Positions 1 through 64,000 are shown, counted from the first letter of the stretch. The stretch is 64,000 nucleotides of DNA from Alphaproteobacteria bacterium (GCA_964291285.2 OZ219785.1:32001-96000); one strand, 5' to 3'. Numbers and translations: made by a program. The notes: generated from the letters alone by a model not told the origin.

Positions 1-1178
1 GCCCTTTCGTTCACCGCGAAGGCCATGAGCAGGCCGCTCGCCAGCACGGCGCCGGCCAGCAGAAAGGAGAGCGCGCCATAGCCGAAATGGGCAATCAGCG
101 CGCCTCCGATCGCCGCGCCTGCGGCAGTGCCGCCCCAATTGCTGCTGGATATGACGCCTGCGAACGCGCCGCGGGAATCGCCCCCGTTCTCGGTGATCAG
201 AATCGAGAGAACGGTGGTGACGGGAACGACCAGCAACATGAAGAGGCCTGCCGCCGACCCCGAGAATTAGGTTCCCCAGCCCAGGAGGAATATGCCCAGC
301 GCCGGCGCGGCGGCGGCGAGCAGCAGGGCGGCCGTAATGCCGAGCCGCCTGCGCATGCGCCCTATCCTTCCGGCCAGCAGCGGCGCCACGGCCATCCAGA
401 GGGCCACTGCCGCCATGGGCAGCCCGACCTCCGCAGTTCTGAGGCCGTAGGTCAGGATCAGATAGGGCGGCAGGAAGGTGAGAACCGCCCCCCAGGCGCC
501 GCGGGCCAGCACATTCGTGCCGGCCATGCACCAGGTGACCCGGAATGCGGCGACCCTCATCATCCGTCCGGCCAGGTTCGCGCGGCTTGCCGGCGGCCGG
601 CGGTGCGGCACGAGCAGGAGGAGCAGCAGCGCAGACAGGAGCAACACCAGCCCCAGCGCCAGGAAGGGAACGCGCCAGCCGGCGAAGTCGCCGACCACGG
701 CAGCCAGAGGGACCCCCAGCAGGATGCTCATTCCGGGCTGCATGGTCAGGGTCGCGATGGACCGGGGCTGGCGGCTGTGCCCGATCAGATCTCCGACCAG
801 CGCAATGCATGTCGGGGGCACCATGCCGCCGCCGACCCCGACCAGCAGGCTGAAGCCCAATGCCGCGGCGAATGTCGGGGCGAACGCGATGCCGAGCGAC
901 CCGGCCGCCAGCAGGCAGAGCCCGACAAGCAGCACCGGCTTGCGTCCGTATGCGTCGGAGACGGGCCCTGCCACCAGGGCCGTCACCGCCCAGACCGCGG
1001 CGGCCGCCGTGACGAGCTGGCCCGCAAGGGGAACCGTGACGCCAAGCGCCCCGGCCATGTCCACGAGCAGCGGCCCCAGCATCGCCACCGCCGTGACTAC
1101 CAGGAACACGGCAAGCGCCATGCTGCCCATCAGCAGCGGGTAGGCTTTTTCGTCACCGGAATCGCGTAACGCAGACAT
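1..1178 (-). pseudogene. MFS transporter with a premature in-frame stop (runs off the window start)
   Basis: Multi-TM protein with MFS motif A (GPVSDAYGRK). TAA at 267-269 is followed in frame by more TM sequence (FSGSAAGLFMLLVVPV...GAAIGGALIAHFGY...). Confidence 0.8.
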
Positions 1179-1268
1179 TGGTTCCGTATGAGCCGCGGGG
1201 CCTTGGCGCCTGGGCCTGTCCGGCCCCGCTCGTTCCCCGGGACGGACCCCGGATTATGGCACAGCGAT

Positions 1269-2273
1269 TCAGGCGCCTCCGCCCAGTCCCGCCAGCAGGG
1301 TTTCGCGGGGCAGGCCGCGGGTGATGAAGACGAGGCGCGAGCGGCGGTCCTCGTCCGGCCATGCGTCCATGCGCGTCGGCGACTGGAAGATGTGCTGCAC
1401 GCCGTGGACGACCACCGGTCCGTCCTCGCCCTCCAGGTTCAGGATTCCCTTGACCCGCAGCAGCTGCCTGCCATGGCGGTTGCGCAGGTCGGCCAGCCAG
1501 CGCGAAAACGCCAGCCAGTCGACGGGCTCTTCGAAGACCAGCGACACCGTGTCGATGTCGCTGAGGTCGTGGCCGTGCTCATGGTCGTGCCCGTGCGCGT
1601 CCTCCTCTTCGCCCGCGAGGCCGAGCCAGCTTGCGTCGGCCGTGTCGAGGCCGAAGAGGAAATCGGGCGGCACCGCGCCCATCGCCGCCTCGCGCCGCTC
1701 TGCGCCGGGGGCGAGGCGGTCCAGCAGTTCGACCAGCGCTTCCGGCGCGGCATCCTCGCGGTCGCATTTGGTCACCACGATGCGGTCGGCAAGCGCCACC
1801 TGTTTCACGGCCTCCGGCTGGTCGCGGAGATGGCCCGGCCCGAGCACGCCGTCCACCGTCGCCGCGACGCCGTCCAGCCGGTAGAAATTCGAGACCAGCG
1901 GATTGTTCAGCAGCGTCTGTGCGATGGGTGCGGGGTCCGCAAGGCCTGTCGTCTCCACCGCCACCCGCTCGAAAGGCGGCACCTCGCCGTCCCGCCGGCG
2001 GGCCAGCAGGTCGCGCAGCGTCTCCTCCAGGTCGGAGCGCAGCTGGCAGCACACGCAGCCGCCGTTCACCACCATGGTCTCGCCGTCCACCGCCTCCACC
2101 AGCAGGTGGTCGAGCGCGATATCGCCGAACTCGTTCACGATCACCGCCGTGCCGGCCATGGCGGGGTCGCGCAGGAGCGCGTTCAGCAGGGTGGTCTTGC
2201 CGCTGCCGAGGAAACCGGTCAGCACGGTGACCGGGATGCGCGCCTCCGGCGCGTGGGCTTCGAAAAGACTCAT
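1269..2273 (-). CDS. CobW/COG0523 family GTPase (metallochaperone)
   Basis: [10 protein letters not shown]-loop, [17 protein letters not shown], His-rich HGHDHEHGH linker, LLRVKG C-terminal domain. Start set at MSLFEAH (2273). Confidence 0.92.
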
Positions 2274-2702
2274 CGGCTGTGCTTTTTCTCGTTTGCCTCT
2301 CTTGACCTGCCGGCGAACCGGGGCACAGGATACAGTCCTACAATTACCGGAACCGCCGCAAGGGGAGTGAATCACATGATCTTCAGCAAGTTCGAGTCGC
2401 TGCCGGCGACGGCCGATATCGAGTCGCCGGACCGTCGGAGTTTCATGCGGACTGCGGCCGTCGGCGCGGGCGCCGTGGCGGCTGCCGGCGCGGCGATGAC
2501 CGGCGGCGGCGTCCAGGAAGCCAGGGCGGACAGCCACATGACGCCCATCGGCGAGAAGTGGTGGCCGTCGCGCTGGGGCGAGGGCGACCAGGCGGGCGCC
2601 TCCAACTGGATGACGCCGGAGAAGACGCTCGACGCGGTGAAGTGGATCAAGAACGGCAAGATCACCCGCATCGGGCGCGACTACGAGCCGAGCATTCCCT
2701 TT

Positions 2703-3729
2703 CCTGCTTATTCTCAAGGATCATCCTGCAATGAGTAGTTGATATGGGATGGGTTGTGTTCTGACGGCGCTGTGAAGGAAGCGTGGGATCATGGAGTTGA
2801 GTTGGTATCGTCGGTTGTATCGCCATGCGAAGCTGGCGAGGTAGCGTTCGGCATGGTCGGGACCGAGCTTTCGGTAGGTTCCGGCGATGGCGCTCTTGAT
2901 GTTGCCGAGGGTCGTGTTGACCCATTTGAAGGGGGCCATGCGGGCTGCCCGGCGGCCTGAGCCGGTACGGATGGCGCTGTGGCTTGCGGCGATGCCGTCG
3001 AGGGCGTTCCAGCAGTGCAGGGCATCGGTGACGACCTCCGTCCCCGGGGCCAGCCAGCGTTTGGCGCCGCGCGCGATCTCGCGCTTGCGGAAGCCCCTGA
3101 CCGGGACGAGCTTGACCTTGCGCGGAGCCCCTTCGGCGCTGGTCGAGACCGCCGCCACGAAGGGCGTCTTGCCCGGCGCGCCCCGGCCGCGCTTGCCGCC
3201 GGAGCGCGACCCGCCGAGATAGGCGTCGTCCATCTCGACCCGTCCTTCGAGCCGCGTGTCGGCTTCGCGCCGGGCCATCACCGCCATGATCTTCTGCTTC
3301 ATGCTCCAGGCGGTCGGCTGCCTGACCCCGAGGCGGCGACCGAGTTCCACCGACGAAATGCCGTTCTTCGCCGTCACCACAAGGTGGATCGCCGCAAACC
3401 ACAACGTCAGGGGCAGCTTGGTCGAGTGGAAGATCGTCCCCGACGTCACCGAAACCTGCTTCTTGCAGCGGTTGCACTGGTAAAGCCTGCGCCCGGCAAG
3501 AATGCAGTGCCCCCGATGCCCGCAGGAGCCGCACTCGAAACCGTTCGGCCAGCGCAATCGGGCTAGCACCGCCCGGCACTGATCCTCCGTGCCGAACGAC
3601 GCTCGGAACGCATCGTCGCTCAAGCCACGAACACGCGATGCAACCTTGAATGCCATATCCATGACCTCCCGATAACAGAAACCCTTCCAAACCTACAATC
3701 TCACAAGATGACTCTCAAGAATAAGCAGG
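2703..3729 (-). mobile_element. IS1595-family insertion sequence, 1027 bp
   Basis: Terminal IRs cctgcttattct.../...agaataagcagg. 8-bp target duplication TTCCCTTT at 2695-2702 and 3730-3737. Confidence 0.93.
2721..3662 (-). CDS. IS1595-family transposase
   Basis: Zn ribbon (CGSC...CNRC), GTIFHSTKLPL, VEMDD, VVTD, YLASFAWRYNRR. Confidence 0.93.
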   Translation of the reverse strand: MDMAFKVASRVRGLSDDAFRASFGTEDQCRAVLARLRWPNGFECGSCGHRGHCILAGRRLYQCNRCKKQVSVTSGTIFHSTKLPLTLWFAAIHLVVTAKNGISSVELGRRLGVRQPTAWSMKQKIMAVMARREADTRLEGRVEMDDAYLGGSRSGGKRGRGAPGKTPFVAAVSTSAEGAPRKVKLVPVRGFRKREIARGAKRWLAPGTEVVTDALHCWNALDGIAASHSAIRTGSGRRAARMAPFKWVNTTLGNIKSAIAGTYRKLGPDHAERYLASFAWRYNRRYQLNSMIPRFLHSAVRTQPIPYQLLIAG

Positions 3730-4494
3730 TTCCCTTTTTCGGCCCGCGCGGCTTCGCGCTCCGCATCCCCGGCGGCCCGACCGGCGGCCCGTTCGGCGAG
3801 AACATGCTCGTCTATAACGACGAGTATCTCGCGACCGAAATCGGCCAGGTGGGCACGCAGTTCGACGGACTCGGCCATATCGGCGCAATTGTCGGCTCGA
3901 CGACCGACAAGGCCGACCACCGCTACTATAACGGCTTCACCGGGGCCGAGGTCGAGGGCGCCTACGGGCTCCAGAAGATCGGCATGGAGCATGTCAAGCC
4001 GTTCTTCACCCGCGGCCACCTGATCGATGTGAAGCCGCAGCAGGCGTGGGACGTCGGCAACGAGATCACCCCGGCGCATGTCGATACCGCGCTCGCCGCC
4101 CAGGGCATGTCGCTCGACGACATCAAGGAAGGCGACGCCGTGTTCTTCAACACCGGCTGGGGCGACCTCTGGATGAAGAACAACGACCGCTTCAACTCCG
4201 GCTGCCCCGGCATCGGCATGGATGTCGCGAAGATCCTGGTGGACAAGGGCATCTGCGTCGCCGGCGCGGACACCTGGCCGGTCGAGGTGGTGCCGAACCC
4301 GGACCCGAAGAAGGCGTTCGTGGTGCACAACGAGCTCATCACCCGCAACGGCATCTACATCCACGAGAACCTGATCTTCGACGAGCTGATCGCCGACGGC
4401 GCGTACCAGTTCGTCTATGTGTTCGCGCCGCTGCCGATCAAGGGCGGCACCGGCTCGATCGGCAATCCGGTCGCGATCACCTGATCCGGCGTCT

Positions 4495-4529
4495 TTCCCG
4501 CGGGCGCGTCGCCGCCCGCGGGGACTTTT
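4495..4529. terminator. hairpin between the convergent cyclase and fumarase genes
   Basis: cccgcgggcg...cgcccgcggg stem followed by a short T run. Confidence 0.55.
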
Positions 4530-4538
4530 CCCTTCCGC

Positions 4539-6149
4539 TCAGATCCCGGCGAAGAAGTCGTTGCCCTTGTCGTCGATGACGATGAAGGCGGGGAAGTCCT
4601 CGACCTCGATACGCCAGATCGCCTCCATGCCGAGCTCGGGATATTCCACGACCTCCACCCTGCGGATATGGTCCTGGGCAAGCCGCGCCGCCGAGCCGCC
4701 GACCGAGCCCAGATAGAAACCGCCATGCGCCTTGCAGGCCGCCGTCACCTGCGCGGAGCGGTTGCCCTTGGCGAGCATGACATGGCTGCCGCCGGCGGCC
4801 TGGAAGGCGTCCACGAAGGCGTCCATGCGCCCGGCCGTGGTCGGCCCGAACGAGCCGGACGCCATGCCCTCCGGCGTCTTGGCGGGGCCGGCATAGTAGA
4901 TCGGATGGTCGCGGAAATAGTCCGGCATGGCTTCGCCCGCCACCAGCCGCGCCTCGATCTTCTGGTGCGCGAGGTCGCGGGCCACCGTGATCGGGCCGGT
5001 CAGCGCAAGCCGGGTGCGGATCGGGTGGCGCGAGAGTTCGGCCCGGATCTCGTCCATCGGCCGGTTGAGGTCGAGCGCCACCTCCTCGCCGCCGAGCATG
5101 TCCGCGTCCGTCTCCGGCAGAAAGCGCGCCGGGTCGCGTTCCAGCGCCTCCAGGAAGACGCCGTCGCGGGTGATCCTGGCCAGCGCCTGGCGATCGGCCG
5201 AGCAGGACACGCCAATGCCGATCGGCAATGAGGCGCCGTGGCGCGGCAGCCGTACGACGCGCACGTCGTGGCAGAAATACTTGCCGCCGAACTGCGCCCC
5301 GATGCCCATGGCGCGCGTCGCCTCGAGGATTTGCTCTTCCATGCCCCGGTCGCGGTAGGCGAACCCATGCGGCCCGCCCTCCGTCGGCAGGCCGTCGAGA
5401 TAGCCGGTGCTGGCGAGCTTCACAGTCTTCAGGTTGAGCTCCGCCGACGTGCCGCCGATGGTGACCGCCAGGTGGTATGGCGGACAGGCGGCGGTGCCGA
5501 GCGTGCGGATCTTCTCGTCGATGAAGGCGAGCAGCCGGTCCGGATGCAGGGTCGCCGGCGTCGCCTGGTAGAGGAAGGACTTGTTGGCCGACCCGCCGCC
5601 CTTGGCGATGAACAGCAGCTCGTATTCCTCGCCCGGCGCCGCATAGAGGTCGAACTGGGCCGGCAGGTTGGAGCCGGTGTTGCGCTCCTCGAACATGGAG
5701 ACGGGCGAGAGCTGCGAATAGCGCAGATTGTCCTCCGTGTAGGCGCGGAAGATGCCGCGCGAGAGCGCCTCCTCGTCGCCGCCGCCGGTCAGCACCCGCT
5801 CGCCCTTCTTGCCCATGACGATGGCGGTGCCCGTGTCCTGGCACATGGGCAGCACGCCGCCAGCGGCGATGTTCGCGTTCTTGAGCAGGTCGAGCGCGAC
5901 GAAGCGGTCGTTGGGCGAGGCCTCGGGGTCGTCGAGGATCGAGGCGAGCTGCGCCAGATGGCCGGGCCGCAGCAGGTGCGAGATATCGTGGAACGCCTCG
6001 CGCGCAAGCAGGGTCAGCGCTTCCGGATCGACCGAGACGAAGTCCCTGTCCCGGAGCCGCTCGACGGAGACGAAATCCCCCTCAAGCCGGCGCCACGGGG
6101 TGGCGCCCTTGGCGAGCGGGAACATCTCGTGGAAGGCGAATTCGGGCAT
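4539..6149 (-). CDS. fumA: class I (Fe-S) fumarate hydratase
   Basis: [31 protein letters not shown] and DDKGNDF motifs. Confidence 0.96.
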
Positions 6150-6160
6150 GTGCGCGCCCC

Positions 6161-6649
6161 TTATTTCTTGCGGAACCGGTCCAGCGAGACGACATTGCCG
6201 TCACCACCGCCTTCATCCCCCTCGGCGCCGGCGGCGGGCTCCGCGGCACCTTCGGCGGCTTCCTCTTCTGCGGCCGACAGCACGGGCTCGACGCCCTGCC
6301 GGGAGAAGCGCAGGCCGAAATCCACCGACGGGTCGTGGAACACGGTCACCGCCTCCCAGGGAATGTGCAGGCGCTCCTGCACGCGGTTGAAGGACAGTGT
6401 GACCTCGAAATGGGTCGAATGGACATCCAGCCCGTAATACTGGTGCTGGAGCACGATGGTCATCGTTTCGGGATATTGGGAGACGAGGCGCGGCGGCACG
6501 GCCACGGCCGGATGGCGGGTGAGGAAGGTGATGTAGAAATGGTGGTTGCCGGGCAGGCCCTTCTCGGCCACCTCGGTGAGCGCGCGCCGGACCACGCTGC
6601 GCATCGCGTCCTCGACGAGCCGGTCGTAATCAAGAAAGTCCTCGGCCAT
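6161..6649 (-). CDS. sspB: alphaproteobacterial ClpXP adaptor SspB
   Basis: [24 protein letters not shown] and C-terminal [11 protein letters not shown]. Lies next to ssrA. Confidence 0.95.
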
Positions 6650-6676
6650 TGTTCCCCCGTCGCGCCCAGCGGTGCG

Positions 6677-6935
6677 GATGGAGGGCTTCTGTTGCCCGGT
6701 GCCCTCCAAACCGCGCTTGCCGAATCAGCGATCAGGCAGCGAGTGCGACCTCATTGTCGTTCGCACTTGAGTTGCGGCCCGATAACGGTGGTACCATGCC
6801 GAGCGAAGACCATGCCTTTACCGCGCACGTCGATCCTGGTTCGCCCCCGCATATGGTGGAGGCGCCGGGTACTGCCCCCGGGTCCGCAACGCTTATTCCG
6901 CATGGCGTTTATCGCCATAGCCGGGCATGCCCAGC
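6677..6935 (-). ncRNA. ssrA: two-piece (circularly permuted) tmRNA, tag ANDNEVALAA
   Basis: Acceptor piece ends ...CCCGGGGGCAGTACCCGGCGCCTCCACCA at 6854. Coding piece starts GGGGGCGAACCAGGATCGAC at 6848. Tag ORF 6764-6732. Outer ends approximate. Confidence 0.95.
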
Positions 6936-6941
6936 GCTCCC

Positions 6942-6970
6942 AATATAGGACGGAAGGCCCCGCCGGGCAA
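6942..6970 (-). promoter_or_regulatory. sigma70-type promoter of ssrA
   Basis: TTGCCC-N17-TATATT directly upstream of the tmRNA. Confidence 0.7.
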
Positions 6971-7036
6971 TCGCGAACGGACTTCCCTCTGAGCACAATC
7001 CGGTATAGCGAAGGGCGGGGAATGCGGAGGTCGGAG

Positions 7037-7843
7037 ATGGGTTCCAAAGGCGGCGGAGGACACATTGCCGGGCTCGCATTGCTGCTGGCCGCCGTTGCGG
7101 CCGAAGCGGCGGCCGGCGGAATTGCGCCGCACCGGGCGCTCTATGAGGTCGGGCTGGTCAGCGCCGACCCGTCTTCCGGCATCGACGCGCTGTCGGGGGC
7201 GGCCGTCTATGAATGGTCGTCCGGCTGCGACAGGATCGTCGTGAACCGCGAGACCCGGCTGTCGGTCCGGCCGCCGGACGGGGCGCCGGTCTCCGTCCGG
7301 GTCGAATTCTCCGCCTGGGAGCAGTTGGACGGCCTGGCCTACGGCTTCGCCGGCAGGACCGTCAGGAACGGCCTCGAGACCGAGGCGCGCAGCGGCACGG
7401 CGCGCCTCGCGGCGGCGGGCGGCGGCGGCGAGGCCGAATACAGCCGGCCGCGCGGACGCCGCCTCCCCCTGGAGCCGGGCACGATGTTTCCCGCTGCCTG
7501 GGTCCGGAGCGTCCTCGACCATGCCAGGGCCGGCAAGGGCCTGCTGACAGGCAGCGTGTTCTTCGGCGAGGACGATGACGCCCTGTTGACGGCAAGCGTG
7601 CTGGTGCTGCCGGAGCACGCGGCAGGCGACGCCCCGGAGGCACCGGAGGCGTTGCACGGCCTCGCCCGCTGGCGCGCGCAGTTCGCCTTCTTCGACGCGG
7701 ACGAAGAAACGCTGCCCGCCTTCGAGTCGACCGAGTGGTTCTATGAAAACGGCGTCGGCGGCGATGCCGTTCTCGCCTTTCCCGAATTCACGATCCGTTA
7801 CCGCCTGAGAGGTGTAAAACTCCACGATCCGCCGGACTGCTAA
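7037..7843 (+). CDS. eipB: DUF1849/EipB-family periplasmic envelope protein
   Basis: Signal peptide followed by APHRALYEV, FSAWE, TMFP and YENGV motifs. GGAGG RBS. Confidence 0.75.
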   Translation: MGSKGGGGHIAGLALLLAAVAAEAAAGGIAPHRALYEVGLVSADPSSGIDALSGAAVYEWSSGCDRIVVNRETRLSVRPPDGAPVSVRVEFSAWEQLDGLAYGFAGRTVRNGLETEARSGTARLAAAGGGGEAEYSRPRGRRLPLEPGTMFPAAWVRSVLDHARAGKGLLTGSVFFGEDDDALLTASVLVLPEHAAGDAPEAPEALHGLARWRAQFAFFDADEETLPAFESTEWFYENGVGGDAVLAFPEFTIRYRLRGVKLHDPPDC

Positions 7844-8014
7844 TGCGGCATTCGTTCGGATCGGGCGGGATACATTGTGCCCATCCCGCGCATCGTATAG
7901 GCTTCGGCCTGGCCCTTTTCGGGAACGTCCTCTTGATTTGGATTCTGTGGGCACGAAGCGCGCGGTCCGGGTTGTATTCCCGCCAGGGCATGTGCGGTTA
8001 GCGGCGCCGGTCCC

Positions 8015-10354
8015 GTGGACAAGCACGACATCGCAGGAGAGCCCTTCGCAGCACGGTTTGCCAGGCGGGTGCTCGCGGCCCGCTGGCCGGTCATCCTCGC
8101 CACACTGGTCATCGTTGCCACCGCTTCCGGCGGCATTGCGCTGCTCGAATTCTCTGCGAATTACCGCATCTTTTTCGATGACGACAATCCACAACTTCTG
8201 GCCTTGGAGAAGCTGGAAAACACGTACGGGAAGAACGAAAATGTCGTGTTCCTGGTCGTTCCGGACAACGGTGACGCTACATCTGAAAAGGCTCTCTCGG
8301 CTGCTGTCTGGCTCACAAAGGCTGCATGGAACACGCCATATTCGCGGCGCGTAGATTCGCTTGCCAATTTTCAATACACGACCGCAGAGGGCGATGAGTT
8401 ATATGTGCGGGATCTTATCGATCCGCAGAAAATATCCGAAGCCGAAACGCGCTCGCAAATCCGCGACACCGCCTTGTCCGACCCGCGTATCGCAGGCAGC
8501 ATTCTGGCCCTGAACGGCGATGTCAGCGTTGTAAATGTCACCGTCGAACTGCCCGAGGACGGTCTTCTGGAGGCCGTGGCCGACGTCGCCGAATTCGCCA
8601 GGTCGGCGGCCGTGGAGGCTGAAGAACGGTTCCCCGGCATAGACCTGCGCATCGTCGGCACGGTCATGATCAACCAGACCTTCGTCGAAGCCTCGATCAG
8701 CAGCCAGATGATCTTCCTGCCCGCAAGCCTTCTGCTCATGGCCCTGGTCCTCGGTATCCTGACCCGGGGCTGGGCGGGGGTGGTGGCGACCGGACTGGTC
8801 ATCGTCTTCTCCATTCTGGCGTCTCTGGGGCTTGGCGCGTGGATCGGCCTGCCCTTCTCCCCGCCTATTTCGCCGGCGCCTACCATCGTGCTGATGATCG
8901 TCGTGGCGAACTGCGTGCATCTGCTTGTGGCCTTGCAGCAACGTCTGCGCGCCGGGGATTCCAGGCACGACGCCATTGTCGAATCCATCGCGCTCAACCT
9001 GCATCCGGTGTTCCTGGCAAGCCTGACGACGGCGCTCGGGTTCCTCAGCATGAACTTTTCCGAAGTGCCGCCCTACCGCCATCTCGGCAACTTCGTCGCC
9101 CTGGGCATCTTCACCTCCTTCATTCTCTCCGTCACATTCATGCCGGCAGTGCTTTCGCTTCTCCCCGTCCGCGCGCCCAGGGAACGCCGGCTCCGGGGAC
9201 CCGCAATGAGCCGCATCGCGGATTCCGTGCTGCGCCGCCGGAAGGCGATCTTCTGGGCATGGGTGGTGATCGTGCCCGCCATGGCTCTGGCCATTCCGCG
9301 CAACGAACTCAACGATGTTCTGGTTCATTTCTTCGACAGGAGCGTCGAGTTTCGCCAGGACACCGACTTCATGGACGAGCGTTTGAGCGGCAATACCGGG
9401 CTCGAATACTCGCTCGAAGCTACCGTCGAGGGCGGTGTCACCGCCCCCCTCTTCCTCGCCGAGGTTTCACAGTTCGCCAGTTGGCTCCGCGAGCAACCCT
9501 CCGTGCGCCACGTGGCGGTCATCACCGACACCTTCCGGCAACTCAACAAGAGCATGCACGGCGACGACCCGGCCGCCTACCGGCTTCCGGAAAGCAAGGA
9601 GCTGGCGGCGCAATACCTGCTGCTCTATGAGCTCTCGCTTCCTGAGGGGCTGAACCTGAACAACCAGATCGACAGATCCAGATCGGCCACGCGGGTGACG
9701 ATATCGGCAAAGACGCTCTACTCGCAGGACGTGCTTGACCTGAACGCGCGCGCCGAAGCCTGGCTGAAGGAAAACGCGCCCCATATAGCCAGCGTCAACA
9801 GCACCGGCCCCTCCGCCCTGTTCGCCTATATCGGGCAGCGCAACATCCGCGCCATGCTGGTCGGCACGCTGGTCGTGCTCCTGGCCATATCCGCGATTCT
9901 CCTCTTCGCCCTCAGGTCGCTCAGGCTCGGACTGATAAGCATCGTTCCCAATCTGGTTCCCGCTATACTGGGCTTCGGCGTCTGGGGTTTGACGGTCGGA
10001 CAGGTGGGCCTCTCCCTGTCGGTCGTGGTGGCCATGACCATAGGCATCGTCGTGGACGACACGGTGCATTTCCTCGCCAAATACCGCCGGGCGCGGCGCG
10101 AATACGGCCATGGCCCCGAAGAAGCGGTGCATTACGCCTTCGACACGGCTGGCCGGGCCCTGTTCACGACGACGGTCGTGCTGGTTGCCGGCTTCCTGTT
10201 ACTCCTGTTCTCTCCGTTCGTTCCCACCGCGCAGGTCGGCATCCTGACCGCAATGATTATCGGCTTCGCGCTCATCGCCGACCTGACGCTCCTGCCGGCG
10301 CTGCTGACGGCACTGGACCGGCGGCCGGGGGAACAGGGCGCGCGTTCGTCCTGA
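8015..10354 (+). CDS. MMPL/RND-family exporter
   Basis: Two MMPL repeats (ASLTTALGF; GIVVDDTVHF) and about 12 TM helices. Adjacent to the RiPP precursor. Confidence 0.9.
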   Translation: MDKHDIAGEPFAARFARRVLAARWPVILATLVIVATASGGIALLEFSANYRIFFDDDNPQLLALEKLENTYGKNENVVFLVVPDNGDATSEKALSAAVWLTKAAWNTPYSRRVDSLANFQYTTAEGDELYVRDLIDPQKISEAETRSQIRDTALSDPRIAGSILALNGDVSVVNVTVELPEDGLLEAVADVAEFARSAAVEAEERFPGIDLRIVGTVMINQTFVEASISSQMIFLPASLLLMALVLGILTRGWAGVVATGLVIVFSILASLGLGAWIGLPFSPPISPAPTIVLMIVVANCVHLLVALQQRLRAGDSRHDAIVESIALNLHPVFLASLTTALGFLSMNFSEVPPYRHLGNFVALGIFTSFILSVTFMPAVLSLLPVRAPRERRLRGPAMSRIADSVLRRRKAIFWAWVVIVPAMALAIPRNELNDVLVHFFDRSVEFRQDTDFMDERLSGNTGLEYSLEATVEGGVTAPLFLAEVSQFASWLREQPSVRHVAVITDTFRQLNKSMHGDDPAAYRLPESKELAAQYLLLYELSLPEGLNLNNQIDRSRSATRVTISAKTLYSQDVLDLNARAEAWLKENAPHIASVNSTGPSALFAYIGQRNIRAMLVGTLVVLLAISAILLFALRSLRLGLISIVPNLVPAILGFGVWGLTVGQVGLSLSVVVAMTIGIVVDDTVHFLAKYRRARREYGHGPEEAVHYAFDTAGRALFTTTVVLVAGFLLLLFSPFVPTAQVGILTAMIIGFALIADLTLLPALLTALDRRPGEQGARSS

Positions 10355-10441
10355 TTCGCTTCATGGCACCCGCCACCGGGAGCACTCAGCCGAATCTATA
10401 AGCGCAAAACCACCGGCGTTTTGAAACGGATATTCAAAATT

Positions 10442-10470
10442 TTGACTTTTCAAAAACCTTGTGTTATAGG
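10442..10470 (+). promoter_or_regulatory. sigma70-type promoter of the RiPP precursor, overlapped by AT-rich palindromes
   Basis: TTGACT-N17-TATAGG with a TG extension. Palindrome ttttgacttttcaaaa covers the -35. Confidence 0.6.
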
Positions 10471-10530
10471 TGTTTATCCAACATTGGGGTGGGTTGGTGT
10501 TGTTCGTCACGTGGAGCGAAGGAGATTGCC

Positions 10531-10782
10531 ATGAGAAGTGGCGATGAAATGCTTCAACAGATCGTTGAGAAGTCCGCCCTGGATACGGATTTCAGGCGGC
10601 AGCTTCTCGCGGATCCGAAGACTGCCATCAGCCAGGAATTGGGCATCACGATTCCCGATTCGATGACCATCAAGGTCCATGAGAGCGACATGCAGACGGT
10701 GCATCTCGCGCTGCCGCCGGACCCCAACATTACCGAGGAGCAGCTCGAAGCCATCTCGGCCGGCCTCTGCTGCTGCTGGTAA
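10531..10782 (+). CDS. NHLP-leader (proteusin) RiPP precursor, core LCCCW (SrpE-like)
   Basis: Nitrile-hydratase-like leader (DTDFRRQLLADPK..VHE..HLALPP), ITEEQLEAISAG double-Gly-type site, then LCCCW-stop. AAGGAG RBS. Confidence 0.93.
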   Translation: MRSGDEMLQQIVEKSALDTDFRRQLLADPKTAISQELGITIPDSMTIKVHESDMQTVHLALPPDPNITEEQLEAISAGLCCCW

Positions 10783-10829
10783 GCTTGAAGGCCGGCAACC
10801 GGCCGGCTGAAGAGAGAGCTTGAACCTTC

Positions 10830-10860
10830 CCCGTCCCCCGGTCCTCCAGCCGGGGGCGGG
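10830..10860. terminator. GC hairpin between the convergent precursor and tailoring operon
   Basis: cccgtcccccgg...ccgggggcggg stem. Confidence 0.55.
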
Positions 10861-10884
10861 TTCTGTCATGCCTGTTTGAATCCG

Positions 10885-12006
10885 TTATCGCGGGGATGCT
10901 GCCGCGGAAAGCACCATGAACACATAGGCCTTGGCCTGTTCAAGCCGATTTCCGGATATGACCAGCTTTATGTGGTGAATGCCGCGCAACAGCACATAAC
11001 GGCCCGATTTCGCAAAAAGCATTGTCGGCCTGGAAACCCAGTCGGCAAGCGCTGCAAGTTTCCCGGAAACTACAATGTCCTCCTGGCTCAGGGCCTTCAA
11101 AAACGGATCCCAGTCGGTCAGGCCGTCGAGCCAGTAGCGGGAGTCCTTCGTGTATCTCTGCTTGACAATGAGCGTAAGGCCGAGCGTCGGACCGAGACCG
11201 TCTTCGCGCACATCGACATTCACTCCTGTCCTGACAATATTCGCGCGTTCCCGGAAGCGGGCAATCACGGAGCCGACAGCGGAGACCTCGCCCGGCCAAC
11301 CGGTGATTTCAAGATAGGAACACAGGTCCTGCCGCGACTTGAAGCCCATGACCGCCAGGCGGATCGAACGGGAGCGGGACGGGAATACGCCGAATGAATC
11401 CATGCGCGTATCTTCGGGCTGCGCCAGGTACGCCCGTTCGACGGTCTTCCGCTCATTGTCCGTCATCTCCCAGCCAATGCTGGAAAGGAGCGCGTCAACC
11501 ACCATGGCGACGTCACCCGCCTGGCCTGAGGCGCCGACGATCGGGCGTTCGCCGGGCCGCAGGAACATCGCCGGAAGCGGCGTCTCGCCATCCCGCGCCG
11601 GGGCGATGTCATATTCCAGCATCAGCTTGCGGCCGACGATTTCGCGCAAGGGCGAGTCTTCCGCATCCATCTGTCCGAACAGTTGCATGACCGCTCTTGC
11701 GGTCCTGTCCGTCTCGTCGGTCCGTGCGCGCTCCAGGAAAAATGCCGCCGGGCCGGTTCCGCTCGCCAGGGAGACGCCGAAATCCGCCTTCGGCCTCGGT
11801 TCGTGGAGCGGCAGTTCGAAGCCGAACGGAAGGGCGCCCATCGTGACGGGAAGCTTCCGGGCGCATTCGAGTACGAGCTCCCATTCCGGACCTCCGACAA
11901 GCACCGGCGAAACCCTGTTTCGAAAATGCCCGAGCAGGTCGCCCATCGAGCCGCCCTCTTCGGCGAGACGGTCCTGGGTAAGCGTGACGGCTTCGTCGAT
12001 ATCCAT
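10885..12006 (-). CDS. RiPP-associated hypothetical protein, possibly ABBA/aromatic prenyltransferase-like
   Basis: Last gene of the YcaO operon. FGFEL, ADFG, LEYD, IRL, HHIKL and AKAY motifs are reminiscent of PT-barrel proteins (inference). Confidence 0.6.
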   Translation of the reverse strand: MDIDEAVTLTQDRLAEEGGSMGDLLGHFRNRVSPVLVGGPEWELVLECARKLPVTMGALPFGFELPLHEPRPKADFGVSLASGTGPAAFFLERARTDETDRTARAVMQLFGQMDAEDSPLREIVGRKLMLEYDIAPARDGETPLPAMFLRPGERPIVGASGQAGDVAMVVDALLSSIGWEMTDNERKTVERAYLAQPEDTRMDSFGVFPSRSRSIRLAVMGFKSRQDLCSYLEITGWPGEVSAVGSVIARFRERANIVRTGVNVDVREDGLGPTLGLTLIVKQRYTKDSRYWLDGLTDWDPFLKALSQEDIVVSGKLAALADWVSRPTMLFAKSGRYVLLRGIHHIKLVISGNRLEQAKAYVFMVLSAAASPR

Positions 12007-12015
12007 CTTGCCTCC

Positions 12016-14370
12016 TCACAAGATGACAGGGGCGGGATTCAGATCGGCTTCGGCCAGAGGATATGTGCGGCGGCCCATTCCGACAGGCGCGTCATACAGG
12101 CGCCCCGGCGCGAACCTTGCCCAGAAATGGCGCATGCCCGGCACGACGACCCGCACAACGGGCATGCCGATATCGGGCCGGGTCTGATCCAGCACCAGGA
12201 ATTCCATGCCGCTCGCTTCGACGAGCGCACGGCAATGCTCGACATCTTCGCGCGTGTCCGCCGCTTCGACCGCCGGATACTGCGAAGCCTTGCGGAGCGG
12301 CTCGTCCGCCGCCGGCGCCAGCCAGGAGCACTCGGCGAGTCGAGCGGTCCTCCACCACCGGAGCGCCAGCGGATCGTCGATCATGGGCCGGCCGTCGCTC
12401 CTCCCCGGACGCGGCAGCCAGGTAAGGCACTGGTTCAATTCGCAAATCGCGCGCAAGGCCGCCACGCGCGGGTCGGCATGGGCGCCGGCGCTGTAGATGA
12501 TGTCCTCCGTCGGGGCGTCCGGCCTGCGCGAGAGCGCAACGAAGGCGGGAATGCCGAGATCGGAAGTCACGTCGAGCATCCACAGCTCGCGCTCATAGCC
12601 GGCGTAGCGGCCCGCGGCCGATGCGAGATAGTCGTCGTCGAAGCTGGAAAGATCGACCGCCGGCACCCGCAGACGGTTGTACCACCAGATGGCGAAGGCG
12701 TCCCGCTCCGCCAGTTCGTAGAAGCCCTGCAGGATCGCCTCTTCCAGGGTGTTGCCGGCGGCGCAGCCGTTGGAGTCGGCGATCGGGTCCACCGGGCCGC
12801 GCAGTTCGGGCGGCATGCTGTAGAGCATCGATGTCGGCAGATAGCGGTGGCGCTGCTGCGTCAGCGACCACACCGGAGTCCAGTCGATTTCGGCTTCGGG
12901 GTCGAGGCGCGGCGGCACGATATTGTAGGGATGTCCTTTCGCGTTAATGCTTCCCGCGTTGTCCAGTTGACTGTCGCTGAACAGCTGCACCGCGTTCGGA
13001 TGGACTGCCTCGTCTTCCATGGCGAAGTCGATGAAGCGCCTGCGGCGGCGGATCTCATCTCCGGCCCAGGCGCCCGAATGGCGTTCGATCGCTTCGCAGA
13101 GGGCGCTGACCTCGGACTGCTCTCTTGTGCTGCCCTTGCCGGCGCTCTTGCTGCGCAGGCTGCGCCTGAGCGAACTCAGGCTCCGGCTTCTCATGCCGTG
13201 GTTGCTGCCGGCCCAATAGACATGCAGCCAGGGGTCGGTCTCATCGGTCGTGCGCTTGAGCCAGGTCACGACGCCGCTCACCGGGCTGACAAGGTGGCGG
13301 TATTTCGCCAGGGTCGCTTCCGGCGCTGCACTGCGCGCGCCGCCGCTGTTGCGATGGGTTTTGGGACTTGCCTTCAGAGACAGCGGAACCGGTGGCCGAT
13401 CCGGGCGATGCAACGCTTCCTCACCGCAGGCAAGGCATTGCGGCCGGCGCATGACCCGGTGCTGCGAGCTTGCGAATGTGCCGGTATTCATCGCGACTGC
13501 GTGGTCGTGAATCGGGGCCGCCTCGTCCAGAACCAGCCATTTGACGATCTCGGCCGCGATCAGCCCGTACAGCCCTTCCAGAACTGCGGGCTCGGCCGCG
13601 AACGGCTTGAACGCAGCCTCTTCGCCCGCAAAGTTGCGCAGGAAACTGTGGACCTCCTTGTGGCCGCGCAGGCGCTGCGCCAGACAGGCCCAGCAGGGTC
13701 CCTGCCTGTCCGCGCGAAAGACGGGGCCGAACAGCGCCTCCATGCCTCGAGGCCGCAGCAGCGTCCACGCCGCTCCCGCCTCGAGCCGGCGTCGATTCAC
13801 GTCTTCAAGGCGCGCTTCGAGATAGTCGTCGCAGACGATGACGGTGAGTTCGGGCCCGTCAGCCCCGACACCGGCGCCGGCCTCTTCCAGACGCCGGATC
13901 AGCCGGCCGTCGTCTCCTTCCACCGCGATGCGCGACGCCGCCAGCCGTTGCTCCGCCCAGCGGGGCGAGGCGCCGAGCGACGACCAGTAGGCCGCCCGGT
14001 ATCGGTCCATGCCATGATCGCCGGAGACGACATAACCCCTGGCGGAAAGCGAGCCGACCGCCGCGACAATATCGGCGGCGGTGTGGACGCCCTCAAGGGC
14101 GGCGGCGATCTCGTCCTGCGGGCGCCGGCCGTCGAGCAGCGGCAGCAGATCGCAATAAAGCCTGCCGTGCAACAGGGTATTGAACGACTCGGAAACCAGA
14201 AGCGCCTGTTGTTCGCCGATTTCGTGGAACTGCAGGTGCGGGGCAAGCGCGGGAAGCCTGACGGCGCCCCGGTCCGCAGGAGTCGTTCTGGTCAATATCC
14301 CCTGCCGGGGATTCCTGCCTGTCTGCGCTGGCATCCAGGATTTCCGCTCCCGACCGGTCGGCGCCTTCAT
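12016..14370 (-). CDS. fused E1-like/YcaO cyclodehydratase (TOMM type)
   Basis: GPCWACL, RRPQC, SAGKG, CEAIER, SNGCAAG, ELAERDA, VVVPGMRHF and Pro-rich C-terminus NPAPVIL. ATGA overlap with the upstream gene. Confidence 0.95.
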   Translation of the reverse strand: MKAPTGRERKSWMPAQTGRNPRQGILTRTTPADRGAVRLPALAPHLQFHEIGEQQALLVSESFNTLLHGRLYCDLLPLLDGRRPQDEIAAALEGVHTAADIVAAVGSLSARGYVVSGDHGMDRYRAAYWSSLGASPRWAEQRLAASRIAVEGDDGRLIRRLEEAGAGVGADGPELTVIVCDDYLEARLEDVNRRRLEAGAAWTLLRPRGMEALFGPVFRADRQGPCWACLAQRLRGHKEVHSFLRNFAGEEAAFKPFAAEPAVLEGLYGLIAAEIVKWLVLDEAAPIHDHAVAMNTGTFASSQHRVMRRPQCLACGEEALHRPDRPPVPLSLKASPKTHRNSGGARSAAPEATLAKYRHLVSPVSGVVTWLKRTTDETDPWLHVYWAGSNHGMRSRSLSSLRRSLRSKSAGKGSTREQSEVSALCEAIERHSGAWAGDEIRRRRRFIDFAMEDEAVHPNAVQLFSDSQLDNAGSINAKGHPYNIVPPRLDPEAEIDWTPVWSLTQQRHRYLPTSMLYSMPPELRGPVDPIADSNGCAAGNTLEEAILQGFYELAERDAFAIWWYNRLRVPAVDLSSFDDDYLASAAGRYAGYERELWMLDVTSDLGIPAFVALSRRPDAPTEDIIYSAGAHADPRVAALRAICELNQCLTWLPRPGRSDGRPMIDDPLALRWWRTARLAECSWLAPAADEPLRKASQYPAVEAADTREDVEHCRALVEASGMEFLVLDQTRPDIGMPVVRVVVPGMRHFWARFAPGRLYDAPVGMGRRTYPLAEADLNPAPVIL

Positions 14371-16763
14371 GCACCCGAATGGAGCGTATCGATCCCGGCG
14401 GCAGCGCGGGAGGCGGTTTCGGCCGCCGCCGCGGCCAGCGTATCGAAATCCTCGTGCCCGCAAGCACCGGCAACGAGGGACCTGACCTTCTGCCCCGCCG
14501 CGGCTGCGTCAAATCCGTCCTCGCCGACAAGGCATGTGATGCCCTGCAAATCCCGCCACATGGCCGCGGCCTGCGCCAGCGGCTCGGCGCCGGCGGCATC
14601 GAGCACCGCTGCAGCACTCGGGGCCGGATCGTCGAGGCTTGGTGCGGCCTGCGTCAGCTGCAGGACCCGCGCGGCCCTCTCGACGTCCTCCAGCCCGCCG
14701 CGCATCCGGGCATATGCGGACAGGCCCGTTTCGTCGGGACGCCCCACCGGCTCGCGCAATCCGGCGATCAGAGATTCGTTCGAGCCGCATTCGGCCAGCA
14801 GCCGGCGCTGCGCCTCGGCGAAGCGGCGGCCGATTTCGGCATCGCCGCACTCGAAGATGCAGCGCGCCCTGGTGAGGACGGGAATTTCGCCGACGGCAGG
14901 ACTCCCGTAGCGCTCCGCCAGATCGGAAAGCGGCAGCGCATGAAGGGAGTCGAAGCCGGGCGGAATCGGCGAGAACAACAGGCTGTCCTTCGCCAGCTCG
15001 GTCACGGCCTTCCGGAAACCCCGGCACAGACGTTCGTTTTCTCCGAACTTCCAGCTGTCATTGACAAACAGCATGTCGACCGCAACGCCGGGATAAACGT
15101 CCCGGCTGGCGAGATCGCCCAGAAAAACGGCAGCGACGCCGCCCGCGCGCAACGGTCCGGACCGGTCGACAAAATCCGCGACCACGGCTGCAAGCACGGT
15201 TGAAATCGACGCTTCGGCAAGATTGGACAGCGCCGTTCTCGCCTCGCTTGGAGACAGATTCCCGCGCACGACATGCATGCCGATCTGGAACGCCTTGTCG
15301 TTCGACCAGTTCCGCACGATCTCCGCCGACTCCCCTGCATCGGCCGCCGGCAATTCGGCGATCAGCTCCTTCATTTCCTGGACGCCCATTTCGCGCGTCC
15401 AGTAGAGCCTCGTGAGCCCGCGCCGCGCGACCGCCTCATATCGCTCGTCGGGCCCGAACCCTTTCGGCAGGTCGAGATCGGTGAACTCCCGGTCCTGCAG
15501 GTTGTCGAGGAGCTCCGAATGGCGTTCGATCCATGCGGCGAGCCGCGGGGCGGCGCCGAAGATTTCGACTATCGCATCGAAGGCGTCCGGCCGCGCCGCG
15601 GAAACCGCGCTGTCATAGGCGCTCCAGTCATCGATATCGGGATAGAAATGCCTGCGCCATTCATCCACCAGCGGGTCCATCTTGGCAAACCAGCGCTTCG
15701 GCCGCAGCACCATGTTCATCATGTCGCCATAGGTTCCCGGCAATTCCGGCGATTCATCAGAACCGCGAACCTGCAACAGCGGATAGTGCCGCGCGGCCAT
15801 GGCGTGATGATCCGCGTGGCGCTGCATGTTGAAGAACATCCAGTTGCTGAACTTCCAGTCGGCGCTCCAGGAGTGGCGCGGCATCGCCTTTTCCCAACGG
15901 CCGTTCGGCAGCCGGACCCGGCGCAGACCGTAGTGCTGGAAGTAGTTGCTGATCTTCATGGAGAAGACGCAACACAGGCCGAGAAAGGCGAAAACCGGCA
16001 CTGCCCAGATTCCGCCCATCCAGAACACGATTCCATACCAGAACCCGACAGTTATGCCATAGCGCCAGAACGGGTTGCTGTAATGCCAAATGGAAAGTTG
16101 GCGTCGGGCCAGCCGTTCGCCCACAACTTTCCAGGAATTGGCGAGGTTGCTCACAACTTCCTTCGGGAAATACTTCCAGAAACTTTCGCCCTTCGGCGCG
16201 GACCCCACATCATGCGGCGTGCCCACCATGGCATGGTGTACATATACATGCTCCGTCGCATATTGCGGGTAGGACGCCGAGGAAAGCAGAAATTCTCCAA
16301 GCCGGCGTTCCCAGACAGCGCGCCGGTGAACAAGTTCGTGTCCGACCACAAATACCGCTTGTGCCTCCATGGTCAAAATGATCGCCAGCAACACGCATTC
16401 CCAGATTGCCAATTGATCTGCGACAAGGATTTGCCACATGCCGAAAATGAGAACCGGCGGCCAGAGAACCGCCCAGATCCAGACCGGGAGATTATGCCAT
16501 AGCAGATGGCGTTCCGATGTTTTTGACGGATCCATACTGCGTCCGTCGCGACCCAGAGCCCGATCGAGCGGTCCTGCAACGCTCATGAAAAGAAATGCGG
16601 GCAACAACCACCAGCCGCCATAGACCGCAGCCAAAATAATCAACGGGAAAATACCCAATGGCAGGTAATGCGGAAGGGCGTTGAGGATCGACGGTTCGAT
16701 CTGTCGCGCCAAGGCGGCCCCGCCGGGGCCCGAGCTCACATCTGCGGAGGCATCCTGCGGCAT
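14367..16763 (-). CDS. AlkB/desaturase-type membrane di-iron oxygenase fused to a GlnE-like nucleotidyltransferase-fold domain
   Basis: His boxes HELVH, EHVYVHH, NYFQHYG, QRHADHH. The C-terminal half has GlnE-like LSNLAE, LTRARCI and GGLEDVE segments. Confidence 0.82.
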   Translation of the reverse strand: MPQDASADVSSGPGGAALARQIEPSILNALPHYLPLGIFPLIILAAVYGGWWLLPAFLFMSVAGPLDRALGRDGRSMDPSKTSERHLLWHNLPVWIWAVLWPPVLIFGMWQILVADQLAIWECVLLAIILTMEAQAVFVVGHELVHRRAVWERRLGEFLLSSASYPQYATEHVYVHHAMVGTPHDVGSAPKGESFWKYFPKEVVSNLANSWKVVGERLARRQLSIWHYSNPFWRYGITVGFWYGIVFWMGGIWAVPVFAFLGLCCVFSMKISNYFQHYGLRRVRLPNGRWEKAMPRHSWSADWKFSNWMFFNMQRHADHHAMAARHYPLLQVRGSDESPELPGTYGDMMNMVLRPKRWFAKMDPLVDEWRRHFYPDIDDWSAYDSAVSAARPDAFDAIVEIFGAAPRLAAWIERHSELLDNLQDREFTDLDLPKGFGPDERYEAVARRGLTRLYWTREMGVQEMKELIAELPAADAGESAEIVRNWSNDKAFQIGMHVVRGNLSPSEARTALSNLAEASISTVLAAVVADFVDRSGPLRAGGVAAVFLGDLASRDVYPGVAVDMLFVNDSWKFGENERLCRGFRKAVTELAKDSLLFSPIPPGFDSLHALPLSDLAERYGSPAVGEIPVLTRARCIFECGDAEIGRRFAEAQRRLLAECGSNESLIAGLREPVGRPDETGLSAYARMRGGLEDVERAARVLQLTQAAPSLDDPAPSAAAVLDAAGAEPLAQAAAMWRDLQGITCLVGEDGFDAAAAGQKVRSLVAGACGHEDFDTLAAAAAETASRAAAGIDTLHSGA

Positions 16764-16839
16764 GGCGGCTTCCCTAGCGAACCAAGGCTCCCTTGCATAC
16801 CGGTTTATATACCATCGGGCAGGACAAACCGCAAATGCC

Positions 16840-18141
16840 TCAGGCGTTCAAGACCTTGAGGAGGCATTCCAGAGCCTCGATGCAAAACGCAGAGGTCACG
16901 GCTTCGGAGCCGTGTCCTATCTGCCCTACGGTCCCCCACTTCAGCGACTGGTCTCCGAACGCCAGGAGTTCCTGCCAGCTACCGTCATCCCGTTGCGAAT
17001 TTGCGAATCTTTCCAACTGGCGTTTTCCGTCGATACGTTCAAGGCTTCCAATATTGTAAAGCGCCGACACTGCCTGCGCCGCCTGAAGAATATTGACAAA
17101 CTCTCCTTTATCGTCGCGCAAACCCAGAATGCGTTCAGCAAGAATCGGGCGTAATTTGTTGAGGGCAGGCCGCGTGCGAGCCACCGCACGCGCGGTTGCA
17201 TAGTAGATCGCCACTTCGTCGGGATACCATTTGGACGAATCCTCGACCCGGCCTTCGGTAATCAATGTTTCCAGCCATCGTTGAGCGTCCCTTGTTTCAG
17301 GGCGGTCACCCAGATAGGCAATGACATTCGCATTGACGACAGGATCGGCTTCGAGGCGGAAACGCGACACAACGTCAGGTTCGTCGCCGGCCAGAACCCA
17401 AGTCATGAAACGACCGTGCTCGTCTCGGTTTTCCAATATCCCGGGCACGTTTCTTTCCAGAAGAATCCAGGGATGATCTTCGATGACAAGCGAACAGAGT
17501 GTCGTGCTGTCCAGATCCTGGGGCAGATGGCGGTAGTAGCGCCACAATCCGGGATATTCGATGGTGTCGCCGATATAGGCCTTGGCGGCATTGTACAGGG
17601 CCCTGGCCCGCGCATCGCCGCAACGCGCCAGGGCAAGCGCGTAGAAAGCCGAAACGAAGGGAGGTCTCTCGAAATGCCGCGGAATATCCGGGTTGGCCGT
17701 GTTGAACCGGATGCAGTGCCAGGCCCCGTTTTCGTCGATAGCGGATTCCAGGAAGGCGAGACCGCGGCGGATGCTTTCTCTGCCCGCGGCGGCCAGCGCC
17801 TCGGGGCCGGCGGCGCCTGTTCCGGCCCGCGCCCCTTCGGGCAGGGGGGGACGGCGCGGCGGCGCGGGGTCGTGAAGCGTCCTGCGAAGAAAAGCGAGCG
17901 AAGTCGCGCCGGTTCTCGCTTCCTCCCGCTCGGCCGCGGTGAATTTGCCGCGCGGCGGCAGGACGAGATGCGTCGCCGCGTAGGTTTCCTCATGCACATG
18001 AATTTCATGGCCCTCGGCCGGCGTCACGCCGAGTTCTTCTTCGATGGTCTTTCTGGGGTCAGCGAGAAGGCGGGCGCGCAAACCGTGGTCGTCGCCGGCC
18101 CGCGACATGAGGTGTTCCACCGCGTCAACGGGCTTCTTCAT
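16840..18141 (-). CDS. NHLP leader domain fused to a prenyltransferase/squalene-cyclase-like alpha-alpha barrel
   Basis: N-terminal LRARLLADPRKTIEEELG..HVHEE..HLVLPP. Then IRRGLAFL, GLWRYY, PQDLDST, DPVVNANV, QRDDGSW and SEAVTSAF. Confidence 0.75.
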   Translation of the reverse strand: MKKPVDAVEHLMSRAGDDHGLRARLLADPRKTIEEELGVTPAEGHEIHVHEETYAATHLVLPPRGKFTAAEREEARTGATSLAFLRRTLHDPAPPRRPPLPEGARAGTGAAGPEALAAAGRESIRRGLAFLESAIDENGAWHCIRFNTANPDIPRHFERPPFVSAFYALALARCGDARARALYNAAKAYIGDTIEYPGLWRYYRHLPQDLDSTTLCSLVIEDHPWILLERNVPGILENRDEHGRFMTWVLAGDEPDVVSRFRLEADPVVNANVIAYLGDRPETRDAQRWLETLITEGRVEDSSKWYPDEVAIYYATARAVARTRPALNKLRPILAERILGLRDDKGEFVNILQAAQAVSALYNIGSLERIDGKRQLERFANSQRDDGSWQELLAFGDQSLKWGTVGQIGHGSEAVTSAFCIEALECLLKVLNA

Positions 18142-18181
18142 CGATGCATTCCATGCTTGCCGACCCTGCAATCTTCCCCTG

Positions 18182-20135
18182 TCAGGCGATTTGCCGCCTG
18201 ACCAGCTCCCTGAATACCCCGTCGACCTCCATGAGCTCGTTGAAGGAGCCGCTTTGCACGATCTTCCCGGCCTGCAGCACATAGATGCGGTCGGCCTGCT
18301 CCAGGGTCGATAGGCGGTGGGCGATGACAATCCGGGTGGAGGTAAGCGCGGTGAGGTTTTGCATCACCCGGGCCTGGCTTTCGTTGTCCAGCCAGTTGGT
18401 GGCCTCGTCGAACAGCATTACCCGCGGGCTGCCGATAACCGAACGGGCGATCGTGATGCGCTGCCCCTCGCCGCCTGACAGGACGGTCCCGCTGGTGCCA
18501 ACCATGGTCATCATGCCCATGGGCATGCCCCTGATCTGGTCCTCCACTTCGGCGACCCGGACCGCTGACCACACTTCGTCGTTCGTCACGTCCTCGCGAT
18601 GGCTGACCAGGTTGTCCCAGAGGTCATGGGGGTGGAGGCCGACCGATTGCGGCACGGCGCCGATTTTCCGGCGCAGTTGCTTCAGGTTCAGATGCCTGAG
18701 ATCGCGTCCGTCGTAATACACCGCACCGGCGGTCGGCCTGTCGACTCCAAGGGCAAGCCGGAACAGGGTGCTCTTGCCCGAGCCGGACTCGCCGGCAATC
18801 GCGATGAAATCGCCGGCACGGGCATGGATCGTGACATCGTCGAGAACCAGCGGGCCGTCCGGGTCGTAGCGGAAGGAAATGCGATCGAACAGGACGTCGC
18901 CGCCCAGATATTCGACCGGCTCCCCTTCCACCTCCGTATCGGGAATTGCGGCCAGCAGGGGGCGCATCTGATCGAACGCCGGGAGCATGGCGGCCATGGC
19001 GCTGAAAGACTCCCCGAGCCGGCCGACCGCGGACTGGAAGGCGATGAAGACGGTGTAAACGACGAGAAAATCGCCGATCGGAAGGGTCCGGTCACCCACC
19101 GTGGCCACAGCGAAGAGCAATACCCCGCCGGCAAGAAAGGGGAGCGCGGCGCCGAACGCCCGCGAATGCGCCTCAAGCGCATCCAGCTCGATCTCCGCGC
19201 GTTTCTGCACGCGATAGTCCCGCGCCCAGATAGCGAAGGCCGACCCTTCCGCGTTTTCCACGCGCAGCTTGGCGATACCGCCCACGATCTGGAACAGCCG
19301 CCCGGATACGCGACGCGCTGCGTCGATCATCCGCCCGTAAGGCGAGACCTGGCGCAACCCAAGGACTGTCGCGACCAGCAGCGAAGCCAGGCTGAAGACG
19401 AGGGCGATGATGCCGAGTGCGGCATCGTAGAAGAAGATGACAGCAAAGACCGGCAGCAGAAAAACGATCGACAACAGGCTGTCGGCCACGACTCCCTGTA
19501 CGCCGTCCCGGAGATTCTGGAACGTCATGCCCGACATGGCCAGATCGCCGGCCGGACGGCGGTGCAGCACGCCTGGCGGGAGGCGCATGAGGCGGTCCCA
19601 GAAAGCAGCTTCGACCCGCGACGCCGAGCGTCCCTCAAGGCGCATCATTGCCGAGCTTTGAAGCAGGTGCAGCAACGCGCCGAGCAAGCCGAACCCCGCG
19701 ACCGCCAGGGCCACGATGTAGAGCACTGCGGCGCTTCCGCCCGCCGCTATGTGATTCGCGGCGAAACCGAGCGCAATTGCCGGCAGCAGCTTGATCAGGC
19801 CGCCCGGAAGCCCGGCAGCCACCAGCCGCGCCAGATCCCCGGCCGATCCATGCAGGGCGATTTTCAGCAGGTCTGCCGGTTTCACGTTCCCCGACGGCAA
19901 CGGCCGGTAGAACATCCAGGCTTCCTCGGCCAGCGCGCCGGCGCGCTCCGCCGTCATCCGGACACTGCGCTTGCTGACCGGGTCCACTTCCCGGTAGCGC
20001 CCGAACATTCCCGGCAGCAGCGCTACGGGCTGGCCGTCCTCGGCGCGGAAGCCCAGCATCGCGTTGCTGTCGCCCCGCCACCAGTCTCCCTCGCCCTTGA
20101 ACCGCACGCGCCGGGCGCGCACACCCGACGCATCC
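18182..20135 (-). pseudogene. NHLM/NHLP bacteriocin-system ABC transporter, 5'-truncated
   Basis: TM domain, GESGSGKST, LSGG, FDEAT. Recognisable sequence begins abruptly at DASGVRARRV, with no RBS and no N-terminal domains. Confidence 0.82.
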
Positions 20136-20146
20136 TTGATGCAAAG
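20120..20146 (-). other. MOBF oriT/nic-like site (copy A) at the ABC-gene breakpoint
   Basis: Minus strand CTTTGCATCAAGGATGCGTCGGGTGT^G. 24 of 27 positions identical to 31191-31217. Confidence 0.65.
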
Positions 20147-20322
20147 AGCGAGGCCCGGCCGGCCTGCATCGGTCGGCAGTTTTCCGTTGCGTGACAGACG
20201 GTTGGGCCTGACCCGGCCTCTGACCGCGGTTTCGCGCGCGGGTCGCGTTGTCCGTTCAAGAGCGCCGTTCCGTTCCCCCGGGACGGACGGCGCCCGAGGG
20301 AACAGACAACGGAGACACGCCC

Positions 20323-21459
20323 ATGCGCATCCATGCCCCCGTCAACGAGCGGACGGTCCGCCGCACCTTCAGGGAGAAGAAACCCGGACGATACGGCCTG
20401 ACCGTCATCGACAGGGACCTGCCCGCCTTCGGCTTCACCGTCGCCGGGAACGGAACGAAGACCTTCTTCGTCCGGACCTCACGCCAGTTCGGCGCGCCCA
20501 GGGCGATCCTCGGCACGACCGACGACATGACCGCCGCCGAGGCGAGGGAGAAGGCCATTGCCGCCATCGCCGAAGCCAAAGCCGACCGCGAGACCGGGCC
20601 GCTGTTCGCCGACTTCGCGGCCGACTTCATGCGCCGCCAGGGGCGGCGCTGGAAACCCTCCACGAGGAAGGCCAACGCCCATCTGGTCGAGCGCGGCCTC
20701 GTGCCCTTCTTCGGCGCGATGCCCGTCGCGAAGATCGACCGCGCCGATGTGCGGCGCTGGTTCGATTCCCTCAGCGGCGCCCCCGGCAGCGCCAACCGGA
20801 CCCTGCCGGTGCTCTCGGTGATGATGCGGCAGGCGGAGCTATGGGACCTTCGCCCGCAGGGCTCCAACCCCTGCCGCAACATGCGGCGCTACAGGACGGC
20901 GCCGCGCGAGCGGTTCCTGTCCCTGGACGAGTTGAAGCGCCTCGGCTTCGTCCTCGACCATGCCGAGGACCGGCAGGCCGCCGCCGCCATCCGCCTGCTG
21001 CTGTTCACCGGCGCCCGGTCGTCCGAGATCGCCAGCCTGCAATGGGACTGGATACGGGACACCCGCGCGGTGTTGCCGGACTCCAAGACCGGACCGAAGG
21101 CGCTCCAGCTTCCCCCGCCCGCGCGGGCCGTCCTGAATGGCCTGCCGCGCGAGGGACGCTTCGTCTTCCCGAACGGGAAGGGCGACGGCCCGATGACCGA
21201 CCTCGGCCTGCGCTGGCAGAAGCTGCGCGGTCTCGCCGGGCTGGACGATGTGCGCATCCACGACTGCCGGCATACCTTCGCCTCCCATGCCGTGATGAGC
21301 GGCCTCGACCTCTACACCGTCGGCCGCCTGCTCGGCCATGCCGATACCGCCTCCACCGAACGCTACGCCCATCTCGCCGACGAGCATGTCCGCGAGGCGG
21401 CCGGGCGCATCTCCGGCATCGTCCACGGCGCCATGACCGGGAAGGAAAGCGGGCGATGA
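20323..21459 (+). CDS. tyrosine recombinase/integrase 1 (short arm-binding domain)
   Basis: TGARSSE, DSKTG, HDCRH, LLGH and TERY catalytic motifs. Confidence 0.93.
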   Translation: MRIHAPVNERTVRRTFREKKPGRYGLTVIDRDLPAFGFTVAGNGTKTFFVRTSRQFGAPRAILGTTDDMTAAEAREKAIAAIAEAKADRETGPLFADFAADFMRRQGRRWKPSTRKANAHLVERGLVPFFGAMPVAKIDRADVRRWFDSLSGAPGSANRTLPVLSVMMRQAELWDLRPQGSNPCRNMRRYRTAPRERFLSLDELKRLGFVLDHAEDRQAAAAIRLLLFTGARSSEIASLQWDWIRDTRAVLPDSKTGPKALQLPPPARAVLNGLPREGRFVFPNGKGDGPMTDLGLRWQKLRGLAGLDDVRIHDCRHTFASHAVMSGLDLYTVGRLLGHADTASTERYAHLADEHVREAAGRISGIVHGAMTGKESGR

Positions 21460-22805
21460 GCGGCGGCAGGCATCGTGTCCGGCTCACCGTGAAGGCCGTC
21501 GCCGCCGCCAAGCCGGCGGAACGGGAATACACCCTGTGGGACAATCTGCTGGCGCATTTCGGGGTCAGGGTGCAGCCCTCCGGCGTCCGGTCCTGGATCG
21601 TCCAGACCCGCGTCCGGGGACGCATGCGCAAGATCACCCTCGGGCGCTTCCCCGAACTGCCTCTCGACGCGGCGCGCCGGGAAGGCGCAGCCGTGCTCGC
21701 CCGCCTGTGGGGCGGCGAGGACGTGACGCCGCCGCGCAAGGAGAAGGCGCCGCTGTTCCGGGACTTCGCCGCCCGTTACCGCTCGCGGCGGAAACACCGC
21801 TGGAAGCCGTCCTCGCTCAAGACCTTCGATAGCTACATGAAGAACCGCCTGATGCCGCATTTCGGCAGGCTCCGGCTCGACGCCATCGACCATGCGCGGG
21901 TCTCGGCATGGTTCGACGCCGCCAGCGCGGACAGGCCCGGCGCCGCCAACCGCGCCTTCGAGATACTCCGCGCCATGCTCGGGACGGCCCGGCAGTGGGG
22001 CGACATCGGCGAGCATGTCCCCGATGCCTGCGCCAACATCGTGAAGAACCCCCGCAAGCCTGTCGCGCGTTACCTCAGCCGCGAAGAGCTGGAGCGTCTC
22101 GGCGCGGTGCTCGACCGCCACCGGAAGGAACACCCCTGGCCGGTGGCGGCCATCCGGCTGCTGACGCTCACCGGGGCGCGGCTCTCCGAAGTCATCAACC
22201 TCAGGTGGGACGAGATCGGAGAGTTGACCGGAGACGGCGCGAGCGCGCGCATCGAAGACTCCAAGACCGGGCCGCGCACCATCTGGCTCGGACCCGAAGC
22301 GGCAAGGCTGGTCGAGGCGCTGCCGCGACCGGATGGCCGGGAGCGGGTGTTCCCCGAGACCCTCACACCGGCAAGGCTCTACACCTTCTGGTGCGGTATC
22401 CGCGACGAGGCGGGGCTTCCGGGCCTTCGCATCCACGACTGCCGCCACACCTGGGCCTCGCAGGGCGTCATGAACGGCGTCGGGCTCACCACCGTCGGAC
22501 GGCTGCTCGGACACCGCAAGCGGGAGACCACCGCGATCTACGCCCATCTCGACGATGGCGCGCTGCGGGTCGCCGCCGCCCAGGCCGCCGCCGTCATCGC
22601 GCGAGCGATGGGGTACAGGGCGGAGGCGCCTCCGCTGCCGGACGAGGCGGCGCACGGCGATGCATCGGCCGACATACCTGTGCCGTCCAGGCCCGGTGCG
22701 TCGGCATCACCGGAGGGAGGGCGATCCTCCCTCCGGGTCAGGACCGGGGATCCGGAGCGATCGGATGCAAGCATCCGCCGTAGACCGCAGGGTATCGGGA
22801 TCTGA
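21456..22805 (+). CDS. tyrosine recombinase/integrase 2 (arm DNA-binding domain)
   Basis: EYTLWD..FGVRVQPSGVRSW..TLGRFP arm domain; TGARLSE, HDCRH, LLGH, TAIY. ATGA overlap with integrase 1. Confidence 0.93.
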   Translation: MSGGRHRVRLTVKAVAAAKPAEREYTLWDNLLAHFGVRVQPSGVRSWIVQTRVRGRMRKITLGRFPELPLDAARREGAAVLARLWGGEDVTPPRKEKAPLFRDFAARYRSRRKHRWKPSSLKTFDSYMKNRLMPHFGRLRLDAIDHARVSAWFDAASADRPGAANRAFEILRAMLGTARQWGDIGEHVPDACANIVKNPRKPVARYLSREELERLGAVLDRHRKEHPWPVAAIRLLTLTGARLSEVINLRWDEIGELTGDGASARIEDSKTGPRTIWLGPEAARLVEALPRPDGRERVFPETLTPARLYTFWCGIRDEAGLPGLRIHDCRHTWASQGVMNGVGLTTVGRLLGHRKRETTAIYAHLDDGALRVAAAQAAAVIARAMGYRAEAPPLPDEAAHGDASADIPVPSRPGASASPEGGRSSLRVRTGDPERSDASIRRRPQGIGI

Positions 22806-22963
22806 GTTTGCGGCGGGCATGGAGCCGATCGGGGACCCTCAGGCGGGGTCTTTGCCGTGAAAATGGTTGGGGATCGGGCACACAAAAACCCCTCCCCGCC
22901 AAAGCACTGCTTCCGAGGCGTCCGATACTCGCCATCTGCGGCGCCCGTCTTGCGGATCGTGAA

Positions 22964-23704
22964 TCGAAGCCGCTGGACCGCATCGGCGAGGCCGCCATCC
23001 GGCGCTGGTTCGAGCGATACAGCCGCACCGCGCCGGGCAACGCCAATCCCTGCCTTGCCCGTCTGCGGCAGATACTCAACTTCGCCCTCGCCTGCGGCCA
23101 CATCGAGGTCAATCCCGTCGGGCGCATCGCCCCGAACCGCCGCACGGCGCTCACGCGGTTCCTGTCCCGGGAGGAACTCGCACGCCTCCATGCCGCCCTG
23201 GACGCGCAGACCCGGAAGAGCGCGCGGCAGCAGGCCGACATCGTCCGCCTCCTGCTGCTGACCGGCTGCCGCAGAAGCGAGATCACGGGCCTGCGATGGT
23301 CCGAGGTCCGCGACGACGGGTTGGCGCTCACCGATGCCAAGACGAGGCCGAGGACGGTCCCGCTCGGCAGCCGGGCCCGGGCCATTCTCGACCGGCAGCC
23401 GCGCGCGGGCAGCCCGTTCGTGTTTCCCTCGCCGTGCGACCCCGCCCGCCCGCGCAGCCCGGACCTGCCGCTCTGGTACCGCGTCAGACGCGAAGCCGGC
23501 ATCGGGGATGTCCGCCTTCATGATCTCCGGCATACCATGGCGAGCCATGCCGTCATGAACGGCGTGCCCGTCCCGGTGGTCTCCCGCCTGCTCGGGCATT
23601 CCAATGTGAGGATGACGCTGCGCTATGCCCATCTCGCCGACCGCGAGATCGAGGCCGCCGCGGAACGCGTCGGGCAGGCCATGAGCGCCGTGCTGGAGGC
23701 TTGA
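22964..23704 (+). pseudogene. tyrosine recombinase 3, N-terminally truncated
   Basis: TGCRRSE, HDLRH, LLGH and TLRY are intact. Similarity to the paralogs begins only at KPLDRI, and no convincing start codon. Confidence 0.8.
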
Positions 23705-23745
23705 TGCACGACCCGGCCCGATGCTGCCGCTATCGGCGTGTCCGG

Positions 23746-24996
23746 TCAGAACTGTCGCACGAAGGAGAGTTCGGCGCGGTTGCGGTCGTAGTCGAGGGCC
23801 TGGGCGTTGGTATCGCGCTCCTCGCGGATGAGCGAGAGGCGGGGGCTGAAGCCGAGCACGGTGACGGCGCGGTTGTGCACGGAGAACGAGAGGGTGCGCG
23901 TCTCGTCCCGGCGCGGCCTGCGGTCGATGGTGTTGTGGGCGAAGCCCTGTCCCTGGTATGCGGCGCGCTGCAGGGAGGCGCGCAGGCCGAGGGTGAAGCC
24001 GGCCGGCAGCGCGAGCGTCGCGCCGAGGCCGGCCCGGGGTCCGCGGTTGCGCCAGTGTCCGGCATTGGCGCGGGTCCAGTTGTATCCGGCATGGCCGCCG
24101 AGGCGCAGGATCGGCAGGGCGGCCCAGCTTGCGCCGAGCGTCGCATCGCCCGCCGGGCCGTCGAGCCAGTTGCAGCCGCGGCAGTTGCGCCGGGTGGCGC
24201 TGGCGTGGGCGAACAGGGCGAGGCGCGGCGTCAGGCGGTGCGCGCCTTCCAGCCGGACGCCGAAGCGGTCGGTCTCGGGCCGCCCGGCGGTCCATTGCCG
24301 GTCCACCACCGCCAGCAGGCTCGCCTCCGTGTTCTCGTCGATCAGCCGGCGCGGGCCGATATGGGCCGAGAGCGAATGGCGGTCGAACGCCCCGCCCTTG
24401 TATTCCCGCGCGCTGGCGTCCGCCCCGGCGCGCAGCCGCAGGGCCGGCGAAAGCGGAACCTGGTATTCGCCGCCGCCCCACAGCGAGACGCCGATGCCCG
24501 ACTTGCGCGACACGTCGCCGTCGAGGGTGAAGGGCAGGCGCCCGAACGGCGTGTCGAGGAAGACCGTGCGCTCCCCCGATGCGGCGTTGAGGTTGCTGTC
24601 GGGCGCCACCGCCAGGCCGAAATGCGCCTCCCAGCGCCGCCGCGCGCGCATGATGTCGAGGAAGCGCCGGATGTTGGCGGCCACCGCCGGCGGCGGCGTC
24701 CCCGCCAGAACCTGTTCGAAATGCCGCCGCGCCAGGCTGTCCTCTTCCTTCAGGAAGAAGGCGTGCGCGAGTTCGAGGCGCACCCGCACCAGGTCCGGGC
24801 GGTCCACCAGGATGGCCCGGAACGCCGCAATCGCCTCGTCGAGCTTCCCGTCGCGGGCGTCCCGGTCCGGGGCGGCCTGCGCGGCGGCAAGCGCCTCCAT
24901 GCCCGCCCGGAACCGCTCGCCGGTCGCGTCCTGGCCGTGGGCGGCGGCCGCGAACAGGCACAGCCCGGCGGCAATGACGAGAGCGGGTATGCGCAT
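23746..24996 (-). CDS. Slam/DUF560-type outer-membrane translocon (TPR plus beta-barrel)
   Basis: Signal peptide, TPR (RVRLELA..ARRHFEQVL), DSNLN motif, amphipathic strands, terminal F. Confidence 0.85.
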   Translation of the reverse strand: MRIPALVIAAGLCLFAAAAHGQDATGERFRAGMEALAAAQAAPDRDARDGKLDEAIAAFRAILVDRPDLVRVRLELAHAFFLKEEDSLARRHFEQVLAGTPPPAVAANIRRFLDIMRARRRWEAHFGLAVAPDSNLNAASGERTVFLDTPFGRLPFTLDGDVSRKSGIGVSLWGGGEYQVPLSPALRLRAGADASAREYKGGAFDRHSLSAHIGPRRLIDENTEASLLAVVDRQWTAGRPETDRFGVRLEGAHRLTPRLALFAHASATRRNCRGCNWLDGPAGDATLGASWAALPILRLGGHAGYNWTRANAGHWRNRGPRAGLGATLALPAGFTLGLRASLQRAAYQGQGFAHNTIDRRPRRDETRTLSFSVHNRAVTVLGFSPRLSLIREERDTNAQALDYDRNRAELSFVRQF

Positions 24997-25050
24997 GGGA
25001 ACCCCTGTCCGTGCAAAGGGAACCTCCGGCCGCCCGGAGAGCGCCGGAGG

Positions 25051-25086
25051 AAAGAAGGCCCCGGCCGCCTGAAGCAGCCGGGGCCT
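25051..25086 (-). terminator. rho-independent terminator after the lipoprotein gene
   Basis: aggccccggc/gccggggcct stem followed by a short T-rich run on the minus strand. Confidence 0.65.
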
Positions 25087-25109
25087 GAACCGGAGGCTAC
25101 GGGAGCCGG

Positions 25110-26822
25110 CTACTCTGCCGGCGCCTGTATCCTCGTCGAGAAGGCGCCGATAGCGTGCCCGTTCGAGAAGTGGGCGTTGAAGACACCCAGGATGCCGGCC
25201 GGGCGCCCGATGCCGTCCTTGTTGAAGGGCCCGGAGTCCCAAAGGCCAGTCTTGTCGTGGGCGGAAGCGCCTCTGGAACCCGTGGTAACGCCGCGGTAGA
25301 CGGTCAAGTCGTCCTGCGCGGTCTCCGCGAGCTCGACGCTCCAGTCCTCGTCGACGGCATTCCCCATGAAGTTGTCGATCGTGCCTCCCAGTTTACGCTC
25401 GCCTGCATCCCCGAACTTGGCGTTGAGCGTCACATCCGCCGTGAACTGTGCGGACTTCTGCCCCGTGTGCTCGCCGGCGGTGAAGGTCTTCAGCACCGAC
25501 AGGCCCAGGGCGTTGCCCTTGTAGGTGGCGGTGGCGGGCAGAGCGGCGTTCTTGGTGAGGTCCCCGCGATAGCCGGCAGGGCTGTTTGCGAGGACCGTGA
25601 CCCCGGTGGTGGAGCCGGTCTCATACAGCCAGTACCCGTAGCGGGCATAGGCATGGTACGTCGTGTAGTGGGAGTTCCTCGGCGTCATCCAGTAGTAGCG
25701 ATAGTTGCCCGCGTAGCCATCGTCGAATTCGTCGGCCGCCTTGAAGAACAGCTTGCCGGTCAGCTTGTCGCCAGGGGCAGAGCAGGTGCCCTGGCAATAC
25801 AGCGTCCCCTTGACCCCCTTGTAATATTGGTCCTCGGAGAGGTCGGTGGGATATGCATCCAGGGCCTTTCCGCTCGAGTTGGTGAGTGCGGACAGGGGCA
25901 TCCCGGCAAGGGGCAGGACATCGACATCCATGTTGTCGGCGCCGAAGGCCTTCTTCACGAGCATCCCATCCTTGGCGGCGATCTGCTCCCAGGTCATGAC
26001 GCCGGCCGGAAGTTCGCCGTCGTCATACCTGTGATAGAACATGGAGCGCCCGGTGTTGTCGGTGTGGTCCTGATCGGAAGTGGAGGGGAGGACAACCTTC
26101 GTCGGCGGCGGAGCAGCGGTCGGGGTTTCAGTGTACATGGCCGAGACCCTGGCATCGTAATTGCCGCCCGCACGAGCTGTGTCCGCAGGCTCCAAGGCAT
26201 GGAGCATCCGCCTCGCGGGCCTTGTCGAAGTCTTGAGGCCGCCAGCGGGGGTTTCGCCGGCGCGGTTCTTGATTTTCGCCTCTGTATCGACCGGCGAGAG
26301 AAGGCCCGCGAACGTCTGGGGTCCGCCGGTCAGGGTCTTCTCGATGGCCTTGATCTCCGCTTTCACTGTTTCGATCTGACCCGTGACCACCTTCTTCTGC
26401 GCCGCAAGGCCGGTCGTGCCGGCCGGCAGGGCGTTCAAATCCGTCAGCGCCTTCTCGGCCGCCGTCAGCGCCGCCTTGGCGTCCGCCAGCGCCTTGTCGG
26501 CCGCCGCCTTCGCGTCCATGATGACCTTGGCGTTGGCCCTGACCATCGAACTGTCGCCTCCGACGCTGTAGATGTCATACACGCCTTTCTTCTTGGCCTC
26601 GGCCAGCTGAGCTTCCGCTGTCTTCCTGGCATCCATCGCCGCCTTCTCGGCTGTCCCGGCGGCGTCATAGGCCGCCTGCGCCTTCTGGGCGTCCGTCATC
26701 TCCATCTGCTGGTCGCCGTCCATCGGCGCGGCCGCCTTCTTCCCGCCACCGCCTCCGCAGCCCGCGAGCGCCAGGCCCGCAGCGGCCATCGCCGCCAGAG
26801 CCACATGTCTCATGGTTCTCAT
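25110..26822 (-). CDS. surface lipoprotein with TbpB-like C-terminal barrel (Slam substrate candidate)
   Basis: Lipobox LAGC plus GGGGG, Ala/Lys-rich coiled coil, ATYKGNALG...GTIDNF...GAF C-terminal barrel motifs. Confidence 0.8.
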   Translation of the reverse strand: MRTMRHVALAAMAAAGLALAGCGGGGGKKAAAPMDGDQQMEMTDAQKAQAAYDAAGTAEKAAMDARKTAEAQLAEAKKKGVYDIYSVGGDSSMVRANAKVIMDAKAAADKALADAKAALTAAEKALTDLNALPAGTTGLAAQKKVVTGQIETVKAEIKAIEKTLTGGPQTFAGLLSPVDTEAKIKNRAGETPAGGLKTSTRPARRMLHALEPADTARAGGNYDARVSAMYTETPTAAPPPTKVVLPSTSDQDHTDNTGRSMFYHRYDDGELPAGVMTWEQIAAKDGMLVKKAFGADNMDVDVLPLAGMPLSALTNSSGKALDAYPTDLSEDQYYKGVKGTLYCQGTCSAPGDKLTGKLFFKAADEFDDGYAGNYRYYWMTPRNSHYTTYHAYARYGYWLYETGSTTGVTVLANSPAGYRGDLTKNAALPATATYKGNALGLSVLKTFTAGEHTGQKSAQFTADVTLNAKFGDAGERKLGGTIDNFMGNAVDEDWSVELAETAQDDLTVYRGVTTGSRGASAHDKTGLWDSGPFNKDGIGRPAGILGVFNAHFSNGHAIGAFSTRIQAPAE

Positions 26823-26899
26823 CGAACCCTTCTCCTTCTCTCGGCCCGGACAAACCGGGCAAACCGTTTGAACCGTTCCTTCGCCGCGCGAAACGCAGG

Positions 26900-28081
26900 T
26901 CAGAAGCTCAGCGTGATGCCGGTCACGAACCCGGCGCCCTCGACATTGCTGCCGGCGGCATTGCTGCCGGTGCTGGGCGCAGGCTTGCCTCTTTGCGCCG
27001 ACGGCACGCCGAAATCGTACTTGCCGGGCATCGTGCCGCGGTCCTTCTCGGCCATGAACAGCGAGCTTCTCCAGGCAATGCCCGGCGCCAGCATGTAGCT
27101 CGCCGAAAACAGGCCGCCCGACTGCTCCGTGCCGTCGTCGGCCTCGGTCATCGTGCCGCTCAGGCTCACCGCCAGCGCGCCTTCCGAATACATCACCCCG
27201 GCGGCCACGACCTCGACATCGTCCGAGGAGTCCGTCTTCATGCCGTCGTCCGCCGTGGCATAGGCGACATCGAAGCTGAACGCCCCCATGCCCACCCGCA
27301 GGCCGGCATTCGAGAAGGTGTAGTCGTCGGCGTCCATCTGGCTCTTCTGGTAGTGGCCCGCAGAGAACGCCAGGTTCATGTTGCCGAAATCGCCCTTGTA
27401 GTTGCCGGCGACCGACCAGGCGTCCTCGTCATTGTTCTTCACATTGCCGCCACGGCCTTCCTGCCCGGTGTTCGGGATGTAGCTCACGGCCATCTGCGCG
27501 CCGTTCACCCGCGGCGTGAAGTAGCTCACCAGGTTCTTGTCGCCGAGGCCGTGGCCCGCGGTCCCCAGGCCGGAGGGCCCGCACTCGTTGATGCCGTTGA
27601 TCCATCTGCCCATGTCGCCGCAGAGCATGCCGAAACCGGCATCCCGCACGCCCATGTGGGTGAGAACCACCGCGCTGTCCTCGGCTCCCAGCGTGATCTG
27701 ACCGAACTCGCCGCCAACCGTCAGCTGCGACTCGTCGATCATCGAACCCGAACTGTTGCCCTCGAGCTCCACCTTCACCGAGAAGGTCATGCCGTTGTCG
27801 GCGTCCAGCTTGCCCTTGAAGAAGATCTCGCTGTCCGACTGCTGGGCAACGCCGCCCTCTTTCATCGCGTCCGCCTCGTCGTCCACATCGACCATCCCGA
27901 ACCACTGCTGCATGTAGCCGCCGACGCCCACGCTCAGCATGTCCGCCGCAGACGCGGGACCCGCCGCAAGCGCAAGACCCGAGGCCGCAAGAAGAACCTT
28001 GCCCGTGAAACCCCGCGCTCGGCATCCGCCATGCTGCCTGCCGTCCCCCGGCCATGCCGGGCCATGTCCTGCTGTCGTCAT
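26900..28081 (-). CDS. alphaproteobacterial porin
   Basis: ASA signal cleavage, EIFFKG, VELEG, IDE, YFTPR motifs, terminal F. GAAGGAG RBS. Confidence 0.85.
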   Translation of the reverse strand: MTTAGHGPAWPGDGRQHGGCRARGFTGKVLLAASGLALAAGPASAADMLSVGVGGYMQQWFGMVDVDDEADAMKEGGVAQQSDSEIFFKGKLDADNGMTFSVKVELEGNSSGSMIDESQLTVGGEFGQITLGAEDSAVVLTHMGVRDAGFGMLCGDMGRWINGINECGPSGLGTAGHGLGDKNLVSYFTPRVNGAQMAVSYIPNTGQEGRGGNVKNNDEDAWSVAGNYKGDFGNMNLAFSAGHYQKSQMDADDYTFSNAGLRVGMGAFSFDVAYATADDGMKTDSSDDVEVVAAGVMYSEGALAVSLSGTMTEADDGTEQSGGLFSASYMLAPGIAWRSSLFMAEKDRGTMPGKYDFGVPSAQRGKPAPSTGSNAAGSNVEGAGFVTGITLSF

Positions 28082-28422
28082 CGTCTCGTCTCCTTCAGGT
28101 GAAAGCCCGTCCGCAGCGCCCGTCGACCGCCGCACGCCGGAGAAGGCGCACGACGGGGCGGCAGGTCACCGGGGACGGGAGGTGAAGCCGCGGCCCCGGA
28201 AAGGCCGCGGCAGAAAGCGTGCCGGGGAAGGCCGGGCCGCCCGCAAGGCGGTCATGCCGCAAGCGCGGCGGGCGCGCTCCCCGGCAACGTATCCATCTGC
28301 ACGCGCCCGGCGCTCCTCCGCAGAGGACGCACGGGCGGGAAAGACAACAATCAGGCGGGAGCCGCTCTCCCGATGGCGAACCGGCAGACCGGCGCCAGAA
28401 GACGGCATATGAAAGACATGAA

Positions 28423-28540
28423 GAGGCGCGAGGCGCGAGGCGCGAGGCGCGAGGCGCGAGGCGCGAGGCGCGAGGCGCGAGGCGCGAGGCGCGAGGCGCG
28501 AGGCGCGAGGCGCGAGGCGCGAGGCGCGAGGCGCGAGGCG
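28423..28540. repeat. perfect 7-bp tandem repeat (GAGGCGC) x ~16.9
   Basis: 118 bp, read directly from the sequence. Confidence 0.97.
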
Positions 28541-29503
28541 TATTCTACACCGTGTTCGAGCCGCTGAAGTCAAGTCCGGATACACCCGCCGCTGAGATGG
28601 CCCGGAACCTCTAACCCGGCCGCACGACACCGCACAACCTCCCGGACCAACCCGAACGCCGATTTTACCGACCTGTTGCATCCATGCCACAGTCAGCCGC
28701 CGACGGGCCCCCGCAAACCGGGCCCGCGGCGCCCATCGACGACCGGCAGGCGCGGCTTTCTCCACCGGCGTGCAATGGAACGCAATGGAGCGTCCGCTGC
28801 CGCGTCTTCCCCACTCCAGGCCCGCCGCCGCCAGCGGCGCATCGACAAATGCGCCGCCCTCCCCCGGGTCTCGTCCCCGCTCTCCCGGTTCGCCATCCGC
28901 CGCCGCTCGATCCGCGACAGGACCGCCGCCTCCCGCAGCACCCGGAGCAGAAGGTTCGTTGACGGACCCGCCGCCCCGGCGCCTCCACCGGGCCGGCGAG
29001 CCGGTGCGCGATGTAGCGGAAGACCATCATGCCGGACCGCCTGCGCGCTCGCCGATGCGCGCCCGTTTCCCGCCGGGCGCCATCACCGCGCGCTGCGCCG
29101 CCCGGCGGCCGGCTCATGACGACGCTCCCGCAACCGCCGCAGCCGTCACCATTCCGATTTCCATCGGCCAACATGCTTGCGTTTCTCCTGTATCAATTAT
29201 GGTATTCATCCTCTCAAGAGGTGATTCGGTGCATCACCGCTATGATCCTGACTGTCTTCGCATCAGGAGACTATCCATGCATGGAGCTATCCTCCATGCC
29301 CCCCTGAGCACAACGCATTGTCCTTGTTCACTTCCCCCAGTGCCATTATCGCCTTTACGGCTTCCCCGTAGGTCAATCCGGTTTCCTGCCATTGCCTCTT
29401 GTCATGCCCGGAAATATCCAGTATTCAGGCCCCCTCATGGGAGGAATGCGACCTTTCGTCAGATAGTGCCCTAACGTGAAAAATCTCATTTGAGATTTAC
29501 ACG

Positions 29504-30409
29504 CTCGAGACCGTCGGACAGTCCGCAACCGCGACCGTCTGCGAACACGCCGCCCTCTACGGCGCCACCCCCGAGCGCGACGAACTCGACCCCCGCGAGG
29601 TCTGGGATGAGGACGATGCGCTGACCGCAATCGGCGAGGCCTTCCGCATCCTCGCCGAAGGCGCCTGCCCCGACGGCACCCAGCTCGCCGACGAACGCGA
29701 GAGCCTGCTGTGGGGCTTCGTCAACATGCTCCACGCCCAGAGCCGCCGCCTCGACCGCAGCGTCGACCGGCTCAGCCCGGACCTGCGCGACCTCCAGCGC
29801 GAGCAGGACGGCTCCGAGATCAAGTCCCGCGACCTGGAGCTCGTCACCGACCGCGCGCAGAACCTCGGAGACCGGCGCGACGCCTTCGAGAAGATGCGCA
29901 ACACCGCCGCGCACGCCTACCGCGAAGAGACCGGCGACATGTGGCGGCCCCGGCACGGCAGCCACGCCAGCCAAACCGGCACGCTCACCAGCGCCGCCAT
30001 CGACGCCCGCGACTTCGTCCGTGCCCGCAAGGACCGCGCGACCATGGCGCACCTGCCGCAGGGCACCCTCGTCGCCATCGCCGGCGGCAAGGACGTCGCC
30101 GCCCCGGCCGCGGTGATCGCCAGGCTCGACCAGGCCCGCGCCAAGTATGCCGACCTCGTGCTCGTGCATGGCGGCGGCCCCGGCGTCGAGAAGATCGCCG
30201 CAAGCTGGGCCGAGCGCAACGGCGTCCACCAGGTCGTCTGCAAGCCCGACTGGGACCGCCACGGTCGCGCCGCACCCTTCCGCCGCAACGACGAACTGCT
30301 CAACCTCCTGCCCAGGGGCGTCATCGCCTTCCCCGGCTCCGGCATCACCGAGAACCTCGTCGACAAGGCCCGCAGCCTCGGCATCCCGGTCATGCGCTGC
30401 CCCGCCTGA
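29504..30409 (+). pseudogene. DUF2493 (SLOG-family) plasmid/ICE protein, start codon missing
   Basis: LLWGFVN, TGDMWRP, VHGG, APFRRND, FPGSGI. The frame extends upstream of 29726 to a stop at 29477 with no start codon. Confidence 0.75.
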
Positions 30410-31184
30410 CACGCAGCACCCACGGGCCGCGTCGTCTCCGCTCCGGCGGCGGCGCGGTCCGTTTCCGTATGCGCACACCCGTTGCGCTGCGCCGCCGACA
30501 CCTCGCGCGCGCTTCGCGCCGCGCTCATGCGGAGCCTGCCCCGGACGACGATCCGGGGCTGCCGCATCACGCGCCGCTGCACCATGCTTCGCATGGGTGC
30601 ATCGCGGGCTGCGCCGGGCCCGGCGCAGTGCCGCCGGCACTGCTGACCCGCCCACTGCCGGCGCTGCTGCCGGACCGGCACGACACCGTGCTTCGCACCG
30701 CTGCCCGCAGTCCTGCAGGCGCCGCCGTCGGCGCCTCCGATCGCAACGGCTATCGCAACCGTCACCGCACCCGCGCGGCTGACGCCGCGGTAACGGGTGC
30801 GCCATCACCGTCTGCGTCTGCGGTAATGTGTGAGCAGCACGCGATCACCCTGAACAGCCCCGCTTTCGTCCGGCACGCCTGTATCGCGGTAACATGTGCG
30901 CGGCGTCCTTCGGCTCCGCGGAACATGTGCGGCGGCGCCCGTGCCGCCGAGGTAACGCCGCCGGCTCCGGTGCGCCATGTGTGAAGACTGCCCTCCGCCG
31001 TTTGCACGCCGCGCCGCGTTCTGTTACCTCTGCCACCGAACGACAACGCGGAACGCGCTCGAAGATCGCGGACCGGTCGTCTCGCTCAATCGCCGCGACG
31101 GCTCCCGTCCCTTGTGACGCCGGCGTTTCAGGCGATGGTGGTGTGCAGGGCAACCTCGCCCGATCTCGACTCCGTTCGGAGTTT

Positions 31185-31217
31185 TACCGTCACACCCCAC
31201 GCATCGATGATGCAAAG
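31185..31217 (-). other. MOBF oriT nic site (copy B)
   Basis: Minus strand GCATC-atc-GATGC hairpin running into TGCGTGGGGTGT^G, which matches the F-plasmid nic sequence as I recall it. A MOBF relaxase is encoded 6.5 kb away. Confidence 0.78.
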
Positions 31218-31292
31218 TGTCCAGGGAGCCCTCAGAGCTGCCCTTTCGGGGGCTCTGGGGGTCACCAGGGGTCTCGGAGTTGTTGGAGCAAG

Positions 31293-31400
31293 CGCCATGC
31301 GCTCGCCATGCGCGGATCGTCATCGCCCAGACCTCTGGAGGCCCCGCCTGTCCCCGGCGCCATGCGCGCGCCATGCGCGCCCTGTGGCAGCGCCATGCGC
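31293..31400. repeat. five direct repeats of CGCCATGCGC
   Basis: Copies start at 31293, 31304, 31358, 31369 and 31391. Confidence 0.85.
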
Positions 31401-31588
31401 CGAAATTGGCCAAGCGATGCAAGCGGCTCGCCCTTTTGCATGCGCCGTGATGACCTTCAGCGACCAGCGTCTACCTCGATCTGCTCTTTCAGATCGGCAC
31501 GTACAGGCGAGGTGCTGACAGTGATCTGCTCGAACCAAAGGACTGCCGCCCCTCCTTCCTTGAGCGTGATCTCGTCCACGCTGCGGCT

Positions 31589-32464
31589 GTGGCGGATACC
31601 GTTCCGGAGGTCCGCGAGTTGTCCGAAGCGCCTTCCGAGAGTCCCTTTGTTGGCGAGGCGCCCCTCGAAACGCTGCCGGAGCCCCCGCAGTTGAGGCGTC
31701 AAGTCCGGCCGTTTCTTCATCAGAAGATCTTCCATCGCGTCCTGGAGCGTGCGTTGCCGCTCCACGAAAGTCCCGTGCCCCCCTTTTCCGCTTCCGGCCC
31801 GGCGCAGAGGAAATTCGCAAGCGAGCATTTGGAGCGGCGCGCGCCCTCGTGAAAGCCGGCCACGGTGAAGGCGACATTGAGCTATCTCGACATCGCCATC
31901 CTGTCTACGTTCGGCGATCTGCAAGTCGGCTCGGTCCTGCACCTGCGCGAACGTGAGAAACAAGTCTGCGTTGCGGCAGTGCGGCTGCTCCTGCAGACGG
32001 AGTGCAGGCCGGGCGAAATTCGCCGCCTGCGCTGGTGTCAAGTCAAGCCCGACCGCTTGACCCTGATTGACGCGAAGACGGGACCGAGGCACGTTTTGCT
32101 CGGCGAGTCGGCACGGGAACTGCTGGACGGCCTTGCCGAATCAGCGTCCGGGGAGTGAGTGTTTCCGACAAGTAGGCGAGACGGGCGATTGGGCAAGAAC
32201 GAATTCCACTACTTCTGGACCGCGACACGCGACGCGGCCGAGAACGTGGCGGATGCGCGGCTGCATGACCTCCGCCATGCGCACGCCTCGCACGCGGTCA
32301 TGAACGGGAAAAGCCTGCAGGTCGCAGGTCGTCTGTTCGGACATCGCCGAGCGTCCACGACGAACCGCTATGTCCATCTCGATGACGCGATCCCGGGCCA
32401 AGGTTCCGAGCGGGTTGCAGCGGTGATCGAACAGAAACTACGCCGAACGGAGCCGTTCGGATGA
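31589..32464 (+). pseudogene. degraded tyrosine integrase
   Basis: One frame with two TGA stops (31850, 32156) at Trp positions and an internal deletion. CRPGEI, DAKTG, HDLRH and TNRY remain. Start uncertain. Confidence 0.85.
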
Positions 32465-33369
32465 GCAAGAATCCCTCGGGAGCTGACGTTGCCCGCTGTC
32501 GCGCCGAGATGGCGAGTTTGCTTGCGGAGACGCTCGAGAAGACGCGTAGGCTCGAGGGGAGGCTGGATGTTTCCGGTGGTTGGCGCGAGGCCACGGCGAA
32601 AGTCGACATCAGCGCAGATCCAGCCGCAACGCTTCGGATCGAAGGCGCGCTTATGCTCCGCAAGGCGCGGATACACACGGTCGCTGTCCTCCGAGCCAAC
32701 GAGACCAGCAACCTGCATTCGCTCGCAGTGCAGATGAGGCCGGTTCTTGAGTGTGCCGGACAGGTCGTGTTCAAATTTCAAACCGCAATCATTGCGCCGA
32801 ACGTGCTGATGTCACCGGAAAGTGCCGTCGAACAGTTGGGGAAGCGACTGAATGCGGACTTTTATCAAACGTTGCGCAACCGAACGAGAGGCCAAGTCAG
32901 TCGAAAAGAGCTGCTCGAAATCGCGACGCAGGCGCGATCCGACGCCGCAGCGTCAGTTGGGGCCGCAACGCCGAAAAGGCAGAAATCGTGGAGCCTGAGG
33001 CATACGGACAAGGTGTCTATCCTTCCGAAAGGCCACGCGTGGCACAACTACCTGAGCAATCACTTTACCCACGGCAACCTGTCGGATTGGAAGGGGCTGT
33101 CGTGGCGTGGTGGAGTTATTTCGATCGACAGGGTGGAGGACCAGTTCGCGTTTCTGGGTTTGATGTCCTATCTCACGGACCAGGTGGCTCTCATGAACGC
33201 TGCTGCCGCTCTGTGCCCGGTTGCAGGCGACGCGGACGATCAATGGGACCGGTGGGTAGAACCCACGTTGGCGCAACTGCGCGAAGTGCGGCAGTCGTCG
33301 AAGAGTCTCGTCGACGCCGCCAGGGTGGCCATGACCGGAGAACTAGATGGAAGCGCTGGACTCAATTGA
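32461..33369 (+). CDS. hypothetical protein (possibly DUF5677-like helical protein)
   Basis: 302-aa ORF with ATGA overlap to the integrase remnant; RPVLE...YLSNHFTH pattern. Confidence 0.6.
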   Translation: MSKNPSGADVARCRAEMASLLAETLEKTRRLEGRLDVSGGWREATAKVDISADPAATLRIEGALMLRKARIHTVAVLRANETSNLHSLAVQMRPVLECAGQVVFKFQTAIIAPNVLMSPESAVEQLGKRLNADFYQTLRNRTRGQVSRKELLEIATQARSDAAASVGAATPKRQKSWSLRHTDKVSILPKGHAWHNYLSNHFTHGNLSDWKGLSWRGGVISIDRVEDQFAFLGLMSYLTDQVALMNAAAALCPVAGDADDQWDRWVEPTLAQLREVRQSSKSLVDAARVAMTGELDGSAGLN

Positions 33370-33910
33370 GGAACTGCGCGCGCTGTGTGAACAGGATCGC
33401 GATGTGCTTCGTGACCTCGCCCGAATCCATATCGACATCGACGCGCCGAATCGGAGGGTCAAGCCGAACGAGCCAGATTGGGTCTTCCGCCTTCGCAAAC
33501 TATGCCTCCATGTGGTGGCGATGGCCGAATGCGAAGTCAGCTGCGATGACCTGCATGTAATGACGACAGAATTGCGGGCAGCGTACGAGCAGATGGACGC
33601 GGTGTGGAAGTGTCTGCCCGAGGAGTTCCGGTTCAATGATGACAGGGACTGGTGGTCCCACGAGGCAGACGACGGGCTGGCGGCATACAACCATCCCACG
33701 CCGGTCAGTTTGGCTTTTCCATTGGCGAAGGGCGGTTTCAGCGATGCAGAGGCATCAGAGAGTTATCTGCGGCTCGCCGTGTGGATAGGCCGCCTGGGAT
33801 GTGGATACGGAATGGCGCTCGCGCATCTGGCACAAATGCTGGGCACCGAAGGCGACATCGAGTCTCGTCTGGTATCCGTGCTACCCGACATCGACAGGGC
33901 CGGCCGGTGA
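33347..33910 (+). CDS. hypothetical protein
   Basis: 187-aa acidic ORF with GGAG RBS, overlapping the upstream gene. Confidence 0.6.
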   Translation: MEALDSIEELRALCEQDRDVLRDLARIHIDIDAPNRRVKPNEPDWVFRLRKLCLHVVAMAECEVSCDDLHVMTTELRAAYEQMDAVWKCLPEEFRFNDDRDWWSHEADDGLAAYNHPTPVSLAFPLAKGGFSDAEASESYLRLAVWIGRLGCGYGMALAHLAQMLGTEGDIESRLVSVLPDIDRAGR

Positions 33911-34006
33911 CCCCGGTATTGATCGATCCACCAATCGGTTGCGCCCGTGTGGTCTCGACGCAGCAGGTCGGCCTGCCGTCCGTCCCGTTGAACTATTGAA
34001 ATCATC

Positions 34007-34153
34007 ATGGCGCTGATTCCACCAAGATACCTGAACGCGGTCGTTTCTTTGAAAACAACTGGCCAGTCCTTCCAACACGTCGGTACGGGGTTCCTGTACG
34101 CCCAACCCCCACCCGAAGGGCAGGGCCACACACCGTATCGGGGATACTTGGTT
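34007..34153 (+). pseudogene. N-terminal fragment of a trypsin-like serine protease
   Basis: MALIPP..AVVSL..GTGFLY..YLV, cut off before the catalytic His. Confidence 0.5.
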
Positions 34154-34440
34154 AAGAGCGAGCAGCGACAGGCGATCAAGGCGCTGCACCGGATGCGTCA
34201 GCAGTTTGTGAAGTTTGGTACCGCTCAGATCAACGGTCTGCGCGGCCCTCTGATCGAATACGGGGAAGTCATGCCGAAGGGTCGGGCCGGAATTAGCCGC
34301 ACGATCGCTCCTGCCCTGGAACGGGTCGCCGAGCGGCTGCCGGCGATAGTGATCGACACGCTTCGCGAGCAGCGGGCGCGGGTAGGCCAACCCGGCCGGG
34401 AGATCGGCGAGATCGAGCGGCGGATCGGCGCGTGGCACCG
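34154..34440 (+). pseudogene. IS110-family transposase internal fragment
   Basis: KSEQRQAIKALHRMRQQFVK..TAQINGLRG..EYG motif. Confidence 0.7.
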
Positions 34441-34541
34441 TCGCGCCGAGGCCCTCGAAGACCACAAGGCATTGCTGCTCAGTCATCTCGACGAAGAGCA
34501 CATGATATACGACCATGAGTTCTGCCAAGCCTTGCTCCTAG

Positions 34542-35414
34542 GCCCTGTGGACGTATTGACTCAGGAGCGTGTTCAGGGATTCCCGTGCGAGGATTTGTCT
34601 GAATCATGAGGCGTCGGCGATTCGGGGGTTTCGTTGATGTCGACGAAGATGACGAATGGAGACTGGGAGGTTGCGCTGGAGGTTTTCCGGCTTTGCCTTC
34701 CGAGGCGGGGTGCGAAGGCGAAGGACGACCGTCTGTTTCTGGAGGCGCTGCACTTCTTTGCGGTTCACAACATCACCTGGCGGGCGCTGCCGGAGCGGTT
34801 CGGGCACTGGAATACGGTATGGCGGCGTTTTCACCGTCTGAGCCGTTCAGGGGTGTTCGAGGACTTTTTCGCCACGCTGGCGGATTTGAGCAGCACGGCG
34901 CACCTGGTTCAGATGTTCGATTCGACCGTGACCCGCGCGCATGTATCGGCGGCCGGCGCAAAAGGGGGCAGCAGGGTCAGGCGCTTGGACGCTCGCGGGG
35001 CGGTTTCAGCACCAAAATCCACCTGAAGACCGATTTCGACGGCCTGCCGATCGCCTTCGACCTGACCGGCGGCGAGGCAGCCGACAGTCCGCATTTCGAG
35101 ACCCTGATGGACATCGGCCCCGATGTCCGGCCCCGCGCCATCGTCGCCGACAAGGGCTATGACAGCGCCGGAAACCGCCAACTCGCCCGGAAAAGAGGCG
35201 CCCTGACCGTCATTCCCTACCGGAAGAACATCAAAAACAGGCCAAAGCGCTTCGCAAGCGCGCTCTACAGAGGACGGGCGCGCATCGAACAGGCCGTCGG
35301 CAAGCTCAAACGCTTCAAACGCATCGCCCTGCGCTGCGAAAAGACCGCCACAAACTTCAGCTCCTTCGTCGCACTCGCCGCTGCCTTCATCTTGATCAAA
35401 TCCGTCCACAGGAC
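34542..35414 (+). mobile_element. IS5-family (IS427-like) element, copy 1, 873 bp
   Basis: IRs gccctgtggacg / cgtccacaggac, flanked by CTAG on both sides. Confidence 0.92.
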
Positions 35415-35418
35415 CTAG
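34637..35418 (+). CDS. IS5-family transposase, two ORFs joined by a probable -1 frameshift
   Basis: WRALPERFGHWNTVWRRF in ORF A; GRSRGGFSTKIH, ADKGYD and RIEQ in ORF B; AAAAGGGGG slippery site near 34960. Confidence 0.88.
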
Positions 35419-35706
35419 GCAAGTCGTATTAGCGGCCAATACACCTGGAATGAATTTGATGTTGAAGGCCAAACAGTTCGATTACGGTACGGCCTTAGCG
35501 CATCGGGGATATAACAGGGGATATTTTCGTTCATGGCGGGGTTGGCGCTTTAACTGGCTCGGCATAAGGACGCTGGAAAACGAATTTCTATCCAATGCCA
35601 ACAATTTATGTCATTACACCCATCACGTCTTTCAATTGCACCGAATAGAGCAGATTAAATTAGATCTGGATTATTCATCGATCGCCTTCGTGGATGGAAG
35701 CTCCTC

Positions 35707-36522
35707 ATGAATGATAATTTGATAGGTTCTGCTCGGCCAAAATTCAGCCAGCATAAATGGAAAACCGAGAAGAACATTATTCTTCGGTTCCTTGCGCGAC
35801 CAGACCATTGCGCATCCGTGTTCTTCTATCTGTTTCACAATGTGGCGTTATTCAGAGCATTTGTTGAAGTAATTGCAATAGCGGCTCTGATTGCGACTGC
35901 GATCGGTGTTTTCCTAGAATTCGAGGAAAGAAGTAGGGATCGAGCCGTGCGTCGCGCGATGCTTTTGGTCGAGATTAGCCAATTGCGTTCTCTCTCGATA
36001 GAAAAACGCGCGGCGCCTCTTCATGCTATTATTGAAGCCCTTTTGAAAAATGATCGAGATTTGCGCAATATTGACCTCAGTGACATGATTTTGAGTGGTC
36101 TGGATTTCAGTGAAGCGAGTATGAGTGGCGCGAGCTTCTATAAAGCTCAACTTTTGGGTGGTAAATTTGATAAAGCAGACCTTCGCGGGGCGCAGTTCGG
36201 CAACGTTAGAATTGACGGAACAAGTTTTCGCAATTCAAACCTTCGCGGCGCGACCTTCGGTTATGCCATCAATATAAAGCGTGCGGATTTCAGTGATGCT
36301 GATCTAACTTCCGTTATATTTAGTTACACCACCATTGACGATACTATAGTTTTCCGTGACGCACAGCTAAGAGATTCTTACTTCGTCGGTACGACTCTAA
36401 GTCACGCAGATCTGAGTACAGCGCAAGGGTTGAGCACGGAGCAACTTAGCGCCGCTTGTGCTAATCCAAATGCACCTCCGAAACTACCCGAGTCTGTGCG
36501 TTGGAAGGGTAAAGACTGTTAG
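35707..36522 (+). CDS. membrane-anchored pentapeptide-repeat protein (low GC)
   Basis: TM helix followed by A(D/N)LxxA-type repeats (ADLRGAQF, SNLRGATF, ADFSDADL). Confidence 0.85.
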   Translation: MNDNLIGSARPKFSQHKWKTEKNIILRFLARPDHCASVFFYLFHNVALFRAFVEVIAIAALIATAIGVFLEFEERSRDRAVRRAMLLVEISQLRSLSIEKRAAPLHAIIEALLKNDRDLRNIDLSDMILSGLDFSEASMSGASFYKAQLLGGKFDKADLRGAQFGNVRIDGTSFRNSNLRGATFGYAINIKRADFSDADLTSVIFSYTTIDDTIVFRDAQLRDSYFVGTTLSHADLSTAQGLSTEQLSAACANPNAPPKLPESVRWKGKDC

Positions 36523-36914
36523 CCCAACTTGTTCCCAGCAGTACAACTGTGTGGCCTGATTTTTGTGCGGGGAGGGTTGTCTTCGACAGTGCGCCGGTCT
36601 GGCATGGCCCAGAGCGTCGGCTGAGTGCGGTGGACCGCCCCAGATTTCGAACTACTCGCCCGATTACAGCACCAGCACTTGAGCCAGCGGCGAGAGATAG
36701 ATGACAGTAATGTCGCGGCTCTTGTCCACAAAAGGCGGATCGTCCGAGAACTTGAAGGTCTCCGCACGAGGGCGCCGCACGCTGAAGAGTATCCCTCCGC
36801 GGTGGACCCCCTATGGCACTTCTCCGGGATCGGGGAGGGTCAGTGCTCGGAGATGAGCGCGCCGTAAGTGTCCAAGGGGACTATGCAGATGTCGGACGCA
36901 GCCTAGCGTGCGGG

Positions 36915-37061
36915 TTACCACGTGTTCTTCATCAGAACCACCGATCTGGTGCAGCGCATACAGGTCGCGCGCCGCGAGCTCGCCTTGGAAACACTGCTGG
37001 CCCGGCTCGACTGCTACCATCTCCCGATCCTCGACGATATCGCCTATATCCAGAAGGACTA
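36915..37061 (+). pseudogene. IS21 IstB ATPase fragment
   Basis: FIRTTDLVQRIQVARRELALETLLARLD..ILDDIAY. Confidence 0.75.
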
Positions 37062-37370
37062 GCAAGGACGAGACGCTCCTGGCTGTTCACCGGCTCCGAC
37101 CGCGGCGGCCTGCGCGCGGCCGCCATGTACACCATGATCGGCACCACCAAGCTCAACGATGTCGATTCCTAGGCTTGGCTCGCCGACGTACTCGCCCGCA
37201 TCGCCGGGACGCCGCAGAGCCGGCTCGACGAACTTTTACCGTGGAACTGGCGGAACAACCGGTAGCTCGCTCAGGACGCATAGTTCGCAACCGCCGCTTC
37301 GTGCTACATCACTGGCATAACCGGCCCAAGTTCACAGCAACACACCCTGCGGCCCTCGCCGGACGCATTC
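37062..37370 (+). pseudogene. IS66 transposase C-terminal fragment with a degenerate right end
   Basis: SWLFTGSDRGG.RAAAMYT.IGT.KLN..*AWLADVLARI..LDELLPWNW; end ggacgcattc. Confidence 0.8.
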
Positions 37371-37373
37371 GAT

Positions 37374-37766
37374 TCAGCCGACGAGGCCCGGGCGCAGCCT
37401 GTCCTGCAGGGCACGCGCTTCAGCGACCAGCGCGTCGACCTCGTCTTCGCGCCCTTCGCGGACCATCGCGTCGCGTTTCTCGGTCGCCAGGAACCAAGTG
37501 TAGCGGAACATCCGCTCGATCAGGGGCGCCAGCGACGGCGCCAGCGCGCCGGCAGCCATGCTTTCGGGGCTCCGTGCAAACGCCAAAATTGTCTCGCGGA
37601 CAAACTCGGCAGGGGGCGTCTCGTGCAACAGGGCGGCACGTCTGACCTCCTCCCACTCGGAATCCGAGAAGCGGATGGTCCTGTTCCTTCGCGCATCCTC
37701 CGGCCGATCGGCTGCCGCCCCGCTTTCTGGCGCGTCCTTTCCCCTGCCGTTTCCTTCACAATCCAA
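37374..37766 (-). CDS. ribbon-helix-helix relaxosome accessory-like protein
   Basis: RTIRFSDSEWEEVRRAA..PAEFVR RHH pattern; overlaps the relaxase 3' end. Confidence 0.65.
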   Translation of the reverse strand: MDCEGNGRGKDAPESGAAADRPEDARRNRTIRFSDSEWEEVRRAALLHETPPAEFVRETILAFARSPESMAAGALAPSLAPLIERMFRYTWFLATEKRDAMVREGREDEVDALVAEARALQDRLRPGLVG

Positions 37767-40743
37767 GGTCCATGCCTCCCTTGCCGCGGTCGCGCACCGG
37801 CGGTTCCGGCGCCCTCGCCGGCGTCTTCGTGCTTTCGCGCGCCTTCCCGGCGCCCTCGTGGGGGCCCCGTTCCGGCCGCATCGAACGGTCCGGCGCGGCC
37901 TCGGCCGCCCTGTCCGGCGCCTCGCGCTTCATTTCGCCGATGCCTTCGAGCGCCGCGATGCGCTCGCCGGTGGCCTCCTGGAGCCGGGCGCGAAGCTGGG
38001 CCGCGTCGTCGGTGACCAACTCGGCCCGGTCGCGGGCGCGGCTGATCTCGACATAGAAGCTCTTCTGCGTGGTGAGATGCGGATGCCGCGCTTCCATGGC
38101 GGCGATCACATTGTCCACCGTGCGGCCCTGGAAGGCATGCACGGTGGACGCCCAGGCATGATCGAGATGACGCAGCTGCGGGTCGCCCCTGGCAAGTTCG
38201 AGCGTCTTGCCGTCCTCCAGGCGGAACGTCACCCGGCCGCTGGCCACATTGAGCACTTCCGCCGGGCGGCTGTTGACAAGGCCGAGGCCGGCGTCGTTGC
38301 GCGTCCAGCGGATGCGGTCGCCGGCGCGCAACTCGATGTCCTCGACCTTGTAGACCTCGCTGCCGCCGCGCCGGCCGCCGATCTCCTCCGGCTTCCAGGC
38401 GACGGAGCCGCCCTCGCCGTCCGCGAGCAACACCGCGCCGGCCTCGCGGTCGACGCCCGTGACGCGCCGTTCGTCGCCCTTCTCGACGCCGATGCGGAGG
38501 TAGGGGCGGTGGAACGCCACCACGTCGCCCGGCTCATAGTTGTCCGCCAGCGCCTTCTCGGCATTGGTGTAGCCCTTCGAGACCAGCCGTTCCGACCCCA
38601 TGGCGCGGCCGTGGAGCCGGCCCTCGCGGTCGAGGCGCTGGCGGATATGGCCGTTGATCGCCTGGCGCAGCTCGTGCGAGGGCGCCATGACGCCGGTGTT
38701 CTCCCGGGCTTCCGCGTCGAGCCGGAGCCATCTTGCGGCCACCGCGCCGGCGATATTGTCCGGTTTGACCTCGGCGATGTTGGCGCCGAGCTTCGCAAAG
38801 GCGCGGACGACGTCGCCCCGGAGGCTCGCCTCGACGGCTTCCTTCAGTGCCGGATCTCGCTGACGCATGATCTCGTCCATGGTCGCGGCCTGCATGCCGG
38901 CGGCCTGGAGCTGGGCGAAGGGCTTACCGGCGTCCACCGCGTCGAGCTGCCTGGCGTCGCCCACCAGCACCACGCGGGGCAGGCGCAGTTCGGCCGCGAT
39001 GCGCAGCAGGTCGCGGGTCTGCACGGTGGAGGCGAGCGAGCCCTCGTCGACCACCAGGATGGTCTTCGCGAAGGCGGCGCGCATCTCCTTCGCGCCCTTG
39101 CTTGTGAGCCTGCCCTCGGCCACGCCGGCATTGCGGGCGAGGAACATCTGGAGGGTTTCGGTGGGAATGCCGGCTTCCGAAGCCAGGGTCTGCGCCGCCG
39201 AGGCCGAGGGCGCGAGGCCCGCCATGCGCCAGCCCTTCTTCTCCACCAGCGTCCTTGCCCGGTTCAGCATCGTTGTTTTCCCCGTTCCGGCGTAGCCCTG
39301 GACGCCCACCACCCGGTCCTTCGCCGACAGGATCAGCTTCACCGCATCCTTCTGCCCGGCCGTGAGCGGCCCCTTGTTGAGGTGTCCCTGCACCTGCCAG
39401 CCCCGCATGAGAGCCCGGCCGCGCGCCTGGCCGCCCCGCATCAGCGCCACCGTCTCGCGCTCCTCGCCGGCGGTCTTCTCCGTCGCAAGCGAGTCCTCGG
39501 CGCCCGGCATGTCGACGGAGTGCAGCGCTCCGGCCTTCTCCAGCGCCGCGACTTCCCGCTCGGCGTCCTCGATCGCGACCGCGCCCGGCGCATGGGCGAG
39601 TGCGGCCGCGAACAGGTCGGCGCGGGAGAACACCGCCGCGCGCTCGGAGAGGTGCGCCATCGCCCAGGCGACCGCCTCCGCTGCGGGCGAGGGCGGCGGT
39701 TCCGGCGCGGCCTCCGGCCCATGCCCGCCAGGGCCGGACAGGCTCTCCGCGCGATCCGGCGACCGCTCGGCGTGCCGGTTGCCGCCGGCGGGCGCCGGCC
39801 GCATCTCCGGGCCGGCGGCCCGTTCCATCGCGTCGGCTGCGAGTGCCGGAGCATTGAGGCCGATATCGGCGGCCTGGTGCTGCCACACGTCCCCGAGCTC
39901 GTCGCGGTCGATGTCGCGCTTGGCGGCGCGCGTCATCAGCGCGGCGCGCTCCGCGATACGCGGATTGTCGGAGGAAGCGCCGAGCCCGCGCGCTTCCATC
40001 GCCGCCTCGATCTCGGCGCGGCGGCTCGAGAACGCCTCGATCGCCTCCCTGGCAACCCCCGCGATCTCGAAGCGCCCGTCGGCATGGGTCTTCTCGACGG
40101 CGTAGCCGAGCTTCCCGAGACCCGCGGCAAGCTCGTTGCGGTAGAGCATGCCGATCAGCTTCTGCTGCGCATAGAGCCCCTCGTTGGCCATCGAGCGCCA
40201 CTTGCCGTCCTCCCCCTGGACCATGTTGGCGAGCACGGCATGTGTGTGAAGCTGCGGGTCGAGATTGCGCGAGGTGTCGTGCCGGAAGGTGGTGGCGACG
40301 ATCTTCTGGTTGCCGACCCGCCCCATCTTTCCCGTCTCCGGGTCCTTCATCCTGGTTTCCGAGGCGTTCTTCTCGACCCAGGCGAGCACCGCCGCCACGG
40401 CGCGGTCGTGGGCCTCGACGATGCGCCGGTCGCCGCCGACCAGCGCGGCGATGGAGACCGACTTGGGCGCCGAGAAGGTAAGGTCGCGGCCCGGACGGTG
40501 CTCGATGCTCCCGTCCTTGCCCCGGCGGCCCAGCCGCGTGTCCGAGCCGTCGGGCACGCGGCCTTCCAGGACCTGCCGGAAGGTGGCGGCGTCGACCGGG
40601 CCCTTCAGGCCGAGCTCTTCGGCGCCCTTTCCGGCCCAGGCACTGGCGTCGCGATGCTCGGGGTCGTCCTTCGCGTAGTAGCCGTCGCGCTCGTAATAGC
40701 TCGCCCCTTGGGCGGCCGAAGAAAGCGCGCCGATCGAGAGCAT
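37756..40743 (-). CDS. traI: MOBF relaxase-helicase (TrwC/TraI)
   Basis: YY..DGYY, DLTFSAPKSVS, HDTSR.LDPQLHTH, GYAGTGKTT and VVDEGS. Confidence 0.96.
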   Translation of the reverse strand: MLSIGALSSAAQGASYYERDGYYAKDDPEHRDASAWAGKGAEELGLKGPVDAATFRQVLEGRVPDGSDTRLGRRGKDGSIEHRPGRDLTFSAPKSVSIAALVGGDRRIVEAHDRAVAAVLAWVEKNASETRMKDPETGKMGRVGNQKIVATTFRHDTSRNLDPQLHTHAVLANMVQGEDGKWRSMANEGLYAQQKLIGMLYRNELAAGLGKLGYAVEKTHADGRFEIAGVAREAIEAFSSRRAEIEAAMEARGLGASSDNPRIAERAALMTRAAKRDIDRDELGDVWQHQAADIGLNAPALAADAMERAAGPEMRPAPAGGNRHAERSPDRAESLSGPGGHGPEAAPEPPPSPAAEAVAWAMAHLSERAAVFSRADLFAAALAHAPGAVAIEDAEREVAALEKAGALHSVDMPGAEDSLATEKTAGEERETVALMRGGQARGRALMRGWQVQGHLNKGPLTAGQKDAVKLILSAKDRVVGVQGYAGTGKTTMLNRARTLVEKKGWRMAGLAPSASAAQTLASEAGIPTETLQMFLARNAGVAEGRLTSKGAKEMRAAFAKTILVVDEGSLASTVQTRDLLRIAAELRLPRVVLVGDARQLDAVDAGKPFAQLQAAGMQAATMDEIMRQRDPALKEAVEASLRGDVVRAFAKLGANIAEVKPDNIAGAVAARWLRLDAEARENTGVMAPSHELRQAINGHIRQRLDREGRLHGRAMGSERLVSKGYTNAEKALADNYEPGDVVAFHRPYLRIGVEKGDERRVTGVDREAGAVLLADGEGGSVAWKPEEIGGRRGGSEVYKVEDIELRAGDRIRWTRNDAGLGLVNSRPAEVLNVASGRVTFRLEDGKTLELARGDPQLRHLDHAWASTVHAFQGRTVDNVIAAMEARHPHLTTQKSFYVEISRARDRAELVTDDAAQLRARLQEATGERIAALEGIGEMKREAPDRAAEAAPDRSMRPERGPHEGAGKARESTKTPARAPEPPVRDRGKGGMDLGL

Positions 40744-40744
40744 G

Positions 40745-42820
40745 TCAGCTCCAGTCGGAGACGCGGCCGCCGACGGCATTGGAGGGACGCGGCGTTGCTT
40801 TCAATTTCGAGCCGGCGTCCGGCGCACCGTCCCCGCTCTCCGGCGCCTTCGCGTCCGCCGTTTCGGGCACCGCCCCATCCGGCTGCGGATCGCCGGCCTC
40901 GCCCGGCAGGGGAAGCAGCGCCAACTCGCCCTGCCAGGCCGCGGGCTCCGGCGGCACGCCGGGCGCGTCGGGATCGTCGAAGGGGTGGGGCTCCTCGGTG
41001 TTTGGCGGCTCCGGGATCGCGATTTCGCCATTTGCGGGACGTGGAGCGGCGGACGCCTCACCCGGCTCTGCCCCCTCGTCCTCGCGCGCAACGAACCGCT
41101 CCGCCGCCTTCGGCCGGGCGATGTATTTCAGGCGGATGGAGGCGACCGGGAACGGGCCTGGGAACTTCAGATAGCCCTCCAGGTTGGCGAGGCGCATGAT
41201 CTCGGACGGCAGCGCCAGGGCGCGCAGCTCGCGGCGCGGCGTCAGCGACACCCCGTCGCGGATGGTGTTGGCGCCGTAGGAGAACCCTTCCGCCACTTCC
41301 TCGATCTCGCTGCGCCCGAGGCTGTCGGCCGACCATTGCGCGGTGTCCCGGTCGGGCGCGGCCAGCACCACCCGCGTGCCGCAAAGGCCGGATACGGTCT
41401 CCGCGCCGTTCCTTCCGTAAAGGTCGCGGAGCGCCGAAGCGACCTGGACCCCCAGCACGAAACAGCCGCCGAACTGGCGCGACTCGGCAAGGCCCGGCTG
41501 GAGGCTCGGTACCTGGTGGAGCGTGGGCAGCTCGTCGAGGATGACCCAGATGCGCCGCCCGTCGTCCTGGGCCAGCGACAGCATCGCGTTCACCGCGATC
41601 TCCAGCCAGGTGGAGATGAGCCCCCGCAGGCTGGCGTGCTGGTCGCCCCTGGACGTGAGGAACAGGAACCCGCCGCGCTTCTCGTCGGATATCCATTCCC
41701 GGATCGAGAAGGGCTCGCCCTCGTCCGGCAGGAACTCCAGCGCCGAGAGGTTGGCGGTCAGCATGGCGCGCACGCTGAGCGCCGTCTTCGGGTTCTCGGG
41801 ATCGACGATGGACTGCGCGACCGTGCCCTCCATCGCCTGGGCCAGCTCGGTCAACTCGGTCTTGAGCAGGCGGTCGACAAGGACCCGGTTCCGGGTCTCG
41901 CCCTTCTGGCGCAGCACCCCGGCGCCGTTGGCGAAGAGCTGGCGCGCCGCCGTCACCCAGAACGGGTCCACCGTGTCCTTCTGCTGCGGGATCAGCGCGG
42001 CGGCCATCATGTCGAAGTCGCGGGGATTGCGCGCCTCGTAGAAGGGCGACCAGCGCGGCGCGCGGGCATCGAGCGGGTTCAGAAGCACGTCGCGGTCGCG
42101 ATCGAAGAAGGCGGCCGTGTAGGAGCCCATCTTGTCGTAGAGGATGCAGCGCTCGCCGCGCGCGCGGATCTGGGCCACAAGGTCGGAGATCAGCACCGTC
42201 TTGCCGGAGCCCGTGGTGCCCGAGACGATGGTGTGCTGGGTCTCGGTGCGCTCCGGCCAGGGGATGCCGGCGATCGAGTAGGGGCGCAGCCGCTTGCCGC
42301 CCGGAAGCCTGGCGAGCGCGCGGTGATGGGCGGGCCTGACCCGCCGGCGCAGCTCCCCGGCCGTAACCATTTCCGCGCCCCTGATGCGCTTCTGCCGGCC
42401 CAGCTGCGCGCCCCGGAGCCAGAACGCGACAAGGAACAGCCCGATCAGACCCGCTCCGGACGCCGCGCCGAGCCCGGCGCTGGCGAACATCTGGTCCCGG
42501 ATCCGCTCCCGCGCGTTCATGGCCGGGACGGAGGCGGCGATGTCGCGGATGAAGAGCACGTGCCGCGTGCCATCGGCGAACCGCACCTCCTGGCCGGTCT
42601 CCGGGCTGTAGCCGAGCGCCAGCTGGACTTCGGCCAGCGTCACCATGCCGGCGGCGTACCACTCCGCGCCCGTGGTCCGGTGCCACAACGTCCAGGCCGG
42701 CACGGCGACGGTGGTGAAGGCCGCGAACAGCATGGCGGCCCGGAACAGCTGGCCCCACATGCGGATCGCGTGGAAGACGGTCTGGCCGCCCCTCAGCGTG
42801 CTGCCGCCGATGCCGCGCAT
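40745..42820 (-). CDS. traD: type IV coupling protein
   Basis: RGGQ N-terminus, 2 TM, GTTGSGKT, YDKMG, LDELP. Confidence 0.95.
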   Translation of the reverse strand: MRGIGGSTLRGGQTVFHAIRMWGQLFRAAMLFAAFTTVAVPAWTLWHRTTGAEWYAAGMVTLAEVQLALGYSPETGQEVRFADGTRHVLFIRDIAASVPAMNARERIRDQMFASAGLGAASGAGLIGLFLVAFWLRGAQLGRQKRIRGAEMVTAGELRRRVRPAHHRALARLPGGKRLRPYSIAGIPWPERTETQHTIVSGTTGSGKTVLISDLVAQIRARGERCILYDKMGSYTAAFFDRDRDVLLNPLDARAPRWSPFYEARNPRDFDMMAAALIPQQKDTVDPFWVTAARQLFANGAGVLRQKGETRNRVLVDRLLKTELTELAQAMEGTVAQSIVDPENPKTALSVRAMLTANLSALEFLPDEGEPFSIREWISDEKRGGFLFLTSRGDQHASLRGLISTWLEIAVNAMLSLAQDDGRRIWVILDELPTLHQVPSLQPGLAESRQFGGCFVLGVQVASALRDLYGRNGAETVSGLCGTRVVLAAPDRDTAQWSADSLGRSEIEEVAEGFSYGANTIRDGVSLTPRRELRALALPSEIMRLANLEGYLKFPGPFPVASIRLKYIARPKAAERFVAREDEGAEPGEASAAPRPANGEIAIPEPPNTEEPHPFDDPDAPGVPPEPAAWQGELALLPLPGEAGDPQPDGAVPETADAKAPESGDGAPDAGSKLKATPRPSNAVGGRVSDWS

Positions 42821-42937
42821 GGCCGGTCTCCTTCAGCTTGCGTGAATCGCCGCCGGGAGGCGGAGGGACGCGGGGTCCGGGCGAAGGGGAATGGGCCGGA
42901 GAGGGTCCGCTCGCCGATACCACCGGAGGCGATGACC

Positions 42938-43282
42938 ATGACGCGCACATCGAAGAGTCCCGACGCCGCCCGGCCGACCCGGCGCGAACGCGCCGTCGTG
43001 CTCGGCGGTTTCGCCGTCGCGGCGCTCGCTACCGCGCCTGCCATGCTGCTCGATGGCGGTCTGGAGGCCGCGGCCGCGCTCTGGCTCGCGGCGGCCGTTT
43101 GGGCGTTCATCGCGTCGCTGGCGCTGGCGCTGCGGCGCGGTCTCCGGGACTGCGACTGGAGCGCCTTCCGCCGCTCCGAACTGCCCGAGGACAAGGACAC
43201 GCTCAACTGGAGCCTGAGGAGCGGGAGCTATGCGTACATGCGCATTGCCGAGGAGAACGAGCGGCTGATGTGCGGCGACTGA
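42938..43282 (+). CDS. small 2-TM protein convergent on traG (entry-exclusion candidate)
   Basis: GGAGG RBS, two hydrophobic segments; the only plus-strand gene within the tra block. Confidence 0.6.
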   Translation: MTRTSKSPDAARPTRRERAVVLGGFAVAALATAPAMLLDGGLEAAAALWLAAAVWAFIASLALALRRGLRDCDWSAFRRSELPEDKDTLNWSLRSGSYAYMRIAEENERLMCGD

Positions 43283-43305
43283 GCCCGGGAATGCCGCCCT
43301 ACCGG

Positions 43306-46221
43306 TCACGGCGAGGAGGCTCCCCAGTCCTTTTCGTCCTGCCGCCGCCCGGTTTCCGCCGCACCGGGCGCGCCGTCGGGTGCGGCGTTCTGCGCCGATC
43401 CGAACAGCTTGCCGGCGAGCCAGTCGCCCACCACCGGCAGGTTCTCGGTAGCGTGCTGCGCGAACGGCTTGTTCGTCTCGACGGCGACGCCCGCGCGGCC
43501 CCCGGCGGCCTCGTCCCGCGTCACCGTCTGCCGCGCCTCGCGGGCCGCTCCCTTCATGGTCATGTCGGTCTTCGTCTCGACCCGCTCGGCCATCGCCGCC
43601 GCCCCGGTCTCGCCCGGAGCCGGCGCGCCCGCATCCTCCGCCCGGCCGCGCACGACCGCCGACCAGCCGGCATGGGCGGCAGCGGTCTCGCGGGCATAGC
43701 CGCCGCGCAGCGCGCCGACGGCGGCCTCGTATTCCGCCGCGCCGCCGACGGTGGACGGGTCCGGCCCGGCAGGCGCCGGATATTTCTCGTCGATGAACCG
43801 GGCGGCATATTCGCGGAGCTGCTCGGAGTCCTCCGCCGTTTGCGGCGAGGCGATGCGCATGGCGCCGGCCGCCCCGATCGCGCGCCCGTCCGTGCCCGGC
43901 TGCTCCGAGAGCCACGCGAAGAAGGGCTGGCCGAGCTCGCGCTCGATCGCCTGGGCGTCCGCGCGCACCTGGGCGGCCTGCTCGGACCAGCTCTCGGATT
44001 CCTGCCTTGCCAGCGAGGCGCGCTCCTGGAAGCTGCGCATGCGCGTCAGGTTGGCGCTCAGGCTCTCGTCGAGGCCCGCCGTCTCGCTGTCGCCCGTCTG
44101 GGTCGAGTAGCGCCTAGACGCATCGGCGACCTGGGACCAGGTCTCGGTCACGCCGTGCTGGCGGTCATACTCCTTCATCCGGTTCCAGGCGTCCTGCTCG
44201 ATGGTCTGGCCGCGCCACATCACCGAGCCGTCCGCCCTCGCCTTGACGAGGAAGTCCCAGCCGCCGCCGACGCTGGCCCGGCCGGTCAGCACCGCCGCCT
44301 GGTCCTTCGCGATCCCCGCAATCTCCGCGAGCCTTTCGTGATGCGTGTCCAGCGCCTGCGCCTGGCTCGACTCGCTCTCGGTCACGCCGCGCGCATAGGC
44401 CTCGCCCGTGCTGACATCGTGGGAGTAGCGGTCGATCATCGCGGTGGCGTCGGTGACGGCGGCATTCCTCGCCATGCCGGCCTCCGCCGACCAGTGGCGC
44501 GAGACGCCCCGGGCTTCCGCCGCGCGCTGTTCATGACTCGTGGCAAGCGATTCCGACAGCCTCACCCCGGCCGCCGGAATGCGGCTGGTGGCGGCGCCCG
44601 CGTCGGCCACCACGGTCCCGTCGCCGGTCACCGTCATAGCGGCGCCCATGGGCGCGTAGCCGGTGTAGCGGTCGCTGTCGACATGGGTGGAAGTGCGGAT
44701 CTGGCGGCCTTCCAGGGTCGCGAACCGGTGGGTGTCGTAACCCGTGTTGGCGAGCGAGAGGTTGCCGGTGGTGCCCTCGTGCGCGGCGGACGAGGCCGCA
44801 TCCTGGCCCACTGCCAGCACCGAGGTCGCGAGCACCGTCGCCTTGGAAAGCCCGTAGGCGAGCGCGGCGGCGAGAAACGGCACCGACATCGAGAGGTATC
44901 CCGACATCACCGCCACATCCGAGGCGACGGCCCTTATGCCCGCCTGCGCGACCAGCGAGATGCCGATGTCGCCGTCGGGCATGAGCGCCGCCGCCTGCAT
45001 CCTCTCGGCCGCCTCGCCCATGCTGATCCGGTGCAGCACCGCGTAGAGCGGGCCCCAGGACTGGAGCCAGATCAGCCCGGTGACGTAGGAGCGGAAGATC
45101 GCTGTGCCCGCCGGGGTCAGCATCAGCAGCACCGCCATAGGGAACGCCCCGATATAGAGGCACTCGAACACGATCCGCAGCAGCGGTACCCAGGTCTCCG
45201 CCTGCCTGCCGATCGCCCGGTAGGCGGAGACCGTCTGTGCCTCCGCCCGCGCCTCGGTGTAGGCGCGCAGCGCGGCGGCGTTGCCGGCCTCCGCCGCCCA
45301 TTGCTCGCCCGCGCCGTGGACCGCGTTCAGCACCATCTGCTGGCGCATGATCTCCGCCGCCGAGCGCGAGGCGCCGATGAGGAAGGTGTGGGAGGCCGGG
45401 AGCGCCGCCAGCAGCTCGGCCCGGGCAAGCGCGTCGCTGCGCGCGTCCGGGAAGATGCGCCTGCCGAAGATCGTCCCGGCGCGCTGAATCTCGGCGTTCC
45501 ACTGCGCATTCAGCCTGCCCGCCCCGTCGCGGCAGGTGACGACCTGGCGGTCCATCGTGGCGGCCCCGCCGGCGCCCGCCGCGCCGCGGGTCGCGAACTC
45601 GAACATGCGCGCGGGCGAGGCCCCGGCGGACGGCGTGCCGGTCGCCGTCACCAGCCGCCAGAGGTCGGTGGATTCGCGCAGATCGTCGGCCGTGACGTGG
45701 CCCAGCAGCAGCGCGTGGAACACGCACTGGCGGGCGTAGTTGCGGATGTTCCTCGCGAACACCGCGTCGGTGATCTCCAGCCGCGTCGCCTTGGCCGCAA
45801 GCCTCGCCCCGAAGATCAGCCCGTGCCTCTGGTAGACGAGGTCGTTCGGCAGCGCGAACGCCTGCTCGGTGAGCCGCGTGAGCCCGTCGCCGACCTGACT
45901 GGTGAGCGAGGCGAACAGCGCGAGCCCGATGGGGACGTTGGCGACCACCGCGGGCGCCAGGGTCGGATCGAGACGGTCCACCACCCTGACGGTCGCCTTC
46001 GGCACGATCATCGCGCCCCAGACGGCGGCGAACAGCAGCATCCACTTGGCGTTGTCCTTCCACGAGCCGCCGAAGGCGGTGCGGAACAGGACCCAGGCGA
46101 GGCCGGCGGCGCCGGCAATCTGGGCGAGCGTGATATAGGCGCCGCCCGAGGTAATGGCGGCGACCGCGTTCAGCAGGTCGACGAGATAGGCGCCGCCGCC
46201 AAGGGTGAAGAGCTCGTACAT
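43306..46221 (-). CDS. traG: F-type mating-pair stabilisation protein TraG
   Basis: MYELFTLGGG..LNAVAA, VANVPIGLA, WLQSWGPLYA; long polar C-terminus. Confidence 0.92.
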   Translation of the reverse strand: MYELFTLGGGAYLVDLLNAVAAITSGGAYITLAQIAGAAGLAWVLFRTAFGGSWKDNAKWMLLFAAVWGAMIVPKATVRVVDRLDPTLAPAVVANVPIGLALFASLTSQVGDGLTRLTEQAFALPNDLVYQRHGLIFGARLAAKATRLEITDAVFARNIRNYARQCVFHALLLGHVTADDLRESTDLWRLVTATGTPSAGASPARMFEFATRGAAGAGGAATMDRQVVTCRDGAGRLNAQWNAEIQRAGTIFGRRIFPDARSDALARAELLAALPASHTFLIGASRSAAEIMRQQMVLNAVHGAGEQWAAEAGNAAALRAYTEARAEAQTVSAYRAIGRQAETWVPLLRIVFECLYIGAFPMAVLLMLTPAGTAIFRSYVTGLIWLQSWGPLYAVLHRISMGEAAERMQAAALMPDGDIGISLVAQAGIRAVASDVAVMSGYLSMSVPFLAAALAYGLSKATVLATSVLAVGQDAASSAAHEGTTGNLSLANTGYDTHRFATLEGRQIRTSTHVDSDRYTGYAPMGAAMTVTGDGTVVADAGAATSRIPAAGVRLSESLATSHEQRAAEARGVSRHWSAEAGMARNAAVTDATAMIDRYSHDVSTGEAYARGVTESESSQAQALDTHHERLAEIAGIAKDQAAVLTGRASVGGGWDFLVKARADGSVMWRGQTIEQDAWNRMKEYDRQHGVTETWSQVADASRRYSTQTGDSETAGLDESLSANLTRMRSFQERASLARQESESWSEQAAQVRADAQAIERELGQPFFAWLSEQPGTDGRAIGAAGAMRIASPQTAEDSEQLREYAARFIDEKYPAPAGPDPSTVGGAAEYEAAVGALRGGYARETAAAHAGWSAVVRGRAEDAGAPAPGETGAAAMAERVETKTDMTMKGAAREARQTVTRDEAAGGRAGVAVETNKPFAQHATENLPVVGDWLAGKLFGSAQNAAPDGAPGAAETGRRQDEKDWGASSP

Positions 46222-46235
46222 ATTATATAAGGGAC

Positions 46236-47663
46236 CTACCGCGACCCGGCCCCGGCGCCGCCGCGCGCGAACGCCAGCGCGGCGCGCAGATCGGCCGAGA
46301 GCGCGCCCGCGAGCTCGGTCTCGATCAGGCGCAGCTTCTCGACCACGGCGAGCGCGGTATTGAGGCGCTGGAGCCCCTGGTGGCGGTGCCGCGCGAGCGC
46401 AATCCGGTTGGTCCTGAGCCCCTCGCGCCAGCGCTTGAGCTGCTCGCCGTCGGCGATATCCAGCGTGCCGGCCCTTTCCTCGACCGTGCGGTGCAGGTCG
46501 GTGATCCAGACCTGCATGACATCGAGCGCGACGGCCTCGGCGAGCGCGTCCATCTCCTGGTCGATCACCGCGCCCCGGTAGGCCGCCGCCGTGTTGGCGA
46601 CCCGGTAGACCGGCAGCGTGGTGAGGTTGACCAGCCCCAGGGCCGGCGCGGGCACGGCGGTGTCGTTGCGCACCGCGTCGACCATGTCGCGCAGCAGTTC
46701 CGCCACCCGCGCCCGGAAGCCCCGGTTGGGCGGCACGGTCGCCGTGCCCAGCGCCGGGTTGAGGCAGTCGGCGTTCGTGTCGCAGCGGTAGACCGGGAGC
46801 TGGCCGCCGCCCTCCATCAGGGTCTCGGTGACGCGGCGGTCGAGCGCCAGCGGCTCCAGGATGCGCACCCTGGGCCCGGACGTATCGCCGTCGGAGGTGG
46901 GCGCCGTGACGATCACCGTGCCGGTGACCGCCATGGCGAACTCGGCGAGCTGGGTGTCGCCGGACAGGAACGAGGACGCCCGGATCGCCTTCCAGGCGTA
47001 GTTGACGTTGACCGGCACCTGGTCCGCCATCGCGCCCGAGGCGGCCGCCAGGGTCGAGTTGCGCTTGCCGTCGGCGCCGCAGCCGTGCTTCGCGGCGGCA
47101 TAGTCGGAGAAGATGCCCTGCGACGTGCCGATCGCCGCGCAGATCGACGCGCTCGCCCGGTCGTTCTTCGACCATGCGGCGCCGACCAGCGCCTGCGCGG
47201 TCTCGCAGCTGTTGAGGTTCTGCGCGTTCACCCACTGCGCCAGCGCCCTGAGCTTGGCCATGGTCTCCGCGATCACCGGCGAGATGGTCTCCAGCGCGAG
47301 CTCGAAGGCGAAGCCCGCCGCGTTCTGCGCCACCGCCCTGCCGAAGGCGATCAGCTGGTCGGAGTTGATGAACGAGAAGGCGCCGGCGAAGGCGTCGATC
47401 CCGCCGCAGCCGGCCCGGAAGGAGGGCAGGTTGACCGTCGCGACCTGCTCGGAGCGCACGGGCGACCTCAGATAGAGGTTGCCGAGCGTCCAGTGGCCGG
47501 AGGCCTGGCCCTGGAAGGCGGTCGGCCCCGTGGTGTTGACCGCCGCGCCCTGCCAGAAGCGGTTCATCTCCGAGAGCACGTCGGCGGACGCCGGTGCGGC
47601 CGCGATGATCGACGCCGCGAGCGCCAATGCCGGAACCGAATATCTGCGCAACTCAGTAATCAT
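46236..47663 (-). CDS. traH: F-type pilus assembly protein TraH
   Basis: AGCGGIDAFAGAFSFIN, NSCETA. Confidence 0.94.
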   Translation of the reverse strand: MITELRRYSVPALALAASIIAAAPASADVLSEMNRFWQGAAVNTTGPTAFQGQASGHWTLGNLYLRSPVRSEQVATVNLPSFRAGCGGIDAFAGAFSFINSDQLIAFGRAVAQNAAGFAFELALETISPVIAETMAKLRALAQWVNAQNLNSCETAQALVGAAWSKNDRASASICAAIGTSQGIFSDYAAAKHGCGADGKRNSTLAAASGAMADQVPVNVNYAWKAIRASSFLSGDTQLAEFAMAVTGTVIVTAPTSDGDTSGPRVRILEPLALDRRVTETLMEGGGQLPVYRCDTNADCLNPALGTATVPPNRGFRARVAELLRDMVDAVRNDTAVPAPALGLVNLTTLPVYRVANTAAAYRGAVIDQEMDALAEAVALDVMQVWITDLHRTVEERAGTLDIADGEQLKRWREGLRTNRIALARHRHQGLQRLNTALAVVEKLRLIETELAGALSADLRAALAFARGGAGAGSR

Positions 47664-48489
47664 GTCCTGGCTCCAGGGCGGTGAGAGCGAAGATCCGCTC
47701 GGCCATCTCGTCCTCGGCCATCACGCCGAAGCCGACCGGCAGGACACGCTTCGTCTCGCTGTCGAACAGCACCAGGGCGGGGACCGGCGCATCGCCGAGG
47801 CCGAGCCGGGCCGCGCGGCCGTTATCCGGCACCGCCTCGGGCCATCCCTCCAGCGCCTCGCCGCTGAGCGACACCGCGAGCACGTCAAGGCGGTGGCGCA
47901 TGGCGAAGGCGCGCAGCAGCGGGCCGAACACCCGGCACGCCGGGCAGCCCGCATGGCCGAGATAGATCAGCCCGTAACGCTCCCCGAGCCGGGCCAGTGC
48001 TGCGTCGCGGGCCTGCCGCCGTTCGTCGGACCAGACCTGTTTCGCCAGCGCGCCCACAGGGCGCTTCAGCGTGTAGTCGAGTTCCGGCGTCGCCCAGACC
48101 GTGCGCCGGAACGCGTCGGAGAACGCGGCCGCCCGTTGCAGGGTCTCCTGCTGGAGGCGCAGATAGGCGGTGACGTTGGCCGGCGTCGGATCGAGGATCG
48201 CCGCCGCGCGAGCCTCCTCCAGCGCCTTGCGCATCGCCTCGATGCGAGCCGTAGCGGAATGTTCGTTGCCGGCAGGGGGCGGCGTTGGCGGCACGAGCGC
48301 AGGTTGCGCCTCTTGCGGCTCCACCTCCTGCCGGTCGCAGTAGAAGTGCCAGCCGAGCGAAGCGCCGGAACCCTCATTGGCGCACCACGGACGCCATTCC
48401 GTCGCCACGGCAGCCTGGGCGGCCAACGCCGTCCACACGACCGCCCCGGCGAGAACGCGTTTCAGCGCCCGTATGACAGCGCGCATCAT
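47653..48489 (-). CDS. traF: F-type TraF (thioredoxin-like)
   Basis: GWHFYC, AILDPT..N, CPAC, VPAL. Confidence 0.9.
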   Translation of the reverse strand: MMRAVIRALKRVLAGAVVWTALAAQAAVATEWRPWCANEGSGASLGWHFYCDRQEVEPQEAQPALVPPTPPPAGNEHSATARIEAMRKALEEARAAAILDPTPANVTAYLRLQQETLQRAAAFSDAFRRTVWATPELDYTLKRPVGALAKQVWSDERRQARDAALARLGERYGLIYLGHAGCPACRVFGPLLRAFAMRHRLDVLAVSLSGEALEGWPEAVPDNGRAARLGLGDAPVPALVLFDSETKRVLPVGFGVMAEDEMAERIFALTALEPGHDY

Positions 48490-49634
48490 TACTGCCCTCG
48501 CCGGTAGAAGTCGCGGATACGCGTGCGCATGACCGCCCCCGTGTCGCCCGCGTCGGGCAGCGACACCGACGGTTCGCGGGAGCCGTCCATCAGGTCCTCG
48601 GTGAACTCGGAAAGATCGAGGCTGGCGAAGTCGATCCCCTCGATCTCCGCGACCGTAAGGCCCCGGCAGCTCGACCAGCCGATGCCGAGCTGGCGGCGGC
48701 CCTGCTGCTGCAAGATGCGCCCGAGCTTGGAGCCGAACACGCACCAGGCCCGCGAATGGCGGATGCAGATGCCGAACAGGGTCTTCTTCGAACAGTAGCG
48801 ACCGAGATAGTGGGTGTTGCCGGCGTTGCGTTCCTCCGCCAGCTCGATTTCCGAGGCCGAGCAGTTGGCGAGACCGACCAGGGCGCCTGAGTTCTTGCAG
48901 CAGTTGGCCAGCCCGAACAGCTTGATGTGGCAGGCCCGGCGCGTTCCCTTGAAGAAGCGCATGTCCTGGCGGTCGAACTCGTCGCCGCCCAGCTCCAGCG
49001 CCATGTTGAGCCGCGTCGTTGCGTTCACGAACCCGGTGTTCGATTGCGAGGGAACGGTCTCGCAGCCGGCGCCGACGCAGTAGCGCACCGAGCCGCAGGA
49101 GCCCCCGGACTGCGCGTCCCGAAGCCCGGCGTTGCAGTTCCTGGCGCCGCCCGAGGCGAGGCCGTCCGCGCGGTGAACGGACGAGTGCGGCGAGGCCGAG
49201 ACGGTCTCCGAGCGCCGCACCATCGGATCGCTTGCCGGCACGTTCGCGGCGGGCCGGCTCGTCGTCCCCCGGACCACCGCGCGTCCGGCGGCGCCGCCCG
49301 GGTCGCCCGGGTCGGCAAGGCGCGCGCGGGCCGCGTCTTCCATGCCGGAGGCCGTCAGGTTCCGTTCGGGCACCTCCGTTCCCGCGTAGCCCGGCACCTT
49401 GCCCGCGCTCGCGGCGTCACGCGCGATCGCGCCCGCCGCGGCAGCGCCGGAACTGCCGATGGCGCGCGCCGCGGCCTTCGGGTCCTCTGCCCGCGCCGCC
49501 ATGCCGGAGACCACCCAAAGCGTCAGGCAGACCAGCGCGAACATCGCCGTCCAGGTCAGCAGCCGCACGATCCGGGTCGCACGGTCGATCGCGACCGCGA
49601 TGCGGTCTTCCGAATGTTCGGTCGGTTCCGTCAT
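48489..49634 (-). CDS. traN: F-type TraN (short form)
   Basis: NCC, YLGRYC, CVFGSKLGRILQQQG, CRGLT, IDF.LDLSEF. Confidence 0.88.
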   Translation of the reverse strand: MTEPTEHSEDRIAVAIDRATRIVRLLTWTAMFALVCLTLWVVSGMAARAEDPKAAARAIGSSGAAAAGAIARDAASAGKVPGYAGTEVPERNLTASGMEDAARARLADPGDPGGAAGRAVVRGTTSRPAANVPASDPMVRRSETVSASPHSSVHRADGLASGGARNCNAGLRDAQSGGSCGSVRYCVGAGCETVPSQSNTGFVNATTRLNMALELGGDEFDRQDMRFFKGTRRACHIKLFGLANCCKNSGALVGLANCSASEIELAEERNAGNTHYLGRYCSKKTLFGICIRHSRAWCVFGSKLGRILQQQGRRQLGIGWSSCRGLTVAEIEGIDFASLDLSEFTEDLMDGSREPSVSLPDAGDTGAVMRTRIRDFYRRGQ

Positions 49635-50413
49635 TGCCGGTCATCTCCCGTCAGGCGTTCGAGGAGGGCTTGCGCGACCTCACGCCCGGCCTCGCCTTCG
49701 CCGGCGACGGCCTCCAGTGCGGTTGTGAGCCCGATGTTTCCCGTAACGCGGTCATGGGGCGGCGCGGGATCGTCCGCACAGCCCCGGCTCCGGCAGGGCG
49801 GCACGCCGCCCGGCACGACCACCACGGCGGGCACCCGCTCGATTCTGAACAGGCGGAACAGGCGCGGGTCGACGGCGACCCCAGCCTCCGCGCCGCCGAG
49901 GCGGTCGCCGATTTCCTTGGCGGTCGCTGGCAGTCCGTCTTCCGACACGCCGCGCAGCACCAACGGGATCCCGATGCTGGCCGCCTCACGCGCCCATTGC
50001 CGCCACGATGCCGCCGGCACCGAAAGGCTGGTGAAGATCAGGATTTCGGCCGTGCCGGCGCGTCCGGCTGCGCCTCGTATAATTCCCGCCGCATGACGTT
50101 CGGCCGGGAGCGGATCGGCGGACCGTCCCGGCGATCCGGGAGCCTGCCCCGGGCGTGATCCGGGAACGGTCTGCCTGGCGGCCGACCCGGCGCGGCCCAG
50201 AGCGCGCTCAATCACGCCGCGCGTCCACTCGCCGAGCGGCTCCCCGTCATTGCCGTCGGCCTTGCGAAGCACGTCCTCGACCAGCCGCGCCGCGTCCTCA
50301 TCCGGGGTCGATACACGCGACAATTCATCTGCCTGCACCGACCCGAACCAGCACGCCGCCAGTAGCAGGGCGATCAGAAACAGGACTGTCGGGGCTTGCC
50401 GGAGACTGCGCAT
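49631..50413 (-). CDS. trbC: F-type pilin assembly protein TrbC
   Basis: FTSLSVP, LVLRG, VDPRLF..F.IERVPA, GNI..ALE. Confidence 0.88.
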   Translation of the reverse strand: MRSLRQAPTVLFLIALLLAACWFGSVQADELSRVSTPDEDAARLVEDVLRKADGNDGEPLGEWTRGVIERALGRAGSAARQTVPGSRPGQAPGSPGRSADPLPAERHAAGIIRGAAGRAGTAEILIFTSLSVPAASWRQWAREAASIGIPLVLRGVSEDGLPATAKEIGDRLGGAEAGVAVDPRLFRLFRIERVPAVVVVPGGVPPCRSRGCADDPAPPHDRVTGNIGLTTALEAVAGEGEAGREVAQALLERLTGDDRQ

Positions 50414-50457
50414 CGGGTTATCCTTACAGTGGAAATTGTCATGATTTATCAATAGGT

Positions 50458-51459
50458 TCAGAGCAAACAACAGTTGCGCTTGCGCCACAGCAGGTATCCG
50501 AAGTTCTCGCCCGCGACCGGCAGTTCGCGCAGGGTTTCCCACAAGACCGAGGAGCGTCCGGTCGGGTTGCAGCCGGTGAACGGGTCGACGGCCGGCACCG
50601 GCTGGGTCATCTGCCAGCGGTACTGCGATTTCTGCATGATCGGCATCGGATAGCGCCCGCAGAGCGCGCCGGAGCCGAACGTGCCCCAGGCCAGCCCGGC
50701 GCGGTGCAGCCGGTAGAGCAGGCGCTGGGACGCCAGCAGAGAGGCCTGCACCCCGCCGACATGCGCCGCGACGTTGCCGGTCAGCGGATACATCCCGCCC
50801 TGGCAGCCCGCGCACCAGAACATCGGATCGAGCGGCAATCCCACGGAGGACGCGGCGCAGTCGGCGGCGCACGCCGCCTGGGCCGGCAGGTTGGCGAACA
50901 GGGCCGCCTCCGGGTTGAGCAGGAAGCTGAGCTCGTCGTCGAGCCAGGCCGGGTCGAGTTCCGAGGCCCAGGCGATATCGAGGCCGCCGCCCTCCAGGCA
51001 GCCGAGATCGAGCAGCACCCCGATCCAGGAGAGCAGCGGATACATGTAGTAATGCGCGTGCCAGACCGAGCCCTTGGCGCCGTCGCCGCCGGCCGCCCCG
51101 GTGCGTCCGCGCCCGGCCGGCAGGCCGGGATTTATCGTGAGGCCGCCGAGATTGGGGAAGCACCAGGGCGCCCGCGTCGCGTCGACCAGCCTGGCCGGCT
51201 CCCAGACCCCGAGCGAGAGGCCGATGCGCGGGATTGGCGAGCCGCAGAGGCAGATCGGCGATGACGGGTTCGGCGTGTCCAGCACGCCGGAAACGCTGCC
51301 GATAGTGATCGGCCCGATCGAGATCGGGAAGATGCACTCCCAGCAGACGTCCGAGATCGGATTGACGAACCGCCCGGTGCAGGCCTGCGCCAACGCCGCG
51401 CCGGACCAGAGCACGGCCGCAAGGGCGAACGCCGCCGGAGTGCCAAACCGGCGAATCAT
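50458..51459 (-). CDS. traU: F-type TraU
   Basis: CTGRFVNPISDVCWECIFP, WEP, SELDP, WCAGCQG, WRKRNCC. Confidence 0.95.
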   Translation of the reverse strand: MIRRFGTPAAFALAAVLWSGAALAQACTGRFVNPISDVCWECIFPISIGPITIGSVSGVLDTPNPSSPICLCGSPIPRIGLSLGVWEPARLVDATRAPWCFPNLGGLTINPGLPAGRGRTGAAGGDGAKGSVWHAHYYMYPLLSWIGVLLDLGCLEGGGLDIAWASELDPAWLDDELSFLLNPEAALFANLPAQAACAADCAASSVGLPLDPMFWCAGCQGGMYPLTGNVAAHVGGVQASLLASQRLLYRLHRAGLAWGTFGSGALCGRYPMPIMQKSQYRWQMTQPVPAVDPFTGCNPTGRSSVLWETLRELPVAGENFGYLLWRKRNCCLL

Positions 51460-51902
51460 TCCAGAGCGTCCTGCGTGCCGCCGTTGGCCGGCGCCGCCGG
51501 TTCCCGGGCGGAGCCGTCTCCGGTGTCCGGTTTTTCGGCTGCATCGGCCGTTTGCGAACGCGGGCCGCCCAGCATGTTGACCACACCCTGCGCGCCGGCG
51601 ACGACGATCTCGGTGATCGCCCGGTCGTTCCCCTCCCGGTCGCGGTATTCGCGCGTCGCGATCCGGCCCTCGACCATCACTGCATCGCCCTTGCGCAGCA
51701 TCGTTTCCACCGCCCCGACGGCCGGCCCGTACACAACGACCCGATGCCACTCGGTGGCCTCGGCGGGCCGGCCCTCGCGGTCAGTCCATTTCTCGGTGGT
51801 GGCGAGCGAGAAGGTCGCCGCCCTGCCGCCGTTCTTCAGGTCTCGGACATCCGGATCGCGACCCGCATGACCCACCAGAGTGGCCCGGTTCATGTTCAGC
51901 AT
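51456..51902 (-). CDS. ssb: single-stranded DNA-binding protein
   Basis: NRATLVG..G.DP, SLATT, TEWHRV, KG..V.VEG, TEIV. Lacks the acidic DDDIPF tail. Confidence 0.92.
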   Translation of the reverse strand: MLNMNRATLVGHAGRDPDVRDLKNGGRAATFSLATTEKWTDREGRPAEATEWHRVVVYGPAVGAVETMLRKGDAVMVEGRIATREYRDREGNDRAITEIVVAGAQGVVNMLGGPRSQTADAAEKPDTGDGSAREPAAPANGGTQDALE

Positions 51903-51906
51903 GGCT

Positions 51907-52635
51907 TCAGTCCTCTTGTTGGGGGCTTGTCCCCCGGATCGGGGGAGCCTGTCCCCGCGAAGGCGGGGAGGGCAGGCGGGCTATCGATCCGGGACCGTCC
52001 CGGTTCTCGACCGGGGTCTCGGTAATGCGCAGCCGGGTTCCGGCCTGCTCGACCAGGCTCGGCGTCGCCGCGATTTCGAACCGCGCGGCGAGGCGCCCGC
52101 CCTGGTCGAAGAAGAAGGGGCGGCGGTGCCGCCGCATCAGGTCGAGCGGCCGCCCGGCGAGCAGCACGATCTTTGCGGGACGGTCATGGGCAAGCGCCCA
52201 GGCGATCTCGGCCTCCCGCCTGCCGTCGACGAACAGCAGGTCGCGGGCGAGCGTCATGCGCTCCAGCGGGTTGACCCGTGTGCCGGCGGCGGCGATGAGC
52301 ACGCCGTCGGCCGCCCGGATGTCCTCCGCGACCGTGATGGCGGGGTCCCACAGCCGGCGGCGCTCCCTCGCGGCGGGCGCGATGCCGGGCGCCGGGTCCG
52401 GTTCCTCCAGCGTCCGCCGGGCGTTGGCGCGGGCCTCGCTCTCCAGCCGCGCCAGCGCGCCGGTGCGTTCCAATTCGATCAGACGCGCCTCGATCTGTTC
52501 CAGAAGGTCGGGCTCGGCGACCGGCCATGTCGCACCGCGAACGCCCAGGTCCTTTGCGGATGCAGCGGACGGAATTCCCGCAACTGGCAGGGCGGCCAGC
52601 GTCGCGGCGAGCAGCAGGACGGCGGGGCGCCTCAT
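51907..52635 (-). CDS. traW: F-type TraW
   Basis: DLG..G.TWPVAEPDLL, GTRVNPL, FFDQGG.L. Confidence 0.93.
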   Translation of the reverse strand: MRRPAVLLLAATLAALPVAGIPSAASAKDLGVRGATWPVAEPDLLEQIEARLIELERTGALARLESEARANARRTLEEPDPAPGIAPAARERRRLWDPAITVAEDIRAADGVLIAAAGTRVNPLERMTLARDLLFVDGRREAEIAWALAHDRPAKIVLLAGRPLDLMRRHRRPFFFDQGGRLAARFEIAATPSLVEQAGTRLRITETPVENRDGPGSIARLPSPPSRGQAPPIRGTSPQQED

Positions 52636-53228
52636 CGCGGCATCTCCGCTACCGGCGCCGCGCCGGCCTCGTTCACGTCCTCCGGCCCGACCAGCGGCCC
52701 CTCCAGGCCCAGCCAGGGAATGTCCGGCATGGCAACGGCGCGTCCGAGGATGCGCCTGCGCGGCACGAGGCCGATCTCCGCATAGCGGCTGTCGTGGGAG
52801 TCCGCATGATCGGCGTGCACGTAGAAATGCCCCGGCGGGATGATCCCGGGCGCGATGGCCCGGAGCAGTCGTCCGTCCAGTGCGTGCGTCTTCGCCCGGC
52901 CGGCGGGAACGCCGTCGAGCCGGACCGTCCCGTCCTCATCGACCGAGACCGTCATGCCCGGCACGCCGCGCACGGTCTTGAGATACGGCAATTCCGAGCC
53001 CACCGCCTCGGGCGGCTCGAACAGCACCCGGTGGCCGATCGCCGGGGCCTCGCCGAACAGCGGGAACGCGGCATAGCCCCAGGCCCCGTCCGACCAGCTC
53101 GCATTGACATGCAGATGCGAGGCCCCGGCGAGCCAGAGCACCGCCAGCGCAATCATGGCGGCGAGGGCGACATTGCGGCGGCGGGCCGGCGCCGACTTCA
53201 GGGCGAACGCCGCCCGCCCGGCAGTCAC
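52632..53228 (-). CDS. conjugative S26 signal peptidase (TrhF-like)
   Basis: NAS, YLKTVRGVPG, SHDSRY. Confidence 0.88.
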   Translation of the reverse strand: MTAGRAAFALKSAPARRRNVALAAMIALAVLWLAGASHLHVNASWSDGAWGYAAFPLFGEAPAIGHRVLFEPPEAVGSELPYLKTVRGVPGMTVSVDEDGTVRLDGVPAGRAKTHALDGRLLRAIAPGIIPPGHFYVHADHADSHDSRYAEIGLVPRRRILGRAVAMPDIPWLGLEGPLVGPEDVNEAGAAPVAEMPR

Positions 53229-53620
53229 GGCTTCTCTCCGGCCGGCGTCGTTTCGCGCCGCGCCAGGAGCGCCGCCAGCGCCGCCTCCACTTCCGGCGTC
53301 AGGTCCGGCGCCCCGGCGGCGACCGCGCGCGCCGGCAGCAGCACCGCGCCGTGACGCCCGGATACCCGATCGAGCGCGGCTTCGAGCGCCTCGCCCCAGC
53401 TCCGCACGTCTTCCGCCGTTTGGCCCTCTGCCGCCGCTCGCGTGGTGTAGGCGGCGGTCATCTCGCCGAGCCGCACGCTGGCGATGGACGCGGCCTCGGG
53501 CGCGGCGAACCTCAGCATGGCCGCCGCGACCGCCGCCGCCACGGCGCCCGAGAGCAGCGCCGCTGACACCATCACCGGCCAGCTCGACGCGCTACGGTCC
53601 ATATCAGGCCTGCGCGGCAT
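53225..53620 (-). CDS. trbI: F-type TrbI
   Basis: N-terminal TM, AVLL..AV.AGAPDLT motif; position upstream of trhF/traW. Confidence 0.8.
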   Translation of the reverse strand: MPRRPDMDRSASSWPVMVSAALLSGAVAAAVAAAMLRFAAPEAASIASVRLGEMTAAYTTRAAAEGQTAEDVRSWGEALEAALDRVSGRHGAVLLPARAVAAGAPDLTPEVEAALAALLARRETTPAGEKP

Positions 53621-53826
53621 CTGCGTCGTTCGTTCGGGAGATGGCCTCGCGCCGCTCTTCTTCCGCCCCGGCAAGCGCCCGGAAACGGGCGAGCCAGCTC
53701 TCGGCGGCCTTGTCCGGCGGCATCGGGCGGATGCGCCGCTTCAGCGGCGGGAAGGCGACACCGGCGCTCGCGGGCGCATCCTTCATAATGTCCCGGCGCT
53801 CGGCTGCGGCCGCCATTCTGGTGACG
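53604..53826 (-). pseudogene. 3' remnant of the gene preceding trbI (position of traC)
   Basis: Open frame from the intron 3' end to a stop overlapping trbI. Identity is inferred from synteny only. Confidence 0.4.
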
Positions 53827-56046
53827 ATAGGGTCGGACCGAAGCGCCCTGTCGGCCTTACGGCCGCCGGGTTTCTTCGGCCCGCCCTCCGAACCGGACGT
53901 GCACCTTTCGTTATGCATCCGGCTCTCCAAAGGCTTTCGCGAAGTCGGGAGACCTCATCCATTTGAGCTCGAACCGCGCGACCCGAACGTAGGCCATGAG
54001 GTATTGCTCAACGCCGCCCTCGGCCCAGGCACGAGTGCCCGGATGGACCCGGCTACGCCGGAGCCATATCTTGGACAGCCTCCTCGTGGGAACGCGCTTG
54101 TGCTTACTCCGTAGCCACAGCCAGAGCCGATGGCCCACATACCGGTCCAGAGCGCACAGAATGCGCTTCGCACCGATGCAGTATCGGTAGTAGTTGGCCC
54201 ATCCCCGGAGGAGCGGATTGACTTCCTGGAGCATGCTTTCCAGCGACCGACCTTGCGTCTGCCGCCTGAGCACTTTCTTCACCCGCCAGCGGAAGTCGTT
54301 GACCACCTCCTTCGGGATTTCGACCCGGCACCAGTAGCCATACCGGTCGTCCCATTTGAGACGAACCAGACAGCCAAGGAACCGGAACCCTTCCGTCAGT
54401 GCGGTGACCCGCGTCTTCTGTTCCGATAGCGTCAGCCCCATCTCCTCGCGCAGCCATTCGGCAAGCGCCTGCCTTTCGGCAACCGCGTCCTCGTAGCTGC
54501 CGGACACGAAGATCAGGAAGTCGTCGGCATACCGGACCGGGTAGAGGACCAGTCGCCCGGCCCTCCTTTCCTTGATGCGCCGGACCGCAGCCCTTCTCGC
54601 CCCGTCTGTGCGAAGCTTGGGATCATGCGGGAGCCTGACCCACCGCCAGTACCGTTCCTCGATCGCGCTTAGCGCGATGTTGGCCAGCAACGGTGACAGA
54701 ACGCCCCCTTGAGGCGTGCCGGTGGCCGTCGGATTGTAAACAAAATCCTCCAGCACTCCGGCCTTGAGGAACCGCACGATCAGCCGGTTCACCTTCCGAT
54801 CCGCGCAGGATTTCCGCACGCGGTCCATCAGGTGGTGATGGCCGATATTGTCGAAGCAGCCCTCGATGTCGCCTTCAATCACCCATTGATAGGGAGGGTC
54901 GCGATGCACTCCATCCGCCGCGATTTTGGAGGGGCGAATGGTCTGCCGGATGTGTTCGAGTGCGCCATGGCAGCCCCGTCCGGGCCGGAACCCGTAGGAG
55001 ACTTGCCAGAAACGCGCCTCGAAGATCGGCTCCAGGATATTCTTGACCGCGCATTGCACCACGCGATCAGCGACGGTGGGGATACCGAGGGGTCGGAACT
55101 TTCCCGGTCTGCCCGGCTTCGGAATCCACTTTCGCCTCGCGGGCGACGGTCGGTAGCTGCCGTTCCGCAGCGCCTCCCGCAACCCGTCCAGAAAGAGCGG
55201 TACGCCTCCGTCGCCGGCGGCGATTTTCGCCACCGTCAACCCGTCGACACCCGGCGTCCGTCTGCCCTTATTGTGGGCAATCGTCTGCCAAGCACAGCGA
55301 AGATTGCGCGGATCGGTTACCCAGTTCCACACATCGCCGTAGGCACCTTCGGGCGTCTCCTTACTCCACTGGTACAACTTCCGCTGCACGCTGAGGAGCC
55401 AAGCCTTTTCGGCCTGATTATCGAAGTCCATCGACAGTCCCTCCGTCATGAAAGTCGTTCCACCTTCTGCCCCCCTTCGCCATGTGCGCGGCTTTCCCGC
55501 GCTCCGACTACTACGAGGGCTCTGCCCCCATGCAGACCGTCTCCGTTCTCCGCGGCTAGCCCGGCTCCGTACCGGGCGGACGGCATGGGTTCCCGTGTTC
55601 CGATGACAAACCTCAGACCCTTAGGCGGCATGCTCTACCCCTTGCGGCTCGGGGATACGGGATAGAAGGGTTGACCCGTATCCGAGTGCGATTGGCGCAC
55701 CCACCAGAAGGCAACGCTTAGGCCAACCGGTTCGGTCCGCATTCCCTCCGCCCCGTCGGGCCATTGAGGGTCGAGCTGTAAGTAAAGAGGCTTCCGACGC
55801 ATGCTTCGCATGTCGCTCGCCATAGGTCCTGTGGTAGCCCGGCCCGCGAGCGACGGCTCGCGTCCGGTCCAGTTCAGGTCGCAGCTTTTTCGCCCCGCCG
55901 CCGGAAAACGGCGGAACTTAGCGACCCCCTTCCGTCCGGCACCCTCCGCCGGACGGGGTGGCGTTTCAGCCACCGGTCGATCATCGGCACGACCAAGCCG
56001 TTGAGTTAACTCATGTTTTCTCTCCTTCTTGGTCTTCACGGCGCAC
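53827..56046 (-). mobile_element. complete group II intron, 2220 nt
   Basis: 5' GTGCGCCGTGAAG at 56046. Domain V GAGCCGGATGCATAACGAAAGGTGCACGTCCGGTTC. Domain VI ends CCGACCCTAT at 53827. Confidence 0.92.
53911..55449 (-). CDS. ltrA: group II intron reverse transcriptase/maturase, no endonuclease domain seen
   Basis: TPGVDG, RPLGIPTVADR, SYGFRPGR, GTPQGG..SPLLANI, RYADD, GWANYY. Confidence 0.95.
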   Translation of the reverse strand: MTEGLSMDFDNQAEKAWLLSVQRKLYQWSKETPEGAYGDVWNWVTDPRNLRCAWQTIAHNKGRRTPGVDGLTVAKIAAGDGGVPLFLDGLREALRNGSYRPSPARRKWIPKPGRPGKFRPLGIPTVADRVVQCAVKNILEPIFEARFWQVSYGFRPGRGCHGALEHIRQTIRPSKIAADGVHRDPPYQWVIEGDIEGCFDNIGHHHLMDRVRKSCADRKVNRLIVRFLKAGVLEDFVYNPTATGTPQGGVLSPLLANIALSAIEERYWRWVRLPHDPKLRTDGARRAAVRRIKERRAGRLVLYPVRYADDFLIFVSGSYEDAVAERQALAEWLREEMGLTLSEQKTRVTALTEGFRFLGCLVRLKWDDRYGYWCRVEIPKEVVNDFRWRVKKVLRRQTQGRSLESMLQEVNPLLRGWANYYRYCIGAKRILCALDRYVGHRLWLWLRSKHKRVPTRRLSKIWLRRSRVHPGTRAWAEGGVEQYLMAYVRVARFELKWMRSPDFAKAFGEPDA

Positions 56047-58658
56047 TCGCGCAGCAGCTCTTCCTGCTCGCGGTCACCGTGGCGTCCTTCCCGGTGCTCT
56101 ACGTCTCGCTCGAACTGCCCAAGCAGATCATCAACGACGCCATCAGCGGCTCGGGCTTCCCCCGGTCGCTGCTCGGGCTGGAGCTCGGGCAGATCGAGTA
56201 TCTGATGGTGCTGAGCTTCGCCTTCCTCGGCCTCGTGCTCCTGAACGGCGCCTTCAAATTCGCCATCAACACCGGCAAGGGCCGCCTCGGCGAACGGCTG
56301 CTGCGCCGCCTGCGCTACGACCTCTATTCGCGCCTGCTGCGCTTCCCGCTGCCGGTCTTCAAGCGCACGGGCCAGGGCGAGATCATCCCGATGGTGACGC
56401 AGGAGGTCGAGCCGCTCGGCGGCTTCATGGGCGATGCGCTGGCCCAGCCGGTCTATCAGCTGGGCTACCTCGTCACCATCGGCGCCTTCATGCTGATCCA
56501 GGAGCCCATTCTCGGCCTTGCCGCGCTCGCGCTCTACCCGTTCCAGATGTATGCGATCCCGAAGCTCCAGCGCCGGGTGACCGCGCTCGCCAAGCAGCGC
56601 GTGCAGCATGTGCGCCGGCTGTCCGACCGGATCGGCGAGTCGATCTCGACCATCGAGGCCGTCCACGCCGATGACGGCTCCAACCGGCTGCGCGCCGACA
56701 TCGCCAGCCGCCTCGGCGGCATCTACGACATCCGCTACGAGATCTTCCGGCGCAAGTTCTTCATCAAGTTCCTCAACAATTTCCTGGCGCAGCTCACCCC
56801 CTTCTTCTTCTACTCGATCGGCGGCTACCTGATCATCGAGGGTCGCCTCAGCTTCGGCGCCATGGTCGCCGTGCTCGCCGCCTACAAGGACATGTCCGCG
56901 CCCTGGAAGGAGTTGCTGGCCTACTACCAGCAGCAGGCCGACGCGCGCATCAAATACGACCAGGTCGTCCAGCAGTTCGATCCGCCCGGCATGATCGACG
57001 AGGCCCTGCAGGTGGAGGAGGCCGAGGCCCTGCCGCAGATCCGGCCGGACAGCCGGCTCGGGTTTGAGAATGCTGCTTATGCGGAGGACGAGATCTCCCA
57101 GCCGGTGCGCAGCGCCACCCTGTCGCTCGGCCTGGGCGAACATGTCGCCATCGTCGGCCCGAGCGGCGGCGGCAAGGAGGAGCTCGGCCTGCTCGCCGCC
57201 CGGCTGGCCACCGTCACCGGCGGGCGCGCGCATCTGGACGGCACTGCGCTCGCCGACCTGCCGCAGGCGGTGTTCGGGCGCCAGGCGGCCTATGTCGGGC
57301 CGAACGCCAGCCTCTTCAACACGACCGTGCGCGAGAACCTGCTGTTCGGCCTGCGCCACCGGCCGCTGCGGCCCGCCGACCTCGACCCGGAGGACGCCGC
57401 CCGCCGCGACGCCCGCGCGGCCGAGGCCCGGCGCTCCGGCAACAGCGACGCCGATTTCGGCGCGGACTGGGTGGACTACGAGGCCGCCGGCGCCGCCCCC
57501 GGCCGGGAGATGGCGCGCCGGATGGTGGAGGTGCTGACGGCCGTCGGCCTCGACGACGACCTCTACACGCTGGGCCTGCGCGGCGTGCTCGACCCGGACG
57601 CCCATGCGGGCCTCGCCGAACGGGTGCTGGAGGCGCGCGCCGCACTCCGCTCCCGCCTCGACGCGCCGGGCGCGGCCGCCCCCATCGAGCCCTTCGACGC
57701 CGGCGCCTACAATGTCAACGCCACGCTCGCCGAGAACCTCCTGTTCGGCGCGCCCATCGGCCCGGCCTTCGAGGTCGGGAACTTGGCCGGCCACCCCTTC
57801 GTGCGCGGCGTGCTGGAGGAAGCCGGCCTGCTGGACCGGCTGGAGGGCATCGGCCTCCAGGTGGCGAAGATCATGGTGGAGCTGTTCGCCGACATCGACC
57901 CCGGCCACGAGCTCTTCCAGCAGTTCTCCTTCATCGACGCCGACGACCTGCCCGACTTCCGGGCGATCGCCGCGCGCGCCGACCGGCTGGGGCTGGAGGG
58001 GCTGGAGGGGGAGGAACGCGAGCGGCTGCTCGGCCTGCCCTTCCTGCTGATCCCGGAGCGCCACCGCCTCGGCCTCATCGACGACGCCATCCGCGCCGAC
58101 CTGCTCGAGGCGCGCCGCCTCTTCCGCGAGCGCCTGCCGGAGGCGGACCGCGCCTCGGTCGAGTTCTTCGACGCCGACCGCTATGCGGCGCAGGCGAGCC
58201 TCCAGGACAACATCCTGTTCGGGCGCATCCGCCACGGCGAGGCCCACGGCGCGGCCCGGGTGAGCGCGCTGCTCGGCGAGGTCGTGGACGAGGTCGGCAT
58301 CCGCGAGGCGGTGATGGAGGCGGGGCTCGCCTTCGAGGTCGGCATCGGCGGCAGCCGCCTGACGCAGACCCAGCGCCAGAAGCTCGCCTTCGCCCGCGCG
58401 CTGCTCAAGCGCCCGGCGCTGCTGGTGGTCAACATGGCGACCGCCGGCGTCGAGCGGGTGGCGCGCCAGATGCTCTTCCTCGCCGCCCGCACGGCGATGG
58501 AGGGGCGCGGGATCGTGTGGGTGCTGGAATCGCCGGAGCTGGCGGAGAGCTTCCCGCGCACCGTCGTCGTCGAGGACGGGCGCACGGTCGAGGACGGCAC
58601 ATACGGGGAGCTGAGCGCGGCCGGCGGCCCGCTCGCCCGGCTCCTGCGGCAGTCATGA
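56047..58658 (+). pseudogene. ABC transporter permease/ATPase missing its first codons
   Basis: SLELPKQIIN TM domain, GPSGGGK, RLTQTQRQKL. The ORF-track ATG at 56013 lies inside the intron. Confidence 0.8.
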
Positions 58659-58671
58659 GGAGGAACGGACC

Positions 58672-59130
58672 ATGGCGCTGAACGAAGAAGTCGAGGCGCT
58701 CCGCGCCATCCCGCTGTTCCAGCGCATCGAGGCCTCGAAGCTGCGCCTGCTCGCCTTCACCAGCGAGCGGGTGCGCTTCCGGCCGGGCGACCTCGTGGTG
58801 GAGGAGGGCGATATCGGCGATGCCGCCTACATCGTGCTGGAGGGCGCGGCCGAGGTGCTGGTCGAGACCCCCCAGGGCCCGCTCAAGGTGGCCGACCTCG
58901 GCAGGAACGACATCATCGGCGAGATCGCGATCCTGATCGACGTGCCGAGGACCGCCACCGTGCGCACGACGGAGGCGATGACGGCGCTGCGCATCTCCAA
59001 GGAGCTGTTCTTCCGCCTGGTGGCCGAGTTCCCGCAGATGGCGGTCGAGATCATGCGCGAGCTCGCCCAGCGCCTCGACAAGACCACCCACGACCTCCGC
59101 GAAGCCCGCGCGCAGCTTGCCGCGGGGTGA
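58672..59130 (+). CDS. cyclic-nucleotide-binding domain protein
   Basis: LRAIPLF, EGDIGDAAYIVLEG, GEIAIL..PRTATV; GAGGAGG RBS. Confidence 0.92.
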   Translation: MALNEEVEALRAIPLFQRIEASKLRLLAFTSERVRFRPGDLVVEEGDIGDAAYIVLEGAAEVLVETPQGPLKVADLGRNDIIGEIAILIDVPRTATVRTTEAMTALRISKELFFRLVAEFPQMAVEIMRELAQRLDKTTHDLREARAQLAAG

Positions 59131-59175
59131 GCGGGGGACCCGTGGACCGGAACCAGCACCGACCGCCGGACGGCC

Positions 59176-59410
59176 CTTCCCTCGCTCGCAGGGAGACGGC
59201 GCGCGGAGTCTCCTCCCCCGCTTCCGGGAACACGGCGCACAAACTCCCCTCCCCCGCTTGCGGGGGAGGCCGGGTGGGGGCCCGCTTCCGCGCCAGCGGA
59301 AGCGGCGGGCAAAGCCCGGCAAGGACCCGTCACGCCGCGAGACCCTCCCCCAACCCCTCCCGCAAGCGGGAGGGGGGAAAAGGGGCCGCATCCCGCCTTC
59401 GCGGGGGCAG
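59176..59410. repeat. cluster of REP/RIME-like palindromes
   Basis: cctcccccgcttgcgggggagg and ccctcccgcaagcgggaggg hairpins. Confidence 0.7.
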
Positions 59411-59449
59411 GCGGGCCGCGGGAGCAGGCGGGGCGCGGGACGCCCCGGC

Positions 59450-59941
59450 ATGACGCGGCTCGACAGCGCCATCCGCCGCCTGACGGCCCAGCGCGCCTGC
59501 CTCGACCGGGCGGCGGCGCTGGTCGCGGACGTGCCGGGCCCGGTGCTGGAACTCGGGCTCGGCAACGGGCGCACCTACGACCATCTCCGCGCCCGCCTGC
59601 CGGACCGCGACATCTTCGTGTTCGAGCGCGCCCCGGCCGCCCACCCGGACTGCACGCCGCCCGAAGACCGCCTCGTCATCGGCGACTTCCTCGACACGCT
59701 GCCCCGTGTCCGCCTGCCCGCCCCCGCCGCCCTCGTCCACGCCGACATCGGCACCGGCGACAGGCAGGCCTCGCTGGCGCTCGCCGCCGCGCTCGCCCCC
59801 CTGCTGCCCCGCCTGACGGCCCCCGGCGCCGTGCTCGCCGGCGACCAGCCCATGCCGCTCCCCGGCTGGACGGAGGAACCGCTGCCAGACGGCGTCGCCC
59901 CGGGCCGCTACCGCCTCTACCGGCGGCCGATGGCGGGCTGA
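59450..59941 (+). CDS. class I SAM-dependent methyltransferase (alphaproteobacterial type)
   Basis: MTRLDSAIRRL.AQR, ELGLGNGRTYDHLR, HADIG. Confidence 0.88.
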   Translation: MTRLDSAIRRLTAQRACLDRAAALVADVPGPVLELGLGNGRTYDHLRARLPDRDIFVFERAPAAHPDCTPPEDRLVIGDFLDTLPRVRLPAPAALVHADIGTGDRQASLALAAALAPLLPRLTAPGAVLAGDQPMPLPGWTEEPLPDGVAPGRYRLYRRPMAG

Positions 59942-59985
59942 GCGGGCGGCGGAGCCCGGCAAGCAACCTCCCGTCACGCCGAGGG

Positions 59986-60142
59986 ACCCTCACCCAACCT
60001 CTCCCGCCCAGCGGGAGAGGGGTTTTCACGGGAGCGGGTCGCCTCCTTCTATTCCCCTGTCCTCCCGCCTCCCTCTGTTTCCCCTCCCCCGCTTGCGGGG
60101 GAGGACGGGTGGGGGGCCGCTTTCGCGCCAGCGGAAGCGGCG
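59986..60142. repeat. REP/RIME-like palindromes; 60081-60142 nearly duplicates 59246-59307
   Basis: Direct comparison of the two segments. Confidence 0.75.
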
Positions 60143-60188
60143 ACGGAGCCTTATATCACAAAATCCGGCAAAAATTCCTTCTGAGGGC

Positions 60189-60217
60189 TTGCATCCCGCC
60201 CGTTTGTTCCCTATATA
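60189..60217 (+). promoter_or_regulatory. sigma70-type promoter
   Basis: (C)TTGCAT-N17-TATATA, matching the alphaproteobacterial CTTG..CTATAT pattern. Confidence 0.7.
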
Positions 60218-60220
60218 CCC

Positions 60221-60450
60221 CTCGGAAAGCTATGCCAGACCGAGAGGAAGCGAGGCGATGACGTGGAAGTGAACCGGGGCGCCGGGCGGCGCCTCGCGAG
60301 GGATCTGGGAGCTGTGTCGAGGGGTGACACACCAACAGGACAGGTGCGCGCGCCCGCAGGCCGGCACGGGGCCCCGGCTCGTTGGGCCTGGAACGAATCC
60401 GGGGCGGCCGGCGGGGTGAAAAAGGGCCCGGCCGGCGCACTCACCTGAAA
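60221..60450 (+). ncRNA. candidate structured RNA or long leader, family unknown
   Basis: Nested stems: 60221-25/60240-44, 60250-57/60290-97, 60313-18/60326-31, 60341-46/60442-47 with internal hairpins. Confidence 0.4.
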
Positions 60451-60476
60451 CGGCGACGGAAAGGAAGACGGACAGG

Positions 60477-60932
60477 ATGGCGGACGGGCTGGGAGGCCGG
60501 AGGCCGGGCAAGGCGGTGGGCGAGGACCTGCGCCGCCGGGCGGTGGCGGCGGTGCTGGAGCGGGGGATGAGCTACCGCGCGGTGGCGCTGAAATTCGAGG
60601 TGTGCGCGACCAGCGTGCTCCGGTGGGTCCGGCGCTTCGAGGAGCGCGGCGATGTCCGGGCGGACCCGCCCCGGGGCCGGCGGTCGCGGATCGAGGAAGA
60701 GCGCGCCCGCGTGTTCCGCATCCTGAAGCGGCGCCCGGCCATCACCGTCCCGGCCTTGCGGCGGGCGCTCGCCGCCAGGGGCCTCACCGTCGGCGACGCC
60801 GCGGTGAAACGCTTCCTGAAACGCCACGGCCTGCAACGCAGGCAGCGCCTCGCGGGGCGGGCATCGGCTTCGAGCTTCGTTTACCATGCGCCGGCCGGTG
60901 GGGGCGGTGCACAGGAGGAGGAGAGCCGATGA
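60477..60932 (+). CDS. IS630-transposase-like HTH protein without a DDE domain
   Basis: DLRRRAVAAV..GMSYRAVA..F.V..SV.RW..R plus a second HTH; no catalytic domain follows. Confidence 0.7.
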   Translation: MADGLGGRRPGKAVGEDLRRRAVAAVLERGMSYRAVALKFEVCATSVLRWVRRFEERGDVRADPPRGRRSRIEEERARVFRILKRRPAITVPALRRALAARGLTVGDAAVKRFLKRHGLQRRQRLAGRASASSFVYHAPAGGGGAQEEESR

Positions 60933-61027
60933 CCGACTGGACGACATGCCCGGCCGTGGAACGGAAGCCGGGAAAGGTCAGCGGCGCGTGGGTTTTCGCC
61001 GGCACGCGGGTTCCCTTGTTCGCGCTT
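60929..61027 (+). pseudogene. DUF433 (antitoxin-like) N-terminal fragment
   Basis: DW..CPAVERKPGKVSGAWVF.GTRVP; strong RBS and ATGA overlap; truncated. Confidence 0.75.
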
Positions 61028-61064
61028 GGAGACCCTACCTATTACCGACGAGTGATTAAGTGGT

Positions 61065-63003
61065 GAGGCGTGTGCGCTGTTTGGAAGTTCTTTCTGAGCA
61101 AGGTATTGCGGAGGGTCTGGATTTTTCTTACCCCGTCAGGATGGCTGATTTCCGGGGTTTTTGCGGTTTGGAGGGAAAGGTTTTGTGGATTTCCACCCCA
61201 TGGCCGTGCGCGGGCTGGTTTTCGGGCGCGTCGCGTTGAGGCGCGGGACTGAGTAGAAGGTGTCGCCATCGGGCCTGCGGCCCTTGTTCCATCCACCGGT
61301 GCTGGTTGGGAGAACGTGATGGCGACAGCGGAGAAGTTACCGTTTTCGTGGCGGTCTGTCGAAGGTCTTCCGGATCTTGCGCGGTTGCGTGTGATGCTGG
61401 AGGTGCTTCCGGACGAGGAGGTTGTGGCAGCGCTTGAGGCGGGTCGCGGTCGCGGGCGGAACGACTATCCGGTGCGGGCGATGTGGCGTGCGTTGATCGC
61501 GGGGATCGTGTTCCAGCACGCCTCGATGCAGTCGCTTCTGCGGGAGCTGGGCCGCAACCCGGCATTGCTTGAGATTTGCGGTTTCGAGGCGCTGCCCTTG
61601 CAGGGCGCGCCGGTGGTGGCGCTTTGCGCGGGGCGGGTGGTGAGGTATCCGGCGCCGTTGCGCTCGACGGTGCCGGGCGCCTGGAACTTCTCGCGGTTCC
61701 TGGGGCGCGTGGTGCGCCTTGAGGACGAGCGCGGCCTTGTGTCGGGGATGATCGGGCGCCTGCGCGCGTCGTTGTTCGAGGAACTGCCGGACTTCGGCCG
61801 CCATCTCGGCTACGACGGCAAGGCGGTCGGGAGCCATTCGACGGGCCGGATTGCCGGTGACAGGGGGAAGACCTCGGACCCCGATGCGGATTGGGGCAAG
61901 CACGAGACGGGCGGGGTGAACGCGAAGACCGGCGCGGTGTGGAAGAAGGTGAAGTCGTGGTTCGGCTACGGGCTGCACCTGATCGCCGACACGGACCACG
62001 AGGTTCCTGTGGCCTTCGAGGTGACGCGGGCGTCGGCATCGGAACCCGGGGTGCTGTCCGGGATGCTGGAGGAGTTGTTCGCCGGGGCGCCGGAGATGGC
62101 CGGTCGCTGCGCCGATTTCAGCGCCGACCGCGGTCTCGACAACGCCCGCCTGAAGGCGCGGCTGTGGGACAGGTGGCATATCCGCCCGCTGATCGACACG
62201 CGCCTGATGTGGCGGGCGGAGAAGAAGGAGCCGGGCCATGACCCGGCCCGGCCGATCACGCGACCGCTGTTCCCCGGGCGCGCCGACGTCATCGTTCATG
62301 ACGAACGCGGCCGGGTGTCCTGCGTGTGCCCGCAGACCGGCGAGGTCCGCGCCATGGCCTTCCAGGGGTTCGAGGCCGGGCGCGGCGTCTGCGGCACGCT
62401 CAAATACCGCTGCCCCGCAGCCGCCTTCGGCTTCGAGTGCAAGGGACGCCGGGCCTGCCATCGGGCGGGTGGGGTGAAGTCCGGCGAATACGGCCGCATC
62501 CTGCGCGTCGACCTCGACAGCCATGACCGGCGTATCTTCACGCCCACGCCCTGGGGCAGCCCGTCATGGCGGCGCGGATACAACCGGCGCACCGCCATGG
62601 AGCGGATCAACGCCCGCCTCGACCGCAGCTTCAACTTCGAGACCCATTACATCCGCGGACGCGCGAAGATGAAGACCCGCATCGGGCTGGCCCTGGCGGT
62701 CATGATGGCCATGGCGCTTGCACAGGCCCGCGCCGGACGCGTCGCACGCATGCGCTCCCTGGTCGGCCCGGCGCCATACCTCGATACCGGCTGACCCCTC
62801 AGCCGACTGCCGACAACGCTGACCCAACCCGCCGGACCCCGGCATACGGACACCCGCGACCGAAGGCCGGCGATGCTGCCGGGCTGGGCCGCTCAAGTTC
62901 GAAAATCAACCGCGGCGACCGCCTCGAACGCCGGAACAAACAACATCACCACCCGGACCCAACGTCCCATCCGACCGGAAAAACCCCACAGCGCAAATTT
63001 CTC
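61065..63003 (+). mobile_element. insertion sequence (IS1182-like DDE), 1939 bp
   Basis: Imperfect IRs gaggcgtgtgcgctgt / acagcgcaaatttctc. 6-bp duplication AGTGGT at 61059-64 and 63004-09. Confidence 0.85.
61316..62794 (+). CDS. DDE transposase
   Basis: GRNDYP, YDGK, DPDADWG, FGYGLHL, ADRGLD, YNRRTAMERIN. Confidence 0.9.
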   Translation: MMATAEKLPFSWRSVEGLPDLARLRVMLEVLPDEEVVAALEAGRGRGRNDYPVRAMWRALIAGIVFQHASMQSLLRELGRNPALLEICGFEALPLQGAPVVALCAGRVVRYPAPLRSTVPGAWNFSRFLGRVVRLEDERGLVSGMIGRLRASLFEELPDFGRHLGYDGKAVGSHSTGRIAGDRGKTSDPDADWGKHETGGVNAKTGAVWKKVKSWFGYGLHLIADTDHEVPVAFEVTRASASEPGVLSGMLEELFAGAPEMAGRCADFSADRGLDNARLKARLWDRWHIRPLIDTRLMWRAEKKEPGHDPARPITRPLFPGRADVIVHDERGRVSCVCPQTGEVRAMAFQGFEAGRGVCGTLKYRCPAAAFGFECKGRRACHRAGGVKSGEYGRILRVDLDSHDRRIFTPTPWGSPSWRRGYNRRTAMERINARLDRSFNFETHYIRGRAKMKTRIGLALAVMMAMALAQARAGRVARMRSLVGPAPYLDTG

Positions 63004-63072
63004 AGTGGTTGACCCTACCAACATAACCTGATTACATCCGACTCACCGTGACACATACCTCAGCAGTCGATG

Positions 63073-63854
63073 CTAGGTCCTGTGGACGGATTTGATCAAG
63101 ATGAAGGCAGCGGCGAGTGCGACGAAGGAGCTGAAGTTTGTGGCGGTCTTTTCGCAGCGCAGGGCGATGCGTTTGAAGCGTTTGAGCTTGCCGACGGCCT
63201 GTTCGATGCGCGCCCGTCCTCTGTAGAGCGCGCTTGCGAAGCGCTTTGGCCTGTTTTTGATGTTCTTCCGGTAGGGAATGACGGTCAGGGCGCCTCTTTT
63301 CCGGGCGAGTTGGCGGTTTCCGGCGCTGTCATAGCCCTTGTCGGCGACGATGGCGCGGGGCCGGACATCGGGGCCGATGTCCATCAGGGTCTCGAAATGC
63401 GGACTGTCGGCTGCCTCGCCGCCGGTTAGGTCGAAGGCGATCGGCAGGCCGTCGAAATCGGTCTTCAGGTGGATTTTGGTGCTGAAACCGCCCCGCGAGC
63501 GTCCAAGCGCCTGACCCTGCTGCCCCCTTTTGCGCCGGCCGCCGATACATGCGCGCGGGTCACGGTCGAATCGAACATCTGAACCAGGTGCGCCGTGCTG
63601 CTCAAATCCGCCAGCGTGGCGAAAAAGTCCTCGAACACCCCTGAACGGCTCAGACGGTGAAAACGCCGCCATACCGTATTCCAGTGCCCGAACCGCTCCG
63701 GCAGCGCCCGCCAGGTGATGTTGTGAACCGCAAAGAAGTGCAGCGCCTCCAGAAACAGACGGTCGTCCTTCGCCTTCGCACCCCGCCTCGGAAGGCAAAG
63801 CCGGAAAACCTCCAGCGCAACCTCCCAGTCTCCATTCGTCATCTTCGTCGACAT
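63073..63854 (-). CDS. IS5-family transposase (frameshifted two-ORF)
   Basis: Same translated ORFs as copy 1. Confidence 0.88.
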
Positions 63855-63949
63855 CAAAGAAACCCCCGAATCGCCGACGCCTCATGATTCAGACAAATCC
63901 TCGCACGGGAATCCCTGAACACGCTCCTGAGTCAATACGTCCACAGGGC
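63077..63949 (-). mobile_element. IS5-family element, copy 2 (inverted relative to copy 1)
   Basis: Same IRs, length and CTAG flanks as 34542-35414; only two substitutions noticed. Confidence 0.93.
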
Positions 63950-64000
63950 CTAGGGCCGATACGCCTAACTGGCGTTGACCAGCTTCGATTATGGCGGGGA

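Follow-up and report, generated by a model that had tools for sequence, protein, structure and literature searches.

A relaxase-less integrative island bounded by predicted MOBF nick sites in an alphaproteobacterial genome

INTRODUCTION

Two closely similar motifs resembling the nick region of a conjugative transfer origin (oriT) lie in the same orientation in an alphaproteobacterial genome, and one of them coincides with the point at which a RiPP exporter gene has been cut. The questions raised by this locus are which enzyme, a relaxase or an integrase, joined the DNA at these sites, and what the segment between them represents. An earlier note on this DNA proposed that a relaxase had joined a conjugative element to an oriT mimic inside the exporter gene; that reading, taken as a whole, is partly supported by the analysis reported here. 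The window is the whole stretch of 64,000 nucleotides that was analysed (Alphaproteobacteria bacterium, GCA_964291285.2 OZ219785.1:32001-96000), and positions are counted from its first letter.

RESULTS

Both motif copies were located on the minus strand, exactly as they had been quoted earlier; copy A (20146-20120) reads CTTTGCATCAAGGATGCGTCGGGTGTG and copy B (31217-31191) reads CTTTGCATCATCGATGCGTGGGGTGTG. Their layout is a short hairpin, GT, seven bases and then the predicted nick (GGGTGT^G):

20120..20146, minus strand: copy A, hairpin GCATC-aag-GATGC, GT, CGGGTGT^G
31191..31217, minus strand: copy B, hairpin GCATC-atc-GATGC, GT, GGGGTGT^G

The direct repeat described in the earlier note is real, as the copies are identical at 24 of 27 positions, share their orientation and are spaced by 11,071 bp. 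A degenerate pattern with up to three mismatches finds these two sites alone in the window; dinucleotide shuffling gave no match in 100 trials, so that chance is expected to yield none. The pair is not unique in the genome: the 12-nt core GCGT[CG]GGGTGT[GA] has 22 exact sites and looser matches in addition, motif sites are spread over all five contigs, and the 24-nt hairpin form is present in 103 stretches of other genomes. A perfect hairpin of 5-6 bp ends right before GT plus 7 nt in 20 of the 22 YAcAr-linked cores of this genome, with the stems GCATC/GATGC (14), GCGCC/GGCGC (3), GCAGC/GCTGC (2) and TCACCT/AGGTGA (1). These four different, covarying stems indicate that the inverted repeat 5' of the nick is probably kept as a structure; its folding energy is weakly better than that of shuffles (z -0.3 to -1.6).

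Copy B agrees at 13 of 13 nucleotides, TGCGTGGGGTGT^G, with the oligonucleotide from the F oriT that PMC2504302 gives as TTTGCGTGGGGTGT^GGTGCTTT, and copy A matches that oligonucleotide at 12 of 13 positions; it is from this identity to F that we infer the nick position. The MOBF oriT architecture claimed earlier for both copies is supported. Among 79 loci with the 24-nt motif in other genomes, 20 carry coupling protein (T4CP) and relaxase genes upstream on the motif strand (70-89% identical to the pair in the window), the motif lying 755-1193 nt from the nearest relaxase or T4CP match end in 10 of the 20 and up to 5.4 kb away in the others. Leading-region sequence follows the motif at all 20 of these relaxase-type loci, where the motif stands between the T4CP-relaxase pair and SSB/YAcAr/DUF4326 genes with no integrase nearby. 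Because of this placement, the motif is identified as the predicted nick region of a MOBF transfer origin, and copy B as the putative native oriT of the F-type element in the window. YAcAr, DUF4326 and SSB are on the strand opposite to the motif in every case, so the motif strand is the template, an arrangement likewise reported for plasmid leading regions (PMC11541004).

The conjugative element itself comprises the following features:

31191..31406, minus strand: oriT region conserved on the 5' side of the nick (type-4 upstream sequence; blastn)
31407..37385: insertion of about 6 kb between the relaxase-side accessory gene and oriT
~31766-32440: decayed integrase remnant within this insertion
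34007-35418: IS110-like and DDE transposase pieces within this insertion
35707-36522: pentapeptide-repeat gene within this insertion
37374-37766, minus strand: conserved 130-aa gene; it, the relaxase and the coupling protein keep their order beside the motif in other genomes
37756-40779, minus strand: MOBF TraI/TrwC-type relaxase-helicase (Pfam, NCBIfam)
40745-42820, minus strand: TrwB/TraD coupling protein (Pfam, NCBIfam)
43306..53228, minus strand: F-type mating-pair genes TraG, TraH, TraF, TraN, TraU, SSB, TraW and S26 peptidase (Pfam)

The coupling protein and relaxase genes lie 6.5 kb upstream of copy B on the same strand. The relaxase carries the YY..YY tyrosines and the HD..HxH motif and is less than 42% identical to every plasmid relaxase in PLSDB; the genome holds 21 TrwC-domain matches. 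The gene order is relaxase, motif and leading region, as elsewhere, but with an interruption of about 6 kb. The sequence at 31191..31406 is 70-80% identical (blastn) to the stretch that immediately precedes the motif at 17 loci, including L034, L039, L099, L055, L062, L070, L040, L087, L096 and L080; at several of the 17 the relaxase comes directly before it. The 200 nt flanking copy B are likewise homologous to relaxase-proximal oriT regions in other genomes. Together with the 130-aa gene, 31191-31406 makes up the conserved relaxase-oriT interval, here split by about 6 kb. Of the integrases that had been noted beside both copies, those at A stand (int1, int2 and int3, on the plus-strand side), whereas at B there is a remnant only, and this fragment (~31766-32440) lies inside the insertion and is not native.

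Copies B and A delimit an integrative mobilizable island of 11.1 kb that carries no relaxase:

20147..22854, plus strand: right-end module, a conserved spacer of 100 nt followed by int1 and int2 (Pfam)
20248-21459, plus strand: int1, P4-like tyrosine recombinase
21456-22805, plus strand: int2, P4-like tyrosine recombinase
22808-23704, plus strand: int3, third tyrosine recombinase
23746-25242, minus strand: cargo, Slam (Pfam)
25110-26822, minus strand: cargo, protein with no family match in Pfam
26900-28135, minus strand: cargo, porin
29503..31190, minus strand: left-end (leading) module LEa, starting ACGGTAAAACTCCGAACGGAG directly 3' of the nick
29726-30409, plus strand: YAcAr/SLOG gene inside LEa

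Copy A is the right end of the island (a class-1 end), fused to the 3' part of the ABC exporter gene, and copy B, the predicted nick region of the conjugative element, is fused on its 3' side to the left (leading) end. The catalytic signatures of int1 and int2 are intact (TGxRxSE; HDCRHT, with R and HxxRH; GH..Y), and int1 starts about 102-105 nt from copy A. The right-end module has 11 genome copies (96-99.9% identical), and int1 is present at all 11 class-1 ends of the genome (97-100% identical). Three tandem tyrosine recombinases that are inherited together as one unit define a RIT element, a possibility that we rejected: of the three genes, int1 and int2 alone share the conservation of the end module (el1 8364-11098), and int3 is distributed separately, within a repeat unit of ~725 nt that occurs in 30 places in the genome and lies outside that module. 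The cargo (23746..28135) is also repeated elsewhere in the genome in other contexts. LEa has 10 genome copies (88-99.6% identical), the further end counts being 8 for LEb, 11 for class-1 and 5 for RE2; LEa and class-1 ends form six pairs of 11-52 kb, and the islands amount to about 20 copies in this one genome. The leading module contains YAcAr in the island of the window and DUF4326 and SSB in sister copies. No class-1/LEa junction, representing joined circle ends, was found in the assembly. As the earlier note had proposed, a transfer that starts at B and stops at A would produce precisely the 11-kb unit, since a leading-region module follows B on its 3' side.

The gene cut at copy A is the following:

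18182..20134, minus strand: NHLP-type RiPP export ABC gene (TIGR03797), 3' two-thirds, cut at the motif (NCBIfam)

The fragment covers profile positions 38-686 of 686, with a score of 648 against a cutoff of 709 (NCBIfam); intact orthologues have about 990 aa, in open frames of 978-1098 aa. The prediction that ABC similarity begins at copy A was confirmed, since nucleotide homology to eight intact orthologues starts at 20134/20133, within the motif, and does not extend past 20146. The postulated oriT mimic was also found, as a nick-core look-alike, CATGCGTC(A/G)GG(C/T)GTG, sits exactly at the cut; the breakpoint sequence is CATGCGTCAGGCGTG in the closest orthologues, and the residues encoded at this point are (H/D)ASGV. 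Empty sites, in the form of uninterrupted ABC genes with a single look-alike each, occur in the eight aligned relatives and in the sponge-metagenome run X1, whose allele matches 20012-20133 with one mismatch. The displaced 5' half, which had been sought, lies on another contig (C3:~375700-376728), joined to an LEa, the other end of an island, that is 99.6% identical to the LEa of the window over 1058 nt. Hairpin-less junctions in this genome are confined to the ABC gene and the 3' end of an integrase gene, both joined to LEa. Similarity to the target is one-sided in the ABC gene, with 14-15 nt 5' of the nick and none 3' of it. The bases at both ABC junctions are G and T, at positions occupied by A and C in the closest orthologues; the run X1 allele suggests that the site may have agreed with the core at 14-15 of 15 positions even before insertion, and an argument for the integrase from the T at -3 was dropped because that allele is already a near-perfect match.

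The surroundings of the motif at other ends bear on the joining enzyme. At 11 of 11 class-1 ends here and at 18 loci elsewhere, integrase genes lie within about 100-250 nt of the motif; the 18 loci, with distances of 105-252 nt, span several phyla. Within the 79 loci, judged by eye as having or lacking a leading end and not independent of one another, ends without a following leading region make up 7 of 18 integrase-type and 4 of 41 unclassified ends, and relaxase-type ends abutting non-leading-region DNA 0 of 20. Some of the 'non-leading' DNA at integrase-type ends, in several cases, is IS or other repeat sequence and not chromosome. Three LEb sisters are 99.8-99.9% identical; in them, GT-CT-GGTGTG follows either of two end types and GT-GG-GGTGTG follows one of the two, and from this distribution it follows that position -6 moved with the downstream partner. 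The -6 variant is a single variant in three sister copies, and it fits an overlap region SGGGTGT. At L066, RE2 is followed directly by e/f-type leading sequence, which makes it the putative empty-site equivalent of the island at C5:388674-419512. A second chimera, L078/L097, suggests that breakpoints can also fall left of the hairpin loop and that short-homology events may contribute.

A search for inverted core-binding arms gave no convincing candidates, and arm-type repeats common to both island ends were not found. The only core dyad is CGTC/GACG around GGGTGT, present with LEa and LEb alone; 8-mers common to both ends are at chance level (4 versus 5.2 in shuffles), and AACGGA was noted by eye at three places in the right end and at one in LEa.

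DISCUSSION

We favour, with moderate confidence, a reading in which the junctions were made by integrases and attP overlaps oriT. On the strength of the sequence comparisons, we infer that the joining enzyme was the island's own tyrosine recombinase pair, which is more likely than the relaxase proposed in the earlier note; in related elements the motif does occupy, at least in form, the position of an integrase att core, a use that the note itself had set against its model. That the junctions fall exactly at the predicted relaxase cut site counts against the integrases, and one-sided target similarity is a TrwC-like pattern, unusual though not unknown for tyrosine recombinases. Integration by the relaxase nevertheless appears unlikely. 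In such a reaction, the second tyrosine of a relaxase bound to its T-strand would cut a nick-like recipient sequence (an oriT or the ABC look-alike) and join the strand to it, leaving the integrase pair to serve another step, such as excision or array resolution. It would account for element ends that, in all copies, fall on the predicted nick, and for a target likeness limited to 14-15 nt 5' of the nick at an ABC site without a hairpin, in agreement with the minimal target reported for TrwC (14+3; PMC3264647). The YY..YY and HD..HxH residues, the 21 TrwC-domain matches and the uninterrupted ABC allele with its near-perfect site are likewise in its favour. However, it leaves unexplained the adjacency of integrases in 11 genome copies (at 105 nt) and 18 loci elsewhere; none of the 20 relaxase-type ends adjoins non-leading DNA, and integrase-less elements at look-alike sites were not found among them (0 of 20). 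The rare T at -6, common to two end types on sister LEb copies, is a pattern that nick exchange cannot produce, and F TraI, whose nick core is matched here, did not catalyse oriT recombination according to PMC3264647.

The adjacent integrase genes, the direct repeats flanking the island and the existence of an empty site could also be explained by a pure integrase att core, with the real oriT elsewhere and the nick likeness coincidental or vestigial. This is very improbable in view of the 20 loci with the motif between relaxase and leading genes and no integrase nearby, the 13-nt identity to the published F nick region, the covarying hairpin stems and the leading-region genes uniformly oriented with the motif strand as template. 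An assembly mis-join through a repeat, or plain homologous recombination without any site-specific event, is the least credible explanation, although the element is highly repeated, public-run contigs break at it and homologous recombination between copies best accounts for the B...A unit as it now stands. Two of these runs, X22 and X24, have contigs that read through from the 3' part of ABC to positions 20157 and 20143 in the island end, both halves of the gene stop at one and the same 15-nt look-alike, each on its proper island end, and homology between gene and island amounts to only about 15 nt.

Under the favoured, integrase-based reading, our data suggest an order of events that starts from an island beginning directly after the nick with a leading-region module and ending in the integrase pair, 105 nt and its own hairpin and nick. 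In the circular island, the two ends would rebuild one oriT, which would be, or overlap, attP. The recombinase pair would insert the island into resident oriTs, giving rise to tandem arrays, and occasionally at look-alikes, such as the site inside the RiPP ABC gene. One island copy would have entered the ABC gene while a sister copy sat in the oriT of the conjugative element; homologous recombination between the two would then have produced the present order of relaxase, copy B, island, copy A and ABC 3' part, leaving the ABC 5' half and the other island end behind on contig C3. The RiPP cluster is accordingly not in the leading position of the conjugative element, as had been supposed, and would have come to lie 3' of A only through this later recombination between islands.

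Several known systems share parts of this organization. The 13-nt nick identity (TGCGTGGGGTGT^G), judged from the published oligonucleotide, and the F-type mating-pair genes recall the F plasmid. Unlike in F, a nick-proximal hairpin, which is the R388 layout, is present here, and the relaxase gene is immediately followed by oriT. The borders of the Agrobacterium T-DNA are, as here, direct repeats of a relaxase nick sequence delimiting a segment transferred from nick to nick; the T-DNA differs in its relaxase family, in having no known integrase and in that no circular form is known to be rebuilt in a bacterial recipient. Like the MGIs of SXT/R391 and IncA/C elements, as these have been described, the islands lack a relaxase, carry their own integrase and would borrow a helper relaxase via a related oriT; in MGIs, however, oriT is internal and att is a chromosomal gene end, whereas here oriT appears to be att and the usual target is another oriT. 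Site-specific integration by TrwC of R388, with a target of 14 nt 5' and 3 nt 3' of the nick (Agundez et al. 2012; PMC3264647), also involves the MOBF family, a nick-core target for which the hairpin is dispensable and look-alikes accepted in unrelated DNA. It was, as reported there, observed in the laboratory at frequencies of 1e-4 to 1e-7 per donor, whereas the islands here all have integrases at the site and include a -6 variant unexplained by nick exchange.

A precedent is provided by the IME_oriT elements known from Streptococcus agalactiae and S. mutans. These are IMEs with a tyrosine integrase, located in the oriT nick site of Tn916- and ICESt3-family ICEs and reviewed by Guedon et al. 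2017 and Coluzzi et al. 2017 (PMC5704250, PMC5357655). As those reviews describe them, they too are small tyrosine-integrase islands, site-specific for the nick site of an ICE oriT, which may occur in multiple copies and are carried along within the ICE (PMC5704250, PMC5357655). Measured against these review descriptions, the present islands differ in occurring in Proteobacteria and other Gram-negative phyla with a MOBF/F-type system, in having two tandem integrases and no relaxase, in ends that would rebuild an oriT with a leading module, so that attP is apparently oriT itself, and in reaching about 20 copies in one genome, one of them at a non-oriT look-alike. The elements are thus oriT-targeting islands akin to those of streptococci, with new features.

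Two copies of the nick motif and their gene surroundings

The source genome (G000; 6.1 Mb in five contigs, 68% G+C) carries the window at positions 32001-96000 of contig C1 (G000:C1:32001-96000). Both 27-nt sequences reported in the earlier note are present there on the minus strand, CTTTGCATCAAGGATGCGTCGGGTGTG at 20146-20120 (copy A) and CTTTGCATCATCGATGCGTGGGGTGTG at 31217-31191 (copy B), with 24/27 identity, direct orientation and a spacing of 11,071 bp. When a degenerate pattern was searched with up to three mismatches, these copies were the sole sites in the window, and 100 dinucleotide shuffles gave 0 matches. The surrounding features are as follows.

Features of the window around copies A and B
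12016-14463, minus: YcaO gene of an NHLP-type RiPP cluster, which lies left of copy A on the minus strand
about 16840-18330, minus: NHLP-leader region of the same cluster
left of copy A, minus: export ABC gene (TIGR03797 positions 38-686 of 686, score under the family cutoff)
20248-21459, plus: int1, tyrosine recombinase, between the copies
21456-22805, plus: int2, tyrosine recombinase, between the copies
22808-23704, plus: int3, tyrosine recombinase, between the copies
between the copies: Slam gene, a protein without family match, porin and YAcAr/SLOG gene
right of copy B: integrase remnant, IS fragments and a pentapeptide gene
farther right of copy B, minus: 130-aa gene
37756-40779, minus: MOBF TraI/TrwC relaxase-helicase
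farther right of copy B, minus: TrwB/TraD coupling protein
farther right of copy B, minus: F-type TraG, TraH, TraF, TraN, TraU and TraW

The F-type mating-pair gene row holds a group II intron reverse transcriptase/maturase (53911-55449), at which it seems to end, and the window ORFs scanned included no TraC, TraB, TraK or TraE. At 28409-28562, just upstream of the porin gene region, the 7-nt GAGGCGC is repeated in tandem about 20 times. In the window ARAGORN detected a single RNA gene, a tmRNA gene of permuted, two-piece form at 6641-6948 (tag ANDNEVALAA, beside sspB), which is unrelated to the motif; the motif lies outside it, and a tRNA-type attachment site was rejected.

The motif has the gene order of a transfer origin

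In conjugation the leading region enters the recipient first and the relaxase and mating genes are transferred last, and an oriT is expected to lie between them in that order. A scan for TGCATCANNGATGCGTNGGGTGTG in one genome per species gave 103 stretches, from which 80 loci were examined; nearly all belong to metagenome-assembled genomes labelled Alpha- or Gammaproteobacteria, Binatia, Rariloculaceae, Poribacteria or Acidobacteria, and one (L068, Prevotellaceae, with T at the variable position) was left out as a chance match, leaving 79. By tblastn, 20/79 loci have homologues of the window's coupling protein and relaxase (70-89% identity) upstream on the motif strand; the nearest match ends 755-1193 nt away from the motif in 10 of them and up to 5.4 kb away in the rest, and none of these 20 relaxase-type loci has an integrase in between. 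Genes for YAcAr, DUF4326 and SSB lie downstream on the opposite strand; a plasmid survey describes SSB and other leading-region genes as oriented with the transferred strand as template (PMC11541004). Because relaxase and coupling-protein genes thus lie upstream and leading-region genes downstream with the transferred strand as template, the comparison supports the motif as a transfer origin. The proposal of a MOBF oriT made in the earlier note is borne out by this order and by copy B, which shares the 13 nt TGCGTGGGGTGT^G with an F oriT oligonucleotide, TTTGCGTGGGGTGT^GGTGCTTT (PMC2504302). Reading the oriT off a close plasmid relative was abandoned, the best PLSDB relaxase matches being at most 41% identical and none useful. 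Public runs holding parts of the junctions are mostly labelled sponge, coral or marine metagenome, with small shares and one such run examined.

Within G000, 22 of the 26 YAcAr copies lie 426-864 nt from a core, GCGT[CG]GGGTGT[GA], and a perfect hairpin ends just before the GT in 20 of these 22 cores (stems GCATC/GATGC in 14, GCGCC/GGCGC in 3, GCAGC/GCTGC in 2 and TCACCT/AGGTGA in 1); the two hairpin-less cores adjoin the 5' half of the ABC gene and the 3' end of an integrase gene. Stem sequences covary next to a constant GT + 7 nt + G, and the case for the hairpin rests on this covariation, since the folding energies of single copies are weakly better than those of shuffles (z -0.3 to -1.6).

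In 17 loci the DNA immediately before the motif has its homologue at positions 31191-31406 of the window, and the gene that adjoins the relaxase there corresponds by homology to the 130-aa gene; here the two stretches are parted by an insertion of about 6 kb, to which the integrase remnant belongs. From these homologies we read copy B as the native oriT of the window's conjugative element and the integrase beyond it as incidental. The earlier statement that integrases follow both copies holds at copy A, with int1 to int3, and at copy B applies to no more than the remnant within the insertion.

A family of islands bounded by oriT junctions

There are 22 exact core sites in G000, plus looser ones, spread over all five contigs. 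Read on the motif strand, a right end is conserved sequence that closes in the full hairpin motif and gives way to variable DNA, and a left end is variable DNA that closes in the 12-nt core alone and gives way to conserved sequence. Right ends fall into class 1, the commonest (n=11), and RE2 (n=5), and left ends into LEa (n=10) and LEb (n=8). LEa stands directly after copy B and a class-1 end directly before copy A, and six such LEa...class-1 pairs, 11 to 52 kb long, can be drawn in the genome. By blastn against the genome, the segment from B to A divides into three: some 1.7 kb of left module, variable cargo, and a right module with int1 and int2 that measures about 2.55-2.74 kb. The int1 gene recurs at 97-100% identity in 11/11 class-1 ends. 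In 16 other species of the genus LEa was absent (0/16) and an LEb-like sequence with 3 mismatches occurs in 3/16; no further junction series was gained. The idea that RE2 is the 3' end of a gene was dropped, its frames being just 54-97 aa.

The mobilome of G000 is extreme, with many TrwC-domain, int1-like and IS-like copies close to oriT junctions; the genome has 21 TrwC-domain matches and 103 int1-like matches, mostly in tandem pairs. By blastn, int3 belongs to a separate repeat of about 725 nt with a short tyrosine recombinase (22963-23688), found in 30 genome places at 76-97% identity and independent of the island ends. Between int2 and int3 (22847-22962) lies a 116-nt mini-repeat with about 50 copies on all five contigs (92-97% identity), often paired about 206 nt apart. 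Two further repeats, of 1.94 kb in about 35 places and 2.0 kb in 13, are taken to be IS. At locus L044, in a Binatia MAG, a repeat of about 1.13 kb starts 1 nt past the motif; it has 8 copies in G000 (for example C2:1389993-1391120 and C4:262483-263610), some of which lie no more than 1-2 kb from an oriT junction, and may be an insertion sequence aiming at this oriT. In another element family (G000:C2:638341-639564; L012:5341-6564), two integrase genes lie in tandem and the second points at the core, with GGGTGTG-A overlapped by its TGA stop; the core is thus part of the integrase gene 3' end, without a hairpin.

The split RiPP exporter gene

The ABC gene has matches in 13 other genomes among 60 relatives searched, and its open frame in the window, at 719 aa, compares with 978-1098 aa in the nine best orthologous loci. 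As the earlier note had anticipated, similarity to the gene starts at copy A: nucleotide homology to eight aligned orthologues begins at 20134/20133, inside the motif. At the breakpoint the closest orthologues (92-93% protein identity) read ...gttctcCATGCGTCAGGCGTGcgcgcccgg..., which matches GATGCGTCGGGTGTG at 12/15 positions and encodes (H/D)ASGV. The displaced 5' half, whose existence that note had predicted, was located on contig C3, where about 340 codons of the ABC N-terminus, preceded by the C39-peptidase ABC partner gene, close in ...gttctccatGCGTCGGGTGTG with LEa directly next; this LEa is the nearest of all copies to that of the window (99.6% identity over 1058 nt). Because each gene half is joined to an island end and the LEa on C3 is the closest to the window's, the sequences point to insertion of an LEa...class-1 island at a look-alike in the ABC gene, followed by recombination between island copies that parted the halves onto different contigs.

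Two public runs of 'organism A' have contigs that span the junction of the ABC 3' part with the island end. Run contigs compared over 18500-28300 show no island circle, and contigs of this kind would miss rare junctions. In a sponge-metagenome run (X1), contigs match 20012-20133 with one mismatch and then run on into ABC 5' sequence; this is an uninterrupted ABC allele, with 14-15 of the 15 core positions matched at its site, and it removes the argument that T at -3 in both ABC junctions is island-derived. A closer intact allele was sought in four genomes reached through the loci (G061-G064), and none exceeded 72%. Another candidate for the missing 5' half, the flank that precedes the LEb end at C1:151736, was rejected, its translation being without ABC sequence; this flank is a further oriT variant, with a GCAGC stem, that lies behind Cas9/Cas1 and a second relaxase. 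The type II CRISPR-Cas module there (G000:C1:152886-156974; L014:6886-10974), with Cas9 (HNH and RuvC domains) and Cas1, is placed between the second MOBF relaxase and its oriT variant; a neighbouring conjugative element carries it as cargo.

Candidates for the joining enzyme

Our comparisons favour, with some reserve, the integrase pair as the maker of the junctions. Both int1 and int2 have intact catalytic signatures, and the motif has integrase genes at a distance of 105-252 nt, encoded on the opposite strand, both in 18 loci from several phyla and at 11/11 class-1 ends here. Judged by eye from printed flanks, ends not followed by a leading-region module number 7/18 for the integrase type, 0/20 for the relaxase type and 4/41 for unclassified loci, an association weaker than the counts look because several of these 'non-leading' flanks are IS or repeat DNA and cannot be taken for chromosome. 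At locus L066 an RE2 end is directly followed by the leading sequence that also follows the class-1 end of island C5:388674-419512, and this junction is an empty-site equivalent of that island; in a comparison of the same kind between locus L075 and the window's own genome the neighbours differ. Three LEb modules, 99.8-99.9% identical over 1.5 kb, were compared for the ends attached to them, which are GCGCC-stem + GT-GG-GGTGTG, GCGCC-stem + GT-CT-GGTGTG and class-1 + GT-CT-GGTGTG. Since the rare T at -6 is common to two end types on sister LEb modules, it moved with the downstream partner; exchange at the nick could not give such a pattern, whereas a staggered exchange over SGGGTGT could.

The earlier note had instead made the MOBF relaxase the joining enzyme, and we consider this unlikely, given the integrases beside the motif and the travelling T at -6. 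It would account for junctions that fall exactly on the predicted nick and for a target similarity of 14-15 nt confined to one side, comparable to the 14+3 minimal target described for TrwC (PMC3264647), but F TraI is reported there not to have catalysed oriT recombination, which carries mild weight as the motif core is F-like. Three further results weaken the case for the integrases: the X1 allele takes away the argument from T at -3; no clear inverted binding arms or arm-type repeats were found between the island ends, which in a search for arm-type sites shared no words of 10 nt or longer and 8-mers at chance level; and the chimera L078/L097 points to breakpoints that in some cases fall left of the hairpin loop. 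By eye, the spacer and leader from the motif to int1 (20147-20330) contain AACGGA three times and the LEa hairpin loop (31172-31178) contains it once, and AACGGAAAACT is conserved in class-1 ends of other phyla; either is a possible integrase arm-type site.

Discussion

Under the integrase model that we prefer, the two ends of a circular island would rebuild one oriT, the class-1 hairpin and core followed by LEa, which the resident MOBF relaxase would nick, so that entry into the recipient begins with the leading module. Once the second strand is made, int1 and int2 would insert the circle where a core is present: as a rule in the oriT of a resident conjugative element or another island, which would build tandem arrays, and rarely in a look-alike. 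An integrated island lies between two nick sites, and a start at the upstream and an end at the downstream one could deliver the exact island without prior excision, as the earlier note had proposed for B to A; transfer from copy A without termination would carry the RiPP genes first, as in an Hfr strain. With every integrated island and conjugative element here linearised at the predicted nick itself, the MOBF relaxase could begin at one junction and end at the next. We think it rather doubtful that these are excision-free, T-DNA-like units, in which the relaxase nicks from junction to junction to give a precise circle and then inserts the strand at nick-like sequences, alone or with the integrase pair; if true, this would be the first natural relaxase-driven chromosomal integration, across several phyla of sponge-associated bacteria.

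In streptococci, islands with a tyrosine integrase are described to insert in the oriT nick site of Tn916- and ICESt3-family ICEs (PMC5704250, PMC5357655), the same strategy of targeting the nick site of a transfer origin; in contrast to those accounts, the present setting is Gram-negative and F-type/MOBF, with two integrases. Relaxase-less islands with a borrowed oriT are already known as MGIs, and TrwC is reported to integrate DNA at minimal nick sites in the laboratory (PMC3264647). Unlike in the known systems, the attachment site here appears to be the same as the oriT of the island itself, a single 6-Mb genome has a very high copy number with about 20 junctions, and an identical 24-nt site spans Alpha- and Gammaproteobacteria, Binatia, Poribacteria and Acidobacteria MAGs. 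The novelty thus appears to lie in the combination of a MOBF/F-type Gram-negative setting, two integrases, attachment site as oriT, copy number and cross-phyla spread, of which no description in Proteobacteria or sponge symbionts was found among the papers that our search listed.

The island family explains replicon rearrangements and the broken RiPP exporter in G000, and it gives cargo, here an outer-membrane Slam-porin set, a concrete route to the first-in-line transfer position. To our knowledge, relaxase integration in nature has so far been addressed only with engineered R388 assays, and these islands offer a natural system for testing whether relaxases integrate DNA in nature.
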